A stretch of 64,000 nucleotides of DNA, taken from the NCBI RefSeq assembly GCF_044704955.1, contig NC_091984.1:148800001-148864000 (forward strand). Reading direction: 5' to 3'. How positions within the stretch are numbered: position 1 is the stretch's first letter; the number at the start of each line of letters is the position of its first letter. Below the pieces are notes generated by a model. The model was not told the origin of the DNA. It was given only the letters and a program-made list of their open reading frames with translations, and ran no database searches. Origin of the DNA: Pristiophorus japonicus. Lineage: Eukaryota. Both the position numbers and the translations under genes were made by a program. This document shows positions 1 to 64,000 of this stretch, piece after piece.

Positions 1-1317
1 AGCGCCAGGGACAAGTCATACGAGGAGCTGACTGAACTTATTCATGACCAGTTGAAACCGAAGGAGAGCATCCTCATGGCCAGATTCAAATTTTACCACC
101 ACTGCAGACCCGAGGGCCAGGATGTCACCAAATATGCTGCAGACCTCAGGAGACTCGCGGCGCCGTGTGATTTTGGGGCACACCTTGATGAGGCGCTGTG
201 GGACGTTTTCGTTATGGGGATTGGACATGAGGGCCTCCTTCACAAGCTGCTGGCCACGGAACCCACAGTCACTCTGACAAAGGCCATCACCATCAGCCGG
301 GCATATATGACCTCGACTTGTAGCACCAAGCAAATAATCCACACAGTCTCGAACCCGGCAGGCACTGTCCACAGGATAGCGCCCACCATGGACAAAACTG
401 CAGAACGTGGCTCTGCCCAGGGCAGAGAGCACAGACCTCGGGGTCCTGGAACTCAGAGTCCGCTGAGGGGGGCCAATCAAGCAGCACCATGCTGGTGCTG
501 CAGAGAAAGCCATGGGGCTCACCGGTGCAGGTTTGTGGAGTACACATGCAATACCTGCCACATTAAAGGCCATCTTCAGTGTATGTGTAAAAGAAATCAG
601 ACTCACCGTGTGGCTGGGGAGACGGGGGATGATCCACTGTTCAGTGAGGAGCAGGCAGAAGAAGATGAGGTGTTGGGACTGTATACGTGCACCGACGATT
701 CTCCCCCAGTGATAATGGAAGTAAAAATTGATGGAGTCCCAGTGAGTGTGGCAGTGGATACGGGATTGGTTCCGTCGTTGATGAGTCAGAGAACTTTTGA
801 TAAACTGTGGGGTAACCCGGCTGCACGATCCAAGCTGGTCCCGGTCACGGCAAAGCTGCATACTTACACCAAGGAACTGGTACCTGTTCTCGGCAGAACG
901 GATGTACAGGTATCTCACAGGGGCGAGTTGCACGGTTTACCTTTATGGGTCATTGCAGGCGATGGGCCGACGTTCCTCGGCAGAAGATGGATGGGTAAGG
1001 TCCGTGGGAGCTGGGAAGACTTCTTCACTCTCCCACAGACTGCTGCTCCCTGGTTTCCAAAGGGCAGTGGCAACCGAGCTGGAGCTGCAGCAGCAGCCCA
1101 GAACTCCTGGCCCCAAGCAATCCTGCAGCCTCAGCTACAGGTGCGGGCCCATTGCTGGGGTGCGGGCTGGCGGGGCGCTGCGGTCCAGCGGTGGCCGGGT
1201 AACCCACGCAGTGGAACAAGCGGGCGGCAGCAGCGGCCGCGATGGTGGCGGCCATGGAGCCAGCAGGAGAGGCGGCCACGGAGCCAGCAGGAGAGGCGGC
1301 CACGGAGGGAGCTGTAA
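1..1317 (+). CDS. Gypsy/Ty3 gag-protease ORF (5' truncated by window), no RT/RH/IN follows
   Basis: Frame open from base 1; gag core (ESILMARFKFY...LRRLAAPCDFG), two Zn knuckles (CWCCRESH..HRC; CNTCHIKGHLQCMC), protease VDTG and FLGRRW; then GC-rich 24-bp repeats and stop. Confidence 0.85.
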   Translation, partial: SARDKSYEELTELIHDQLKPKESILMARFKFYHHCRPEGQDVTKYAADLRRLAAPCDFGAHLDEALWDVFVMGIGHEGLLHKLLATEPTVTLTKAITISRAYMTSTCSTKQIIHTVSNPAGTVHRIAPTMDKTAERGSAQGREHRPRGPGTQSPLRGANQAAPCWCCRESHGAHRCRFVEYTCNTCHIKGHLQCMCKRNQTHRVAGETGDDPLFSEEQAEEDEVLGLYTCTDDSPPVIMEVKIDGVPVSVAVDTGLVPSLMSQRTFDKLWGNPAARSKLVPVTAKLHTYTKELVPVLGRTDVQVSHRGELHGLPLWVIAGDGPTFLGRRWMGKVRGSWEDFFTLPQTAAPWFPKGSGNRAGAAAAAQNSWPQAILQPQLQVRAHCWGAGWRGAAVQRWPGNPRSGTSGRQQRPRWWRPWSQQERRPRSQQERRPRREL

Positions 1318-2106
1318 CGAAACATCGCGCCGAGTTTGAGAGCGCCAGCATCGAGTAAGTCCAGCATCAGCGCCAGAGGAAGAGGATCGTGGACAAATGC
1401 CTGAAACCTTTCCCCAAAATTCCCTCTCCCCACCTTCTATATTTCCCTTTCCCTCCTTCCGTGTTTCTTCTTTTTTCTCGGCCAGCTGAACACCTAAGAT
1501 GGCGGCGCCCAACGGAAGCCTCGTGGGAGCCACAAGATGGCTTCTTAAAAGGGAAATGCTCCCTGGCGTCTTAAAAGGGCCTCACACCACTGCGGTCCCC
1601 ACATAAAGACTTTTGGACTTTTGTAAGATTAGAGCAAGCCTAAGTGTGCCATGTGAATGTAGGATGATGGATTTATGACAAGAAATAATATTTTAATGCT
1701 GGGTGGTCACTGTGTTTAAAATAATAGACGTGAATTGCGAATTACGACAAGAGTTAATATTTCAATGCTAATGGTCACTGTGTTTAAATTCAGGGACGTG
1801 GATCCGTGACCAACATTACCAATGGGCTAATGCATTTTTCGATTCGGGGATTCTAGCAAAGGCTTTTTGAACTGGGAGCGCAGTGATGTTGTGTGTTGCT
1901 CTGGTACATTAAACATATGATAAGTACAATGGTGCACCACAGAAGGCGCTGTGGTGGGAGACCTGGAAGTACATGCACGAGGTATAAAAGGCTGCCCATC
2001 ACACCTGTGGAGCACGCTGGAGCTGTTCAATAAAGGACTAAGGTCACAGCAGTTAGATCAACACCAGACCTGTGGAGTCAGTGATTTGTGTGCTACATAC
2101 AATACA
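1..2106 (+). mobile_element. Non-autonomous (pol-less) Gypsy LTR retrotransposon, 3' part; 3' LTR 1887-2106
   Basis: TGTTGT...ATACA segment with TATAAAA and AATAAA, purine-rich tract before it; gag homologous to the Gypsy at 33266-39216. Confidence 0.7.
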
Positions 2107-3075
2107 GGTTCCTTGAGTAGTCTGTAACGGAATCAACCAGGGGGCAGACTATCTTAGATCCGGTCCTGTGTCATGAAACAGGATTAATAAACTATCTCCT
2201 AGTAAAGGATCGGCTGGGAACGAGTGACTATAACATGATTGAATTTCAAATTCAGATTGAGGGTGAGAAAGTTGGATCTCAAACCAGCATACTAAGCTTA
2301 AATAAAGGAGACTACAAAGGTATGAGGGCAGAGTTGGCTAAAGTGGACTGGGAAATTAGATTAAAGTGCAGGACGGCTGATGAACAGTGGTGTACATTTA
2401 AGGAGATATTTCACAACTCTCAAGAAAAATATATTCCAGTGAGGAGGAAAGGGTGTAAAAGAAAAGATAGCCAACTGTGGCTAATTAACAAAATAAGGGA
2501 CGGTGTCCAATTAAAAACAAGGGCATACAAAGTGGCCAAAACAGTGGGAGGACAGAAGATCGGGAAGCTTTGAAAAGCCAGCAAAGAATGACTAAAACAA
2601 TGATTAAGAAAGGGAAGATAGACAATGAAAGTAAACTAGCACAAAATAAAAAATAGATAGCAAGAGTTTCTATAGGTATATAAAAAGGAAAAGAGTGGCT
2701 AAATTAAATGTTGGTCCCATAGAGGATGAGACAGGGGAATTAGTGATGGGGAACATGGAGATGGCAGAAACTCTGAACAAATATTTTGTATCAGTCTTTA
2801 CGTTAGAGGACACTGAAATGAGGAGGAATTTCTTCTCTCTGAAGGTTGTAAATCTGTGGAATTCGCTGCGTCAGAGAGCTGCAGAGGCTGGGTCATTGAA
2901 TATATTTAAGGCAGAGATAGACAGTTTCTTAATCGATAAGGGAATAAGGGGTTATGGGGAATGGGCAGGGAAGTGGACCTGAGTCCATGATTGGTTCAGC
3001 CATGATCGTATTAAATGGTGGAGCAGGCTCGAGGGGCTGTGTGGCCTACTCCTGCTCCTATTTCTTATGTTCTTA
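2107..3075 (+). mobile_element. CR1 LINE fragment with internal deletion (endonuclease/linker joined to 3' end)
   Basis: ORF2 peptides SDYNMIEF..KGDYKGMR..MAETLNKYFVSVFTLEDT fused directly to EMRRNFFS..VVNLWNSL; CR1 3' UTR GGCCTACTCCTGCTCCTATTTCTTATGTT. Confidence 0.85.
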
Positions 3076-3164
3076 AAGTGAGGAGGAGTGGGACTAATTG
3101 GGTAATTCTTTCAAAGAGCCAGCACAGGCATGATGGGCCGAATGGCCTCCTTCTGTGCTGTAAG

Positions 3165-3400
3165 ATTCTAGGCTGTGAGCGCGGTTCACACTTTTCTCCC
3201 GTGTCATTAACAAACGTACAGCTGTGACAACCTCCCTCTTTCACTTCCTCTGTGGGTGAAGTTTCATTCTTCCGGTCTGACAATCTCTTCAGTTATTTTT
3301 TGCACGGGGGATTTCTGCTGTGGTCTGAGTCTCTAATAATAACCGTCCAATCAGGCAGAATAACAGCAGCTCGGACCGGCTAGGACAGCGGACCCAGGCT
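3165..3400. promoter_or_regulatory. Candidate B-cell (Ig intronic) enhancer island
   Basis: Non-repeat-looking island with E-box CAGCTG 3219-3224, Ets-IRF composite GAGGAAGTGAAA (minus, 3239-3250), kB-like GGGGGATTTC 3306-3315, Runx TGTGGT 3319-3324. Confidence 0.4.
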
Positions 3401-3845
3401 CAGTGCTGACCCTGCAACGTCCTCCTCACCAACATCTGGGGACTTGTGCCAAAAGTGGGAGAGCTGCCCCACAGACTAGTCAAGCACCAGCCTGACATTG
3501 TCCTACTCACAGAATCAGACCTTTCAGCCAATGTCCCAGACTCCTCCATCACCCGAGGTGGCGGCTCAGTGGTACACAGTCGGGAGGGAGTGGCCCTGGG
3601 AGTCCTCAACATTGACTCCGGACCCCATGAAGTCTCATGGCATCAGGTCAAACACGGGCAATGAAACCTCCTGCTGATTACCACCTCCCGCCCTCCCTCA
3701 GCTGATGAATCAGTACTCCTCCATGTTGAACACCACTTGGAAGAAGCACTGAGAGTAGCAAGGACACAGAATGTACTCTGGGTGGGGGACTTCACTGTCC
3801 ATCACCAAGAGTGGCTCGGTAGCACCCTACTGACCGAGCTGGCCG
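3400..3845 (+). mobile_element. Non-LTR retrotransposon APE endonuclease fragment (different family from flanking CR1s)
   Basis: NIWGLVPKVGEL..QPDIVLLTES..RGGG..LWVGDFTVHHQEW motifs, disrupted. Confidence 0.7.
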
Positions 3846-4236
3846 AGAGGGGCGATGCTGACATTGCAATCCCAGGTACTGGAGGACTGGAGGACTGCAA
3901 ACGTGGTAACTTTGTTTAAAAAGGGAGAAAGGGATAGATCGAGTCACTACAGGTCAGTCAGCCTAACCTCGGGGGCGGGATCGGAGGAATCTTCATTTAA
4001 CAAAACACGGATTGATCAAGGACAGTCAGCATGGGTTTGTTAAGGGAAGGTCGTGTCTGAATAACTTGATTCAATTTTTTGAGGAGATAACAAGGAGGGT
4101 TGATGAGGGCAGTGCGTTTGAAGTAGTGTATATGGATTTTAGCAAGACTTTTTAAAGGCAGTTTGGTCACAAAAGTAAAAGCCCATGGGATCCAGGGCAA
4201 AGTGACAAGTTGGATCCAAAATTGCCTCAGATGCAG
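3846..4236 (+). mobile_element. CR1 RT fragments
   Basis: EDWRTANVVTLFKKG..YRSVSLTS, QHGFVKGRSCL, deleted and frameshifted. Confidence 0.8.
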
Positions 4237-4252
4237 GAAACATTGAAACATA

Positions 4253-7200
4253 GGGCCCAAGTTTCCACATGATAAAAAACGGGCGCCAAGCTGGGCGCCC
4301 GTTTTTCACGACTAAAACGGCGCCGGAAAAAAACCAAGCGATTCTGGAGCGCTTTGCAGCTCCTTGTCTGCTTGGCGCAGCGCCCAGGGGGGCGGAGCCT
4401 ACACTCGCGCCGATTTTGTAAGTGGGAGGGGGCGGGTACTATTTAAATTAGCTTTTTTCCTGCCGGCAACGCTGCACGTGCGCGTTGGAGCGTTCGCGCA
4501 TGCTCAGTGTGAAAAAAACATTGGCACTCGGCCATTTTTGTAGTTCTTTGTAGTTCTTTGTAGTTGTTTAGTTTTTGAACATTTTTTAATAAAAGTACAT
4601 TGCCATCAGCACAGGGGCTTCTTGTAGCAGTGAGAAGGCTGCAGGAACCCTCAGAAAGTTGAGGCAGCCGTTTCCCGACGACCTCCCCCTTTTGCCGTCG
4701 GGAAATGGCTCCTCAATTTCTGAGGCTTCCTGCAGTCTTCTCTCTTTCCCGCCAGCCGTCTGGAACGGCTCCATTCCCTTCCCTGCCCCCCCGCATTCGG
4801 TCGGCTCCCTCCCTCGCCCCGACCCCCGCGTTCGGTCGGCTCCCTCCCTCCCCCCCCTGCGTTCGGTCAGCTCCCTCCCTCCCCCCCCCGCGTTCGGTCG
4901 GCTCCCTCCCTCCCCCCCCTGCGTTCGGTCAGCTCCCTCCCTCCCCCCCCCCGCGTTCGGTCGGCTCCCTCCCTCCCTCCCGCCCGCGTTCGGTCGGCTC
5001 CCTTCCCTCCCCCCCCGCGTTCGGTCGGCTCCCTCCCTCCCTCCCGCCCGCGTTCGGTCGGCTCCCTTCCCTCCCCCCCCGCATTCGGTCGGCTCCCTTC
5101 CCTCCCCCCCCGCGTTCGGTCGGCTCCCTCCCTCCCTCCCGCCCGCGTTCGGTCGGCTCCCTTCCCTCCCCCCCCGCATTCGGTCGGCTCCCTCCTCCAT
5201 CGCCCACCCACGTTCGGTCGGCTCCCTCCCTCCCCCCCCCCGCATTCAGTCGGCTCCCTCCTCCCCACCCGCGTTCGGTCGGCACCCTCCCCCGCGTTCG
5301 GTCGGCTCCCTCCTCCATCGCCCACCCGCGTTCGGTCGGCTCCCTCCTCCATCGCCCACCCGCGTTCGGTCGGCTCCCTCCTCCATCGCCCACCCGCGTT
5401 CGGTCGGCTCCCTCCCCCGCGTTCGGTCGGCTCCCTCCCCCGCGTTCGGTCGGCTCCCTCCCCCGCGTTCGGTCGGCTCCCTCCCCCGCGTTCGGTCGGC
5501 TCCCTCCCCCGCGTTCGGTCGGCTCCCTCCCCCGCATTCGGTCGGCTCCCTCCCCCGCGTTCGGTCGACTCCCTCCCCCGCATTCGGTCGGCTCCCTCCC
5601 CCGCGTTCGGTCGGCTCCCTCCCCCGCGTTCGGTCGGCTCCCTCCCCACCCGCGTTCGGTCGGCTCCCTCCCCCGCATTCGGTCGGCTCCCTCCTCCATC
5701 GCCCACCCGCGTTCGGTCGGCTCCCTCCCCCGCGTTCGGTCGGCTCCCTCCCCCGCATTCGGTCGGCTCCCTCCCCCGCGTTCGGTCGGCTCCCTCCCCC
5801 GCGTTCGGTCGGCTCCCTCCCCCGCATTCGGTCGGCTCCCTCCCCCGCGTTCGGTCGGCTCCCTCCCCCGCGTTCGGTCGGCTCCCTCCCCCGCGTTCGG
5901 TCGGCTCCCTCCCCCGCGTTCGGTCGGCTCCCTCCCCCGCGTTCGGTCGGCTCCCTCCCCCGCGTTCGGTCGGCTCCCTCCCCCGCATTCGGTCGGCTCC
6001 CTCCCCCGCGTTCGGTCGGCTCCCTGCCCCGCATTCGGTCGGCTCCCTCCGCGCATTCGGTCGGCTCCCTCCCCCGCGTTCGGTCAGCTCCCTCCCCCGC
6101 ATTCGGTCGGCTCCCTTCCCGCATTCGGTCGGCTCCCTCCCCCACGTTCGGTCGGCACCCTCCCCCGCGTTCGGTCGGCTCCCTCCCCCGCATTCGGTCG
6201 GCTCCCTCCTCCCCACCCGCGTTCGGTCGGCACCCTCCCCCGCGTTCGGTCGGCTCCCTCCATCATCGCCCACCCGCGTTCGGTCGGCTCCCTCCTCCAT
6301 CGCCCACCCGCGTTCGGTCGGCTCCCTCCTCCATCGCCCACCCGCGTTCGGTCGGCTCCCTCCTCCATCGCCCACCCGCGTTCGGTCGGCTCCCTCCTCC
6401 ATCGCCCACCCGCGTTCGGTCGGCTCCCTCCTCCATCGCCCACCCGCGTTCGGTCGGCTCCCTCCTCCATCGCCCACCTGCATTCGGTCGGCTCCCTCCC
6501 CCGCGTTCGGTCGGCTCCCTCCCCACACGCGTTCGGTCGGCTCCCTCCTCCATCGCCCACCCGCGTTCGGTCGGCTCCCTCCTCCATCGCCCACCCGCAT
6601 TCGGTCGGCTCCCTCCCCCGCGTTCGGTCGGCTCCCTCCCCACACGCGTTCGGTCGGCTCCCTCCTCCATCGCCCACCCGCGTTCGGTCGGCTCCCTCCC
6701 CCGCATTCGGTCGGCTCCCTCCCCGCATTCGGTCGGCTCCCTCCCCCGCGTTCGGTCGGCTCCCTCCCCCGCATTCGGTCGGCTCCCTCCCCGCATTCGG
6801 TCGGCTCCCTCCCCCGCATTCGGTCGGCTCCCTCCCCGCATTCGGTCGGCTCCCTCCCCCGCATTCGGTCGGCTCCCTCCCCACACGCGTTCGGTCGGCT
6901 CCCTCCCCCGCGTTCGGTCAGCTCCCTCCTCCCCACCCGCGTTCGGTCGGCTCCCTCCCCCGCGTTCGGTCGGCTCCCTCCCCCGCGTTCGGTCGGCTCC
7001 CTCCCCCGCGTTCGGTCGGCTCCCTCCTCCATCGCCCGCCCGCGTTCGGTCGGCTCCCTCCTCACCCTCCGCCCGCGTTCGGTCGGCTCCCTCCTCACCC
7101 TCCGCCCGCGTTCGGTCGGCTCCCTCCTCCCCCCCCGCCCGCGTTCGGTCGGCTCCCTCCTCACCCTCCGCCCGCGTTCGGTCGGCTCCCTCCTCACCCT

Positions 7201-8778
7201 CCGCCCGCGTTCGGTCGGCTCCCTCCTCACCCTCCGCCCGCGTTCGGTCGGCTCCCTCCTCCCCCCCCGCCCGCGTTCAGTCGGCTCCCTCCTCACCCTC
7301 CGCCCGCGTTCGGTCGGCTCCCTCCTCACCCTCCGCCCGCGTTTGGTCGGCTCCCTCCTCACCCTCCGCCCGCGTTCAGTCGGCTCCCTCCTCACCCTCC
7401 GCCCGCGTTTGGTCGGCTCCCTCCTCACCCTCCGCCCGCGTTTGGTCGGCTCCCTCCTCCCCCCCCGCCCGCGTTTGGTCGGCTCCTTCCTCCCCCCCTG
7501 CCCGCGTTTGGTCGGCTCCCTCCTCACCCTCCGCCCGCGTTTGGTCGGCTCCCTCCTCACCCTCCGCCCGCGTTTCGTCGGCTCCCTCCTCCCCCCCCGC
7601 CCGCGTTTCGTCGGCTCCCTCCTACCCCCCCCGCCCGCGTTTGGTCGGCTCCCTCCTCCCCCCCCGCCCGCGTTTGGTCGGCTCCGTCCTCACCCTCCGC
7701 CCGCGTTCGGTCGGCTCCCTCCTCCCCCCCCGCCCGCGTTCGGTCGGCTCCCTCCTCCCTTCCCGCCCGCGTTCGGTCGGCTCCCTCCTCCCCCCCCCCA
7801 CCTGCGTTCGGTCGGCTCCCTCCTCCCCCCCCCCCACCTGCGTTCGGTCGGCTCCCTCCTCCCCCCCCCGCCCGCGTTCGGTCGGCTCCCTCCTCCCTTC
7901 CCACCTGCGTTCGGTCGGCTCCCTCCTCCCCCCCCCCCACCTGCGTTCTGTCGGCTCCCTCCTCCCCCCCCGCCCGCGTTCGGTCGGCTCCCTCCTCCCC
8001 CCCCCCACCTGCGTTCGGTCGGCTCCCTCCTCCCCCCCCCCCACCTGCGTTCTGTCGGCTCCCTCCTCCCCCCCCGCCCGCGTTCGGTCGGCTCCCTCCT
8101 CCCCCCCCGCCCGCGTTCGGTCGGCTCCCTCCTCCCTTCCCGCCCGCGTTTGGTCGGCTCCCTCCTCCCCCCCCCCACCTGCGTTCGGTCGGCTCCCTCC
8201 TCCCCCCCCACCTGCGTTCGGTCGGCTCCCTCCTCCCCCCCCCGCCCGCGTTCGGTCGGCTCCCTCGTTTTGTGAGGCTTGCTGCACCATTCTCCCTGGC
8301 TGAAGCACTTTCACACAGGTAGGAAGATGGTTTATTTAATCTTTTCTTTGCTTATAAATGTTTATTCAGGTTGGATTTATTTGTATAATATTTGTATAAG
8401 TATAAATAAGGATTTATTGTCGAATTTAATGAGTTCCTTCCCCCCGCCTCCCCCCCCCACCTCATTCTGGGCACCTGATTTGTAACCTGCGCCTGATTTT
8501 TTAATGTGTAGAACAGGTTTTTTCAGTTCTACAAAAATCTTCACTTGCTCCATTCTACTTTAGTTTGGAGTACATTTTCACTGTGGAAACTTTGAAATCA
8601 GGTGTCAGTGGCCGGACACGCCCCCTTTTGAAGAAAAAATTCTGTTCCAAAGTAGAACTGTTCTACCTGACTAGAACTGCAGAAAAAAAAATGTGGAGAA
8701 TTGCGAATTCTAAGATAGTCCGTTCTCCACCAGTTGCTCCTAAAAATCAGGCGCAGATCATTTGGAAACTTGGGCCCT
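4253..8778. mobile_element. Non-autonomous TIR DNA transposon (PIF/Harbinger-like) inflated by a minisatellite
   Basis: TIRs GGGCCCAAGTTTCCA (4253-) and TGGAAACTTGGGCCC(C) (-8778); TA(G) duplicated at 4251 and 8779; sits inside the (GAAACATA)n tail of a CR1; no transposase. Confidence 0.8.
4790..8265. repeat. C-rich minisatellite, core GC(G/A)TTCGGTCGGCTCCCTCC plus variable pyrimidine spacers (~22-37 bp units)
   Basis: Directly visible tandem array of ~3.5 kb. Confidence 0.97.
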
Positions 8779-11700
8779 TAGAAACATCGAAAATAGATGC
8801 AGGAGTAGGCCATTCGGCCCTTCGAGCCTGCACCACCGTTCAATAAGATCATGGCTGATCATTCCCTCAGTATCCCTTTCCTGCTTTCTCTCCATACCCC
8901 TTGATTCCCTTAGCCGTAAGGGCCATATCTAACTCCCTCTTGAATATATCCAAGGAACTGGCATCAACAACTCTCTGCGGCAGGGAATTTCACAGGTTAA
9001 CAACTCTCTGAGTGAAGAAGTTTCTCCTCATCTCAGTACTAAATGGCCTAGCTCCTTATCCTAAAACTGTGTCCCCTGGTTCTGGACTTCCCCAACATCA
9101 GGAACATTCTTCCCGCATCTAACCTGTCCCGTCCCATCAGAATCTTATACATTTCTCTGAGATCCCCTCTCATCTTCTAAACTCCAGTGTATAAAGGCCC
9201 AGTTGATCCAGTCTCTCCTCATATGTCAGTCCAGCCATCCCTGGAATGAGTCTGGTAAACCTTCCCTCAATAGCAAGAATGTCCTTCCTCAGAATAGGAG
9301 ACCAAAATTGAACACAATATTCCAGGTGAGGCCTCACCAAGGCCCTGTACAACTGCAGTAAGACCTCCCTGCTCCTATACACAAATCCCCTAGCTATGAA
9401 GGCCAACATGCCATTTGCCTTCACCGCCTGCTGTACCTGCATGCCAACTTTCAATGACTGATGAACCATGACACCCAGGTCTCGTTGCACCTCCCCTTTT
9501 CCTAATCTGCCACCGTTCAGCTAATATTCTGCCTTCTTGTTTTTTCCACCAAAGTGGATAACCTCACATTTATCCACATTATACTGCATCTGCCATGCAT
9601 TTGCCCACTCACCTAACCTGTCCAAATCACCCTGCAGCCTCTTAGCATCCTCCTCACAGCTCACACCGCCAGCCAGTTTCGTTTCATCTGCATACTTGGA
9701 GATATTACACTCAATTCCTGCATCCAAATCATTAATGTATATTGTAAAGAGCTGTGGTCCCAGCACTGAGCCCTGTGGCACTCCACTAGTCATTGCCTCC
9801 CGCTCCAAAAAGGACCTGTTTATCCCGACTCTCTGCTTCCTGTCTGCCAACCAATTCTCTATCCACGCCAATACATTATCCCCAATACCATGTGCTTTAA
9901 TTTTGCACACCAATCTCTTATGTGGGACCTTGTCAAAGGCCTTTTGAAAGTCCAAATACACCACATCCACTGGTTCTCCCTTGTCCACTCTACTAGTTAC
10001 ATCCTCCAAAAATTCCAGAAGATTTGTCAAGCATGATTTCCCCTTCTTAAATCCATGCTGACTTGGACCGATCCTGTCACTGCTTTCCAAATGCGCTGCT
10101 ATTTCATCCTTAATAATTGATTCCAACATTTTCCCCACTACTGATGTCAGGCTAACCATTCTATAATTTCCCGTTTTCTCTCTCCTTCCTTTTTTTAAAA
10201 GTGGTGTTACATTAGCTACTCTCCAGTCCATAGGAACTGATCCAGAGTCGATAGACTGTTGGAAAATGATCACCAATGCAACCACTATTTCTTGGGCGAC
10301 CTCCTTAAGCACTCTGGGATGCAGACAATCAGGCCCCGGGGATTTATCGGCCTTCAATCCCATCAATTTCCCTAACACAATTTCCCCCCCAGTAAGGATA
10401 TCCTTCAGGTCTTCCTTCTCACTAGACTCTCGGTCCCCTAGTACATCCGGAAGGTCATTTGTGTCTTCCTTCGTGAGGACAGAACCAAAGTACTTGTTCA
10501 ATTGGTCTGCCATTTCTTTGTTCCCCATTATAAATTCACCTGAGTCCAACTGCAAGGGACCTACGTTTGTCTTCACTAATCTTTTTCTCTTCGCATATCT
10601 ATAGAAGCTTTTGCAGTCAGTTTTTATGTTCCCGGCAAGCTTCCTCTCGTACTCTATCTTTCTCCTCCAAATTAAACCCTTTGTCCTCCTCTGCTGAATT
10701 CTAAATTTCTCCCAGTCCTCGGATTTGCTGCTTTTTCTGGCCAATTTATATGCCTCTTCCTTGGATCTAACACTATCCTTAATTTCCCTTGTTAGCCACG
10801 GTTGAGCCACCTTCCCTGTTTTACTTTTACTCCAGACAGGGATGTACAACTGTTGAAATTCATCCATGTGATCTATAAATGTTTGCCATTGCCTATCCAC
10901 CATCAATCCTTTAAGTATCATTTGCCAGTCTATTCAAGCAAATTCACGCCTCATGTCGTCGAAGTTAGCTTTCCTTAAGTATAGGACCCTAGTTTCTGAA
11001 TTAACTGTGTTACTCTCCATCTTAATAAAGAATTCTACCATATTATGGTCACTCTTCCCCAAGGGGCCTCGCACAACAAGATTGCTAATTAGTCCCTTCT
11101 CATTACACATCACCCAGTCTAGGATGGCCAGCTCTCTAGTTGGTTCCTGGACATATTGGTCTAGAAAACCATCCCTAATACACTCCAGGAAATCCTCCAC
11201 TACCGCATTGCTACCAGTTTGGTTAGCCCAATCTGTATGTAAATTAAAGTCGCCCATGATAACCGCTGTACCTTTATTGCACACATCCCTTATTTCTTGT
11301 TGATGCTGTCCCCAATCTCACTACTACTGTTTGGTGGCCTGTACACAACTTCCACTAGTGTTTTCTGCCCTTTGGTATTCCACAGCTCCACCCATACTGA
11401 TTCCACATCATCCAAGCCAATGTCCTTCCTTACTGTTGCATTAATTTCCTCTTTAACCAGCAATGTCACCTCGCCTCCTTTTCCTCTCTGTCTATCCTTC
11501 CTAAATGTTGAATACCCCTGGATGATGAGTTCCCAGCCTTGGTCACCCTGGAGTCATGTCTCTGTGATGCCAATTACATCATATCCATTAACTGCTATGT
11601 GCGCAGTTAATTCGTCCACCTTATTCAGAATACTCCTCACATTGAGTCACAGAGCCTTCAGGCTTGTCTTTTAACACACCTTGCCCCTTTAGAATTTTGC

Positions 11701-12660
11701 TGTAATATGGCCCTTTTTGTTTTTTGCCTTGGGATTCCCTGCCCTCCACTTTTACTATTCTCCTTTCTATCTTTTGCCTCTGTCTCCTTTTTATTTCCCT
11801 CTGCCTCCCTGCATAGGTTCCCATCCCCCTACCATATTAGTTTAACTCCTCCCCAACAGCACTAGCAAACACTCCCCCTCAGACATTGGTTCTGGTCCTG
11901 CCCAGGTGCAGACCGTCCGATTTGTACTGATCCCACCTCCCCTAGAACCGGTTCTAATGCCCCAGGAATTTGAATCCCTCCCTTCTGCACCACTCCTCAA
12001 GTCACGTATTCATCTGAACTATCCTGTGATTCCTATTCTGACTAGCACGTGGCACTGGTAGCAATCCTGAGATTATTACTTTTGAGGTCCTACTTTTTAA
12101 TTTAGCTCCAACCTCCCTAAATTCGTCTCATAGGATCTCATCCCGTTTTTTACCTATATCGTTGGTATCTATGTGCACCATGACAACTGGCTGTTCACCC
12201 TCCCTTTTCAGAATGTCCTGCACCCGCTCTGAGACATCCTTGACCCTTGCACCAGGGAGGCAACATACCATCCTGGAGTCTCGGTTGCGGCCGCAGAAAC
12301 GTTTATCTATTCCCCTTGTAATTGAATCCCCTATCACAATCGCTCTCCCATTCTTTTTCCTGCCCTCCTGTGCAGCAGAGCCACACACGATGCCATGAAC
12401 TTGGCTGCTGCTGCCCTCCTCTGACGATTCATCCCCCCCAACAGTACCCAAAGCGGTGGATCTGTTTTGCAGGGGGATGACCGCAGGGGAGTCCTGCACT
12501 AGCTTCCTTGCACTACTCTTCCTGTTGGTCACCCATTTACGATCTGGCTGTTTACACTTTACCTGCAGTGAGACCAACTCGCTAAACATGCTATTCACGT
12601 CATTCTCCGCATCGTGCATGCTCCAGAGTGAATCCACCCGCAGCTCCAGTGCCGCCATGC
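8779..12660 (-). mobile_element. Near full-length CR1 LINE (ORF1 SGNH esterase-like C-part, ORF2 APE-RT), mildly degenerate
   Basis: ORF1 AIVIGDSITRG..VCCLPGARVKDV..VHIDTND; ORF2 IMGDFN, SDHNMV, KSPGPD, YLDFQKAFDKVPH, SGVPQGSVLGP, YADE; 3' tail CTAT(G)TTTC repeats. Confidence 0.95.
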
Positions 12661-14358
12661 GTGAGGCATGAGTCCGGGGAGCATCTGAGGCCCATAAAGG
12701 CCACAAGAGGCAGTGGGAGTTTGTGGTCACTGAGGCGTGAGTCCGGGGAGCGTCCGAGGCCTATAAAGGCCACGAGAGGCAGCAGGAGTGCGCGGTTGCT
12801 GAGGCGTGAGTCCGGGGAGCATCCGACGCCTATAAAGGCCGTGAGAGGCAGCGGGAATTCGTGGTCACTGAGGCGTGAGTCCGGGGAGAGTCCGAGGCCT
12901 ATAAAGGCCACGAGAGGCAGCGGGAGCTCGTGGTCGCTGAGGCGAGAGTCTGGGGAGCGTCCGAGGCCCATAAAGGCCGCGAGAGGCAGCGGGAGTTCGT
13001 AGTCGTTGAGGCGCGAGGCCAGGGAGCGTCCGAGGCTTATAAAGGCTGCGAGAGGCAGCGGGAGTTCGTGGTCGCTGAGGCATGAGGAAGGGGAGCGTTC
13101 GAGGCCTATAAAGGTCGCGAGAGGCAGCGGGAGTTCGTGGTAGCTGAGGCGTGAGTCCGGGGAGCGTCCGAGGACTATAAAGGCAGCGAGAGGCTGCGGG
13201 AGTTCGTGGTAGCTGAGGTGTGAGTCCGGGGAGTGTCCGAGGACTATAAAGGCCGCGAGAGGCAGCGGGAGTTCGTGGTAGCTGAGGCGTGAGTCTGGGG
13301 AGCGTCCGAGGTCCATAAAGGCCGCGAGAGGCAGCGGGAGTTCATGGTCGCTGAGGCGTGAGTCCGGGGAGCGTCCGAGGACTATAAAGGCCGCGAGAGG
13401 CAGCGGGAGTTCATGGTCGTTGAAGCATGAGGCCGGGGAGCATCCGAGGCTTATAAAGGCTGTGAGAGGCAGCGGGAGTTCGTGGTCGCTGAGGCGTGAG
13501 TCCGGGGAGCATCCGAGGCTTATAAAGGCTGTGAGAGGCAGTGGGAGTTCGTGGTCGCTGAGGCGTGAGTCCGGGGAGCGTCTGAGGCCTATAAAGGCTG
13601 CGAGAGGCAACGGGATTTCGTGGTCGCTGAGGCGTGAGTCTGGGGATCGTCCGAAGCCCATAAAGGCCGCGAGAGGCAGCGGGAGTTCATGGTCACTGAG
13701 GCGTGAGTCCGGGGAGCATCCGAGGCTTATAAAGGCTGTGAGAGGCAGCGGGAGTTCATGGTCGTTGAGGCGTGAGGCCGGGGAGCGTTCAAGGCCTATA
13801 AAGGCCGCAAGGGGCAGCGGGAGTTCGTGGTAGTTGAGGCGTGAGGCCGAGGTGCGTTCGAGGCCTATAATGGCCGCGAGAGACAGCGGGAGTTCGTGGT
13901 CGCTGAGGCGTGAGGCCAGGGAGCGTTCGAGGCCTATAAAGGCCGCGAGAGGCAGCGGGAGTTCGTGGTCACTGAGGCGTGAGGCCTGGGAGCGTTCGAG
14001 GCTTATAAAGGCTGCGAGAGGCAGCGGGAGTTCGTGGTCGCTGAGGCGTGAGGCCTGGGAGCGTTCGAGGCCTATAAAGGCCGCGAGAGGCAGCGGGAGT
14101 TCGTGGTCGCTGAGGCGTGAGCCCTGGGAGCGTTCGAGGCCTATAAAGGCCGCGAGAGGCAGCGGGAGTTCGTGGTCGCTGAGGCGTGAGGCCTGGGAGC
14201 GTTCGAGGCCTATAAAGGCCGCGAGAGGCAGCGGGAGTTCGTGGTCGCTGAGGCGTGAGGCCTGGGAGCGTTCGAGGCCTATAAAGGCCGCGAGAGGCAG
14301 CGGGAGTTCGTGGTCACTGAGGCGTGAGGCCTAGGAGCGTTCGAGGCCTATAAAGGCC
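12661..14358 (+). repeat. 69-bp tandem array (~24-25 units), each with a CCTATAAAGG-type TATA-like box; CR1 5' UTR monomers
   Basis: 23-aa periodicity in ORF track; runs directly into a CR1 5' UTR and ORF1 start. Confidence 0.9.
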
Positions 14359-14660
14359 AGCCGGTGCAGCTGCAGGGAGAGAAGGCAAAAAAGAAGTAGA
14401 AAGAAAACGAAAGGTGACATCACAGCCAAGGGGTAAGTGATTGGCTGGTGATTGGTAAGTAGTTTTTCATTCTCTTTTCTTTATCAGTACGTAACATTTA
14501 GCATTGTTGTTGCCAAATTAAGTTTATCTAAGGATTAAGTCATGGCAGGAGAGCTCGGACACGTGTTATGCTCCACCTCTACGATGTGGGAACTCGGGGG
14601 TGCTTCCAGTGTCCCTGACGACTACGTGTGCGGGAAATGTATCTGCCTGCAGATCTTGAC
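14359..14660 (+). mobile_element. CR1 5' UTR and ORF1 N-terminus (inverted 5' part of the 8779-12660 element)
   Basis: ATG 14542 MAGELGHVLCSTSTMWE..DDYVCGKCICLQILT (Zn-finger-like start), breaks at 14660; continuation RMAALELRVDSL begins at ~12661 on minus. Confidence 0.85.
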
Positions 14661-15667
14661 TAGGCCATTTGGCCCCTCGAGCCTGCTCCACCATTCAATA
14701 AGATCATGGCTGATCCTGGGCTCGCCTCCAATTCCCTCCCCGCTCTCCATAACCCTTTCCTGCCTTATCGTTCAAAAATCTGTCTATCTCCGCCTTAAAT
14801 ATATTCAAGGACCCAGCCTCCACAGCTCTCTGCGACAGATAATTCCACAGATTTGCAATCCTCAGAGAAGAAATTCCTCCACATCTCAGTTCTAAATGGG
14901 CGGCCTCTTATTCTGAAACTATGCGCCCTAGTTCTAGATTCCCCCATGAGCGGATACATTCTCTCTGCATCCACCTTGTAAAGCCCCCTCGGAACCTTAT
15001 ATATTTGAATAAGATCACCTCTCATTCTTCAAAACTCCAATGAGTATAGGCCCAACCTGCTCAATCTTTTTACATAAGTCAACCCCTTCATCTCAGGAAT
15101 CAACTTTGTGAACCTTCTCTGAACTGCCTCCAATGCAAATATATCCCCCCTTACGTAAGGAGACCAAAGCTGTACGCAGTACTCTCGGTGTGGCCTCACC
15201 AATACCCTGTACAGATGTAGCAGGACTTCCCTGCTTTTATACTCCTTCCCCCTTGCAATTAAGGCCAACATTCCATTTGCCTTCCTGATTACTTGCTGTA
15301 CCTGCATACTAACTTTTTGTGTTTCATGCACAATGACCCCCAGGTCCCTCTGCACAACAGCATTTTGTAATCTCTCCATTTAAATAATAATCTGCATTTT
15401 TATTTTTCCTGCAAAAGTGGATAACCTCTCACTTTCCCACATTATAATCTATCAGTGAAATGTTTGCCCACTCACTTAACCTGTCTATATCCCTATGCAG
15501 ATTCTTTGTGCCCTCCACACAACTTGCTTTCCCACCTATATTTGTATCATCAGCAAACTTGGTTACATTACACTCGGTCCCTTCATCCAAGTCATCGCCT
15601 AATTCCTGTGGCACCACACTAGTTATCGTTTGCCAACCGGAAAATGACCCATTTATCCCGACTCTCG
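14661..15667 (-). mobile_element. CR1 3' fragment
   Basis: KFADDT, QRDLGV, LYRVLVRPH, MRGDLI motifs and 3' UTR. Confidence 0.9.
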
Positions 15668-16560
15668 GGATAAGGTCCCACATGGTAGACTGGTCATGAA
15701 GGTTAAAGCCCATGGGATCCAGGGCAAAGTGGCAAGTTGGGTCCAAAATTGGCTTGGAAGTAGGAAGCAAAGGATAATGATTGATGGATGTTTTTGTGAC
15801 TGGAAGGATGTTTCCAGTGGGGTTCCGCAGGGCTCAGTATTGGCCCCTTGCTTTTTGTGGTGTAAATCAAAGATTTAGATTTGAATATAGGGAGTATGAT
15901 TAAGAAGTTTGCAGACGACACTAAAATTGGCTGTGTGATGATAATGAAGAGGAAAGTCGTGGGCTGCAGGAATATATCAATCTACTGGTCAGGTGGGCAG
16001 AGCAGTGGTAAATGGAATTTAATTCGGAGAAGTGTGAGATGATCCACTTTGGGAGGGCTAATAAGGAAAAGGTATACACATTAAGCGGTAGGCCATTTAA
16101 TAGTGTAGATGAACAAAGGAACCTTAGAGTGCTTGTCCACAGATCCCTGAAAGTAGTTAAGAAGACATACGGAATGCTTGCCTTTATTGTCCGAGGCATA
16201 GAATATAAGAGCAGGGAGGTTATGCTTAAATTGTATAATACTTTGGTTAGGCCACAGCTGGAGTATTGCATGCAGTTCTGGTTGCCATATTATAGGAAGG
16301 ACGTGATTGCACTAGAGAAGGTGCAGAGGAGATTTACTAGGATGCTGCCTGAAATGGAGAATCTTACTTTTGAGGACAGATTGGATAGGCTGGGTTTGTT
16401 CTCATTGAAACAGAGGAGGTTGAAAGGAGACCTCATTGAGGTGTACAAAATATTGAGGGGCCTGGACATAGTGGATAGTAAGGGCCTATTTCCATTGGTG
16501 GAGGTGTCTATTACAAGGGAGTATAGTTTTAAGGTGGTTGTTGGAAGGATTAGAGGGGAT
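15668..16560 (+). mobile_element. CR1 RT fragment (second subfamily)
   Basis: SGVPQGSVL, KFADDT, LYNTLVRPQLEYC, RRLKGDLIEVYK. Confidence 0.9.
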
Positions 16561-18195
16561 TTTACAGCTCTCTGAGGCAGCGAATTCCACAGATTTACAA
16601 ACTTCAGAGAGAAGAAATTCCTCCTCATCTCAGTGTCCTCTACCATAAAGACTGAAACAAAATATTTGTTCAGAGTTTCTGCCATCTCCATGTTCCTCAT
16701 CACTAATTCCCTGGTTTTGTCATTACAGGGACCAACATTTACTTTAGCCACTCTTTTCATTTTTATATACCTATAGAAACTCTTGCTATCTGTTTTTATA
16801 TTTTGTGCTAGTTTACTTTCATAGTCTACCTTCCCTTTCTTAATCATTTTTTTAATTCATTCTTTGCTGGCTTTTAAAAGCTTCCCAATCTTCTGTCCTC
16901 CCACTAGTTTTGGCCACTTTGTATGCCCTTGTTTTTAATTGGATACCGTCCTTTATTTCTTTAGTTAGCTACGGATGGCTATCTTTTCTTTTACACCCTT
17001 TCCTCCTCACTGGAAAATATTTTTCTTGAGAGTTGTGAAATATCTCCTTATATGTACACCACTGTTCATCAGCCGTCCTACACTTTAATCCATTTTCCCA
17101 GTCCATTTTAGCCAACTCTGCCTTCATACCTTTGCAGTCTCCTTTATTTAAGCTTAGTACGCTGGTTTGTGATCCAACTTTCTCATCCCCCATCTGAATT
17201 TGAAATTGAACCATGTTATCATCACTCAGTCCAAGGGGATCCTTTACTAGGAGATTGTTTATTAATCCTGTCTCATTGCACAGGACCAGATCTAAGATAG
17301 CCTGGCCCTGGTTGGTTCCATTACAGACTGCTCAAGGAACCATTCCCTTATGCACTCTATGAACTCTTCCTCAAGGCTATCCTGACTAATTTTATTTGTC
17401 CAATCAATATGGAGGTTAAAATCACCCATGATTAGTGCTGTTCAATTTTTACAAGCCGCCACTATTTCTTGGTTTATACTCCGACCGACAGAATTGCTAC
17501 TGTTAGAGGGCCTATAGACTACGCCCATCAGTAACTTTATCCCTTTATTATTCCTTATCTCCACCCAAACTGTTTAAACATCCTGATCATTTGAGCCAAT
17601 ATCATTTCTCACTATTGCAGTGATTCCATCCTTTGTCAACAGAGGTACCCCAACTCCTTTTCCTTTCTGTCTGTCCTTCTGGATTGTCAAATACCCCTGA
17701 ATATTTAGTTCCCAGTCCTGGTCACCTTGCAACCAAATCTCTGTAATGGCTATCAGATCATACCCATTTGTATCTATTTGTGCTGTCAACTCATCTATTT
17801 TGTTATTAAGACAAAGAGCCTTTAAATTTGTTTCTTTATGCTCTTTTCCTGCTTGTTTCCTCTCTCCTTCAAATTCACTTTCTTTATTTTTGCTTTCTAA
17901 TTCCAGCTTTACTCCCCTCCCTACTGAATCCATTTTCAGGTTCCCATCCCCCTGCCAAGCTAGTTTAAACCCTCCCCAACAGCACGAGCAAATGCCCCAC
18001 TCGTGGCTATTGGTCCCAGCTCTGTTGAGGAGCAACCCGGTCGGCTTGTACAGGTCCCACCTCCCCCAGAAGTAGTCCCAATGCCTCAGGAAACTAAAGC
18101 GTCCCTCCTGCACCATCTCTCCCGTCACGCATTCATCTGCTCTATCCTCCTGTTTCTGTATTCACTAGCTCGTGGCACCGGGAGTAATCCGGAGA
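16561..18195 (-). mobile_element. CR1 fragment (ORF1 end, endonuclease) with the same internal deletion as 2107-3075
   Basis: MAETLNKYFVSVFMVEDT|EMRRNFFSLK junction; YDLIAITEIWL. Confidence 0.85.
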
Positions 18196-18219
18196 TTAGA
18201 GAATCATTAGAGATTAAAG

Positions 18220-21200
18220 ATTCTGAGAGAAGAAATTCCTCCTCATCTCAGTTTTAAATGGGCGGCCCCTTTTCCAAGATTAAGCCCCCTAGTTCTAGTC
18301 TCCCTTATCAGTGGAAACATCCTCTCTGCATCCACCTTATCATGGCCGCTCATAATCTTACATGTTTCGATAAGATCACATCTCATTCTCCTGAATTCCA
18401 ATGAGTAGGTGCCCAACCTACTCAACCTTTCTTCAAAAGACAATCCCCCTCATCTCTGGAATCAACCTAGTGAACGTTCTCTGAACTGCCTCCAAAGCAA
18501 GTGTATCCTTTCTTAAATATGGAAGCCAAAGCTGTACGTAGTATTCCAGGTATACCTCACCAATACCCTATATAACTGTAGCAAGACTTCCCTGCTTTTA
18601 TACTCTATCCCCATTGCAATAATGGCCAAGATTCCATTGGCCTTCCTGATCACTTGTTATACCTGCATACTATCCTTTTGTGTTTCATGCACAAGTACCC
18701 CCAGGTCCCGCTGTACTACAGCACTTTGCAATTTTTCTCCATTGGAATAATAACTTGCTCTTTGATTTTTTTCTGCCAATGTGCATAACCTCACAATTTG
18801 CAACATTATACTCCATCTGCAAACTTTTTGCCCACTCACTTAGCCTGTCTATATCTTTTTGCAGGTTTTTTGTGTCCTCCTCACACATTGCTTTTACTCC
18901 CATCGTTTTATCATCAGCAAACACGGCTACGTTACACTCGGTCCTTCATCCAAATCATTAATATAGATTGCAAATAGTTGGGGTCCCAACACTGATCCCT
19001 GCGGCTCCCCATTAATCACAGATTGCCAACCCAAGAATGAGCCAGTTATCGTGACTCTCTGTTTTCTGTTAGTTCGCCAATCCTTTATCCATTCTAATAT
19101 ATTACCCCCAACCCCGTGAACTTTTATCTTGTGCAGTAGCAGTAATCTTTTATGTGGCACCTTGTCACATGCCTTCTGGAAGTCCAAATATACCACATCC
19201 ACTGATTCCCCTTTATCCACCCTGTTCGTTACATCCTGAAAGAACTCCAGCAAATTTGTCAAACATGACTTCCGCTTCATAAATCCATGGTGACTCTGCC
19301 AGACCGAATTTTGCTTCTCCAAATGTCCTGCTACTGCATCTTTAATAATGGACTCCAACATTTTCCCAACCATAGTTATGTTAGGCTAACTGGTCTATAG
19401 TTTCCTGCTTTTTGTCTGCCTCCTTTTTTAAGTAGGGGCATTACATTTGCAGATTTCCAATCTGCTGGGACCTCCCCAGAATACAGGGAATTCTCAGTGT
19501 CTTACCATTTAATGTGTATTCCTTTGCCTTGTTAGCCCTCCCCAAATGCATTACCTCACAGTTCTCGGGATTGAATTCCTTTTGCCAATGTTCTGCCCAC
19601 CTGACCTGTACATTGGTATCTTCCTGAAGTCTACAGCTTTCTTCCTCACTATCAATCGCAGAGCCAATTTTTGTATCATCTGCAAACTTCTTAATCATGT
19701 CCTCTACATTGAAGTCTAAATTATTGGTGTATATTACAATGCGCAAGGGCATTAGCACTGAGCCCTGCGGAACCCCACTCGAAACAGCCTTCCAGTCACA
19801 AAAACACCCGTTGACCATTACCCTTTGCTTCCTGCCACTGAGCCAATTTTGGATCCAACTTGCCACTTTCCCTTGGATCCCATGGGCTTTTACTTTTCTG
19901 CCATGTGAGACCTTGCCAAAAGCTTTGCAAAAATCCATGTAGACTACATCAAAAGTGCAACACTCATCGACCCTCCTTGTTATCTTCGCAAAGAATTCAA
20001 TCAAGTTAATCAAGCACGACCTTCCCTTAACAAATCCATGTTGACTGTCCTTGATTAATACGTCCCTTTCTATATGACAATTTATCCTCTCCCTCAGAAT
20101 TTTTTGCAATAATTTTCCCACCACCGAGGTTAAGCTGACTGGCCTGTAATTACTCGGTCTATCCCTTTCTCACTTTTTAAACAAAGGTACCACGTTAGCA
20201 GTCCTCCAGTCCTCTGGCACCACACCTGTAGCCAGAGAGGATTGGAAAATGATGGTCAGAGCCTCTGCTATATCCCCGCTTGCTTCTCTTAATAGCCTGG
20301 GATACATTTCATCCGGGCCTGGTGATTTTTCTACCATCAAAAATGCTAAACCCCTTAATACTTCTTTACTCACTATGTTTATCTTATCTAATATTTCACA
20401 CTTGTCCTCCTTAATTATAATGTCTGCATTGTCCCTCTCTTCTGCGAAGACAGATGCAAAGTATTCATTAAGAACCATTCCCACATCTTCCGCCGCCACA
20501 CACAGGTTACCTTTTTGGTCTCCAATAGGCCCAACTCTTTCTTTCATTATCCTCTTGCTCTTTATGTGTTTATAAAATATCTTTGAGTATTCCTTTATTT
20601 TATTTGCCAATATTTTTTCATGCCCTCTCTTTGCATTCCTAATTTCCTTTTTAATTTCACCTGCACTTTGTATACACCTCTAGGCTTTCTGCAGTATTTA
20701 GCTCTGGGTATCTGACATAAGCTTCCCTTTTTTGCCATAACCTACCCTGTATGCCCTTTGACATCCAGGGGGCTCTAGATTTGGAAGTGCCACCCTTTTA
20801 CTTTGTGGGAACATACTTGCTCTGAACCTTCACTATCTCCCCCTTGAATACCTCCTACTGCTCTGACACTGATTTACCTTCAAGTAGCTGTTTCCAGCCC
20901 ACTTTTACTAAATCACCTCTCAGCTTAGTAAAATTGGCCTTTCCCCAATTGAGAACCTTTATTCCTGCTCTATCTTTGTCCTTTTCCATAACTATGCTAA
21001 ATCTAACTGAATTATGATCACCACCACCAAAATGCTCTCCCACTGATACCCCTTCCACCTGCCCAGCTTCATTCCCTAAAACTAAGCCAAGAACCGCCCC
21101 CTCCCTTGTTGGGCTTGCTACGTACTGGCTAGAAAAGTTCTCCTGAATGCATCCTCTATACCTTTGACACTGATTCCATCCCAGTTAATGTGAGGGGAGT

Positions 21201-21390
21201 TGAAATCCCCGACTATTGCTGCCCGATTGTTTTTACACTTCTCAGCAATTTGCCGACATATTTTCTCTTCTATCTCCGTCTGACTGTTTAGGGGTCGATA
21301 GTACACTCCCAGCAGTGTGATCGGCCCTTTTATGTTCATCAGTTTAACCCATATGGCCTCATTTGATGATCCTTCGAACAGACCATCCCT
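18220..21390 (-). mobile_element. Two abutting CR1 ORF2 fragments (18220-19490; 19490-21390)
   Basis: RT motifs YLDFQKA, PQGSVLGP, FADD; endonuclease GVYYRP, IVGDFN, GDHNSV. Confidence 0.9.
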
Positions 21391-22140
21391 CTGTCAGCGG
21401 TGCCGTCTTTCAGATGAGATGTTAAACCGAAGTCCCGTCTGCCCTCTCAGGTGGACATGAAAGATCCCATAATTACTATTGGAAGAGCAAGGGGATTCTT
21501 CCCAGTGTCCTGGTCAATATTTATCCCTCAACCAACATAGTTAAAACCGATGATCTGGTCATGATCTTATTGCAGTCTGGGAGCTTCATAGAATCAGAGA
21601 AATTTACAGCATGAAAGGAGGCCATTCGGCCCATCGTGTCTGCGCTGGCCGACAAAGATCTATCCAGCCTAATCCCACTTTCCAACTCTTGGTCTGTAGC
21701 CCTGTGGGTTACGGCACTTCAAGTGCACATCCAAGTACTTTTTAAATGTGGTGACGGTTTCTGCCTCTACCACCCTTTCAGGCAGTGAGTTCCAGACCCC
21801 CACCACCGCCGGGTGAAGACATTTCCCCTCAAATCCCCTCTAAACCTCCGACCAATTACTTTAAATCTATGCCCTGGTTGTTGACCCCTCTGCTAAGGGA
21901 AATGGGTCCATTCTGTCCACTCTATCGAGGCCCCTCATAATTTTATACACCTCAATAAGGTCTCCCCTCAGCATCCTCTATTCCAAAGAAAAGAACCCCA
22001 GCCTATCCAATCTTCCCTCATAGCTAAAATTTCCAATCCAGGCAATATCCTTGTAAATCTTCCTGTGTGCAATTTGTTGTAAAGCACCTTGGGACATCCT
22101 GAGGTTGTGAAAGGCGCCATATAAATTCATGGCTTTCTTT
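21391..22140 (+). mobile_element. Deu-domain SINE (SacSINE1/AmnSINE-like) interrupted by a LINE 3' fragment (~21588-22060, minus)
   Basis: GGTGCCGTCTTTCAGATGAGATGTTAAACCGA..AAAGATCCCA..GTGTCCTGG Deu-domain; GTGAAAGGCGC.ATATAAAT tail. Confidence 0.7.
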
Positions 22141-22611
22141 CATTGAAGTGGGAGGGCCCTCATCCTGACCCTCGCCCATTGTCCGTGCACTCTGACCTTC
22201 AAGGAGGTCACGGGATCATTGGGAGCAGTGACCCTGCCTGACCCCGGTAAACTGAGGCTAATTGTAGCCTCACCCTTGACCTCACCTCGGTGCTGGGCAG
22301 CAAGCTTTTAAATACAATCTAGAAGCTTCTGCACCGACACCCAACATGAAGCCTTGCTGAAGTGTGTTTATACAAGTGTGTCGCAATGTTCCCGGATAAA
22401 GTTCTCCCGATCTGTGTGTGATCTGAGCTTTCTCACTGCTGAGCCTGTTTCCCCTGTATCCACCCATCTACAGTTCGAGCTTCCTGCCAGTGAACAGCGT
22501 CTTAACGGGACACTCAGTCTTTACCGACTCTTACTGTTAACCATTTCAGTGCTGAATGTGTGCCAACCCTGCACTGCAGATGTTTATACAACAGTCCGAT
22601 ATGATTTTGAG

Positions 22612-22950
22612 TATCAGCACTGTCGGAGGTGCCATCTTTCAGATGAAATGTTAAACGAAGCCATGTCTGCCCTCTCAGGTGGATGTAAAAGAACCCATGC
22701 TACTATTTTGAAGAAGAGCAGGGGAGTTCTCCCCGGTGTCCTGGTCAATATTTATCCCTCAACCAACATGACAAAAGAACAGATTATCAGGTCGTTATCA
22801 CGTTTGTGGGAGCTTGCTGTGCGCAGATTGGCTGCTGTGTTTCCCACATTACAACAGTGACTACACTCCAAAAGTACTTCATTTGCTGTAAAGTGCTTTG
22901 AGATGTCGGGTGGTTGTGAAAGGCATAATATAAATGCAAGACTTTTTTTT
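22612..22950 (+). mobile_element. Deu-domain SINE, 5' truncated
   Basis: GGAGGTGCCATCTTTCAGATGAAATGTTAAAC..CCCCGGTGTCCTGG and tail. Confidence 0.8.
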
Positions 22951-23111
22951 TTAAATCCTTAACTTCAAACGCATTTATATTTAGATTAAACTTATCAAGT
23001 GAGGCAAAGAAGATTAAGAATTAGTGTTGCTCGCCTCTAATGGTTAATCACCAGCCAGGATTTCATTAACCTAGCTCTCCGTTATCAGATGTAAATTATC
23101 CCCACACGGAA

Positions 23112-23155
23112 ACACACACACACACACACACACACAGTGACACACACAGACACAC
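23112..23155. repeat. (CA)n microsatellite in intron before C exon
   Basis: Visible. Confidence 0.9.
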
Positions 23156-23194
23156 TAATATACACGTATTAAACATCAGTCTCCTCCCTTTCAG

Positions 23195-23523
23195 GCCGAG
23201 GGAAGACACCACCCACGCTGACCCTGCTGCCCCCCTCCCCGGAGGAGGTCACGACCAAGGGCACTGCCACCCTGGTGTGCCTCGCCGATCACTTCTACCC
23301 CGATGCGGTGGAGGTGGAGTGGAAGAAGGACGGGGCGACCATTTCGGCCGGGGTCCAGACCAGTGACTACCTGCGAGCTTCGGACAACACCTACAGTGTC
23401 AGCAGCCTGCTGACCCTCTCTGGCTCCGACTGGGAGTCCAACGCCAGCTTCTCCTGCAGCCTCACCCACGAGAGCCTCTCCTCTCCCCTCAGCAAGGGGG
23501 TCAGGAGAGCAGAATGTGCATAG
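23195..23523 (+). CDS. IGKC: Immunoglobulin light chain constant exon, kappa/type III (NS4-like), intact
   Basis: Acceptor CTCCTCCCTTTCAG|, phase 1; RGKTPPTLTLLPPSPEEVTTKGTATLVCLADHFYPDAVEVEWKKDG...TYSVSSLLTLSGSDWESNASFSCSLTHESLSSPLSKGVRRAECA*; C1-set Cys/Trp/Cys and penultimate interchain Cys; closely resembles shark type III C regions as recalled. Confidence 0.93.
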
Positions 23524-23692
23524 TGTGTCAGGGACAGTCCGCGGGGAGACGCAACTTTAAATAGAACAGGGGGTGAGCTGGGAGGGCAAAGGTCATTGTC
23601 AGCACTGCATTTCTACTCTCTTCCTTCTCGGGACTGGGTCAGGGAAAGCATCTGAGGGTTAGGAGGTAAGGCATGTTATTGGGGCAGTTATC

Positions 23693-23826
23693 GAGGGAGC
23701 TTTACTCTGTATCTAACCCGTGCTGTACCTGCCCTGCGAGTGTTTGATGGGACAGTGCAGAGGGAGCTTTACTCTGTATCTAACCCGTGCTGAAGCTGCC
23801 CTGCGAGTGTTTGATGGAACAGTGTT
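23693..23826. repeat. Two copies of a 67-bp repeat (GAGGGAGCTTTACTCTGTATCTAACCC...) in the 3' UTR
   Basis: Direct repeat starting 23693 and 23760. Confidence 0.85.
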
Positions 23827-24020
23827 GACTCGTGCTGCCAAGTAAAACCTCTCGAAGATGCTGAAGACTGTCAGCAGAGTAAAACTAATGTTAAACTGTG
23901 AAGTGCCGCTTCAGTAAGCAGACCCCCTCCCTGCTCACCCTGCTGTTACAATTCAAGGTTCTGTCCCCGTTTAAAGGGACAGGATTCTCACGGTGTGGAG
24001 AAAATCCCCACAACTGTTTT

Positions 24021-24121
24021 AATAAAGCTGCATTCTCCCTGTGAATGTCTCCAGCTCGCTCTCGCTGGGCTGTTTATTCAAGTCTTGTTTCTGTAAATGT
24101 GAATCTGTAAAAGGCAATAAA
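24021..24121 (+). terminator. Candidate polyadenylation signals of the IgL transcript
   Basis: AATAAA at 24021-24026 and 24116-24121 followed by GT/T-rich sequence. Confidence 0.6.
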
Positions 24122-24179
24122 CGTGAAGAATATTCAGTCTGTGTCTGGCGAGTGCTTTGGAAATGTCCCACCTCCCCCT

Positions 24180-24290
24180 CAGCTGGATTGGCTGCATTTC
24201 AGTAAGTGTCTGTCCTGATTGGCTGGGTGGGCTGTCAATCAATGGCACGTCAGCAGGAGATTTGACTCAAAGCCAATTATCAATCATTTT
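24180..24290. promoter_or_regulatory. Promoter-like motif cluster (NF-Y x3, PBX/PKNOX decamer, CRE half-site, AP-1)
   Basis: ATTGG 24187 and 24218, CCAAT 24273, CTGTCAATCA 24232-24241, CACGTCA 24246, TGACTCA 24263. Confidence 0.5.
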
Positions 24291-24374
24291 AAAATGATCA
24301 ATTTTACCACGAACCCCTGGAGTGCACAAGATTAAACACAGACACTAAAAGCTGCTGGGATTAAACCCTTCCAG

Positions 24375-25037
24375 TCAGAGCATTGGCTCTGACTCTGCAC
24401 ACTGGGGGTGTTGGGGCAGCCCCCGATGGTGGGATCGCACTGTGCACTCTGTGCTGACTGCTGGGGGCAATCTGGGGGCAGGAGGCCACAATCACAAAGT
24501 TGCATTCTCTCTCCTTAACGTGTGGCTCGTGGCAGCAGCACAACACTGTCCCGAGTGAGGCCTCAGCTTCGGGAGAGGAGCTGTCAAGTGTATCACCGTG
24601 TACATGTCCCTGAGTGTTAGTGTGGCTTACCCAACACCACCTGTCGGGGTGTGTGTGTGTGTGTGAGTGTGTGTGTGGGTGTGCGAGACTGTTACCCAGG
24701 AGAGGGGAGACCGGGCTGGGGGAGGGGGGACTTGGTCGGGGCTGACCGTGTGCGGAATGGGGGGGACCAGCGTGATCGGGGGGCGTGGAGGGGGGGTCAC
24801 GGGGATCGTGGGGGTCACGGGGAGGTCAGGGGCTCTGGGGGGGGATTGGGTGCTGGGTATCGAGGGGGGGATCCTGTTGGGACTGTGGGGTCGGGGAGTG
24901 GTTTCGTGGACCAGGGGGCCAGCCAGTCACCACTCTGCACACACTCTGCTCCCTCTGTGTCTCAGTCCAGTGTTGCAGTGGGCAGTTCAGGATCTGAGGC
25001 TCAGACTGGTTCTCCGGCACCATCAGCGCCCTCTTAG
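24375..25037 (+). pseudogene. Possible exon remnants of an unidentified gene (24375-24648 and 24966-25037)
   Basis: Acceptor/donor-bounded segments that splice in frame (phase 2); two in-frame TGA; second exon has strong sites CTCTGTGTCTCAG| and AG|GTAAGG. Confidence 0.3.
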
Positions 25038-25054
25038 GTAAGGGTATTAAGGAT

Positions 25055-25840
25055 TAAGAATATAAGAAATAGGAGCAGGAGTCCATTTGGCCCCTCGAGC
25101 CTGCTCCGCCATTCAATGAGATCATGGCTGATCTGATCATGGACTCAGCTCCACTTCCCTGCACGCTCTCCATCACCCTTTATCCACTTATGGTTCAAAA
25201 ATCTGTCTATCTCCGCATTAAATATATTTAATGACCCAGCCTCCACAGCTCTCTGGGGCAGAGAATTCCACAGAGTTACAACCCTCTGAGAGAAGAAATT
25301 CCTCCTCATCTCAGTTCTAAATAGGCGACCCCTTATTCTGAAACTATGCCCCCTCGTTTTAGTTTCCCCTATGAGTGGAAATATCCTCTCTGCATCCACC
25401 TTGTCAAGCCCCCTCATTATATTATATGTTTCGATAAGATCAACTCTCATTCTTATGAACTCCAATGAGTATAGACCCAGCCTACTCAACATATCTTCAT
25501 AAGTCAACCCCCTCAGCTCCGGAATCAACCGAGTGGACCTTCTCTGAACTGCCTCCAATGAAAGCATATCCTTTCGTAAATACGAATACCAAAACTGCAC
25601 GCACAACTCCAGGTCTCACCAATACCCTGTACAATTGTAGTAGGACTTCCCTGCTTTTATACTCCACCCCCCTTGCAATAACGGCCAACATTCCATTTGC
25701 TTTCCTGATTACTTGCTACATTCTAAATTTTTGTGTTTCATGCACAAGGACCCCCAAATCCCTCTGTACTGCAGCAGTTTGCAATTATTTAAAAAATAAT
25801 TTGCTTTTCTATTCTTTCTGCCAAAGTGGATAACCTCACA
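25055..25840 (-). mobile_element. CR1 3' fragment with tail
   Basis: LLQLYRVLVRP, MRVDLIETY, EMRRNFFSQRVV; 3' UTR. Confidence 0.9.
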
Positions 25841-28800
25841 TCTACCTGGCCTGCTACGTTGAGGTATCTGTAGACGTGCATATCAATGTCCCTTTGTTCC
25901 TCTACACTTCTCTGTATCCTACAATTTAATGTGTATTCCCTTGCCTTGGTAGCCCTCCCCAAATGCATTACCTCACACTTCTCTGGATGGAATTCTATTT
26001 TCCACTGTTCTGCCCACCTGATCATTTCATTGATATCTTCCTGCAGTCGACAGCTTTCTACTTCATTATCAGTCACACGGCCGATTTTAGTATCATCTGC
26101 AAACTTCTTTATCATACCCCTTACATTCAATTCTAAATCATTGATATATACAACAAAAAGCAATGACCTTGTACTGAGCCCTGCGGAACCCCACTGGAAA
26201 CAGCCTTCCAGTCATTAAATCACCCATCAACCATTACCCTTTGCTTCCTGCCTCTGAGTCAATTTTGGATCCAACTTGTCACTTTGCCCTGGATCCCAAG
26301 GGGTTTTACTTTCATGACCAGTCTGCCATGTGGGACCTTACCAAAAGTCTTGCTAAAATCTATATACACGACATCATATGCACTGCCCTCATCGACACTC
26401 CTTATTACTTCCTCGATGAATTCAGTTAAGTCAGTCAGACACAACCTTCCCTTAACAAATCCATGCTGACTGTCCTGGATTAATCCGTGTCTTTCTAAAT
26501 GAAGATTTATCCTGTCTCTCAGAATTTTCTCCAAAAATGTTCCCACCATGAGGTTAGGCTGACTGACCTGTAATTACTTGGTCTATCCCTTTCTCCCTTT
26601 TTAAACAAAGGTACAATATTAGCAATCCTCCAGTCCTCTGGCACCACATGTGTAGCCAGAGAGGATTGGAAAATGTTGGTCAGAGTTGTGCTATTTCCTC
26701 TTTTGCTTCACTTAACAGCTTGGGATACATTTTATCAGGGCCAGGGGATGTATCCACTTTCAAAGCTGCTAAGCCCCTTAATACTTCCTCTCTCACTATG
26801 TTTATTTCATCTAATATTTCACATTCCCCCGCCCTGATTACAATGTCTGCATCGCCTCTCTCTTTTGTGAAAACAGATGCAAAGTATTCATTAAGAAACA
26901 TATCCACGTCTTACGCCTCCACACACAAATGACCTTTGTGGTCTCTAATAGGCCCTACTCTTTCTTTAATTATTCTCTTGCTCTTAATGTATTTATAAAA
27001 CATCTTTGGGTTTTGCTTGATTTTACTTGCCAAAATGTTTTCATGCTCTCTCTTTGCTTTCCTAATTTCCTTTTTAATTGCACCCCTGCACTTTCTATAC
27101 CCCTCTAAAGTTCCTGCAGTATTGAGCCCTCGGTATCTGTCATAAGCCTCCCTTTTTTACTTTATCCTACACTGTATTTCCCTTGACATCCAGGGGCCTC
27201 TAGCTTTGTTAGTCCCACCCTTTTTCTTTAAGGGAACAGACTTACTCTGAAACCACAGGATTTCCTCCTTGAATGCCTCCCACTGCTCTGACACTGATTT
27301 ACCTTCAAGTAGCAGTTTCCAGTCCACTTTGGCCAAATCTCATCTCAGCTCAGCAAAATTGGCTTTTCCCCAATTGAGAACTTTTATTCCTGGTCTATCT
27401 TTGTCCTTTTCCATAACTACCCTAAATCTAACTGAATTATGATTACTGGCACCAAAATGCTCTCCCACTGATACCCCTTCCACCTGCCCCTCTTCATTCC
27501 CCAAAACCAAGTCCAGAACCGTCCCCTCCCTTGTTGGGCTTGTTACATACTCGCTAAAAAAGTTCTCCTGAATGCATTTAAGCGTGATCCCATCCAGAGG
27601 GTTCCCACGTGTCTATAATGTTATTTTAGAATTGTTTCTGTATGTTTTAAAACACTTACGCCTGAAAAAGTAGGCTATGGTTTTTGAGGACATTTGCTGG
27701 GCAAGGTATGGGTAAATAGACCAATCTTGCCCATACAAATATCCTCGCTCATGATCTGACTACAATCTCTCCAGCTCCAGCTTGACAGATCGGAAAAGCC
27801 GGTTTTCAGTGCATGCGCGAAACTACATACGGGCCCAGGGACGTCAGAATTTCTACCACAATATCATACTCTCAATTGTATATCTGTGCTCTCAGCTCAT
27901 CTGCCTTATTCCCTATACTTCTTGCATTGAAGTATATACCATTTAGCACTGCTAAACTGCCTTGTTGTCTATTTTCTGGGCTTTGTTTCCTCTGTCTTCC
28001 AAATTCACTTTCTACTTTTCTGCTTTCCAATTCCAGATTTTCTTCTCTCCCCACTGAATCTATTCTCCGGTTCCCATCCCCCTGCCAAGCTAGTTTAAAC
28101 CCTCCCCAACAGCACTAGCAAATCTCCTGCGAGGATATTGGTCCCGGCTCTGTTGACGTGTAACCCGTCCGACTTGTACAGGTCCCACCTCCCCGAGAAA
28201 TGGTCCCAATGCCTCAGGAAACTAAAGCCCTCCCTCCTGCACCATCTCTCCAGCCACGCATTCATCTGCTCTATCCTCCTATTTCTGTACTCACTAGCAC
28301 GTGGCACCGGGAGTAATCCAGAGATTACTACCTTTGCTGTGTTGCTTTTTAATCTCTCTCCCAGCTCCCTAAACTCTGCCTGTTTACCTACCTATGTCAT
28401 TGGTATCGATATGGACCACAATCTCTGGCTGTTCACCCTCCCCCCTCAGAATGTACTGCAGCCACTCAGTGACATCCTTGACCCTGGCACCAGGCAGGCA
28501 ACATACCATCCTGGAGCCACGTCTGCGGCCGCAGAAATGCCTGTCTGTTCCCCTAACTATCGAATCCCCTACCACTATTGCTCTTCCACTCTTCTTCCTC
28601 CCCCCTGTGCAGCTGAGCCACCCGTGGTGCCGTGGACTTGGCTCTGGCTGCACTTCCTAGAGGCACCATCGCCCTCACCAGTACTCAGAACACAATACTA
28701 TTTGGAGAGCGAGATGGACTCAGGGGACTCCTGCACTACCTGCCTGGACCTCCTCTTCTGTCTGGTGGTCACCCATTCCCTCTCTGCCTGCACACTCTTA

Positions 28801-29060
28801 AGCTGCGGGGTGGCCACCTCTAGAAACGTGCTATCCACGAAGTTCTCAGCCTCGCGGATGCACCGCAGTGACTCCAGCCGCCGCTCAATCTCCGAAACAC
28901 GAAGCTCGAGTTGCTGTAACTGGTAACACTTCCTGCACATGTGGTCGTCCAGGCCACGAGAAGTGTCCAGGACTTCCCACATGGCACAGGATGTGCTCTC
29001 CACGGGACAGAACTGCCCTGCCATGTCTCTATTTAATAGACTGAGAACTATCTTCGCAGA
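25838..29060 (-). mobile_element. CR1 (ORF1 + 3'-truncated ORF2), duplication copy A; ~27582-27860 replaced by unrelated MITE-like fragment
   Basis: ORF1 MAGQFCPVES..CRKC..IVVGDSIVRG; ORF2 RT motifs; colinear with 40004-43310. Confidence 0.9.
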
Positions 29061-29189
29061 AATAAATTTAAAACTAAAAAAATGCAAATAACGGCCTAGC
29101 CTACATCATTCTGGCCATAATTTCTGGATTTGTTCACCCCACTGAGGGCGAACACCGTTGATGGGCCATTAATGAGCCTTAAGTTTCCA

Positions 29190-30210
29190 GCTCAGCCAGC
29201 TGTGGCTCAATGAGCAGCACACTCACCTCTGAGTCTGAAGGTCCACTCCAGAATAGGAGGATAGAATAGATGAATGCGTGGCTGGAGAGATGGTCCACTC
29301 CAGAGACTCTCAGAAATCCACACTGACAGTCCCAGTGCAGAACTGAGGTAGTGACGCACTGTCGGAATGCCGTCTTTCAGGCGAGAGGTTAAACCAAGGC
29401 CCCATCTGCCCTCTCAGGTTGGCGTTAACAATCCCATGCCACTGTTTTGAAGAAGAGCAGGGGAGGTCTCCCCGGTATCCTGGTCAATATTTATCCCTCA
29501 ATCAACATGACAAAAACAGATTAGCGATGAAATTCCCCCGCTGTGCACCTGCCATTAGTGCGTCCGGAGGCGCTTACGGGGTGTGACAGTGTTTTCCCCG
29601 AGGGTATGGAGTGGGGGGGGGCTACCCACGGGATTTAGGAGAGACGCGAAACGGAGAGCGCCCCGTGATCCGTGTCCGCGCCCCGTGAGCCGTGTCCGTG
29701 CACCGTGAACCGTGTCCGTGACCCGTGAGCCGTGTCTGCGCCAGGCCTGCGGGTCACGAACCGGGCCGCATTTCGCTCACAGGGTGAAACTTACCAGGCG
29801 GTGCGTGCCACCGCTCCTCGCCATTTGTTTTTGCCGACTTACCGGTCGGCCTTTCTGTGCCGATGTGGTGGGGTCGGTGCCGCGATGGTGCAGCCCGACA
29901 CTCGCCCCCAGCTCACCCCCAGGGGAAGTGCAATGTGCCACATTGCGCTCCACTTCCTGTCAGGAGCCGTGACCCCAATTTTGCTTCTGGGGCAGGACTT
30001 CGACTTGGGAAAAGTAACCGCCCCAACCGGGGTGATACGCAATTTGGGCCCATTATTTGGTCATAGACACATGTGGGAGCTTGCTGTGCACAAACTCTCT
30101 GTCGTGTCTCCTCCATTACCGCAGTGACTACACTTCAAAAGTACTTCATTGGCTGTAAAGCACTTTGGGATGTCCTGAAGTAGTGAAAGGCGCCATATAA
30201 ATGCAAGTAT
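29190..30210 (+). mobile_element. Deu-domain SINE interrupted by Harbinger-like MITE (29523-30051, ATT TSD)
   Basis: tRNA-like head TGTGGCTCA, Deu domain, insertion at AAACAGATT|, resumes after GGGCCC ATT. Confidence 0.8.
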
Positions 30211-31619
30211 TTTTCTCCAATTCAGCTCCACATCTTTGAAACCCAAACCCGCGGACAGTGACGGAAAGGTAAAGACCCTGTGGTCCATCCAGCCCGTCCC
30301 ACACAATTGTGATACCTTGTGTATCACAGTATAGAATCTCCACCTCACCCAAAATTACTTGATCTCCTGGGAGAGGCGAAAAACCAGGGAAAAAACCCAT
30401 TGGGGGGAAATAAATCTGGGAAACTCCTCTCCGACCCCCGCCCCTCCCCCGCAGGCGATGTAAACTAGTCCAGGAGGTCACTGTGGCCCTGAATTCCCTG
30501 CAGTAACTACCTTCTGTAAGTGGTGATCTCCGCACCGGCCACAAATAGGTCCTGCTCTCGCTTATGTACATCTCATGGATTTAAAATTACAAGCTTTCCC
30601 CACAGTGTCAAGTGCTGCAAATACTGTGTTACATTCTCACTGTCTGTCATTGTCACAACACTCGCTATATAAATGCAAGTTGTTGTTGTGTTCAGGGGCC
30701 GCTGTATCTGGCTCAGGCTTCTTATCCATCCCCCCCTTCCCTTCCACCTCCATTGGGGGCCGTGCCTTCAGCTGCCTGGGCCCTAACTCCCTGCTCCCTA
30801 AACCTCTCTGCCACTCCACCCCTCTCCTCTTTTAAGCCCTCCCTTCAAACCCAATCTGTGACTGAGGGTTTTGATCACCCTCCCAGCCCCTCCCCCTTTG
30901 GCTCAGCACCACTTTGACCAGATTACGCCTCTGTCAGCTGCCGCAGGATGTTGTAATAATGTTCTAGTTGCTATAGCAATGCAGGTTGTTGCTGCTGTAC
31001 CTGGCGGCAGAGCATCTCTGTGTGGATATACCCCATGTACCGAGCTCCGTGGTGAGGCCTCCCACAGTGGAATGGCCTGATGATGCTCGCTGCAGAGCGG
31101 AGTGGCTGATGACCCGCCAATCGGTCTGAGACACCGCCTCATGAGCGGACGAGGAGATACACGCTGGGATCCACCATCAAATGACACGAGGGGAACTGGA
31201 AATGATTCTGCAAACCTGACTGGAGGTTTGGTACAAACGGGTTTTACAAACCAATCCATTGAGTGACACAGAAATTGTCCAAAATCTTTGGTCTTTTCAG
31301 AACCAACATCGCCCCCTTTTGGTATGAAAGCAGCACTGCCAATTTCCCTCACAATTTGACTGAGCTGCAATTTTCAATATCTCCTTACGTGGCTCGCTGT
31401 CAACCTTTATTCTATAACGCTCCTGTGAAGCGCTCGGGGAGTTTTACTGTGTTAAAGGTGCTGTATAAAAGTTGCTGTTGTTGTTTGTTCTGAGTTAGCT
31501 GTTCCAACTGAGGTCGGGATATGACTCACAGCTCAGACTGTGCGGCATCCAGTGATGCAATGTTGTATCGTGGGTTCAAGCCCCACTCCAGGGAACTGAG
31601 TGCAAAATAAAGACATACA

Positions 31620-31842
31620 CCACTGTGCAGTCCTGAGGGAGTGCTGCACTGTCAGAGGGGCAGTACTGAGGGAGTGCCGCACTGTCAGAGGGGCAGTACT
31701 GAGGGTGCGCTGCACTGTTGGAGGGGTAGTACTGAGGGAGCGTCGCACTGTCGGAGGGACAGTACTGAGGGAGTGCTGCAGTGTCAGAGGGGCAGTACTG
31801 AGGGAGTGCCGCACTGTCAGAGGGGCAGTACTGAGGGGTGCC
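31620..31842 (+). repeat. 33-bp SINE-derived minisatellite (short, copy A)
   Basis: (GGGGCAGTACTGAGGGAGTGCTGCACTGTCAGA)n, ~6-7 units. Confidence 0.9.
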
Positions 31843-32938
31843 TGTCGGTGGTTTTCTCGGACGTACGAAAAACGCACCTCTTACTACAAGTTCTGGACGA
31901 TAGGGATTACATGGACAGATCAGACTCGGACACATGTTTTTCGGGCTCAACCGTATTGTGTTTGATAAGATTAACAACACCACTCATAAACATTGCAAAA
32001 CAGTACAACCCTGGTTTGTCCAATAAGCCCTGCCGTGCTAAGTTACCACAGCTTAATAAAAGCAACCTCCCGTGAAATAAACTAACAAAGGACCCCCCCC
32101 AGCACTAAACCCCTTAGGGTTTAGGACTTATAATCACCCCCTCACACAGCTAAGTGGTGTTGCGGATGTGTAGACGCAGGCAATATGCTCACCCTGATTG
32201 CCCGTTGTCTTGCTTGCAGCTTCTTCCTGTACGCCTCGCTCCTGGGCTTTTTCCTGGGCTTGTTCCTGAGCTTTTTCCGGAGCTTTTTCCGGAGCTTTCT
32301 TCCTCCTGAGCTGGAGCTTGTTGCAAAGTGGCTCCTTATATCCCCAAAACCCATCACCTTTCCTCCCGCCAATACTGACCGATGGATTGACTCCGGTGAT
32401 CTGTCTGGACCCCCTCTCCCCGTGGCCTGGAGTGGCTCGTAGCCTTTGAAATCTTTGTGAAAGATGATATTTTGTTTTCCCGCTCTCAGGCCTTGCGTCT
32501 GGAGAGACAATGGGTGCTGATTACTGGATGTCTGTCGTTTCCTGAGTTGATGGCCCCCATTAGCAGGTAATGGGTTTCGATCACAAACCGATCTTGCTTA
32601 ACCGGCTTATCTCCTGGAAGACAACGGGCCGGCCATTTCCTGCCTAGCACCAGTTTGGGTTGGGACTGAGTGGTGACTGTGCTTTAATAATGCGAAGGCA
32701 CAGTGTCTCTGAGTTACCTCTCGGGGTATTGTTCCCAGGAATCACTTTAGATGGTGATGACATCAATGGGCCTGGGTTCCCTGCCACCCAGCCTGTCAGT
32801 GTGAAATGTCCGGTTGTATATGAATGCACCTCAGTGCCACCCCCACAAGTTCACCAAACAGGACAGTTCTTTCTTGGCGATTTGGATTTAAGGATTTAAA
32901 ACATTGTTGATAGAATTGGCCAGAAAGCTGGTGCTACA
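31843..32938 (-). mobile_element. Probable solo LTR (~1.1 kb)
   Basis: TGTC...TACA termini; absent from copy B; flanks GTGCC/GTTCC; TATA-like box on minus near 32340. Confidence 0.5.
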
Positions 32939-33265
32939 GTTCCTCACCTCTCCCTCTCCACTCCCCCCACCGACCCCATCCCCCCACCACCCCCAGGGAC
33001 AATAATGGTATGTCCTCACCTCTCCCTGTCCTCTTCCGATCCCACCTTCCGCAGGGACAATAATGGTATCCTCCTCACCTCTCCCTCTCCTCCCCTGCGA
33101 TAATAATGGTATGTTCTTCAACTCTCCCCTTCCTCTCCCCTCCACCCCTCCGGTGACAATAGTGGTATATTCCTCACCTCTCCCCCTTTTCTCCACCCTG
33201 GGAACAATAATGGTATGTCCCTTACCATCCCTCTCCCCCCACGGTGACAATAATAGTATGTTCCT

Positions 33266-36200
33266 TGTTATGCATGTAAACCTGTAATTACCATGTCTGA
33301 CCACCAGAGGGCTTATCCCCTGGAGTCCCAAAGTATCCCACAATCCCTTGGGAGCGCCTGTATATAAGGATGCCTCACAGTCTGGAGAGGCACTCTGAGA
33401 TATGTAATAAAGGACTATGTTCACACTTACTTTGAGCTTGCAGTATCTAGTCTGACTCTTTGTTCAAGACATATAACCGGCAACGAGTTACAGATGACGA
33501 ACTCCAATGCAACAATGCAGAGAACTGTGGGCATCCTGGAGAAATTTTCGGAGGGAGATGATTGGGAAACCTTCGTGGAGCGACTTGGCCAATACTTGGT
33601 GGCCAACGAGCTGGAAGGAGAAGGGAACGCTGCCAAACGAAGGGCAATAATCCTCACCATTTGCTGGGCACCAACGTATGGCCTGATGAAAAACCTGCTC
33701 ACTCCAGTAAAACCCACAGACAAGTCGTACGATTAGTTGTGCACACTGGTCCGGCAGCATCTAAACCGGAAGGAAAGCGTTCTGATGGTGAGGTATCGGT
33801 TCTACATGTACAAGAGGTATGAAAGTCAAGAAGTGGCAAGCTACGTTGCCAAACTAAGGCGCCTTGCAGGACATTGCGAATTTGAAAGGCACTTGGAGCA
33901 TATGTTCAGGGACTTCTTTGTATTTGGCATTGGCAATGAAGTAATACTTTGCAGCTTTTGACTGTGGAGACCCCAACCTTGAGTAAAGCCATAGCGATAG
34001 CCTAGGCGTTTATCTCCATCAGTGACAATACCAAACAAATTTCCCAGCACACTAGTGCTTCTGCAAGTACTGTGAACAAAGTAATGTTGTTTTCGAATTG
34101 AAATGCACATGGCAGGACTTACACGCCTGTAACTGCACGTCCGCAGATGACTCCGAGTCTTCCATCAAGGGTGGTGAATACAAGGCCATTAACATCTTGT
34201 TGGCGCTGCAGGAGTGATCAGCGATTCCATTCCTGCTGCTTCAAAGGTTACGTTTGCAAGTGCTGTGGAACAATGGGATAACACCAATGTATGTGCAGGC
34301 GAGCTGCTAATCCTGCTAATCCTGCAAACCACCATGTTGCAGAGGAGGACAGATCCACAGAGGATCACGACAAACCAGAGCCTCAGACCAAGGAGGCAGA
34401 GGTGTTTGGGCTGCACACATTTACCACAAAGTGTCCCCCGATAATGCAGAAGGTTGAATTAAATGGACTCCCTGTGTCCATGGAGTGGGACACGGGTGCA
34501 AGCCAGTACATAATGAGTAAAAAGACTTTCAAGGCCAGTCCAGACTCCCATTTGTACCAAACTTAGAACATATCCAAAGGAACTGATTCCTGTAATTAGC
34601 AGTGCTACCATAAAGGTCTCCTATGATGGAGCGGTGCATGATTTACCGGGCGATGGCCCCACGCTGTTCGGCAGGAGCTGGCTGGGAAAGATACGCTGGA
34701 ACTGGGACGACGTCCCAGCGCTTTTGTCCATCGACAACACCTCGTGCTCAGGTCCTAAGCAAGCTCACCACGCTGTTCGAATCAGGCATCAGGAAGTTCC
34801 AAGGAGCAAAAGTGCAGATCCATTTGATTCCGGGGACGCGATCTATCCATCACAAGGCGAGAGCGGTACCTTACATGATGAGAGAGAGGGTGGAGATTGA
34901 GCTGGACAGGCTGCAATGAGAGGGCATCATTTCGTCGATCGAATTCAATGAGTGGGCCAGTCCGATTGTCCCAGTCCTCAAGAGAGACGGCACCGTCAGA
35001 ATCTGTGGTGATTACAAAGTAACTCTCAATCGTTTCTCCCTGCAGGATCAATGCCCGTTACTAAAGGCAGCCGACCTATTTGCGACGCTAGCGGGTGGGA
35101 AAACGTTCACGAAGCTGGACTTGACCTCGGCCTACATGATGCAGAAGCTGAAGGAATCTTTGAAAGGCCTCACCTGCATCAACATGCACAAAGGTCTTTT
35201 TGTTTACAATGGATGCCCGTTTGGGATTCGATCAGCCGCGGCGATATTCTAGAGGAACATGGAAAGCTTGCTGAAGTCGGTCCCACGCACCGTGGTCTTC
35301 CAGGACGACATCTTGGTTACAGGTCAGGACACTGTCGAGCACCTGCAGAACCTGGAGGAGGTTCTTAGTCGGCTTAATCATTTAGGGCTCAGGCTAAAAC
35401 GCTCGAAATGCGTTTTCCTGGCACCTGAAGTGGAGTTCCTGGGGAGAAGAAACGCGGCGGACGGCATCAGGCCCACCAATTCGAAGATGGAGTCAATCAA
35501 AAATGCACCAAGACCACAGAACGTGATAGAGCTGCGGTCGTTTCTAGGACTCCTGAACTGAACTTCATTGGTAACTTCTTACCGTGTCTTAGCACATTGT
35601 TAGAACCCCTGCACTCTTTACTGCATAAAGGAGATGAATGGGTATGGGGTAAAAGCCAAGAAAATGCCTTTGAGAAAGCTAGAAAGCTGTTATGTTCAAA
35701 CAAATTGCTTGTGTTGTACAATCCATGTAAACGTTTGGTACTAGCATGTGATGCGTTGTCATATGGGGTCGGGTGTGTATTGCAACAAGCTAATGAATTT
35801 GGGAAATTGCAACCGGTTGCTTTTGCATCCAGAAATCTGTCTAAGGCTGAGAGGGCCTACAGTATGATTGAAAAAGATGCGTTAGCATGTGTTTACGGGG
35901 TAAAGAAAATGCATCAATATCTGTTTGGGTTCAAATTTGAATTGGAAACCGGCCACAAGCCGCTTATATCCCTCTTTTCTAAAAATAAGGGGATAAATAC
36001 GAATGCATCGGCCCACATCCAGAGATGATCACTCACGATGTCCGCATACAACTATGCCATCCACCACAGGACTCAGAAAACTGTGCCGATGCTCTCAGTA
36101 GACTACCATTGCCCACCACCAGGGTGGAGATGGCACAGCCTGCAGATTTAGTTATAGTAATGGAAGCATTCGAGAGTGAGCAATCACCTGTTACCGCCCG

Positions 36201-39200
36201 ACAGATTAGAACCTGGATGAGCCAGGACCCCATACTGTCCTTAGTAAAAAACTGTGTGCTCCACAGAAGTTTGTCTAGTGTCCCGTTAGAGATGTAGGAA
36301 GAAATAAAGCCGTACCAGCGGCACAAAGGTGAAATGTCTCTATAGGCAGACTGCTTCCTATGGGGTAATTGGGTTGTAGAATTTACCAATATCTCGCAAA
36401 GATACCAGGTACCTTTCCCCTGCAGAGGAGAAGAATCCCTTTCTGGGCTTATAAAATGAGTTTAAAGGGGCAGACGAAGCCTGCGGGGGATAAAAGGGGA
36501 TGCATTCATGGAGACCCCCCCCCCCCAGTGTTTGGACTCATAGGAAAGGGAATTCAAAACGAACCGAAGTTACAGAAGCTTGAGATCCCCTAGACATCTA
36601 TGGGAAGGAGCATATCAATTTTAAGATTCTACAACATTTTGGCTGCGAAAAAGAGTTACCAAATACAGGAGGTGGGGCCAACCTCTGAAGCAAATTCGTG
36701 CATTAAGGATCCCAGGCTCTTCACCCTCTAAGAGATAATCGAATTACCCAATCAAGCACAATGGAAATCATGGTCAAGAAACTGGACAATCCTAAAACAA
36801 TGCAAAACCAGTGATAGCACATTCTCACACCCTAATCGAGTTACTGCTGACAAAGGAGACATTTGAAAATCAATGGACAGAACAGTTTAAACAGAGCCCA
36901 AGAGATTTGATGGGAGATAACGGACCCTTTTTTTGGGATATATCTATCCCCATGTTTTACAAGGAAAGATTAGCAGAACACAGACTCGAACAGAACACAG
37001 ACTCGAAATGAACTCAGACAGACACAAGCAGCCGGAGTGAAGAAATGGAGTCGTGAAGGAACCGACAAGAAATCATCAAGGACCGACTGAGCACGATGCC
37101 CACGAAATGGAAGGTTGTCAGCAAACAAATTGACAAACCCGGGCTACCACAACCAGCGAAATGACCAACCAAAATCAACTCAGCAAAAACTGAAGAATCG
37201 ACATTTATTTCCACTCTACAATCTACTTCTGAACGGCCAACGGGTGAGAAATTACCTAAAAGGACTAACTAAAACCAAAGAAAGTGGGTACTTATCCCAT
37301 ACATCCGAAATGCAACTTACCGCATCAACGGACGCACCCCAACTGAAGAGTACGCAGTCCGAAGTCCTCTCCTCCGTCTGGGGTACGGCTCGCCTCGAAG
37401 GCCAAGTGCAGCAAACCCCGAAAACACGATTCACCGGCAACTGTCAAAAGGGATTGGTGAGCATAGCCCCTGAACCCTCAGAGCTATAACTTAGTTAGTT
37501 AGGGGAATTGGGAGGGGGGAGGCTGGGATAACTTGTGTAAATGTATCTGCATTCTCCTCTTTACCCCATTTAGAGTTTAAGCTGTATTCTTTTCCCCACA
37601 GGCTGTAATTTGACATTTCATTCAATGTGTTGTACCCTTCAGTGTGTATTGGTCTGTGTGTGTTATTGAAGGTGTGCCTTTTACTTTATTTTTAAACACA
37701 ATAAAGCCATACCTGCTTCCTACCTTGAAACCGATTGTCTGTCCAAGTCTGTCACAGTCCCTTCATAATTCCAGTGTCTAGAACCAAGGGTGTGGGAGCA
37801 ATTCGAACCGCTCATATAAGGTCAGAAGGGAAAGCTGACCCCCTGCAAACCACCCCTTACAGGGTGGTTGTGCCAAAAAAGGGCAGGGACACTTTCATTA
37901 GTGATCTCCACAGTACCCACCCAGGCATTGTAATGATGAAAGCGATAGCCAGATCCCAGGTGTGGTGGCCCGGTATCGATGCAGACTTAGAGTCCTATGT
38001 GCACAATCGTAATACATGTTCCCAGTTAAGCAATGCACCCAGGGAGGCGTCATTAAGTTTATTTTCTTGGCCCTCCAAACCATGATCTAGGGTTCATGTC
38101 AACTATGCAGGCCCATTCTTGGCAAAAATGTTTTTAGTGGTTGTAGATGCGTACTCCAAGTGGATTGAATGTGTTATAATGTCGGCAAGCATGTCCGCTG
38201 CCACCATTGAAAGCCTACGGGCCATGTTTGCCACGCACGGCCTGCCTGATGTCCTTGTAAATGGGCCTTGCCGAATTCAAGGAATTCATGACTCACAATG
38301 GGGTCAAACATGTCATATCTGTCCCGTTTAAGCCAGCGTCCAACGGTCATGTAGAACGAGGTTCACTGCAGACTTGCTTATCCCTAGTCCTGCTTAGTTA
38401 CCGCACAAGACCCCACTCACTCACCGGAGTCCCTCCCGCTGAACTGCTCATGAAAAGGGCACTTAAGACAAGGTTCTCGTTAGTCCACCCTGATCTACAC
38501 GAACAGGTAGAGAGCAGGCGGCTTCAACAGAATACATATCATGATCGCGCAAATGTGTCACGAGAAATTGAAGTAAATGATCCTGTATTTGTGTTGAGCT
38601 ACGGACATGGTCCCAAGTGGATTACTGGCACTGTTATGGCCAAAGAGGGGAGTAGGGTGTTTGTGGTCAAACTCGCAAATGGACTCACCTGCAGAAAACA
38701 CTTGGACCAAACCAAACTCAGATTTATGGACTATCCAGAACAATCCACAATAGACTCTAACTTTTTCGACCCTCCAACACACACACAAATGGCAACCGAC
38801 CCAACGGTTGACCACGAAGCAGAACCCATCACCCCCAGTAGTCCAGCAAGGCCAACTGTGCAGCAGCCCAGCGAAGGCCCAACAAACGACTCACCAACAC
38901 CAGCATTTGCACCGAGACGATCAAACAGGGAAAGGAAGGCTCCAGATTGACTCACATTGTAAATAGTTACACTATTGATTTTGGTGGGGGGGGGGGGGGG
39001 CGGAGGGGGGGGGGGTAGTGTTGTTATGTATGTAAACCTGTAATTACCATGTCTGACCATCGGAGGGCTTATCCCCTGGAGTCCCAAGGGATCCCACAAT
39101 CCCTTGGGAGCACCTCACAGGCTGGAGGGGCATTCTGAGATTTGTAATAAAGGACTACGGTCATACTTACATTGAGCTTGCAGTATCTACTCTGATTCTT

Positions 39201-39216
39201 TATCCAAGACATAACA
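33266..39216 (+). mobile_element. Full-structure degenerate Gypsy LTR retrotransposon (gag-PR-RT-RH-IN)
   Basis: LTRs 33266-~33476 and 39022-39216, 5-bp TSD TTCCT, G-rich PPT; motifs WDTGAS, FQDDILV, LACDA, HPGIV..C, VVDAYSKW; many stops/frameshifts. Confidence 0.95.
36375..37861 (+). mobile_element. 1487-bp solo LTR nested in Gypsy pol
   Basis: TGTA...TACA, 4-bp TSD GGGT (36371-36374; 37862-37865), AATAAA ~37700; host reading LWGN-x-VVVPKKG rejoins on removal. Confidence 0.85.
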
Positions 39217-39859
39217 TTCCTCACCTCACCCTCCTCCCCTTCCACGGGGAAATTAATGATATTTTCTTCACCTCATCTCGCCCCTCCCCGGGACAATAAT
39301 GGTAAGCTCCTCACATCTCCAGCACCTCTCCCACTCACTCCCCTGGGGAAAATAATAGTATGTTCCTCACTGCTCCCTATCTCCCCCATCCTGGGCACAA
39401 TAATGGTATGATCCTCACTTCTCCTTATGTGACCCCTCTCTCCCGGGGACAATAATGGTATGTTCCTCCTCTCTCCCTCTCCTCTCGCCACCCCCCCCCC
39501 CCCCCACCCCAACCTGAGGGCAATAATGGTATGTTCCTCACATCTCCCTCTCCACTCTTGGGGACAATAATGGCACGTTCATCAACACTCCATCTCCTCT
39601 CCCCTCCAAGGACAATAATGGTATGTTCATCAACTCTCCCTATCCCGCCCCGCTGCCAATAATTGGATCAATCGATGCTGTAGCGCCCCCTGTAGTACAT
39701 CTATATGGGCTCCACCCAAACCCCTGCTTTCAACCCTTGAACCCACATTGCCTACGCTAGCTGGAGCCCCGCTCCTTAATCACAGCATCTCACAGCACAG
39801 AGGGAGGCCATTTGGCCCATCAAACCTGTGCTGGCTCTTTGAAAGAGCTATGGACTACT

Positions 39860-40005
39860 ATGACCTGGACTAATGATCCAGAGACACGAGTTCAAATCCC
39901 ACCACGTCAGCTGGGGAATTTAAATTCAGTTAATTAAATAGATCTGGAATAAAAAGCTAGTGTCAGTAATGGTGACCATAAAACTGCCGGATTGTCATAA
40001 AAACA
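39860..40005 (+). mobile_element. tRNA-derived SINE fragment
   Basis: B-box GAGTTCAAATCCC followed by SINE-like body. Confidence 0.6.
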
Positions 40006-43000
40006 CATCTACCTGGCCTGCTATCTTCAGGGATCTGTGGACATGCAGACCAAGGTCCCTTTGTTCCTCTGCACCTCTCAGTATCCTAACATTTAATGTG
40101 TATTCCCTTGCCTTGTTAGCCCTCGCCAAATGCATTACCTCACACATCTCCGGATTAAATTCCATTTGCCACTGTTCTGCCCACCTGACCATTTCATTGA
40201 TATCTTCCTGCAGCCTGCAGCTTTTTTCTTCATTATCAACCACACGGTTACTATCATCTGCAAACTTCTTAATTATACCCCCTACATTCAAATCTAAATC
40301 ATTGATACACCACAAAAAGCAAGGGACCTTGTACTGAGCCCTGCGAAACCCCACTGGAAACAGCCTTCCAGTCACAAAAATACCCATCAACCATTACCCT
40401 TTGCTTCCTGCCTCTGAGCCAATTTTGGATCCAACTTGCCACTTTGCCCTGGATCCCATGGGCTTTTACTTTCATGACCAGTCGACAATGTGCCACCTTA
40501 TCGAAAGTCTTGCTAAAATCCATATATCATCATACGCGCTGCCCTCATCGATCCTCCTTATTACTTCCTCGATGAATTCAATTAAGTTAGTCAGACACGA
40601 TCTACCCTTAACAAATCCATGCTGACTGTCCTTGATTAGTCCGTGTCTTTCTAAATGAAGATTTATCCTGTCTCTCAGGAGTTTTTCCATTAATTTTCCC
40701 ACCACCGAGGTTAGGCTGACTGGCCTGTAATTACTTGGTCTCTTCCTTTTTATACAAACTTACCACGTTAGCAGTCCTCCAGTCCTCTGGCATCACACCT
40801 GTAGCCAGGGAGGGTTGCAAAATGATGGTCAGATCCTCTGCTATTTCCTCTTTTGCTTCTCTTAACAGCCTGGGATACATTTGATCAGGACAGGGGGTTT
40901 ATCCACTTTGAAAGCTGCTTAGTCCCGAAAGTACTTCTGTTCTCACTATGTTTATTTCATCTAATATTTCACACTCCTCCTCCCTGATTGCAATGTCTGC
41001 ATCGCCCCTCCCATATGTGAAAACAGACGCAAAGTATTCATTAAGAACCATACCCATGTCTCACACACAGATTACCTTTATGGTCTCTAATAGGCCCAAC
41101 TCTTTCTTTAATTATCCTCTTGCTCTTAATGTATTTATAAAACATCTTTGTGTTTTCCTTGATTTTACTTGCTTTCCTAATTTCCTTTTTAATTGCACCC
41201 CTGCACTTTCTATGCTCCTCTAAAGTTCTTGCAGAATTGAGCCCTCGGTATCTGTCATAAGCCTCCCTTTTTTACTTTATCCTACACTGTATTTCCCTTG
41301 ACATCCAGGGGCCTCTAGATTTGTTAGTCCCACCCTTTTTCTTTAAGGGAACAGACTTACTCTGAAACCACAGGATTTCCTCCTTGAATGCCTCCCACTG
41401 CTCTGACATTGATTTACCTTCAAGTAGCCGTTTCCAGTCCACTTTGGCCAAATCTCACCTCAGCTCAGCAAAATTGGCTTTTCCCCAATTGAGAACTTTT
41501 ATTCCTGCTCTATCTTTGTCCTTTTCCATAACTACCCTAAATCTAACTGAATTATGATCACTGGCACCAAAATGCTCTCCCACTGATACCCCTTCCACCT
41601 GCCCCTCTTCATTCCCCAAAACCAGGTCCAGAACCGTCCCCTCCCTTGTTGGGCTTGTTACATACTGGCTAAAAAAGTTCTCCTGAATGCATTTTAGGAA
41701 TTCCGCACCCTCTATACCTTTCACACTAATTTTATCCCAGTTAATATTAGGGTAGTTGAAATCCCCTACTATTACTGCCCAATAGTTTTTGCACTTGTCA
41801 GAAATGTGCCTACATATTTGCTCTTCTCTCTCCCTCTGACTGTTTGGGGGTCTATAGTACACTCCCAGCAGTGTGATTACCCCTTTTTCGTTCTTCAATT
41901 CGACCTATATGGCCTCATTTGATGATCCTTCCGACATATCATCCCTCCTCACAGCTGTAATTGTTTCTTTCAATTGTTTCACAACTGTGACCCCCTCCTT
42001 TTTTATCCCCCTCTCTATCCCGTCTGAAAACCCTGTAACCAGGAACGTTGAGCTGCCATACCTGCCCTTCTTTCAGCCATGTCTCAGTAATAGCTATAAT
42101 ATAGTACTCCCAAGTGTCTATCTGTGCTCTCAGCTCATCTGCCTTATTCCCTACACTCCTTGCATTGAAGTATATACCTTTTAGCACTGCCAAACTGCCT
42201 TGTGTCTATTGTCTAGGCTTTGTTTCCTCTGTCTTCCAAATTCACTTTCTACTTTTCTGTTTTCCAGTTCCAGCTTTGCTTCTCTCCCAACTGTATCTAT
42301 TCTCCGGTTCCCATCCCCCTGCCAAGCTAGTTTAAACCCTCCCCAACAACACCAGCAAAGTCCCCCGGCGAGGATATTTGTCCCGGCTCTGTTGTGGGGC
42401 AACCTGTCCGGCTTGTACAGGTCCCACCTCCCCCAGAAATGGTCCCAATGCCTCAGGAATCTAAAGTCCTCCCTCCTGCACCATCTCTCCAGCCACACAT
42501 TTATCTGCTCTATCCTACTATTTCTGTACTCACTAGCACATGGTACCGGGCGTAATCCAGAGATTACTACCTTTGATGTCTTGCTTTTTAATTTCTCTCC
42601 TCGCTCCCTAAACTCTGCCTGTGGGACCTCATTTCCTCTTTCTACCTATGTCATTGGTACCGATATGGACCACAACCTCTGTCTGTTCACCCTCCCCCCA
42701 TAGAATGTACTGCAGCCACTCAGTGACATCCTTGACCCTGGCACCAGGCAGACAACATACCATCCTGGGGTCACGTCTCCGGCCGCAGAAATGCCTGTCT
42801 GTTCCCCTAACTATCGAATCCCCTACCACTATTGCTCTTCCACTCTTCTTCCTCCCCCCTGTGCAGCTGAGCCACCCGTGGTGCCGTGGACTTGGCTCTG
42901 GCTGCACTTCCTAGAGGCACCATCGCCCCCACCAGTACTCAGAACAGAATACTGGTTGGAGAGCGAGATGGACTCAGGGGACTCCTGCACTACCTGCCTG

Positions 43001-43310
43001 GACCTCCTCTTCTGTCTGGTGGTCACCCATTCCCTCTCTGCCTGCACACTCTTAAGCTGCGGGGTGGCCACCTCTAGAAACGTGCTATCCACGAAGTTCT
43101 CAGCCTCTCGGATGCACCGCAGTAACTCCAGCCGCCGCTCAATCTCCGAAACGCGGAGCTCGAGTTGCTGTAGCTGGTGACACTTCCTGCACATGTGGTC
43201 GTTCCGGCCACGAGAAGCATCCAGGACTTCCCACATGGCACAGGATGTGCACTGCACAGGACAGAACTGCCCTGCCATGCCTCTATTTAATAGATTGAGA
43301 ACTAACTTAG
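40004..43310 (-). mobile_element. CR1 (ORF1 + 3'-truncated ORF2), duplication copy B
   Basis: MAGQFCPVQCTSCAMWE..; GVYYRPP, IVGDFN, SDHNSV; RT motifs. Confidence 0.9.
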
Positions 43311-43439
43311 CAGAAATAAGCTTAAAACTAAAAAACAGCAAATAACGACCAGGCCTACATCATTCAGGCCATAATTTCTGGATTTGTTCACCCCACTGAG
43401 GGCGAACACCGTCGATGGGCCATTAATGGGGCTTAAATT

Positions 43440-44385
43440 TTCAGCTCAGTCAGCTGTGGCTCAATGGACAGCACACTCACCTCTGAGTCCGAAGGTTGTG
43501 GATTCAAGTCCCACTCCAGAGACTAAGCTCAGAAATCTAGACTGATAGTCCCAGTGCATTACTGAGGGAGTGCTGCACTGTCAGAGGGGCTGTCTTTCAG
43601 GTGAGAGGTTAAACCAAGGCCCTGTCTGCTCTCTCAGGTGGGTGTTAATGATCCCATGCTACTATTTTGAAGAAGAGCAGGGGAGTTCTCCCCGGTGTCC
43701 TGGCCAATATTTATCTTTCAACCAACATCACAAAAACAGATTGGGGATGAAATTGCCCCGCTTTGCACCTGCCGTTAGTGCCTCCGGGGGGTGGTAACGG
43801 GGTGTGACAGTGTTTTCCCCTGGGGCGGGGGGGGCGATGGGAAGGGGGCTACCAGCTCCTGTGGGATTTATCAGAGACGCAAAACAGATAGCGCCCCGTG
43901 AGCTGTGTCCACACAAGGCGTGCGGGTCACGAACCGGGCCGCACTCCCATCGCAGGATGAAACTGACCGGGAGGCGCGCGCCGCCGCACCCCGCCATTTG
44001 TTTTTGCCGACTTACCGGTCGGGCCTTTCTGTGCCGATGTGACGGGGTCGGTGCCGCGATGGTGCAGCCCGACACTCGCCCTCGAGCCCACCCCCAGGGG
44101 AAGTGCAGCGCACCACATTGCGCTCCACTCCCTGTCAGAGGCCGTGACCCCAATTTTGCTTCCGGGGCGGGACTTCGGCGTAGGAAACGTTACCGCCCCA
44201 ACCGGCGCGATATGCAATTTTCGGCCCATTATCATGTCATAGTCACATGTGGGAGCTTGCTGTGCACAAATTTTCTGTCGTGTCTCCTTCATTAGCGCAG
44301 TGACAACACTTCAAAAATACTTCATTGACTGTAAAGTGCTTTGGGATGCCCTGAGGTGGTGAAAGGCGCTATATAAATGCAATTC
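43440..44385 (+). mobile_element. Deu-domain SINE with Harbinger-like MITE (43743-44227; imperfect TIR GGGGATGAAATTG/CAATTTTCGGCCC; TSD ATT)
   Basis: Paralog of 29190-30210. Confidence 0.8.
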
Positions 44386-45682
44386 TTTCTTTCCAATTCA
44401 GCTCGACATCTTTGAAACCCAAACCCGCGGACAGTGACGGACAGGTAAAGACCCTGTGGTCCATCCAACCCGTCCCACACAATTGCAATACCTTGTGTAT
44501 CACAGTATAGACTCTCCACCCCACCCAAAACTACCTGATCTCCTGGGAGAGGTGAAAAACCAGGTAAAAAACCCATTGGGGGAAATAAATCTGGGAAACT
44601 CCTCTCCGACCCCCCCCCCCCCCCGCCCCCGCTCCCCAGGCGATGGAAACTAGTCCAGGAGGTCACTGTGGCCCTGAATTCCCTGCAGTAACTACCTTCT
44701 GTAAGTGGTGATCTCCGCATCGGCCACAAACAGGTCCTGCTCTCGCTTATGTACAGCTCATGAATTTAAAATTACAAACTTTCCCCACAGTGTCAAGTGC
44801 TGCAAATACTGTGTTACATTATCAGGGTTATATTCTCACTGTCTGTCATTGTCACAACACTCGCAATATAAATGCAAGTTGTTGTTGTGTTCAGGGGCCG
44901 CTGTATCTGGCTCAGGCTTCTTATCCATCCCCCCCTTCCCTTCCCCCTCCATTGAGGGCCATGCCTTCAGCTGCCTGGGGCCTAACTCCCTGCTCCCTAA
45001 ACCTCTCTGCCACTCCATCCCTCTTCTCTTTTAAGACCTCCCTTCAAACCCAATCTGTGACTGAGAGTTTTGATCACCCACCCAGCTCCTCCCCCTTTGG
45101 CTCAGCACCACTTGGACCAGATTACACCTCTGTCAGCTGCCTCGGGATGTTGTTCTAATGTTCCAGTTGCTATAGTGTCGAGGAAATATTTAGCTTAAAT
45201 TAACTCAGGCGGAGACTTTCAGAAGTGCACTTCGAGAGAATTTATTTTAAAAAGCGAGATATATCTCGGAGAGCCTGCTTGGACCGTACCAAGGCAAAAA
45301 CTCTGCCGTACAGGCAAATTGTCCCCATCTTTATACAGAAATTAAATACAGAAATATAAAAGGAATCTTATTCATTTGTCCCGCGAGTACAAAGGTCGTC
45401 TCAGGAGGTACACACTCTATCTATCCTTGCATAGTTTCTCTCTGTTCACAGTCTGATAAGTAGAATAAAAGGAGACTCCCTTTTAATACCAGATGGTCAT
45501 TTAATTGCATCTCTAAGTTTCAAGGCTAAAAAAGCATGGCTATGTTTCTAGTCCTATTATTTCTTTAAGCATAGCAAAAACAGAATTTAACCCTTTCCTT
45601 TTCCATAAGCCATAGATTCATAGATCCTTTCTTCCACAATTCCCTCCTTGTTGATCTTTTTATTTTTTAGATCAACACAATT

Positions 45683-47493
45683 TCAATATTCTCTTCTTGA
45701 GCAAAAGGGGTTTATTACTTGACTAATTACATTTTTTAATTTTATCCACATTCCGCAAAGGATTATTAATAATACAAGCATAACCACACCTACGATTACT
45801 ATGGGGTGTATAGCAAGCTTCAGTACTGCTGTAGCTTTTAGGGACCATCCGGTAAACACATCCCACCAGTGGTGTACTGTCAAAGAGGTGACTTCGTCTG
45901 CAATTCTCACTAGTTGCCCCTTCTTGTAACTCATTTCGACTCTAAATTGGTGGATGTCTCTGCCTTGCTTTGACAGAGCTTCCTCAATTTTCTTGTCATT
46001 CCGTATCAAATTGTGCAGTCTGGTCAGATTAATTACAGGGGGTAAGGGTTCAATCTTGTGCATAGACAGATACTTTTCTACATTTTGCCATTGCCCAAAG
46101 GTATAAGTTTTTTTTAACTTCAGGGTCATACAGGGTGTAGACTCTTCTCACGCATTTATTAATGGGGGGTTTATACAAAATTCCATCCAGATAGACAGGT
46201 TTATTTCCTGTCACACAGACCTCATTCTGTCCTATTTCCGTTATATCAGTGTCATTTGTTGGCTTTAATTCCCATTTACATACTCCAATGGCATGCTGCA
46301 GTGAGCATGGTTCGTATATGGCGGTCTGATAGGGACATACCATTCCGAATGGCCACCTAGCACATCCCCTCTGGTGATGTGTCATATTCTTCTCATCGAC
46401 CCAATCTCCTTTAAATTCTGGGTACCAGAAGTTCTGTCCAAACAGTTGGGGCATTACTTGGAACTGACACCAAATTTCTTTTCGTGTCATTCTTACTATT
46501 TCTCCAGTAACGTTACATCCTTTTGAATTACAACTGGTATATCTTTTTTGAGGGCTAATGGTTAAATTAAGAAGCTTATCTCTTTTGTTAATTTCCAGCA
46601 ACCTTTCCCATGTGTTAGCATGGAAGGATAATATTTTCCTTTCTAACTCGGCTCTTAATAGCTGTCTGATCATTTCTTTAAACAGGCAATGGGTGTACTT
46701 GTTACTCCCTGTTGTTCCTTTATTAGGTTCTCTATTTCCTTCTCTACCCTTTCATTCTGTTCCCAGGTCATTTCGTTTATGACGTAACCTGATATTTGTA
46801 ATTGCTGTAATCCTTCATCCCAGGCATTTCTGATTTTTATATCTTCCCCTACCAGTCCTCCGACGGCCTGGATTTTATTTTGTAGGGTCTCGATATCCAT
46901 GGAGTTCAATGCTCCTATTCCTGCTCCCACTCCACCTAACACAGTCTCTAATACATCCCGTTTCTTTCTTTGGGGTCTTTCTTTTTCAAAAGATACTTTA
47001 ACACTGGTTGTGTGGCAACCATCTTCTTTCTTTGGGGGATATTCACCGGGGTGTTATTCATGCACAACATCCGCTGCCCTTCTACCATACTTGTAAATGA
47101 ATAATGGAGGAAGTCTTTTCTCTCGTCCGGCCCTCCTATGTACCCCCATCTCTTGTTTTTCCCTGTGCTCCCGGTACACTTCATCCACACATCGGCCTGG
47201 TATTCTATGAACAACTGATACCCTTTCCCCAATATAAATTGGAACTCCCCTCTTTCTTCCTTCATTCCACATGCCTCACATCGTGCCGTAAAATTCCCTA
47301 CCTTACAACTTTGGCCTACTGGGCATATAAAATTGCCTTGCTGCCTCATACTATTACTTCTTTCCCATACCATATTTCCCTTCCATACTCTTCCTTCTTT
47401 TAGGACTTCTTCCTCCTGCCGGGAGTTCCCTGTCGCTAAAATGATCAGTATACCTAATGTCCATTTATAATTTTTCCAAGAGTCCCTTCCCAT
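45683..47493 (-). pseudogene. env: ERV env, frameshifted; short SU, RKKR furin site (46958-46969), long TM subunit
   Basis: Signal peptide WTLGILIILATG; RKKR|DVLETVLGGVGAGIGALNSMDIETL; Cys-rich ectodomain; HHWWDVFTGWS..HPIVIVGVVMLVLLIILCG anchor. Confidence 0.9.
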
Positions 47494-47620
47494 CTTCCCT
47501 TTCTTGTTTGTTTCTATACCACTCTTGAATTAAGTCGTTACAATAACAACACGTCCACACGATAGTAACAGTGGCCCAAATAATAAAGGCCCAAACTGGC
47601 ACACAAATGAGCTCTGACAT
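47465..47620 (-). CDS. Small single-pass membrane ORF (51 aa) between pol and env, overlapping env start
   Basis: MSELICVPVWAFIIWATVTIVWTCCYCNDLIQEWYRNKQEREDGKGLLEKL; ATG start, intact. Confidence 0.5.
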   Translation of the reverse strand: MSELICVPVWAFIIWATVTIVWTCCYCNDLIQEWYRNKQEREDGKGLLEKL

Positions 47621-50600
47621 CTGTCCGTGAATTTTGGGCAATATTTTCAAGTCCAAATATTTAATACAAGAGCAGGTACAGTTCTTTCAGCGAGAAGATG
47701 GCTGTTTTCTTAGTCGGGCGACCGTAGTATGTCCTGGTTCAATACCTTTTTCTTCGGCTGTAATTCGTCGGGGAAATGATATTTACAGCGGATTGCATGC
47801 ACCCAGTTCGGGTGCTTTTCCAACTTCAAAGCGGATCGTGTTGTGACAATTATCTGATACGGTCCTTTCCACCAAGGAGAAAAGGATTCTTTATTTAATG
47901 TTTTTACTAACACTTGATCTCCAGGTCTGAAAGGGTGCATATTTCCTTCCAAAGGGGCACCTGTGTCTGCTTTATTTGTTCATGCAGACTTCTTGTTATT
48001 TCACACATGGCCTGAGCATACTTTAGTGATTTTTCATCATTCCAACTTAATGCTATTTTTTCATCTGCCAGTGGTGATTTTACGCCAGTAGGCATTGGTC
48101 TTCCCAATAAGGCTTCATGTGGTGTCAAACCAGTGTTTCGGTTTTTCTGGTTTCTCATTGTATACAATACTAATGGTAAGGCTTCTGGCCACTTCAGTCC
48201 AGTCTCCTGACATACCTTGGTAAGGGTAGATTTTATTATCCCATTTACTCTTTCTACCATTCCCGAGGACTGTGGCTGATATGGTATATGTAACTTCCAC
48301 AGGAAACCTAACGCTTCTGCAAGGTTTTGCACTATTTTTCCGGTGAAGTGGGTTCCCCTGTCACTGTTGATTCCCATAGGTATCCCATATCTTGGTACTG
48401 TTTCTTTAAATAGAATTTTTACTACTGTTCGGGCATCGTCTTTCCTAGTGGCTTGCGCTTCTACTCACCTTGTGAACATGTCTATTATGACTAATAGGTA
48501 CTTAAGACCTGATACTGGAGGCATGTTGACAAAGTCAATTTGCAAATTTTCAAAGGGCATACTTGGCTGGGGTAGATGATCATATCCAGCAGGTGTTTTA
48601 CTTCTGTTATTTTGTTGACAAATTTGGCATGTTCTAGCAACTTTCTCAATTACTACTGTTATTCCTGGTGCATACCACTGTGCATTAATAGCATGTATCA
48701 TCCCTCCTTTGCCCATGTGAGCCTGACCGTGTGCTAGGCGAGACAGGGGCAAAAATAGAGATCTAGGGCAAACAGTTCGCCCATCAGGGTGATACCAAAT
48801 GTCGTTTTTTAGAAAACAACCCTGGTTTTCCCAAGTTCTTCCTTCCTGCATGGTAACTTGTTGTTGGGCTGTTTTAAGTTGTTGGATGTCAAGTACCTGT
48901 GGAGGGGAGACTGAGACTGCTTGAAGGCAGTCTGCCTGTGCCGAAGCGGCCTGTTTGGCTGCCTCGTCAACCCTCCTATTTCCTACTGATACTTCATCCT
49001 CACCAGTTGTGTGAGCTGCACATTTGATGAAGGCTACCTTACTTGGCAACTGAATGGCATCTAATAGATTAAGCACCAGTTGAGAGTGCTTAATATGCTT
49101 TCCACCAGAGGTGATAAAGCCTCTGTTTTTCCACAGTTGTCCAAAATCATGGACCACACCGAATGCATATCTAGAATCAGTATAGATATTAGCAGTTTGA
49201 TCTTTAGCTATTATACAAGCTCTAGTGAGGGCAAACAATTCAGCAGCCTGAGCCGAGGTTCCGGGAGGCAGGGCGAATGCTTCAACAGTTTCGTGGGGAT
49301 TTACAATAGCATAGCCTGCCAACAGCAAGTCATCCGATGGCCTGTACGATGATCCATCCGTATAGAGAATAAGATCTGGATTGTCCATGGGCTCTGTGAG
49401 CAAATCTGGTCTTGGTAAGGTGGCTATTTCGACCGTTAACAGACAATCATGCTGGTCTGGATCCTCTATTCTTTAGTAGGAAGAAAGGTGGCTGGGTTCA
49501 CTACCGGTGCGCGTCGAAAGGTATAGTTAGGGTGTGACAGCAGTAATACTTCATAACCTGTTCTTCTAGACGCTGTAAAGTGTTGTGTGGCAGCTGAATT
49601 CAAAAGTAATAACACAGCATGGGCGGTAATGACAGCACATAGATAATCCAAAACAATAGGTGCCGACTTCTCCACCATGACTGCAGTAGCAGCTACAGCA
49701 CGTAGACATGCTGGCATTCCCCTTACTACTGGAGGCAGCAAAACCGAATAATAAGCAACTGGTCTATTTCCCCCACCATGTTCGTGGGTTAGTACTGCTG
49801 TTGCAAATCCTTCTTTCTCATTCACATACATCTGAAAAGGTTTACCATAATTCGGAAGTCCCAACGCCAGAGCATTAGTAATGGCTTTCTTTAACTGTTT
49901 AAATGCCTCCTCTTTCTCTGGGGTCCACTCCACCTTGGGTGGGGCATCATTTAGGGCAGCTGATCTTAGGACCGCATCCCATTCTCGATTCTTTCTGGTC
50001 CTAGCTGCCTCTGCCCTTGAGATATGTGAAAACCCAGGTACTGGACTTGAGTCTGACAAAATTGTAACTTTTGTAACGACACTCGGTGCCCTCTTTCACA
50101 TAGGTGCTGTAGCAGTTTCAGGGAATCTTGCATGCACCTATATCCGTGGCTAGAAGCCACAAGCAAATCCTTGGGGCAACCTGGTCCATGTGTACTGCTG
50201 CTTCTTGTGGGTGAAAGCAAACAGATACTGACTTTCTTGATTTAACGGAATAGAGAAAAAAGCTGAACACAGGTCTATTACAGTAAAGACAGTTGCTGTT
50301 GGTGGTATAGCAGATAGTATAATGTTGGTGTCCGGTACCACAGGGGTGATAGGGACTACTATCTTATTAATAGCTCTCAGATCTTGCACAAATCTCCATT
50401 CCTACAATCATCGGACCCATATCTTTAGGTTTCGCTGGCGGTTTTACAGCCAATGTCAGATGGGGTGTCGAGTTCGCTTCTCTAAACCGCTGCTGCTGTA
50501 AGGGTGTCAAATCGATGGCTACCCCCAATCCTTCTGGTCCAAAATAAATGCGGGGCGTAGCTTCTACTATTTCTTCTCTATTTAAAAAGGATTGTACCAG

Positions 50601-50983
50601 ACACTGGTAAGTTTCAGCTTTTTGTCGAGTGTACCAGGCTGTACAGTGAAGCTGAACTGCCTCAAAGCTTGTCAAAATTATATACATCAATTCTTCAGTA
50701 TTAGAGTCAAATTTAGCTTTTAAGTTTTGTATAACTTCATGTATCAAGGGGGAATAGAAGTTGCCATTCAATTGCCAACAATAGAGGGCAGCCTTTTCTT
50801 TGTTATCCTCCCTTTTCTCTTCTTTAATCCCATTAAAAAACTGATGGATTTTATTTGGAGGGAGCTCCATGAACATTCCTTCCTTTGTGCAATAAATTGT
50901 GGCTCCTAGTTTGCACAAAGTCTGTCTTCCCAATAAAGGGAGAGGTGTTGTTTTAGAGACTATCAAAGTCTCATCATTAACTG

Positions 50984-53900
50984 TGTTGTAGGAGGTAGGC
51001 ACCTTTAGAATATACCAGAATACTAGGCATTAGGCACCTGCTAGATATATCTAAACGCATATAAGTTTAAAGTGGCCACACATAAAATGGCTGCCCAGGC
51101 ATGATGGGAAATCAGGTAGTCAAGCTGTGAACTGTTGAATGTTCAATGACCGAGCAATAACCCTGTGAGGCCCACTATAGGAATGCCTTGGATGCAGGAT
51201 AAGAATAATGAGGAGAGAACCCATCTCCCATATTCAAGGCCATAAACCAATTAATTCCCCAGGAAGAAAGAGATAAGAGAACCCATCTCCTGTAAACAAG
51301 GTTAGAAACCAATTATTTCTCCAAGAAGAAAGAACTAGTGAGAGAACCTATATCAATCAGCCCAAGCTGACAAAAGACGAACACATGGTTCCTGAGACAT
51401 AAGGGGAATTCTATTGGGTTAAAATAACCTATATGTAATCTATAATCATTGTGATTGGCTTGTGTCCAGCCGTGATGGGCTGTGTAGCTGTAGTAAACTG
51501 TTTTGTAACTGTTGTGAAACATATAAAGGTGCATGTAATCCTTTGTTCTGTGAAGAGAAACCTGGATACGGTCCTGAGTTTTTCCTTCCCGCTGAGCGTA
51601 ATAAAAGCTGCTTCAGCATTGGAGCCGACCCTGAGTGTTGAGTGATTCTTCTAAGAAAACACTAACGCTAACAATGGCGTAGTCGACGGGATTTCCCGGA
51701 GTCGCTGGACGCCCTTGGAAAAAACCCGGGTGAGTATAAAAAACAATTTTTAAGTATAAAGGGTGCGGAAGGTGGAAGCTGGTTGATCGACATGAGGAGA
51801 CGGTCTAATATCTCAAACGCCTAGCCTGAGCCTGAATTAAGAGGACTTTTGTCCCACGTGACGGCCAGGAACCAAGTAGGCGTAGGGAACACACTTAGAC
51901 CGTGGGATCGTGATACCGAGAGACATCTTCCGGACCCAGTAGTGTAATTTGAAATACCCCGGGATAGAACCAAGCGGTGTACAGCGGCTAACGGAATCCA
52001 AACCTGTGAACAGGGTCGGACCAACAGGCTGAGCGGTGGTAGGTAGTCGTTAAGGATACGTAGAGCACTGCGGGAATTGCTTAAACGCGTTTTTAAGAAT
52101 TGTATAAGTTTGTGCAACAGCAGAACTTGTGACCTGACAGTAGCCAAGAGACAGTTTACTACAAGTCGCGCTAGAAAGAAAGCGGACCTCTGAGAGTAGA
52201 TTCCTAACGGTAGTAGTCCTACCCAGGAATGGCCATGAAAACAAGTAAACTCGAGTGGGGACCAGAAGGGTCGCTTACCCGCCACCTGGCGGAAAAACAA
52301 AAGAAGCTAATTGAAAAAAATGATTAAAGCAGGGTGGAATCCTCAGGAATTAGTTATGTGAGGAATTATTTAAATAAAACTACGAATTCCCTGAAAGGTC
52401 ATGGATCCAAAAATAGAGCCGGCCAAAACAAGAAGAGAGACTGTTGTAAATGTCTGATCGTTGAGTGAGAAGTGTCTGTGTGATTTTTGACTGCAGAATG
52501 AATTTTTTTATGTTTTCATGTTCCGAAAGTCTGGTTGGAAGAGGAATGCAAGTGTCTGTTTATTTTAGAAACAGAGTGAAAGTCTTTTTTTAAACCCTTT
52601 GTAATGTTGTCCTGTATGTGGGAAGTTTTAAGACATTTAAGTTAGAAACGCAGGTGTGGATTTATTCGGATGATAAGTTACGGAGCTAGGAAAATAAACA
52701 AATAAAGAATAGGTTTGTTGAGCAAAATATTTATTTGACATGCTCACTTACTTGCCGAAAGAAAACATGCAATGATTGATTGGGCTGAAAGACATAAATT
52801 TAGTCTCGGAGTGAGATAAAGAATGCTTTAAAAAAAAAGAGCTTCTAAAAAAAAAAGTTTTAAATAAAGATTGAAATTACAAAGTTTGAATTGGGATTTT
52901 GAGATATTCAGAGAAGGCACAGGAAATACTGAGGTGGATTTAAAAAAAAAGAAAAAGATTAAATTAAATCTGATCAGGTCAAACTCCTGGGCAAGTGGCG
53001 AGCTATCTGCGAAGGTGTAAAAGGAACTTTTGGAAAATGTTAAAAAAAAAAACAGCAAGCTTTAGTAACGACTTTGAAACTGGAGCATTTTGAGATAACG
53101 AAAAAGCACTCAAACTCTCAAAGATGGACTTCATTCCAGTTATGGAGAAAAAGAAAAAGATAAAGACGCCACTTTGAAAGTAAACAAATGATTTTAAATT
53201 AACAACTTTATGGAGTTACGAACCCTCCGTGTAAAATACAAAACCTAATTTGAAGAAAGGAAAAAAAGATGTAACGGACTAAATGGAAAAAGACATAACT
53301 TACTAAATACTAGTTGATGTTTGCTGTGAAAAAGATATTGGTTTAATTAGAAGAGGAAAAAAAAAATTGGAATAAGTAAAAAACACTCTACATGGATTCG
53401 AATTTTCAATTATGAAAAAGTTTCAATGCAGTTTGAAAAGATTTCCAAAATGGACAGTGTTTATCAAAAATGTCCCGAACAGTCTAAACAAGCAGGAGGG
53501 TTTTGAAGATAACGAGGAGAAAGAGAGAAATAAAAAAAAACAGAATTGAATTTCAGTAAACAAAATTGCTATTGTATGTGTGGTCTTGTTTTAAAACAAT
53601 TTAAAAAAAAAATTCTTTGGCAAGTACTTGAATTAGAAGTTAAGAAAACATTGGAGTTTACTCTAATGATTTATGCTGTTTTTAACGGATTCCTAATTTC
53701 GAAGCCAGTTTTGAAGGCACAAAGACTTTTTTTCAGATGATTACGTGAAATCACGTAATGACATCAGGTCTTCTTACAAACCTGTAAAGGAGTTAACCCT
53801 TTCCATTGACAGCCGTGTTATACTGAACATTATTAATTTGGATTTCTTAATAGGAAAAAAAAAGACTCACCTAACAGAGGAAACAAAAAATAAAAACAGA

Positions 53901-56900
53901 ACTAGCTTATGTAATAATGCTTGCCTGATACAATAAAGAAATAGATATTCAATAAAACAAATTGAAGAGTTAAAAGCTAAGATAAACAGGCTGGAAGAGA
54001 TAACAGGACTAGACGGATAGTGCAGTGCGCAGCCATAGCACCATCACCTCTGGCAATAGAGCCAATGTACCCCACGGTGGGTAGGTGTAGTCCACAAACC
54101 CAACCTAACGGTAAAGCAGACAGCGATGTTTGGAGGAATAGCTTTGGCCTTGGTCATATGAGTTTGGGTAATATTTAAGTGGGTAAAGACACGGGCGCAC
54201 GCCCTACAGATTCAGCTCGAAATGGTTCGATTATAACCTTGTGCTTCTGATTTTGCAGGGTGACAGGGACACTCGTAGAGCAAAAAACTTAACCCCTGGT
54301 GACGACCAGGCCGTCTGTTTAAAATTACAGATAATACTTACCGGAATGGGAATACGAACGGCGCTACTCGTAATATGGATAGCCCTGTGACATACACGAA
54401 CCCTGGGCAACACCGACGGACAGCAGAGCACGCTGGAAATAAACAATTACATGAACTATGGAGTGTTGTTCAATTTGACGGACGGAATATGTGTTCCAGC
54501 GACTAAGGATTGGAGCAAGGACAGAACTTATTTTAATGCATGGTTACAAGTGAATCCTAATAAGGACCGGGTATGTGTACAGTGCTCCACGGGTATAAGG
54601 AGCAGCTGCATTAAACGGAGGGATGTCAAAGGGCCCGATGAATGTACTTTCGGCATAATTTGTGCGCCTCCGGGACAATCCCAGCAATCAGTCATCCGCA
54701 AGAAGGGAATGGGGCTGTGTGGGTATTACGAGGAGGCGGGAGTGGCTGCAATATCATTGTATGTATGTTTCTCACCCCCTCCAACACCGCGCCCCATAAG
54801 AATCACTACATTGCCCGAGGAACTGCCTTGCCCCATAACTACGAAGGGACCAGAGAATGGGATTGTAATGTACAGCGAGGGGGAACTGTTGTATGATAAT
54901 GTTAGACATGAAATTGTGCCTGTTCTGATCAATATTTCAGGCATCCAGATGCTGGAATACTGTACAGAACAGTCAAGGAAGATGTACAATGTATTAAGTA
55001 AAGTTGTCATGCAGCAGGCTGCCGATGCAATGTGTGCCAGTAGGTTCCGGGGACAGGGGTTAGCCCCAGGATGAAGAGGGAAGTAGTTAATGATGTTGCT
55101 ACCGTTTTCAATACAGAGACCTCCGTAGTGAACTCGATAGACATACAAGGATTAAATGAGAGGGTGGAGCAAAACCAGGAAGACCAGGCCAACCTAGGAA
55201 AGGAGGGTGCCAAAATCCAGTTGGATGGCATCTCAGTCCTGGAAGCTCACGCTAAAACCATCAATCACCTCATTGATAGAGAACAATAAAGCAAAGACAG
55301 GGGCAACTCTGTCATGCTTATGGTCTGTGGATGGTGGGACAGATCCGCCACAACCTCGACCAGATCCAACGCGGGGAAGTACCCGATTGGATAGACAGTT
55401 CACATTTAGCTCAGTTGGCGAACCAAAGGGGGACACTGGATAATTGTACTCTGAAGGGACTGACCCGAGTATACCCCGCAATTCCAGATTGCCAGATGGG
55501 TAGGACTACCGGGATAGGGATAGTCCTGTTGATCCCTATAGCAACGCCGGACTCAGGGCCGTTCCCCTTATACCAACTAGAGAATATCGGAGTAATACGG
55601 GAAAATGTCTCCATACGCTACTACCTGACCACCACCTCTGCCGTTCGTCGAAACAACATACTTACTGGGATTTCCCTAGCAGATTGCAAGCAAAGGGGGG
55701 GAAATCACAGTATGCCCTCACCCGATGGGCCGAGGTGAACTAGACGAGTGCGGGTTTAACCGAACCAACGGGTGTGTACTAGAAATAGTGCCCGCACACA
55801 TGCACTTCGCGAGGGCAGGCTACGGAGGGAGGGGAAGATACTGCGTCTCTACCACAGAGCGTTCATACCAGTATAATGACCTGCAGTGCCCTATACCGCA
55901 GCCAAACTTTTGCTTTACACCACGACGACCTGTCGCGATCGGGCAAGCGCATATCACACAAGTTAGGCGCCGGAAGTCCGAAGTTATTGAAGTAACTGAT
56001 CAGCTCCATGATCATTTGCAGGATTATGACGAGCCAGAGCAGGTCCCTATCCCACATCTCACGGAGGTATTACGGGAGTTAAGGCTCAGAGTGGGGCAAT
56101 CCGTAAAACTCTATCACCAGCTACAAACTAAAATCAAAGAACTGGAAGAAGATACCGAGGTAGACTTACAAAGTCAGAGTTGGTGGAGAAAGGTCTGGGA
56201 CTGGGGAATAAATGTGAACATCCACCCATGGATCCGAATTATTTCACACACACTGGTCGGTATACAATTGATCTTAGCAATAACATGGGGCGTAATGGCC
56301 TGCCAGGCATGCAGACACCACGCACAACGAAGACGGACAAATCACCGTTCCCTGGATACTAAACAAGCCTGTTTTATAAGGGGGCAGGAGGATTTGGCCT
56401 TTGTCAATTCGATTTAAGCAACCGGGACTCCTGAAACTGCGTGACTGGCCAGCACGTTGAGGCAGGGAGTACCGGGCCGTGCACAAAATCTAATAAAGGT
56501 CGAATGATCGGTTAAAAGGGGACTAGGACTAGTCCCTTTACCGAAAGGGGGAGTTGTTGTAGGAGGTAGGCACCTTTAGAATATACCAGAATACTAGGCA
56601 TTAGGCACCTGCTAGATATATCTAAACGCATATAAGTTTAAAGTGGCCACACATAAAATGGCTGCCCAGGCATGATGGGAAATCAGGTAGTCAAGCTGTG
56701 AACTGTTGAATGTTCAATGACCGAGCAATAACCCTGTGAGGCCCACTATAGGAATGCCTTGGATGCAGGATAAGAATAATGAGGAGAGAACCCATCTCCC
56801 ATATTCAAGGCCATAAACCAATTAATTCCCCAGGAAGAAAGAGATAAGAGAACCCATCTCCTGTAAACAAGGTTAGAAACCAATTATTTCTCCAAGAAGA

Positions 56901-57244
56901 AAGAACTAGTGAGAGAACCTATATCAATCAGCCCAAGCTGACAAAAGACGAACACATGGTTCCTGAGACATAAGGGGAATTCTATTGGGTTAAAATAACC
57001 TATATGTAATCTATAATCATTGTGATTGGCTTGTGTCCAGCCGTGATGGGCTGTGTAGCTGTAGTAAACTGTTTTGTAACTGTTGTGAAACATATAAAGG
57101 TGCATGTAATCCTTTGTTCTGTGAAGAGAAACCTGGATACGGTCCTGAGTTTTTCCTTCCCGCTGAGCGTAATAAAAGCTGCTTCAGCATTGGAGCCGAC
57201 CCTGAGTGTTGAGTGATTCTTCTAAGAAAACACTAACGCTAACA
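50984..57244 (+). mobile_element. Nested pol-less LTR element carrying a degenerate F-like env
   Basis: 690-bp LTRs 50984-51673 and 56555-57244 (identical by eye), TSD ACTG, PBS TGGCGTAGTCGACGGGAT at 51675, PPT GAAAGGGGGAG ~56543-56553. Confidence 0.95.
54346..56417 (+). pseudogene. env: env-like class I fusion glycoprotein gene, disrupted
   Basis: Signal MGIRTALLVIWIAL (TGA at 54388), RMKR cleavage ~55068-55079, NSIDIQGL heptads, Cys spacing like paramyxo F1, coiled coil, WW..HP, TM helix; at least 4 lesions. Confidence 0.8.
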
Positions 57245-57504
57245 ACTGGTTGTCCTTCAATTATCAATTTGGTAGGTTCAGATAAAAATTCTTTCATGGG
57301 AATACCGGCCACACCCATACTTAAGACGGTGGTGTTGCTTACAGGTAATCCCACAGAGGATGGTACAGAAGACATAGTAGCACCAGTATCCACCAGGAAT
57401 TTCACATAAGTGTCTCCTACTTTTACTACTGCCAGAGGGTTTTCTTCTATGGCTGCTGATAAGTGGAGGGCTGCCGCCTGTACCACTAAGCCTCCGGGGC
57501 ATCC

Positions 57505-60434
57505 CTATGCTGATTATTCTGTGCCTGTCCTTTTTTTTACTTTGAAGGTATGAGGCGTGAATTCGCTAGGATAGATTGGCGAATGATACTTAAGGGGTTG
57601 ACTGTGGATGGGCAATGGCAGACATTTAGAGACCGCATGGATGAACTACAACAATTGTACATCCCTGTCTGGTGCAAAAATAAAAAAGGGAAGGTGGCTC
57701 AACCGTGGCTATCAAGCGAAATCAGAGATAGTATTAAAGCCAAGGAAGTGGCATACAAATTGCCAGAAATAGCAGTGAACCCGGAGAATGGGAGAAATTT
57801 AGAACTCAGCAGAGGAGGACAAAGGGTTTGATTAGGGCAGGCAAAATAGAACACGAGAGGAAGCTTGCAGGGAACATTAAGATGGACTGCAAAAGTTTCT
57901 ATAGGCATGTAAAGAGAAAAAGGTTAGTAAAGACAAACGTAGGTCCCCTGCAGTCAGAATCAGGGGAAGTCATAATGGGGAACAAAGAAATGGCAGACCA
58001 ATTGAACAAGTACTTTGGTTCGGTATTCACTAAGGAGGACACAAACAACCTTCCGGATATAAAAGGGGTCAGAGTGTCTAGTAAGAAGGAGGAACTGAGG
58101 GAAATCCTTATTAGTCAGGAAATTGTGTTAGGGAAATTAATGGGATCGTAGGCCGATAAATCCCCAGGGCCTGATGGACTGCATCCCAGAGTACTTAAGG
58201 AGGTAGCCTTGGAAATAGCGGATGCATTGACAGTCATTTTCCAACATTCCATAGACTCTGGATCAGTTCCTATGGAGTGGTGGGTAGCCAATGTAACCCC
58301 ATTTTTAAAAAAAGGAGGGAGAGAGAAAACATCGGTAGTGGGGAAAATGATGGAATCAATTATTAAGGATGTCATAGCAGCGCATTTGGAAAGAGGTGAC
58401 ATGATAGGTCCAAGTCAGCATGGATTTGTGAAAGGGAAATCATGCTTGACAAATCTTCTGGAATTTTTTGAGGATGTTTCCAGTAGAGTGGACAAGGGAG
58501 AACCAGTTGATGTGGTGTATTTGGACTTTCAGAAGTCTTTCGACAAGGTCCTACACAAGAGATTAATGTGCAAAGTTAAAGCACATAGGATTGGGGGTAG
58601 TGTGCTGACGTGAATTGAGAACTGGTTGGCAGACAGGAAGCAAAGAGTAGGAGTAAATGGGTACTTTTCAGAATGGCAGGCAGTGACTAGTGGGGTACCG
58701 CAAGGTTCTGTGCTGAAGCCCCAGCTGTTTACATTGTACATTAATGATTTAGATGAGGGGATTAAATGTAGTATCTCCAAATTTGCGGATGATACTAAGT
58801 TGGGTGGCAGTGTGAGCTGCGAGAAGGATGCTATGAGGCTGCAGAGTGACTTGGATAGATTAGGTGAGGGGGCAAATGCACGGCAGATGAAGTATAATGT
58901 GGATAAATGTGAGGTTATCCACTTTGGTGGTAAAAACAGAGAGACAGACTATTATCTGAATGGTGACAGATTAGGAAAAGGGGAGGTGCAACGAGACCTG
59001 GGTGTCATGGTACATCAGTCATTGAAGGTTGGCATACAGGTACAGCAGGCGGTTAAGAAAGCAAATGGCATGTTGGCCTTCATAGCGAGGGGATTTGAGT
59101 ACAGGGGCAGGGAGGTGTTGCTACAATTGTACAGGGCCTTGGTGAGGCCACACCTGGAGTATTGTGTACAGTTTTGGTCTCCTAACTTGAGGAAGGACAT
59201 TCTTGCTATTGAGGGAATGCAGCGAAGGTTCGCCAGACTGATTCCCGGGATGGCGGGACTGACATATCAAGAAAGATTGGATCAATTGGGCTTGTCTTCA
59301 CTGGAGTTCAGAAGAATGAGAGGGGATCTCATAGAAACGTTTAAGATTCTGATGGGTTTAGACAGATTAGATGCAGGAAGAATGTTCCCAATGTTGGGGA
59401 AGTCCAGAACCAGTGGTCACAGTCTAAGGTTAAGGGGCAAGCCATTTAGGACTGATATGAGGAGAATCTTCTTCACCCAGAGACTGGTGAACCTGTGGAA
59501 TTCTCTACCACAGAAAGTTGTTGAGGCCAATTCACTAAATATATTCAAAAAGGAGTTAGATGTAGTCCTTACTACTAGGGGGATCAAGGGGTATGGCGAG
59601 AAAGCAGGAATGGGGTACTGAAGTTGCATGTTCAGCCATGAACTCATTGAATGGCGGTGCAGGCTCGAAGGGCTGAATGGCCTACTCCTGCACCTATTTT
59701 CTATGTTTCTATGTTTTGCTGATAGTACTTACCTGCTGTTTTAGCCTTATTTTCCTTATAGGTAAATAGTCCCTCTCTATCCATGTTAGCCAGTACTGTA
59801 ACTGTCTCTTTCCAACTTTTTCCTTGCCAGTCAAAAACCTTTATTTTGTATGTTCTTGCGTGTTGTGGCAACATACAATTTAACAAGGTTTGCACTGCCA
59901 AAGGTTCATCTTTTACCCCTTGCCAAGAGGACCCATATGCTGCCTGCAGTAATAATTTCACATCTCCGGGGAGGGGGTTATAAATGGTACAGGTTTGCTC
60001 AAGCCAGTTGTGAAAGGCTACTGGCTTCTTAACAGGATTAGGGGCGGCTGATATTGTTTTTTAAAACAATTCTCCATATAATCTTTATCCCAAGTGGGGA
60101 CCCCTGTCCCATTTTTGGTGGTCTGTCTCCATTCCTCAATTAAGGACAATTTAAAACTTCCTCCATATGGCCAATCCCCATCAGACCAACCGTACAAATC
60201 TCTACTAAATGTTACCGCGTATCTGTCGTCTCCTGTTTCTTTAATTACAGTGTCCGCCGGCGAGCTGGGCAGCACAATGGGATCTCCTACGTTCTCTTGT
60301 TGCTTTACTACCTTACTGATTTTTTTCTCAGTCTTAGGATGTACTTTCATTCTTTCAGTTGAGAGGTCGTCCTTCTTTCCTTTTCTAGGAGCTGGGTGCG
60401 AGCGCCCTGCTCGACTAGAGCCGTTTCCCATTCT
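57505..60434 (-). pseudogene. gag: ERV gag remnant (interrupted by CR1), amber junction with pro
   Basis: MGNGSS myristoylation-type start, WPYGGSF matrix motif; TAG GGA at 57507-57502 in frame with protease. Confidence 0.7.
57538..59714 (+). mobile_element. 5'-truncated CR1 inserted in ERV gag; same subfamily as 8779-12660
   Basis: MRREFARIDWRMILKG.. through RT to CTATGTTTCTATGTTT tail; peptides near-identical to 9521-10921 ORF. Confidence 0.95.
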
Positions 60435-60746
60435 TCCGGGTGCAACGTCTCGCGATCTTTTCTGAAATGAGAGTTGGGACAATCCTACAAAATATACAAT
60501 AATTTACAAAGCGCTCACCGGTGTTCTCTTTTCTGCTCAGCTCGGGGTCTCCTTTTGCCTTTTTGTTATTTTAGCTTCTTTGCCGTAGCTATCTTATGCC
60601 TCACCCCCTAGGGGATCTCGGCGGCCCGTCCCCCTTTCAGCTAGGACGGCCTAGGCACCTTCCTTCTTTTAGCTAGGAAGGTCCTTAAAATTCCTCTTTT
60701 CTCTTTAAAAGTTAAATTTAGTTCTTTTGGATCTCGTTTTTTAGAG

Positions 60747-60765
60747 ATCCTGCCGGACTACGCCA
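60747..60765 (-). promoter_or_regulatory. Primer binding site, tRNA-Ser
   Basis: TGGCGTAGTCCGGCAGGAT vs tRNA-Ser complement TGGCGTAGTCGGCAGGAT. Confidence 0.85.
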
Positions 60766-62239
60766 GAATCTGTCGAGGAAATATTTAGCTTAAATTAACT
60801 CAGGCGGAGACTTTCAGAAGTGCACTTCGAGAGAATTTATTTTAAAAAGCGAGATATATCTCGGAGAGCCTGCTTGGACCGTACCAAGGCAAAAACTCTG
60901 CCGTACAGGCAAATTGTCCCCATCTTTATACAGAAATTGAATACAGAAATATAAAAGGAATCTTATTCATTAGTCCCGCGAGTATAAAGGTCGTCTCGGG
61001 AGGTGCACACTCTATCTATCCTTGCATAGTTTCTCTCTGTTCACAGTCTGATAAGCAGAATAAAAGGAGACTCCCTTTTAATACCAGATGGTCATTTAAT
61101 TTCATCTCTAAGTTTCAAGGCTAAAAAAGCGTGGCTATTTTTCTAGTCCTATTATTTCTTTAAGCATAGCAAAAACAGAATTTAACCCTTCCCTTTTCCA
61201 TAAGCCATAGATTCATAGATTCTTTCTTTCACATATAGCAATGCAGGTTGTTGCTGCTGTACCTGGAGGCTGGGCGTCACTGTGTGGATATACCCCGTGC
61301 ACCGAGTTCCGCAGTGAGGCCTCCCACAGTGGAATGGCCTGCCGATGCTCACTGCAGTGCGGAGTGGCTGCTGATCCGCCAATCGGTCTGAGACACCGCC
61401 TCACGAGCGGACAAGGAGATACACGCTGAGATCCACCATCAAATGGCACGTGGGGAACTGGAAATGATTCTGCAAATCTGACTGGAGGTTTGGTACAAAC
61501 GGCTTTTACAAACCAATCAATTGATTGACAAAGAAATTGTCTTTGTGAAACTTTGAAAATTGCAGCTCAATCAAATTGTGAGGGAAACTGGCAGTGATGT
61601 CTTCATACCAAAAGGGGGCGATGTTGGTTGCGAAAAGACCAAACTTAATGAACAAATCCCAGAAGCTGGGCAGAAGGGATTGGCTCCCGGTTAAGCAACG
61701 CCTCCGCTTCAAAATTTTCATCCTTGTTTTCAAATCCCTCCATGGACTCGCCCCTCCCTATCTCTGTTAGCTCCTCTAGTCCTAAAGCCCTCCGCCCCCC
61801 CGATACCTCGATGCTTTCCAATTCTGGCCTTTTGTAGATTGACGATTATAACCATTGGTGGCCGTGCCTTCAGCTGCCGAGGCCCTATAGTCTGGAATTC
61901 TCCCCCTAAATCTTTCCGCCACTCTAGCTTTCACTGCTTCTTCAGCACACTCCTTCAAACTCATCCCTTTGATCAAGCTTTCGCTCATCTATCCAAAAGT
62001 CTCCTGACATGGCTCGCTGTCAATCTTTGTTGTATAACGTTCCTGTGAAGCGCTCGGGGAGTTTTACTGTGTTAAAGGTGCTGTATAAAAGTTGCTGTTG
62101 TTGTTTGTTCTGAGTTAGCTGATCCAACTGAGGTCGGGATATGACTCACAGCTCAGACTGTGCGGCATCCAGTGATGCAATGTTGTATCGTGGGTTCAAG
62201 CCCCACTCCAGGGACCTGAGTGTAAAATAAAGGCATACA

Positions 62240-64000
62240 CTACTGTGCAGTCCTGAGGGAGTGCTGCCCTGTCAGAGGGGCAGTACTGAGGGAGTGCCAC
62301 ACTGTCAGAGGAGCAGTACTGAGGGAGTGCCGCACTGTCAGAGGGGCAGAACTGAGAGAGTGCTGCACTGTCAAAGGGGCAGTACTGAGGGAGTGCTGCA
62401 CAGTCGGAGGGGTAGTACTGACGGAGGGCTGCACTGTCAGAGGGGCTGTGCTGAGGGTGTGCTGTACTGTCAGAGCAGCATTACTGTGGGAGTGTTGCAC
62501 TGTCGGAGGGGCAGTACTGAGGGAACACTGCACAGTCGGAGGGTCAATACTGAGGCAGTGCTGCACATTCGAAGGGGAGGTACTGAGGGAGTGCTGCAAT
62601 GTCGGAGGGGCAGCACTGAGGTAGTGCTGCACTGTCGGAGGGGCAGTACTGAGGGAGCGCTGCACTGTGGGAGGGGTAGTCCTGAGGGAGTGCTGCACCG
62701 TCGGAGGGGTTGTACTGAGGGCTTGCCGCACTGTCGGAGGGGCAGTACTGAGTGAGTACTGCACTGTCAGAATGACAGTACTGAGGGAGCGCCGCACTTT
62801 CAGATGGGCAGTACTGAGGGAGTGCTGCACTGTCAGAGGAGTAGTACTGAGGGAGTGCTGCACTGTCAGAGGGGCAGTACTGAGTGAGCACTGCAGTGTC
62901 GGAGGGGCAGTACTGAGGGAGTGCTGTACTGTCGGAGGGGCAATGCTGAGGGAGTGCTGTACTGTCAGAGGGGCATTACTGAGGGAGTGCCGCAATATTA
63001 GAGAGACAGTACTATGGAGCAACGCACTGTCGGAGGGGCTGTACTGAGGGAGTGCTGCACTGTCGGAGGGCAGTACTGAGGGAGTGCCGCAATGTCAGAG
63101 CGGCAGTACTGAGGGAGTGCTGCACTGTCGGACCGGCAAACAGAGCGAGTGTGGCACTGTCAGAAGGGCAGTACTGAGGGAGTGCCACACTGTCGGAATG
63201 ACAGTACTGAGGGAGAGCTGCACTGTCGGAGGGCAGTACTGAGGGAGTGCCACACTGACGGAGGGGCAGTACTGAAGAATTGCTGCACTGTCGGAGGGGC
63301 AGTAATGAGGGAGTGCCGCACTGTCAGAGAGGCAGTACTGAGGGAGTGCCGCACTGTCGGAGGGTAGCAGTACTGAGGGAGTGCTGCACTGTCAGAGGGG
63401 CAGTACTGAGGGAGTGCCGCACTGTCGGAGGGGTAGTTCTGAGGGTGCACTGCACTGTCGGAGGGGCAGTACTGAGGTTGTGCTGCTCTGTTGGAGGGGC
63501 AGTACTCTTGGAGCGCTGTACTGTCGAAGGGGCAGTACTGAGGGAGTGCAGCCATGTTGGAGGGGCAGTGCTGAGAGAGTGCTGCCCTCTCGGAGGGGCA
63601 GTAGTGAGGGAGTGCCGCACTGTCAGAGGGGCAAATCTGAGGTCGTGACGCTCTGTCAGAGGGGCAGCACTGAGAGAGTGCAGCACTGTCGGAGGGGCAG
63701 TACTGAGTGAGTGCTGCACTGTCGGAGCGGCATTACTGAGGGAGTGCCGCACTGTCGGTAGGGAAGTACTAAGGGAGTGCCGCACTGTCGGAGGGGTTGT
63801 ACTGAGGGAGTGCCGTACTGTCGGAGGGGTAGTACTAAGGGTGTACTGCACAGTCAGAGGAGCAGTGCTGAGGGAGTGCTGCACTGTCAGAGAGGAAGGA
63901 CTGAGGGAGTGCTGCACTGTCAGAGGGGCAGTACTGAGGGAGTGCTGCACTGTCAGAGGGGTAGTACTGAGGGAGCGCTGCACAGTCAGAGGAGCAGTGC
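62240..64000 (+). repeat. 33-bp SINE-derived minisatellite (long, copy B; runs off window)
   Basis: 11-aa periodicity (TVQHSLSTAPL) in ORF track; >50 units. Confidence 0.95.

Follow-up and report, generated by a model that had tools for sequence, protein, structure and literature searches.

A predicted CNPase-like 2H phosphoesterase domain in the pol gene of an epsilon-like endogenous retrovirus family of the shark Pristiophorus japonicus

According to excerpts of two papers, epsilon-like endogenous retroviruses (ERVs) of fish carry a CNPase or a macro domain in some cases (PMC4977317, citing Basta 2009), and 2H domains are listed in fish retroviruses and in walleye dermal sarcoma virus (WDSV; PMC9503650, citing Mazumder 2002). 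A CNPase-like domain is already in print for fish retroviruses, in which it has been noted for two decades; the DNA analysed here holds a broken copy. A functional test of the viral domain was not found in our literature search, most subscription papers lying outside its reach, and the main text of a paper on shark ERVs (PMC4422223) did not return the terms CNPase, phosphodiesterase or phosphoesterase. The cellular CNPase hydrolyses 2',3'-cNMPs and requires Phe235 and Tyr168, and its helix a7 does not occur in other 2H enzymes (PMC4643303, excerpt). The mammalian enzyme can stand in for the CPD activity of Trl1 in a yeast mutant. The same superfamily, with its two H-x-T/S motifs, comprises MHV NS2, rotavirus VP3-CTD and AKAP7, the first two also viral, as well as the likewise viral phage Acb1 and penguinpox cGAMP phosphodiesterase (PDE). 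In this study, we add the host spread of the retroviral domain, an estimate of selection, a sister clade in which it is eroded and a case against 2-5A as its substrate. The viral copy across sharks, bony fish, newt and hagfish may offer a handle on both its viral role and the natural substrate of CNPase; the window copy itself adds little.

The window, i.e., the whole stretch of 64,000 nucleotides of Pristiophorus japonicus DNA that was analysed, carries on its minus strand a provirus flanked by a 5-nt target duplication (Table 1). Its family shows the LTR-gag-pol-env-LTR order, the amber codon between gag and pol and the MLV-type integrase C-terminus of class I/epsilon-like ERVs. The nearest RT sequences are those of fish and amphibian ERVs, in an RT tree without a named reference virus. 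The motif pair sits in pol of this epsilon-like provirus, within an open stretch of 220 codons (51029-50367, minus strand). The sequence-only reading had described two intact HxT motifs 62 residues apart, and the H-C-T and H-L-T motifs are indeed real, lying in one frame at exactly that spacing. The chance of an H-x-T/S pair 55-68 residues apart is 0.5%, based on 20,000 shuffles of the homologous segment.

Table 1. Features of the outer provirus, of its predicted 2H domain and of the inserted elements, in window coordinates.
Feature	Position	Strand	Remarks
5' LTR, outer provirus	60771..61233	-	463 nt; 97.4% identical to 3' LTR
Primer-binding site region; gag remnants that carry deletions	59714..60770	-	
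LINE fragment inside gag	57539..59711	+	
Protease N-terminal catalytic part (DTGA)	57245..57504	-	Pfam RVP, E 9e-06
Younger LTR element in protease	50984..57244	+	LTRs 50984-51674 and 56555-57245; 4-nt target duplication
Protease C-terminal part	50880..50983	-	LLGR motif at 50936
CNPase-like 2H phosphoesterase domain (predicted), truncated	50400..50820	-	covers ~residues 1-140 of the 196 that were modeled in a sister copy
Motif 1, H-C-T	50648-50640	-	codon read; His in 57/62 homologous rows
Motif 2, H-L-T	50462-50454	-	codon read; His in 57/62 homologous rows
Deletion junction	50395..50401	-	~437 nt lost relative to sister copies; 7-nt overlap
Remaining pol: RT, RNase H, integrase with stop	47500..50394	-	
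Env-like region, several frames	45686..47529	-	assigned by position and furin-like site; no Pfam match
3' LTR, outer provirus	45176..45638	-	463 nt

The window copy is a dead, broken member of a large family. Its protease is split by a 6.26-kb LTR element inserted at 50984-57244, and a deletion of ~437 nt, beginning 20 residues past the second His, takes away the C-terminal strands of the domain as well as the beginning of RT and causes a frameshift. The RT carries two additional deletions of ~100 nt each. Projected on the model of a sister copy, the large deletion cuts off all residues after 140, i.e., half of a helix (131-148) and four strands, and the 2H fold is therefore incomplete in the window copy. 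Its product would very likely not fold, and an active protein from this copy is very unlikely. A Pfam scan of the window frame did not find a 2H family. The proposed intact domain in frame after the protease is thus found in sister copies of the family; the window frame retains only the C-terminal part of the protease, and its domain, although located between protease and RT, is truncated and out of frame with RT.

The LTRs of the younger element are identical across 691 nt. It has env-like frames at 54391-56417 with no Pfam match, no gag or pol was seen in it, and the genome contains at least 40 matches at 94-100%. It is possibly a non-autonomous, env-carrying element, "env-like" being a reading only.

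The outer provirus has at least 150 matches at 93-100% identity among 1268 candidates in the 5.9-Gb genome. The best 19 copies share the frameshifted end of the window copy, or nearly so, and its deletion is common to all 18 mapped copies of this sub-lineage (one duplicate left out). These deletion-bearing copies (L001-L019) are dispersed across many contigs; the sub-lineage was therefore copied after the deletion, either in trans or by duplication. Other sister copies encode protease, domain and RT in a single frame, and a TAG codon stands at the gag-pol border in two of the three copies examined, the third not matching the search motif. The genome also contains a tandem array with a period of ~5.35 kb (C3:232762026-232920551), in which each of at least 24 units matches the domain region.

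Conservation and selection were followed in two sets of copies. Among 66 copies picked by the domain (five tandem duplicates dropped), the four motif residues are kept in 66, 65, 65 and 65, respectively, a way of picking that favours conservation. A second set was picked by RT (30 fetched, 29 after dropping one near-duplicate; some loci overlap the first set), and here the motif histidines are present in 24/29 and 26/29 copies, with four and three gaps, respectively. Sister proviruses thus keep the HxT motifs in most copies. In the RT-picked copies, the pairwise pN/pS of the domain core is 0.39 (95% interval 0.25-0.60), the corresponding values being 0.33 (protease) and 0.19 (RT outside the query). 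Purifying selection acted on the domain with a strength close to that on the protease. The C-terminal 45 residues of the domain give 0.64 (0.27-1.75), an interval that includes 1, and most or all of the domain is deleted in 3/29 copies. We set aside the idea that the truncated form is itself selected: the 18 copies with the deletion give a pN/pS of 0.48 (0.24-1.11), and the part of RT that is out of frame in them gives 0.30, which points to inherited variation.

The fold of the domain was modeled from a sister copy. With a 65-row alignment the prediction reaches a pLDDT of 79.9 and a pTM of 0.76, while the same domain folded without alignment is unusable (pLDDT 32.7). Against PDB, the 43 rows listed by Foldseek consist entirely of CNPase and the RICH protein of goldfish (lowest E 5.6e-09, TM 0.66-0.74). 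VIA-align against 48,161 chains ranks CNPase (2xmi) first with Z 17.3, an rmsd of 3.1 and 183 aligned residues, the next best match having Z 7.6. Bacterial and plant CPDases and Acb1 follow at Z 7.0-7.6, VP3-CTD at 6.4 (rmsd 3.6, 112 aligned), MHV NS2 at 6.4 (4.3, 127), AKAP18 at 5.8 (4.5, 136) and the penguinpox cGAMP PDE at 5.4; the top 12 rows are all 2H phosphoesterases, judging by their titles or names. A 14-row sequence profile, independent of the model, agrees: 23 of its 24 PDB matches are CNPase/RICH (best E 0.002), and H-C-T-x-x-Y is paired with H-C-T-T-K-F of CNPase. The conserved motif pair and the bilobed fold predicted for the sister copy would thus place the domain in the 2H superfamily, and both model and profile point to CNPase as its closest 2H relative. 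The original 2H call is in this way borne out by fold ranking, profile and motif conservation, with CNPase far ahead of the AKAP7-type fold.

The likeness extends to details of the CNPase/RICH catalytic domain (PF05881; 2xmi, 1woj, 2i3e): the predicted fold over 183 residues, an H-C-T first motif, an aromatic residue five positions past the first His and a helix after the second motif. The aromatic residue, equivalent to Phe235, is Y or F in 49/62 homologous rows. An N-terminal Tyr is present in 53/62 rows, and Tyr13 is likely the equivalent of Tyr168, a mapping that follows from the aligned ranges. Gly135, within the predicted helix 131-148, is kept in 56/62 rows; position and hhalign suggest that this helix corresponds to a7. 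Unlike in CNPase, the positions that would match Arg307 and Val321 are not conserved, identity is only 15-20% (Foldseek), and the viral domain has no PNK-like domain at its N terminus and is fused into Pol. The motif spacing is 62 residues versus 79 in mouse CNPase (His230/His309; PMC4643303, excerpt).

Sequence comparisons are correspondingly faint. The Pfam CNPase family (PF05881) gives no match to the domain of the shark family and matches one of 14 relatives (E 0.012), and phmmer with the single domain found no match in PDB. Atlas features gave the tRNA-ligase CPD and 2H-SAK clusters at 0.93-0.94, a weak result with a recognition value below threshold. A CNPase gene of the host itself is also present in the genome. 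Its motifs are H-C-T and H-I-T, and it resembles the domain only weakly (direct BLASTP against the host exon, E 0.41; hhalign, probability 48%); the domain is therefore not a recent capture from Pristiophorus japonicus.

Among viral models, the top structure matches are the polyproteins of WEHV1 (E 1.9e-09) and WDSV (E 2.5e-09), followed by Q2VF30, which we take to be from salmon swim bladder sarcoma virus. The predicted fold is the same as in both walleye retroviruses, and the CNPase-like 2H domain of teleost ERVs shares the site between protease and RT and the motif spacing. Structure matches and the cited papers thus uphold the suggested link to fish retroviral polyproteins; unlike the described fish epsilon-like retroviruses, the host here is a shark and the window copy is truncated.

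Relatives in other hosts were recovered only via a protease-to-RT query (235 proteins, of which the 120 best listed were used) and a full HMMER scan (20 matches; P0124, a repeat protein, was left out), as word-based protein searches with the domain alone gave one match and none. A search of viral_contigs found no relative, and a search of sequencing runs listed no RNA data set that contains it. Among 124 proteins with an RT match, the domain is present with both motifs intact in 66, with eroded motifs in 11 and partially in four; 24 lack it, two have another insert and 17 are unscorable. In the two proteins with another insert (P0038 and P0122, one labelled Bombina), a different segment of ~90-100 residues, devoid of the motif pair, separates protease and RT. 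By a hand count of source labels, the 66 intact proteins comprise 41 from ray-finned fish (of which one bears a second label that conflicts), five from cartilaginous fish (two belonging to the Pristiophorus japonicus provirus family), one newt, one hagfish and 18 without host label. Of 62 aligned outside rows, all selected because they carry the insert, 57 retain the first and 57 the second motif His, although their identity to the query is 15-27%.

A quick RT tree, built on 107 rows without the 17 unscored ones, shows the domain on several deep branches and groups the shark family with a newt protein and a teleost clade. In this nearest teleost-labelled clade, the motifs are eroded in 8/11 whole domains (6/9 after merging identical RTs), accounting for eight of the 11 eroded cases among 77 whole domains overall. 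The closest relatives with a teleost label or no name (P0006, P0009-P0011 and P0013-P0016) have a whole in-frame domain in which at least one His or Thr of the motifs is lost.

The host range bears on the OAS-RNase L antagonist proposed in the sequence-only reading. The host genome itself has an OAS cluster with 16 exon matches on C8, as would suit such an activity. This region (C8:218423330-218595169) contains about five OAS-like genes in both orientations. A search with the single family PF06479 did not find RNase L in the host genome; its three matches fall at two genes, whose last exons we take to resemble IRE1. The OAS-RNase L pathway works in a cartilaginous fish, arose after the split from jawless fish and was lost in ray-finned fish, frogs and salamanders (PMC10400998, excerpt). 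The motif erosion in the nearest teleost clade would fit such a loss of target, yet the intact pair persists in the 41 ray-finned-fish-labelled rows as well as in newt and hagfish. Conversely, the domain is absent from all eight amniote-labelled rows that hold protease and RT (six further amniote rows were unscorable). The rows of all these hosts are related and hence not independent events.

On balance, we consider it probable that the domain of the replicating virus is a 2',3'-cyclic phosphodiesterase of the CNPase fold, carried into the particle inside Gag-Pol. It would be translated by read-through of the amber codon at the end of gag and packaged in the virion as part of Gag-Pol, a reasonable inference from its position there, and the protease probably cuts it free. 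The enzyme would then open 2',3'-cyclic phosphates to 2'-phosphates, at RNA termini or on free nucleotides. The virus would likely benefit from the clearing of cyclic-phosphate products of host endoribonucleases, which would either act as immune ligands or block the ends of viral RNA or of the primer tRNA; RNA end-healing, one of the functions put forward at the outset, fits the predicted CNPase-type fold. The substrate does not follow from likeness of fold, and a counterpoint comes from the nearest teleost clade, whose eroded motifs indicate that the domain can persist without the standard catalytic set.

The same erosion would suit a mainly non-catalytic role, either as an RNA- or nucleotide-binding spacer in Pol or as a decoy for host CNPase, and selection will to some degree preserve the folding of any segment that is in frame within Pol. 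In favor of a decoy, host CNPase binds Gag and inhibits primate lentivirus assembly (PMC5434554, excerpt citing the primary paper) and, as the product of an interferon-stimulated gene, acts on HBV (PMC3832489, excerpt). We nevertheless regard a non-catalytic role as unlikely, since the retention of both histidines across such distant rows points to catalysis in most lineages. A cyclic phosphodiesterase could also serve a more specific end: after an early uptake of CNPase, retroviruses of aquatic hosts would package it in order to degrade 2',3'-cyclic GMP and RNA fragments with cyclic-phosphate ends, the products of RNase T2 by which TLR7 and TLR8 are activated. 2',3'-cyclic GMP is the ligand of TLR7 pocket 1 (PMC11470960, excerpt), and cyclic-phosphate RNA is sensed by TLR8, RIG-I and NLRP3 (PMC8406329, excerpt). 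This conjecture is doubtful; if true, the viruses of shark, bony fish, newt and hagfish would have kept a virion-borne enzyme erasing an RNA-sensor ligand, and this TLR-ligand eraser would be missing from the amniote relatives seen.

A cGAMP phosphodiesterase, blunting the cGAS-STING sensing of reverse-transcribed DNA, appears improbable. Cyclic-dinucleotide 2H enzymes do occur among the fold matches, and a protein carried within Pol would come in together with the reverse-transcription complex. Fish possess cGAS-STING, and the host range therefore does not count against such an activity. Yet the folds of phage Acb1 (Z 7.0) and the penguinpox enzyme (Z 5.4), which unlike the viral domain are stand-alone proteins, lie ten Z units below CNPase, and we know of no report of CNPase cutting cGAMP. 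Moreover, none of the four viral and host 2',5'-PEs assayed cleaved cGAMP (PMC8406329, excerpt).

Activity on ADP-ribose 1'',2''-cyclic phosphate (Appr>p), together with macro domains in NAD+/ADP-ribose conflicts, seems quite improbable. The Arabidopsis Appr>p CPDase is the third fold match (Z 7.0, far below CNPase), some fish ERVs carry macro domains (PMC4977317, excerpt) and 2H domains have been placed in the NAD+/ADP-ribose conflict network (PMC9503650, excerpt), but a macro domain was not found in the two sister Pol proteins scanned.

Least convincing, and in our view very improbable, is a 2',5'-phosphodiesterase degrading 2-5A and thereby blocking OAS-RNase L, in the manner of coronavirus NS2 or rotavirus VP3-CTD: superfamily membership and a weak Pfam match to AKAP7 (E 0.12) speak for it, but VP3-CTD, NS2 and AKAP18 reach only Z 5.8-6.4 versus 17.3 for CNPase, and the distribution of the viral domain does not follow OAS-RNase L, the intact domain being commonest in hosts without that pathway. 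Predicted fold and host range thus narrow the candidates away from 2-5A and disfavour the OAS-RNase L antagonist.

The window also contains many LINE fragments and minisatellite arrays at 4783-8270, 12524-14479 and 62142-64000, with units of 23, 33, 34 and 69 nt.

Follow-up and report, generated by a model that had tools for sequence, protein, structure and literature searches.

Nested insertions at the locus

The window (the whole 64,000-nt stretch of DNA that was analysed; all coordinates are positions within it) contains a minus-strand endogenous retrovirus (ERV), hereafter the host ERV, which is interrupted by a plus-strand LTR element, hereafter the inner element (50984-57244, 6,261 bp; Table 1). 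The host ERV is flanked by a 5-bp target duplication, TATAG, and its two LTRs differ at 12 of 463 sites (2.6%). It holds MLV-like protease, RT connection, RNase H and integrase pieces with numerous stops and frame changes; these pol pieces match Pfam RVP, RT_RNaseH, RNase_H and rve and are closest to MLV/XMRV. The RNase H matched MLV/XMRV at E 4e-37 compared to 4e-7 for foamy viruses and, judged by similarity rather than from a tree, does not group with the foamy viruses as that of a lokiretrovirus would. A LINE-like repeat, presumably CR1, separates the host gag from the protease, so that the host carries two nested insertions at most 300 bp apart. Elsewhere in the window, long tandem arrays with units of 23, 33, 34 and 69 bp were observed at 4600-8300, 12500-14500, 31500-31950 and 62150-64000.

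The inner element is located in the host protease region. The right protease piece matches Pfam RVP (E 2.6e-5), and the two flanking pieces share a reading register, which by arithmetic alone agrees with the initial annotation that removal of the insertion restores the protease frame. The 690-bp LTRs, described there as identical, showed 0 differences on alignment, the exact match extending one further base by chance. The ACTG duplication was also confirmed, since a 4-bp reading fits and readings of 3, 5 and 6 bp fail. The primer-binding site (PBS) begins one base past the 5' LTR and the polypurine tract (PPT) stops one base short of the 3' LTR. The inner element thus has the two LTRs, PBS, PPT and target-site duplication that are expected of a non-autonomous ERV, and it carries the cis signals for LTR replication together with a clean integrase-type footprint. 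Within the LTR, 51214-51354 contains an internal direct repeat of ~79 bp (78% identity), and joints in two public sequencing runs (X5 and X6, see below) indicate LTR variants without parts of this region.

Table 1. Features of the inner element and of the ERV that contains it (window coordinates).
Feature	Position	Strand	Remark
Left copy of 4-bp target-site duplication (ACTG)	50980..50983	.	
5' LTR, 690 bp, TG...CA	50984..51673	+	TATA-like motif 51522, AATAAA 51600
Primer-binding site, tRNA-Ser-like	51675..51692	+	first 10 bases are those of the host PBS
Leader	51693..52316	+	splice-donor-like motif 51730; 51994-52041 resembles the P0015 N-terminus (env model from Pristiophorus)
A-rich central segment	52300..54000	+	all frames with stops; gag/pol unrecognisable; repeated family-wide
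Broken env, shark F-type family	54331..56417	+	ATG 54346, final stop 56415
Polypurine tract	56543..56553	+	
3' LTR	56555..57244	+	same sequence as 5' LTR
Right copy of 4-bp target-site duplication (ACTG)	57245..57248	.	
Host ERV	45176..61233	-	LTRs 45176-45638 and 60771-61233; 5-bp duplication
Second insertion in host, LINE-like repeat	57530..59725	+	other copies in window; edges approximate

The A-rich middle and the envelope gene

The inner element had been described as lacking a recognisable pol. Consistent with this, a Pfam search of all six frames of 51674-54375 returned no family at E<=1, and of 15 shorter plus-strand interior pieces only one matched, to an unrelated family (E 0.037), with no gag or pol among them. 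Together with the stops in all frames, these searches indicate that no functional gag or pol is present, as in other non-autonomous ERVs. The A-rich degenerate region of ~1.7 kb was likewise recovered: 52300-54000 is 40.6% A and 11.8% C, and contains 10 A-runs of at least 7 bases compared to 1.8 on average, and at most 7, over 2,000 shuffles. The frequency of stops in all of its frames is about that predicted from composition. The segment had no match elsewhere in the window, and Rfam gave 0 matches at E<=1 over 44000-62000.

The env gene was reported to be broken, and comparison with its relatives revealed five lesions: one stop (54388-54390), three frame changes (near 55053-55068, 55286 and 55695) and a gap of 14 residues in the first heptad repeat, near 55165. 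Between the breaks the gene is well preserved, with 54322-55068 being 85% identical to P0015 over 249 residues and the C-terminal piece 65-68% identical to Mustelus asterias proteins. The inner env has an end branch of 0.06 in an 18-row tree, placing it close to intact relatives, while the middle of the element is unrecognisable. Further env relatives were found in Chiloscyllium, Heterodontus, Heptranchias, Pristiophorus, a skate and, distantly, frogs; none was confirmed in the viral contigs and metagenome contigs searched. This set of relatives suggests that the window comes from a cartilaginous fish. P0015 is itself shortened (398 aa). It starts with 16 residues that resemble the leader of the inner element, a match that is weak on its own (E 0.003). 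Such a leader-like start joined to env would be consistent with an env mRNA from which the A-rich segment is spliced out as an intron, or with a deletion in that copy. An intact shark relative, P0002, has 714 aa, and its cluster holds contigs of 9,139 and 8,984 nt. In another member of this intact set from sharks, P0004, a stretch ahead of env resembles an integrase tail by eye; it has no Pfam match, and its similarity to the host integrase tail is weak (E 0.15).

Sequence searches with the env pieces and P0002 gave nothing informative in Pfam and a best E of 0.015 in a PDB profile search. The top PDB fold matches of the predicted P0002 model (mean pLDDT 58) were the F proteins of hPIV3, RSV and henipavirus (best E 1.2e-8), although the TM-scores against paramyxovirus and pneumovirus F were at most 0.28 by query. 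The nearest retroviral matches, at ranks 5 and 6 of a fold search against viral proteins, were the Envs of the walleye epsilonretroviruses WEHV1 and WDSV (E 1.7e-11 and 7.8e-10), with low TM-scores of 0.15-0.26 for this model. The Atlas neighbours of P0002 were Fusion_gly and Baculo_F, at low recognition. On the predicted model, the shark family to which the inner env belongs has a fold resembling that of paramyxovirus F, and P0002, a relative of the inner env, has the Mononegavirales-F-related Env that characterises lokiretroviruses. These results point to an uncharacterised F-type family in sharks, rays and frogs for which Pfam has no model.

The host ERV has an env of its own near 45700-47500 (minus strand), a distant F-type protein that matches frog proteins best (E about 1e-7, 16-kb target); in the host, an MLV-like pol is accompanied by this remote relative of the F-type envs. 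An F-like Env has been put forward as a feature of lokiretroviruses (PMC7947760), and the walleye epsilonretrovirus fold matches suggest that its distribution is wider. Four shark gene models (P0040, P0041, P0054 and P0058) fuse pieces of the env family to Niban-like, FBXO15, cadherin-like and caspase-domain proteins; these are either exonisation or annotation artefacts.

Copies of the family and age of the insertion

Part of the interior was found in eight public runs, seven of organism A and one of organism B, and the contigs of four of them (X1, X5, X6 and X8) were placed on 49984-56554 (6,571 bp). X1, a DNA run, may derive from the sample that the window came from and is not independent of it, X8 is the organism B run, and X5 and X6 are of unrecorded kind. 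None of the eight runs is recorded as RNA. Every bin (30/30), the A-rich ones included, was covered in all four runs. X1 contributed 24,892 placed contigs, with 7,906 at least 99% alike, 9,124 at 95-99%, 6,079 at 90-95% and 1,783 under 90%. The median X1 depths, which like all contig depths here are summed figures and not copy numbers, were 211,678 for the A-rich segment, 237,471 for env, 305,447 for the LTR and 31,849 for the host flank. The ratio of A-rich to env depth was 0.89 in X1 and 0.68 in X8, and 0.29 and 0.33 in X5 and X6, the runs of unrecorded kind; env depth was 7.5 (X1) and 23.7 (X8) times that of the host. The PPT-to-LTR joint was present in two of the four runs, and none of the contigs listed contained a leader-to-env joint or bridged the host-LTR junction. 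The linkage of all parts of the element in other copies is read from the even cover, as none of the listed contigs spans the whole interior. This even cover, in X1 and X8, speaks for a pol-less layout as the prevailing form in both organisms and, in terms of depth rather than copy number, for the defective form being multi-copy. The proposal of a non-autonomous family, as opposed to a one-off deletion, was therefore upheld.

Other contigs revealed further variation. In an 827-nt contig from organism B, only the part from letter 450 onwards fits 54160-54540; the 449 letters upstream are different, and relatives with a different upstream segment therefore exist. Host-family contigs in X5 and X8 fit up to 50982 with letters left over, as expected of copies free of the insertion. 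Across 51084-51963 the X1 depth is flat, whereas that of X5 is 22,132 and 15,297 in the two initial LTR bins and drops to 1,710 and 199 beyond the AATAAA at 51600. The drop would be consistent with polyadenylated transcripts that terminate in the LTR, for a run whose kind is unrecorded and a contig depth that cannot rank parts.

Two statements of the initial annotation fared less well. The lesions were said to predate the integration, yet the stop-making letter at 54388 was absent from every placed contig in the four runs, and X1 depth at 55284 was 62 compared to 235,208 for its bin, so that the break near 55285 is rare or private. With both the stop and this break looking private to the present copy, support for older lesions is weak. 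At 55063 and 55695 contigs show the window's length and another one, in shares that are unreliable because contigs ending within the base run cannot show a length difference. Separate env deletions occur in other copies, seen as joints at 55285-55404 (X1 and X5), 55963-56068 (X1) and 55957-56049 (X5). Around the stop, three differences within 12 bases (54388-54399) are missing from all or nearly all placed contigs of the four runs; clustered mutation, recombination with a rare copy and local assembly error are alternative explanations. Within the unbroken env frames, 11 of 23 family variants, taken among the best 40 of 636, were synonymous compared to 31% expected (P 0.07). The 23, from which two variant rows at env breaks were left out, may include the helper's own env. 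This excess hints that env may not be fully neutral.

The second statement was that identical LTRs imply a very recent integration. Zero differences in 690 bp give a 95% bound on divergence of 0.43%, which equals 2.2 My at 1e-9 per year and 22-31 My at 1e-10 to 7e-11 per year. The lower rates derive from the mutation rate of the epaulette shark, 7e-10 per generation (PMC10587355), and assume a generation of 7-10 years. Since about 2 to 31 My are allowed at shark rates, 'very recent' is not established, and the case warns against reading much about age from identical LTRs where genomes mutate slowly. The probability of zero differences at the host's LTR divergence is 1.7e-8, so the inner copy is far younger than the host ERV, although in years it need not be recent.

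Probable replication in trans and comparison with known elements

The inner element is probably one copy of a high-copy non-autonomous shark ERV family that is replicated in trans by an intact relative, and the enzymes of such a relative are the most likely means by which the family moves. An ancestor of ~9 kb would have lost its gag-pol block or exchanged it for the non-coding A-rich segment, after which the RNA would be packaged, reverse-transcribed and integrated by proteins of the intact relative. This helper would have a compatible LTR and a 4-bp integrase, and would not be the host ERV. The A-rich middle may drift freely, while env may have been more recently acquired from the intact relative or kept in cis, and would now be decaying copy by copy. 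Leads towards trans replication are the intact envs of ~700 residues in the cluster with the 9,139- and 8,984-nt contigs, the integrase-like tail of P0004 and the 827-nt organism B contig. Searches of viral and metagenome contigs and with the integrase tail recovered no pol-bearing element with the inner LTR, and none of 24 candidates paired a pol with the P0004 tail, which is weak evidence.

Could the host ERV family itself be the helper, using the same primer tRNA? Both PBSs presumably correspond to tRNA-Ser. As the initial annotation had observed, the primer site is shared, although only the first 10 bases are the same and later ones differ, and both envs, though only distantly related, belong to a single broad family (tblastn E about 1e-5 to 1e-7 with a 16-kb target). 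Against this, the PBS lies 1 base from the LTR in the inner element and 5 bases in the host, nucleotide and tblastx comparison of the two elements gave no match, and the LTRs are unrelated, with 62 of 200 shuffles scoring as well (host LTR ends being set within one to three bases). Target duplication length is nearly invariant for a given virus, XMRV giving 4 bp at 13 of 15 sites and 5 bp at one (PMC2857682). The different duplication lengths (4 and 5 bp) and the unrelated LTRs make the host family a most improbable helper and, together with the distantly related envs, make the suggested use of different integrases likely. A one-off deletion from an ordinary autonomous ERV family is just as hard to sustain and is largely refuted. 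It would account for the intact env relatives and ~9-kb contigs in other sharks and for the private lesions, but not for an A-rich depth that approaches env depth in both X1 and organism B.

An old copy with LTRs equalised by gene conversion or assembly collapse, and an interior that decayed in place, is an unlikely reading. The window letter is the X1 majority at all three listed LTR sites, and if the integration preceded all of some 33 interior differences (estimated from a word share of 0.81), the LTRs would have stayed identical with P 9e-5 in the absence of conversion. With the nine private differences the value is P 0.08. These private letters occur at 9 of 36 listed interior sites at which at least 93% of X1 depth differs from the window, and polishing to the majority would have erased them. 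As they were kept, and as the host LTRs on the same contig remain 2.6% apart, assembly collapse of the LTRs is unlikely; gene conversion is possible. The A-rich middle, being family-wide, did not decay here. Also doubtful is a division of labour, in which the pol-less, env-bearing family is kept, in more than one shark species, because gag-pol partners without env obtain an F-type envelope from some of its copies and copy the family in turn. A working envelope would then be made from a spliced leader-env mRNA, and the inner copy would be a dead member. This reading draws on the leader-like start of P0015 (weak alone), the excess of synonymous variants, the short env branch and the two private lesions. 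It is opposed by the env deletions of other copies in X1 and X5, by the shortened P0015, and by the origin of the 23 variants among the best 40 of 636, possibly with helper env included.

By analogy, a family replicated in trans would repeat what is already documented in cattle, koala and mouse. In the cattle ERVK[2-1-LTR] D-type, koala RecKoRV and mouse ETn, the central segment has been swapped for other sequence, a piece of an older retroelement, with the LTRs and the flanking gag and env portions kept, and these non-autonomous ERVs without working genes are mobilised in trans (PMC10924933). A similar pattern may be seen here, as the middle is unrecognisable in Pfam and one contig diverges upstream of 54160. 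The sizes are also comparable: the D-type has ~6.8 kb and its competent form ~10 kb, and the inner element has 6.3 kb compared to perhaps 9 kb. For the mammalian elements a competent partner was identified and mobilisation demonstrated (PMC10924933), whereas in the shark, with another retroviral lineage and host, mobilisation is inferred from sequence. The zebrafish BHIKHARI families Bik-1 and Bik-2 are likewise single-gene non-autonomous LTR families in fish and are young; they keep an intact gag and have lost pol and env, in contrast to the inner element, which keeps a broken env and has lost gag and pol (10.1101/2024.03.25.586437). The present family would thus add cartilaginous fish to the mammals and zebrafish with trans-mobilised defective ERVs, here with env retained and gag-pol dropped, and apparently at high abundance (interior depth 7.5 times that of the host ERV in X1). 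No description of the family was found among the papers listed in literature searches; the repeat libraries Repbase and Dfam lay outside that search and may contain it.

The env family resembles that of the lokiretroviruses, whose Env has a signal peptide, an RxKR site, a fusion peptide, a coiled coil and similarity to paramyxovirus and pneumovirus F (PMC7947760). Lokiretroviruses are, however, defined by RT phylogeny, and the label was not assigned to the inner element, which has no RT. In a term search, the text of PMC7947760 gave no mention of cartilaginous fish. F-type envs also occur in invertebrate errantiviruses (10.1101/2023.10.26.564294). Epsilon-like ERV lineages have been reported in the elephant shark (PMC4977317); the walleye Env fold matches, at low TM-scores, are a point in common with such class I ERVs, from which the inner element differs in having no pol for placement. 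The many copies of the family make it computationally testable whether env is kept by selection or carried along in cis.

Follow-up and report, generated by a model that had tools for sequence, protein, structure and literature searches.

The window, by which we mean the whole stretch of 64,000 nucleotides of the Pristiophorus japonicus genome that was analysed, contains a broken retroviral env gene, carried by a short LTR element that is itself nested in an older endogenous retrovirus (ERV). The element is one of about a thousand copies of a retrovirus that were inserted recently and lack a polymerase. The explanation that we consider very likely, taken as a whole, is that it is the broken env of a young element without gag and pol that probably spreads with the aid of a 9.4-kb form of its family, the latter having a predicted F-type Env and a reverse transcriptase (RT) that is not lokiretroviral. 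The features are collected in Table 1.

Table 1. Positions, in the window, of the inner element, its parts and the surrounding ERV.
Feature	Position	Strand	Remarks
Outer (host) ERV	45,176-61,233	-	463-bp LTRs, target-site duplication (TSD) TATAG
Outer env, four frame pieces	45,686-47,529	-	remote homologue of inner Env
Inner LTR element	50,984-57,244	+	6,261 bp (~6.26 kb), nested in the pol of the older ERV
TSD ACTG	50,980-50,983; second copy 57,245-57,248		4 bp
5' LTR	50,984-51,673	+	690 bp, TG...CA, same sequence as 3' LTR
Primer-binding site (PBS)	51,675-51,692	+	3' of the 5' LTR
gag start, ~40 codons	52,229-52,352	+	86-91% identity to long form
AT-rich filler (33% GC), 1.77 kb	52,353-54,125	+	replaces gag-pol; common to 10/10 short copies
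3' remnant of 66-aa single-TM ORF	54,126-54,236	+	internal stop; from comparison with long copies
env, broken	54,346-56,417	+	one stop and three frameshifts
Polypurine tract (PPT)	56,543-56,553	+	
3' LTR	56,555-57,244	+	

The inner element is oriented opposite to the outer ERV and is inserted between the protease motif (57,370) and the RT (50,398) of the latter. Since it is nested there, it was inserted after the outer ERV; the LTR pairs show 0/690 differences for the inner element and 12/463 for the outer one. This order of insertion is all that the nesting shows, and the co-circulation of two F-type retroviral envs in the shark lineage, as proposed in the initial annotation, does not follow from it. 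The PBS is one that we take to be tRNA-Ser-like, and that of the outer ERV presumably is as well. Apart from the start of gag, neither gag nor any pol remains in the inner element.

The possibility that the AT-rich filler is a decayed or A/G-edited gag-pol was considered and rejected: no match was obtained when it was compared with 253 proteins and with 59 other loci, and the score of an A/G-tolerant alignment, 66.5, lies inside the shuffle range of 47-74.5. The coiled-coil word that had been read as a remnant preceding env (~53950) is real (53,952-53,999), but it sits in this filler, which is confined to short copies, and the upstream Met is absent in 10/10 of them. A remnant of the lokiretroviral smc gene can be ruled out for this word, given its confinement to the filler. 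The small broken TM ORF noted just before env (~54127-54234) is likewise real, and corresponds to the 3' end of a single-TM ORF of 66 aa, which all long copies checked (7/7) have between pol and env. This ORF is conserved, its product has a single hydrophobic segment followed by a basic tail, and it could encode an accessory protein.

The env gene is read from an ATG at 54,346 to a TAA stop at 56,415-56,417, with an in-frame stop at codon 15 and frameshifts near 55,060, 55,285 and 55,700. Every motif named in the initial annotation was recovered at its place: GIVMYSEGELLY (54,859), IVPVLINI (54,913), RMKR (55,068), NSIDIQGL (55,131), GIVLLIPI (55,517), LYQLENIGV (55,568) and GISLADC (55,667), as well as WW (56,181) and HP (56,223), both ahead of the membrane anchor. 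The motifs are distributed over three reading frames, and the C-x8-C pattern crosses the last frameshift. The equivalents in the outer env are present too, on the minus strand (NSMDIETL at 46,883-46,906, WW..HP at 45,868-45,791). From its start, the inner Env consists of a signal peptide, an N-terminal beta-rich region and a predicted F-type core with the RMKR furin site, fusion peptide, heptad repeats, Cys-rich strands and TM anchor. Compared to the open Env that longer copies in this genome have, the pieces in the window show 77-95% identity. Among 922 candidates there were only two hits, both to annotated but uncharacterised proteins of Mustelus asterias, with which the last open piece shares 65-68% identity; because of these identities the motifs cannot be ascribed to chance. 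CX6CC, the hallmark of gamma-type Env, is absent from this Env, and Pfam gives no TLV_coat hit.

We now turn to the family in the genome. A search of the genome gave 15,907 first-look candidates, and all 150 that were scored (150/150) have 98-100% identity. Twenty copies were fetched (L011-L030), about half of them picked for long env frames, which makes the openness of the long copies a biased sample. Ten of the 20 are ~9.4 kb long and have gag, pol and env, at 7 distinct insertion sites (four share flanks), while the other ten are ~6.2 kb, without pol and with the filler in common. A single TGA separates gag from pol, without a change of frame, in the long copy that was examined, and the long-form Pol comprises protease, RT, tether, RNase H and integrase. 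The LTR-pair identity is at least 99% in 18 of the 20 copies; one has 95.8% and one is without a proper pair.

The numbers of the two forms were estimated with exact 20-mers, which have 1,132 matches in the genome for env, 1,136 for the filler, 112 for integrase and 2,939 for the LTR, and 0 for reversed controls. These were chosen as present in all relevant fetched copies, and as single exact words their counts are lower bounds that include segmental duplications. They suggest some ten short copies for each copy that bears pol. Many filler matches have no env 20-mer match next to them, so further short variants may exist. A 9.4-kb spacing of hits on contig C31 had the appearance of the long form and was ruled out as such, being a tandem array that holds a short copy.

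A few further observations were made on the fetched copies. L011 and L012, on contig C31, were amplified with their flanks as a ~9.4-kb tandem array, and L018, L019, L021 and L022 are one long insertion seen four times, also amplified with flanks. Two PBS variants segregate in both the long and the short form; of 19 PBSs found, 7 have one variant and 12 the other, with an additional change in one of these 12, and the two variants possibly represent two tRNA-Ser types. The TSD length is apparently 4 or 5 bp within the family, according to a reading by eye of the L011-L030 flanks. A short copy directly 3' of the pol of another ERV (L029:2-1793) is likely a second nested insertion.

That the Env is F-like, as had been claimed from its motifs, was examined at the level of sequence profiles and of structure. 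The Pfam profiles Fusion_gly and Baculo_F, proposed earlier as a check, give no hit on the inner or the outer Env and are thus undecisive; in the window pieces and their open relatives the only fusion-protein hit is Baculo_F, with an E-value of 0.001, on one remote member. The structure search, on the other hand, favours an F protein. One of the Mustelus proteins (P0002) has 58 hits among 1.84 billion representatives, and 9 of the 10 that were looked up are named, coming from sharks, a skate and frogs. The Env family alignment comprises 50 sequences, and P0002 was folded as stand-in for the long-form Env, with which it shares 57% identity. Its model has a mean pLDDT of 68 and a pTM of 0.46, with a good core and poor first 150 residues, and displays a beta-rich core from both subunits around the furin site together with a long HR1 helix, as in class Ib (F-type) proteins.

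When this model was searched against the PDB with Foldseek, RSV F came first (E 1.6e-10), followed by hPIV3 F (E 3.2e-10). VIA-align superposes it on post-fusion Nipah F with Z 11.3 and an rmsd of 5.0 over 279 residues. In a search of 48,161 chains made without Foldseek, the three best-scoring chains are F proteins (Z 10.5, 8.5 and 8.4); foamy Env reaches 7.8, and the highest value for a short helical bundle is 8.2. The fifth and sixth ranks in a comparison with predicted viral structures are taken by Envs of walleye epsilonretrovirus, and the family profile searched against PDB sequences gives foamy Env first, weakly (E 0.002). That the inner Env is an F-type (class Ib) fusogen, with a fold like that of the measles and RSV fusion proteins, is thus well supported as a prediction. 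With the class Ib fusogens (paramyxovirus and pneumovirus F, foamy Env; Fernandez et al. 2024, PMC11468914, as far as its available text goes) the predicted core is shared over model residues ~174-570. The shark Env differs in being only 8-14% identical to them and in belonging to a partner without foamy-type RT, and its fusion activity is a prediction.

The inner Env had also been described as homologous to the outer one, which holds for remote homologues: profile to profile, hhalign gives 96.8%, and the match is strongest at the furin site, the fusion peptide and HR1. Against the full profile the values are 98.2% for loki Env (371 columns), 97.1% for the outer Env and 94.7% for the Env of snakehead retrovirus (SnRV; 274 columns), so that a detectable relation to the lokiretroviral Env can be affirmed as well. 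As a check on circularity, loki Env was found to be absent among the 58 Env hits, the best identity being 25%. The comparisons were repeated with narrower profiles and reversed controls, and their scores are not a phylogeny, the Envs being 17-20% identical. The Env of L049 is the best of 10 references in all three profiles, while loki Env takes second place in two of them and is not matched by the narrowest one; the control, an Env of gamma type, stays at background score.

Lokiretroviruses are defined by the position of their RT (Wang and Han 2021, PMC7947760, in the portion available), and the accessible supplement of that paper gives the RT motif as PFG in lokiretroviruses and LPQG in SnRV. 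The RT of the 9.4-kb partner has LPQG, like SnRV, and not PFG. Our SnRV reference is IMG/VR contig L035, which is identical in 4/4 RT motifs to the SnRV row of this supplement, and the loki references (L050, L051, L053) are metagenome contigs assigned by motif match to the same partly available source, tree position and Env Fusion_gly, not by database name. All three have PFG, and the two with env hit Fusion_gly. No walleye or other epsilon references were obtained from IMG/VR.

Two trees were calculated with LG+G4. The RT tree has 48 rows, a subset of 118 usable protein hits with selected loci added, and the RT+tether tree has 30 rows and one outgroup, with an unreliable root (L077, labelled Gypsy, groups with retroviruses). 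The RT tree sets lokiretroviruses apart, as sister group, from the remaining retroviruses, which include the partner (98/97); there it falls into a shark clade (100/97) inside a weakly supported fish group. Its group with L049 has 82/61, and its relation to SnRV and class III ERVs, with which the pol of clade Huo groups, takes the form of a polytomy. In the RT+tether tree the partner is again apart from lokiretroviruses, its clade adjoining class I-side lineages (89/96) with SnRV next (80/84). Foamy rows form a clade of their own (100/100) without the partner in both trees. The initial annotation had left open a plain Gypsy element as partner. The Pol domains including tether and RNase H, the bit scores (MLV 187, foamy 182, Ty3 119) and the RT tree all establish a true retrovirus instead. 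The partner appears to belong to a basal fish-retrovirus grade, somewhere near SnRV.

The lokiretroviral identity suggested in the initial annotation has consequently to be abandoned. An inner element that is a lokiretrovirus, which would be the first in cartilaginous fish, could account for an F-type Env with RxKR site, fusion peptide, coiled coil and TM segment as in lokiretroviruses (PMC7947760, available part), for the hhalign match to their Env and for the dual RNase H (tether and RNase H), the latter being undiagnostic since it is found in all retroviruses. It is, however, extremely unlikely. Besides the RT motif and the two trees, an AU test with the partner and its three closest kin joined to lokiretroviruses rejects that arrangement (p=0.000235), which largely refutes it given three loki references and kin picked after seeing the tree. 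The partner RT is 37% identical to lokiretroviruses and 44% to SnRV, and among 148 scored RTs of the same genome none is loki-like, the best having 42% identity to loki RT. The available text of PMC7947760 describes loki integrase as closest to CGIN1 and a smc-like gene in some members. The long copies have no extra ORF of at least 200 aa ahead of gag on the sense strand, and their integrase tail hits MLVIN_C weakly (E 0.003), while a loki reference hits Integrase_p58_C/SH3_Tf2-1. It is important to point out that an F-type Env is not diagnostic for lokiretroviruses, because the Envs of SnRV, foamy viruses and walleye epsilonretrovirus match too.

A related possibility is that only the env was taken from a lokiretrovirus by a virus with another polymerase. 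The loki Env does score 69 with the core and 119 with the full profile, compared to 47-55 and 72-88 for the SnRV, outer and foamy Envs, and env exchange occurs in the RT clade of the partner: in L047:4089-5825 and L048, both metagenome contigs, an RT from the sister clade of the shark family is combined with an Env of gamma type (TLV_coat E 1e-20), which suggests that env was exchanged inside this clade. This sister lineage agrees with the env/pol incongruence that the accessible part of bioRxiv 2021.11.23.469661 describes for anamniote ERVs. Yet the low identity between the Envs speaks against such a recombinant, as does the fact that L049, whose RT is non-loki and lies in the wider group of the partner, outscores loki in all three profiles; when the profile is restricted to the 14 closest members, the probability falls to 2% for loki and stays at 96% for L049. 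Moreover, relatives of this Env were met with in several sharks, a skate and frogs, and the shark Env has an extra N-terminal region of ~150 residues. We therefore regard this origin as decidedly unlikely; most simply, the F-type Env of the shark family would have been inherited from an early retrovirus and not taken from a lokiretrovirus.

How the short form has spread can be approached from the state of its env. Frameshifts, 1-5 each, are found in 11/11 short copies examined (the 10 fetched and the window), including copies with identical LTRs, and the same 245-codon last env frame recurs in 69 of the best 150 hits by hand count. Copies must accordingly have multiplied after env broke. The env pN/pS is 0.20-0.22 in short and 0.13-0.15 in long copies, and short copies differ from one another by 1.1-1.2% in filler and leader and by 2.0-3.3% in env. 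Quick trees of the two env halves conflict, with three short copies nearer to long ones in the 3' half. The short copies thus show signs, in their sequences, of recombination, which is the simplest reading of why their env differences are mostly synonymous.

One could also imagine the two forms as a split system in which the short one is kept for supplying Env and has begun to decay only recently. Its env was indeed retained whole while gag-pol was lost, and its pN/pS could reflect selection that acted on env within the short lineage. But recombination explains the low pN/pS as well, the long copies have an env of their own, and a system of this kind fits poorly with frameshifts in every short copy examined, even those with identical LTRs, and with the amplification of shared env breaks. 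We find it unlikely. Spread of the short copies by means of helper proteins is, on the other hand, likely. The long form would make Gag, and Gag-Pol by read-through of its single TGA, and its Env, once cut at RxKR, would refold to a six-helix bundle in the manner of paramyxovirus F. With its LTRs, PBS, leader and PPT preserved, the short RNA is probably packaged together with helper RNA, with which it may exchange env and 3' segments via template switching; this would bring in env variation shaped by selection in the helpers, with the env in the short form likely a passenger.

The outer ERV has a class I RT that falls outside the gamma clade in both the RT and the RT+tether trees, and is for this reason called epsilon-like. 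An F-type fold is only suggested for its Env by modelling: the model is poor (pLDDT 40), its best Foldseek E-value is 0.03 with F proteins as the top rows, and in the ESM Atlas the Fusion_gly/Baculo_F clusters come first (0.95), with low recognition. Another, older env family is present in the genome (L071-L076), about 45-50% identical to the outer Env. The gag region of the outer ERV is interrupted by a repeat at 57,539-59,711, which we take to be a LINE fragment and which has an 84% identical inverted copy at 8,779-10,965. GC-rich minisatellites at 4,600-8,300 (23/33/34-bp units), 12,500-14,500 (69-bp) and 62,100-63,900 (33-bp) make long spurious ORFs.

As to known systems, the named comparison group for the family is SnRV and the SnRV-like ERVs of clade Huo, including CmiERV lineage I of the elephant shark (PMC4422223 and PMC6001957, both as partly available). 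SnRV is the closest named virus by RT, shares LPQG/YVDD and gag and pol in frame across one stop, and has a homologous Env. It differs in forming no supported clade with the shark partner RT and in having an Env frame of 1,134 codons, compared to about 710 aa for the shark Env, and the 66-aa TM ORF before env is a feature of the shark family. The PBS types presumably differ also, being Ser-type in the shark family and Arg-type in SnRV. With lokiretroviruses (PMC7947760, in its available portion) the family has in common the compact F-related Env with RxKR site and GP..GIV motif, the dual RNase H and the order LTR-gag-pol-env-LTR. In contrast, its partner RT lies outside the group, it has no smc, and its Env has no Pfam Fusion_gly hit. 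Like non-autonomous ERVs complemented in trans (PMC8922424, available part), the short form has kept cis signals, has lost or broken coding genes and outnumbers its helper. It is distinguished from them by keeping the env region and dropping gag-pol. The env-less ERV 'superspreaders' show the reverse of this pattern.

Several of these elements have precedents in the literature, here cited from the parts of the sources that were available. SnRV-like and epsilon-like ERVs were already known side by side in cartilaginous fish (PMC4422223), young ERVs are described in 13 cartilaginous fishes (PMC10435555), and lokiretroviruses were found in 0/3 chondrichthyan genomes (PMC7947760). F-like Envs are known in lokiretroviruses (PMC7947760), foamy viruses (PMC11468914) and errantiviruses (PMC13524379), and Viro3D expects more RSV-F-like proteins in Retroviridae (PMC12583693). 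A review calls the walleye Env distinct and recent, and the epsilonretrovirus Env a recent innovation (PMC9967133). Our literature search met with no statement of an F fold for the Env of SnRV-grade or epsilon-like ERVs, a point that Calcraft et al. 2024 (Cell) may cover.

A predicted F-type Env that is combined, in the full-length form, with a polymerase from outside the lokiretroviruses suggests that this type of Env is old and widespread among retroviruses. The window holds two unrelated retroviruses, neither loki nor foamy, whose Envs are related to each other, the inner one being predicted F-type, and F-likeness can thus not be used for calling a lokiretrovirus. F-related Envs were mapped here in lokiretroviruses, foamy viruses, SnRV, the shark family, its relatives and one epsilon-like ERV. 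We can put forward, as a tentative proposal that we stop somewhat short of endorsing, that the F-type Env is the ancestral envelope of all retroviruses and the gamma-type a later replacement. If this is true, it contradicts the view of the epsilonretrovirus Env as a recent innovation in the available part of PMC9967133, and the shark family would be a still-young witness, with a compact loki-like Env on a near-orthoretroviral polymerase. The question of the envelope of the first retroviruses would become testable with many young, little-decayed sequences, left by a recent burst in a shark-type germline in which a probably helper-dependent form, having kept env and dropped gag-pol, outnumbers the pol-bearing one by about ten to one.
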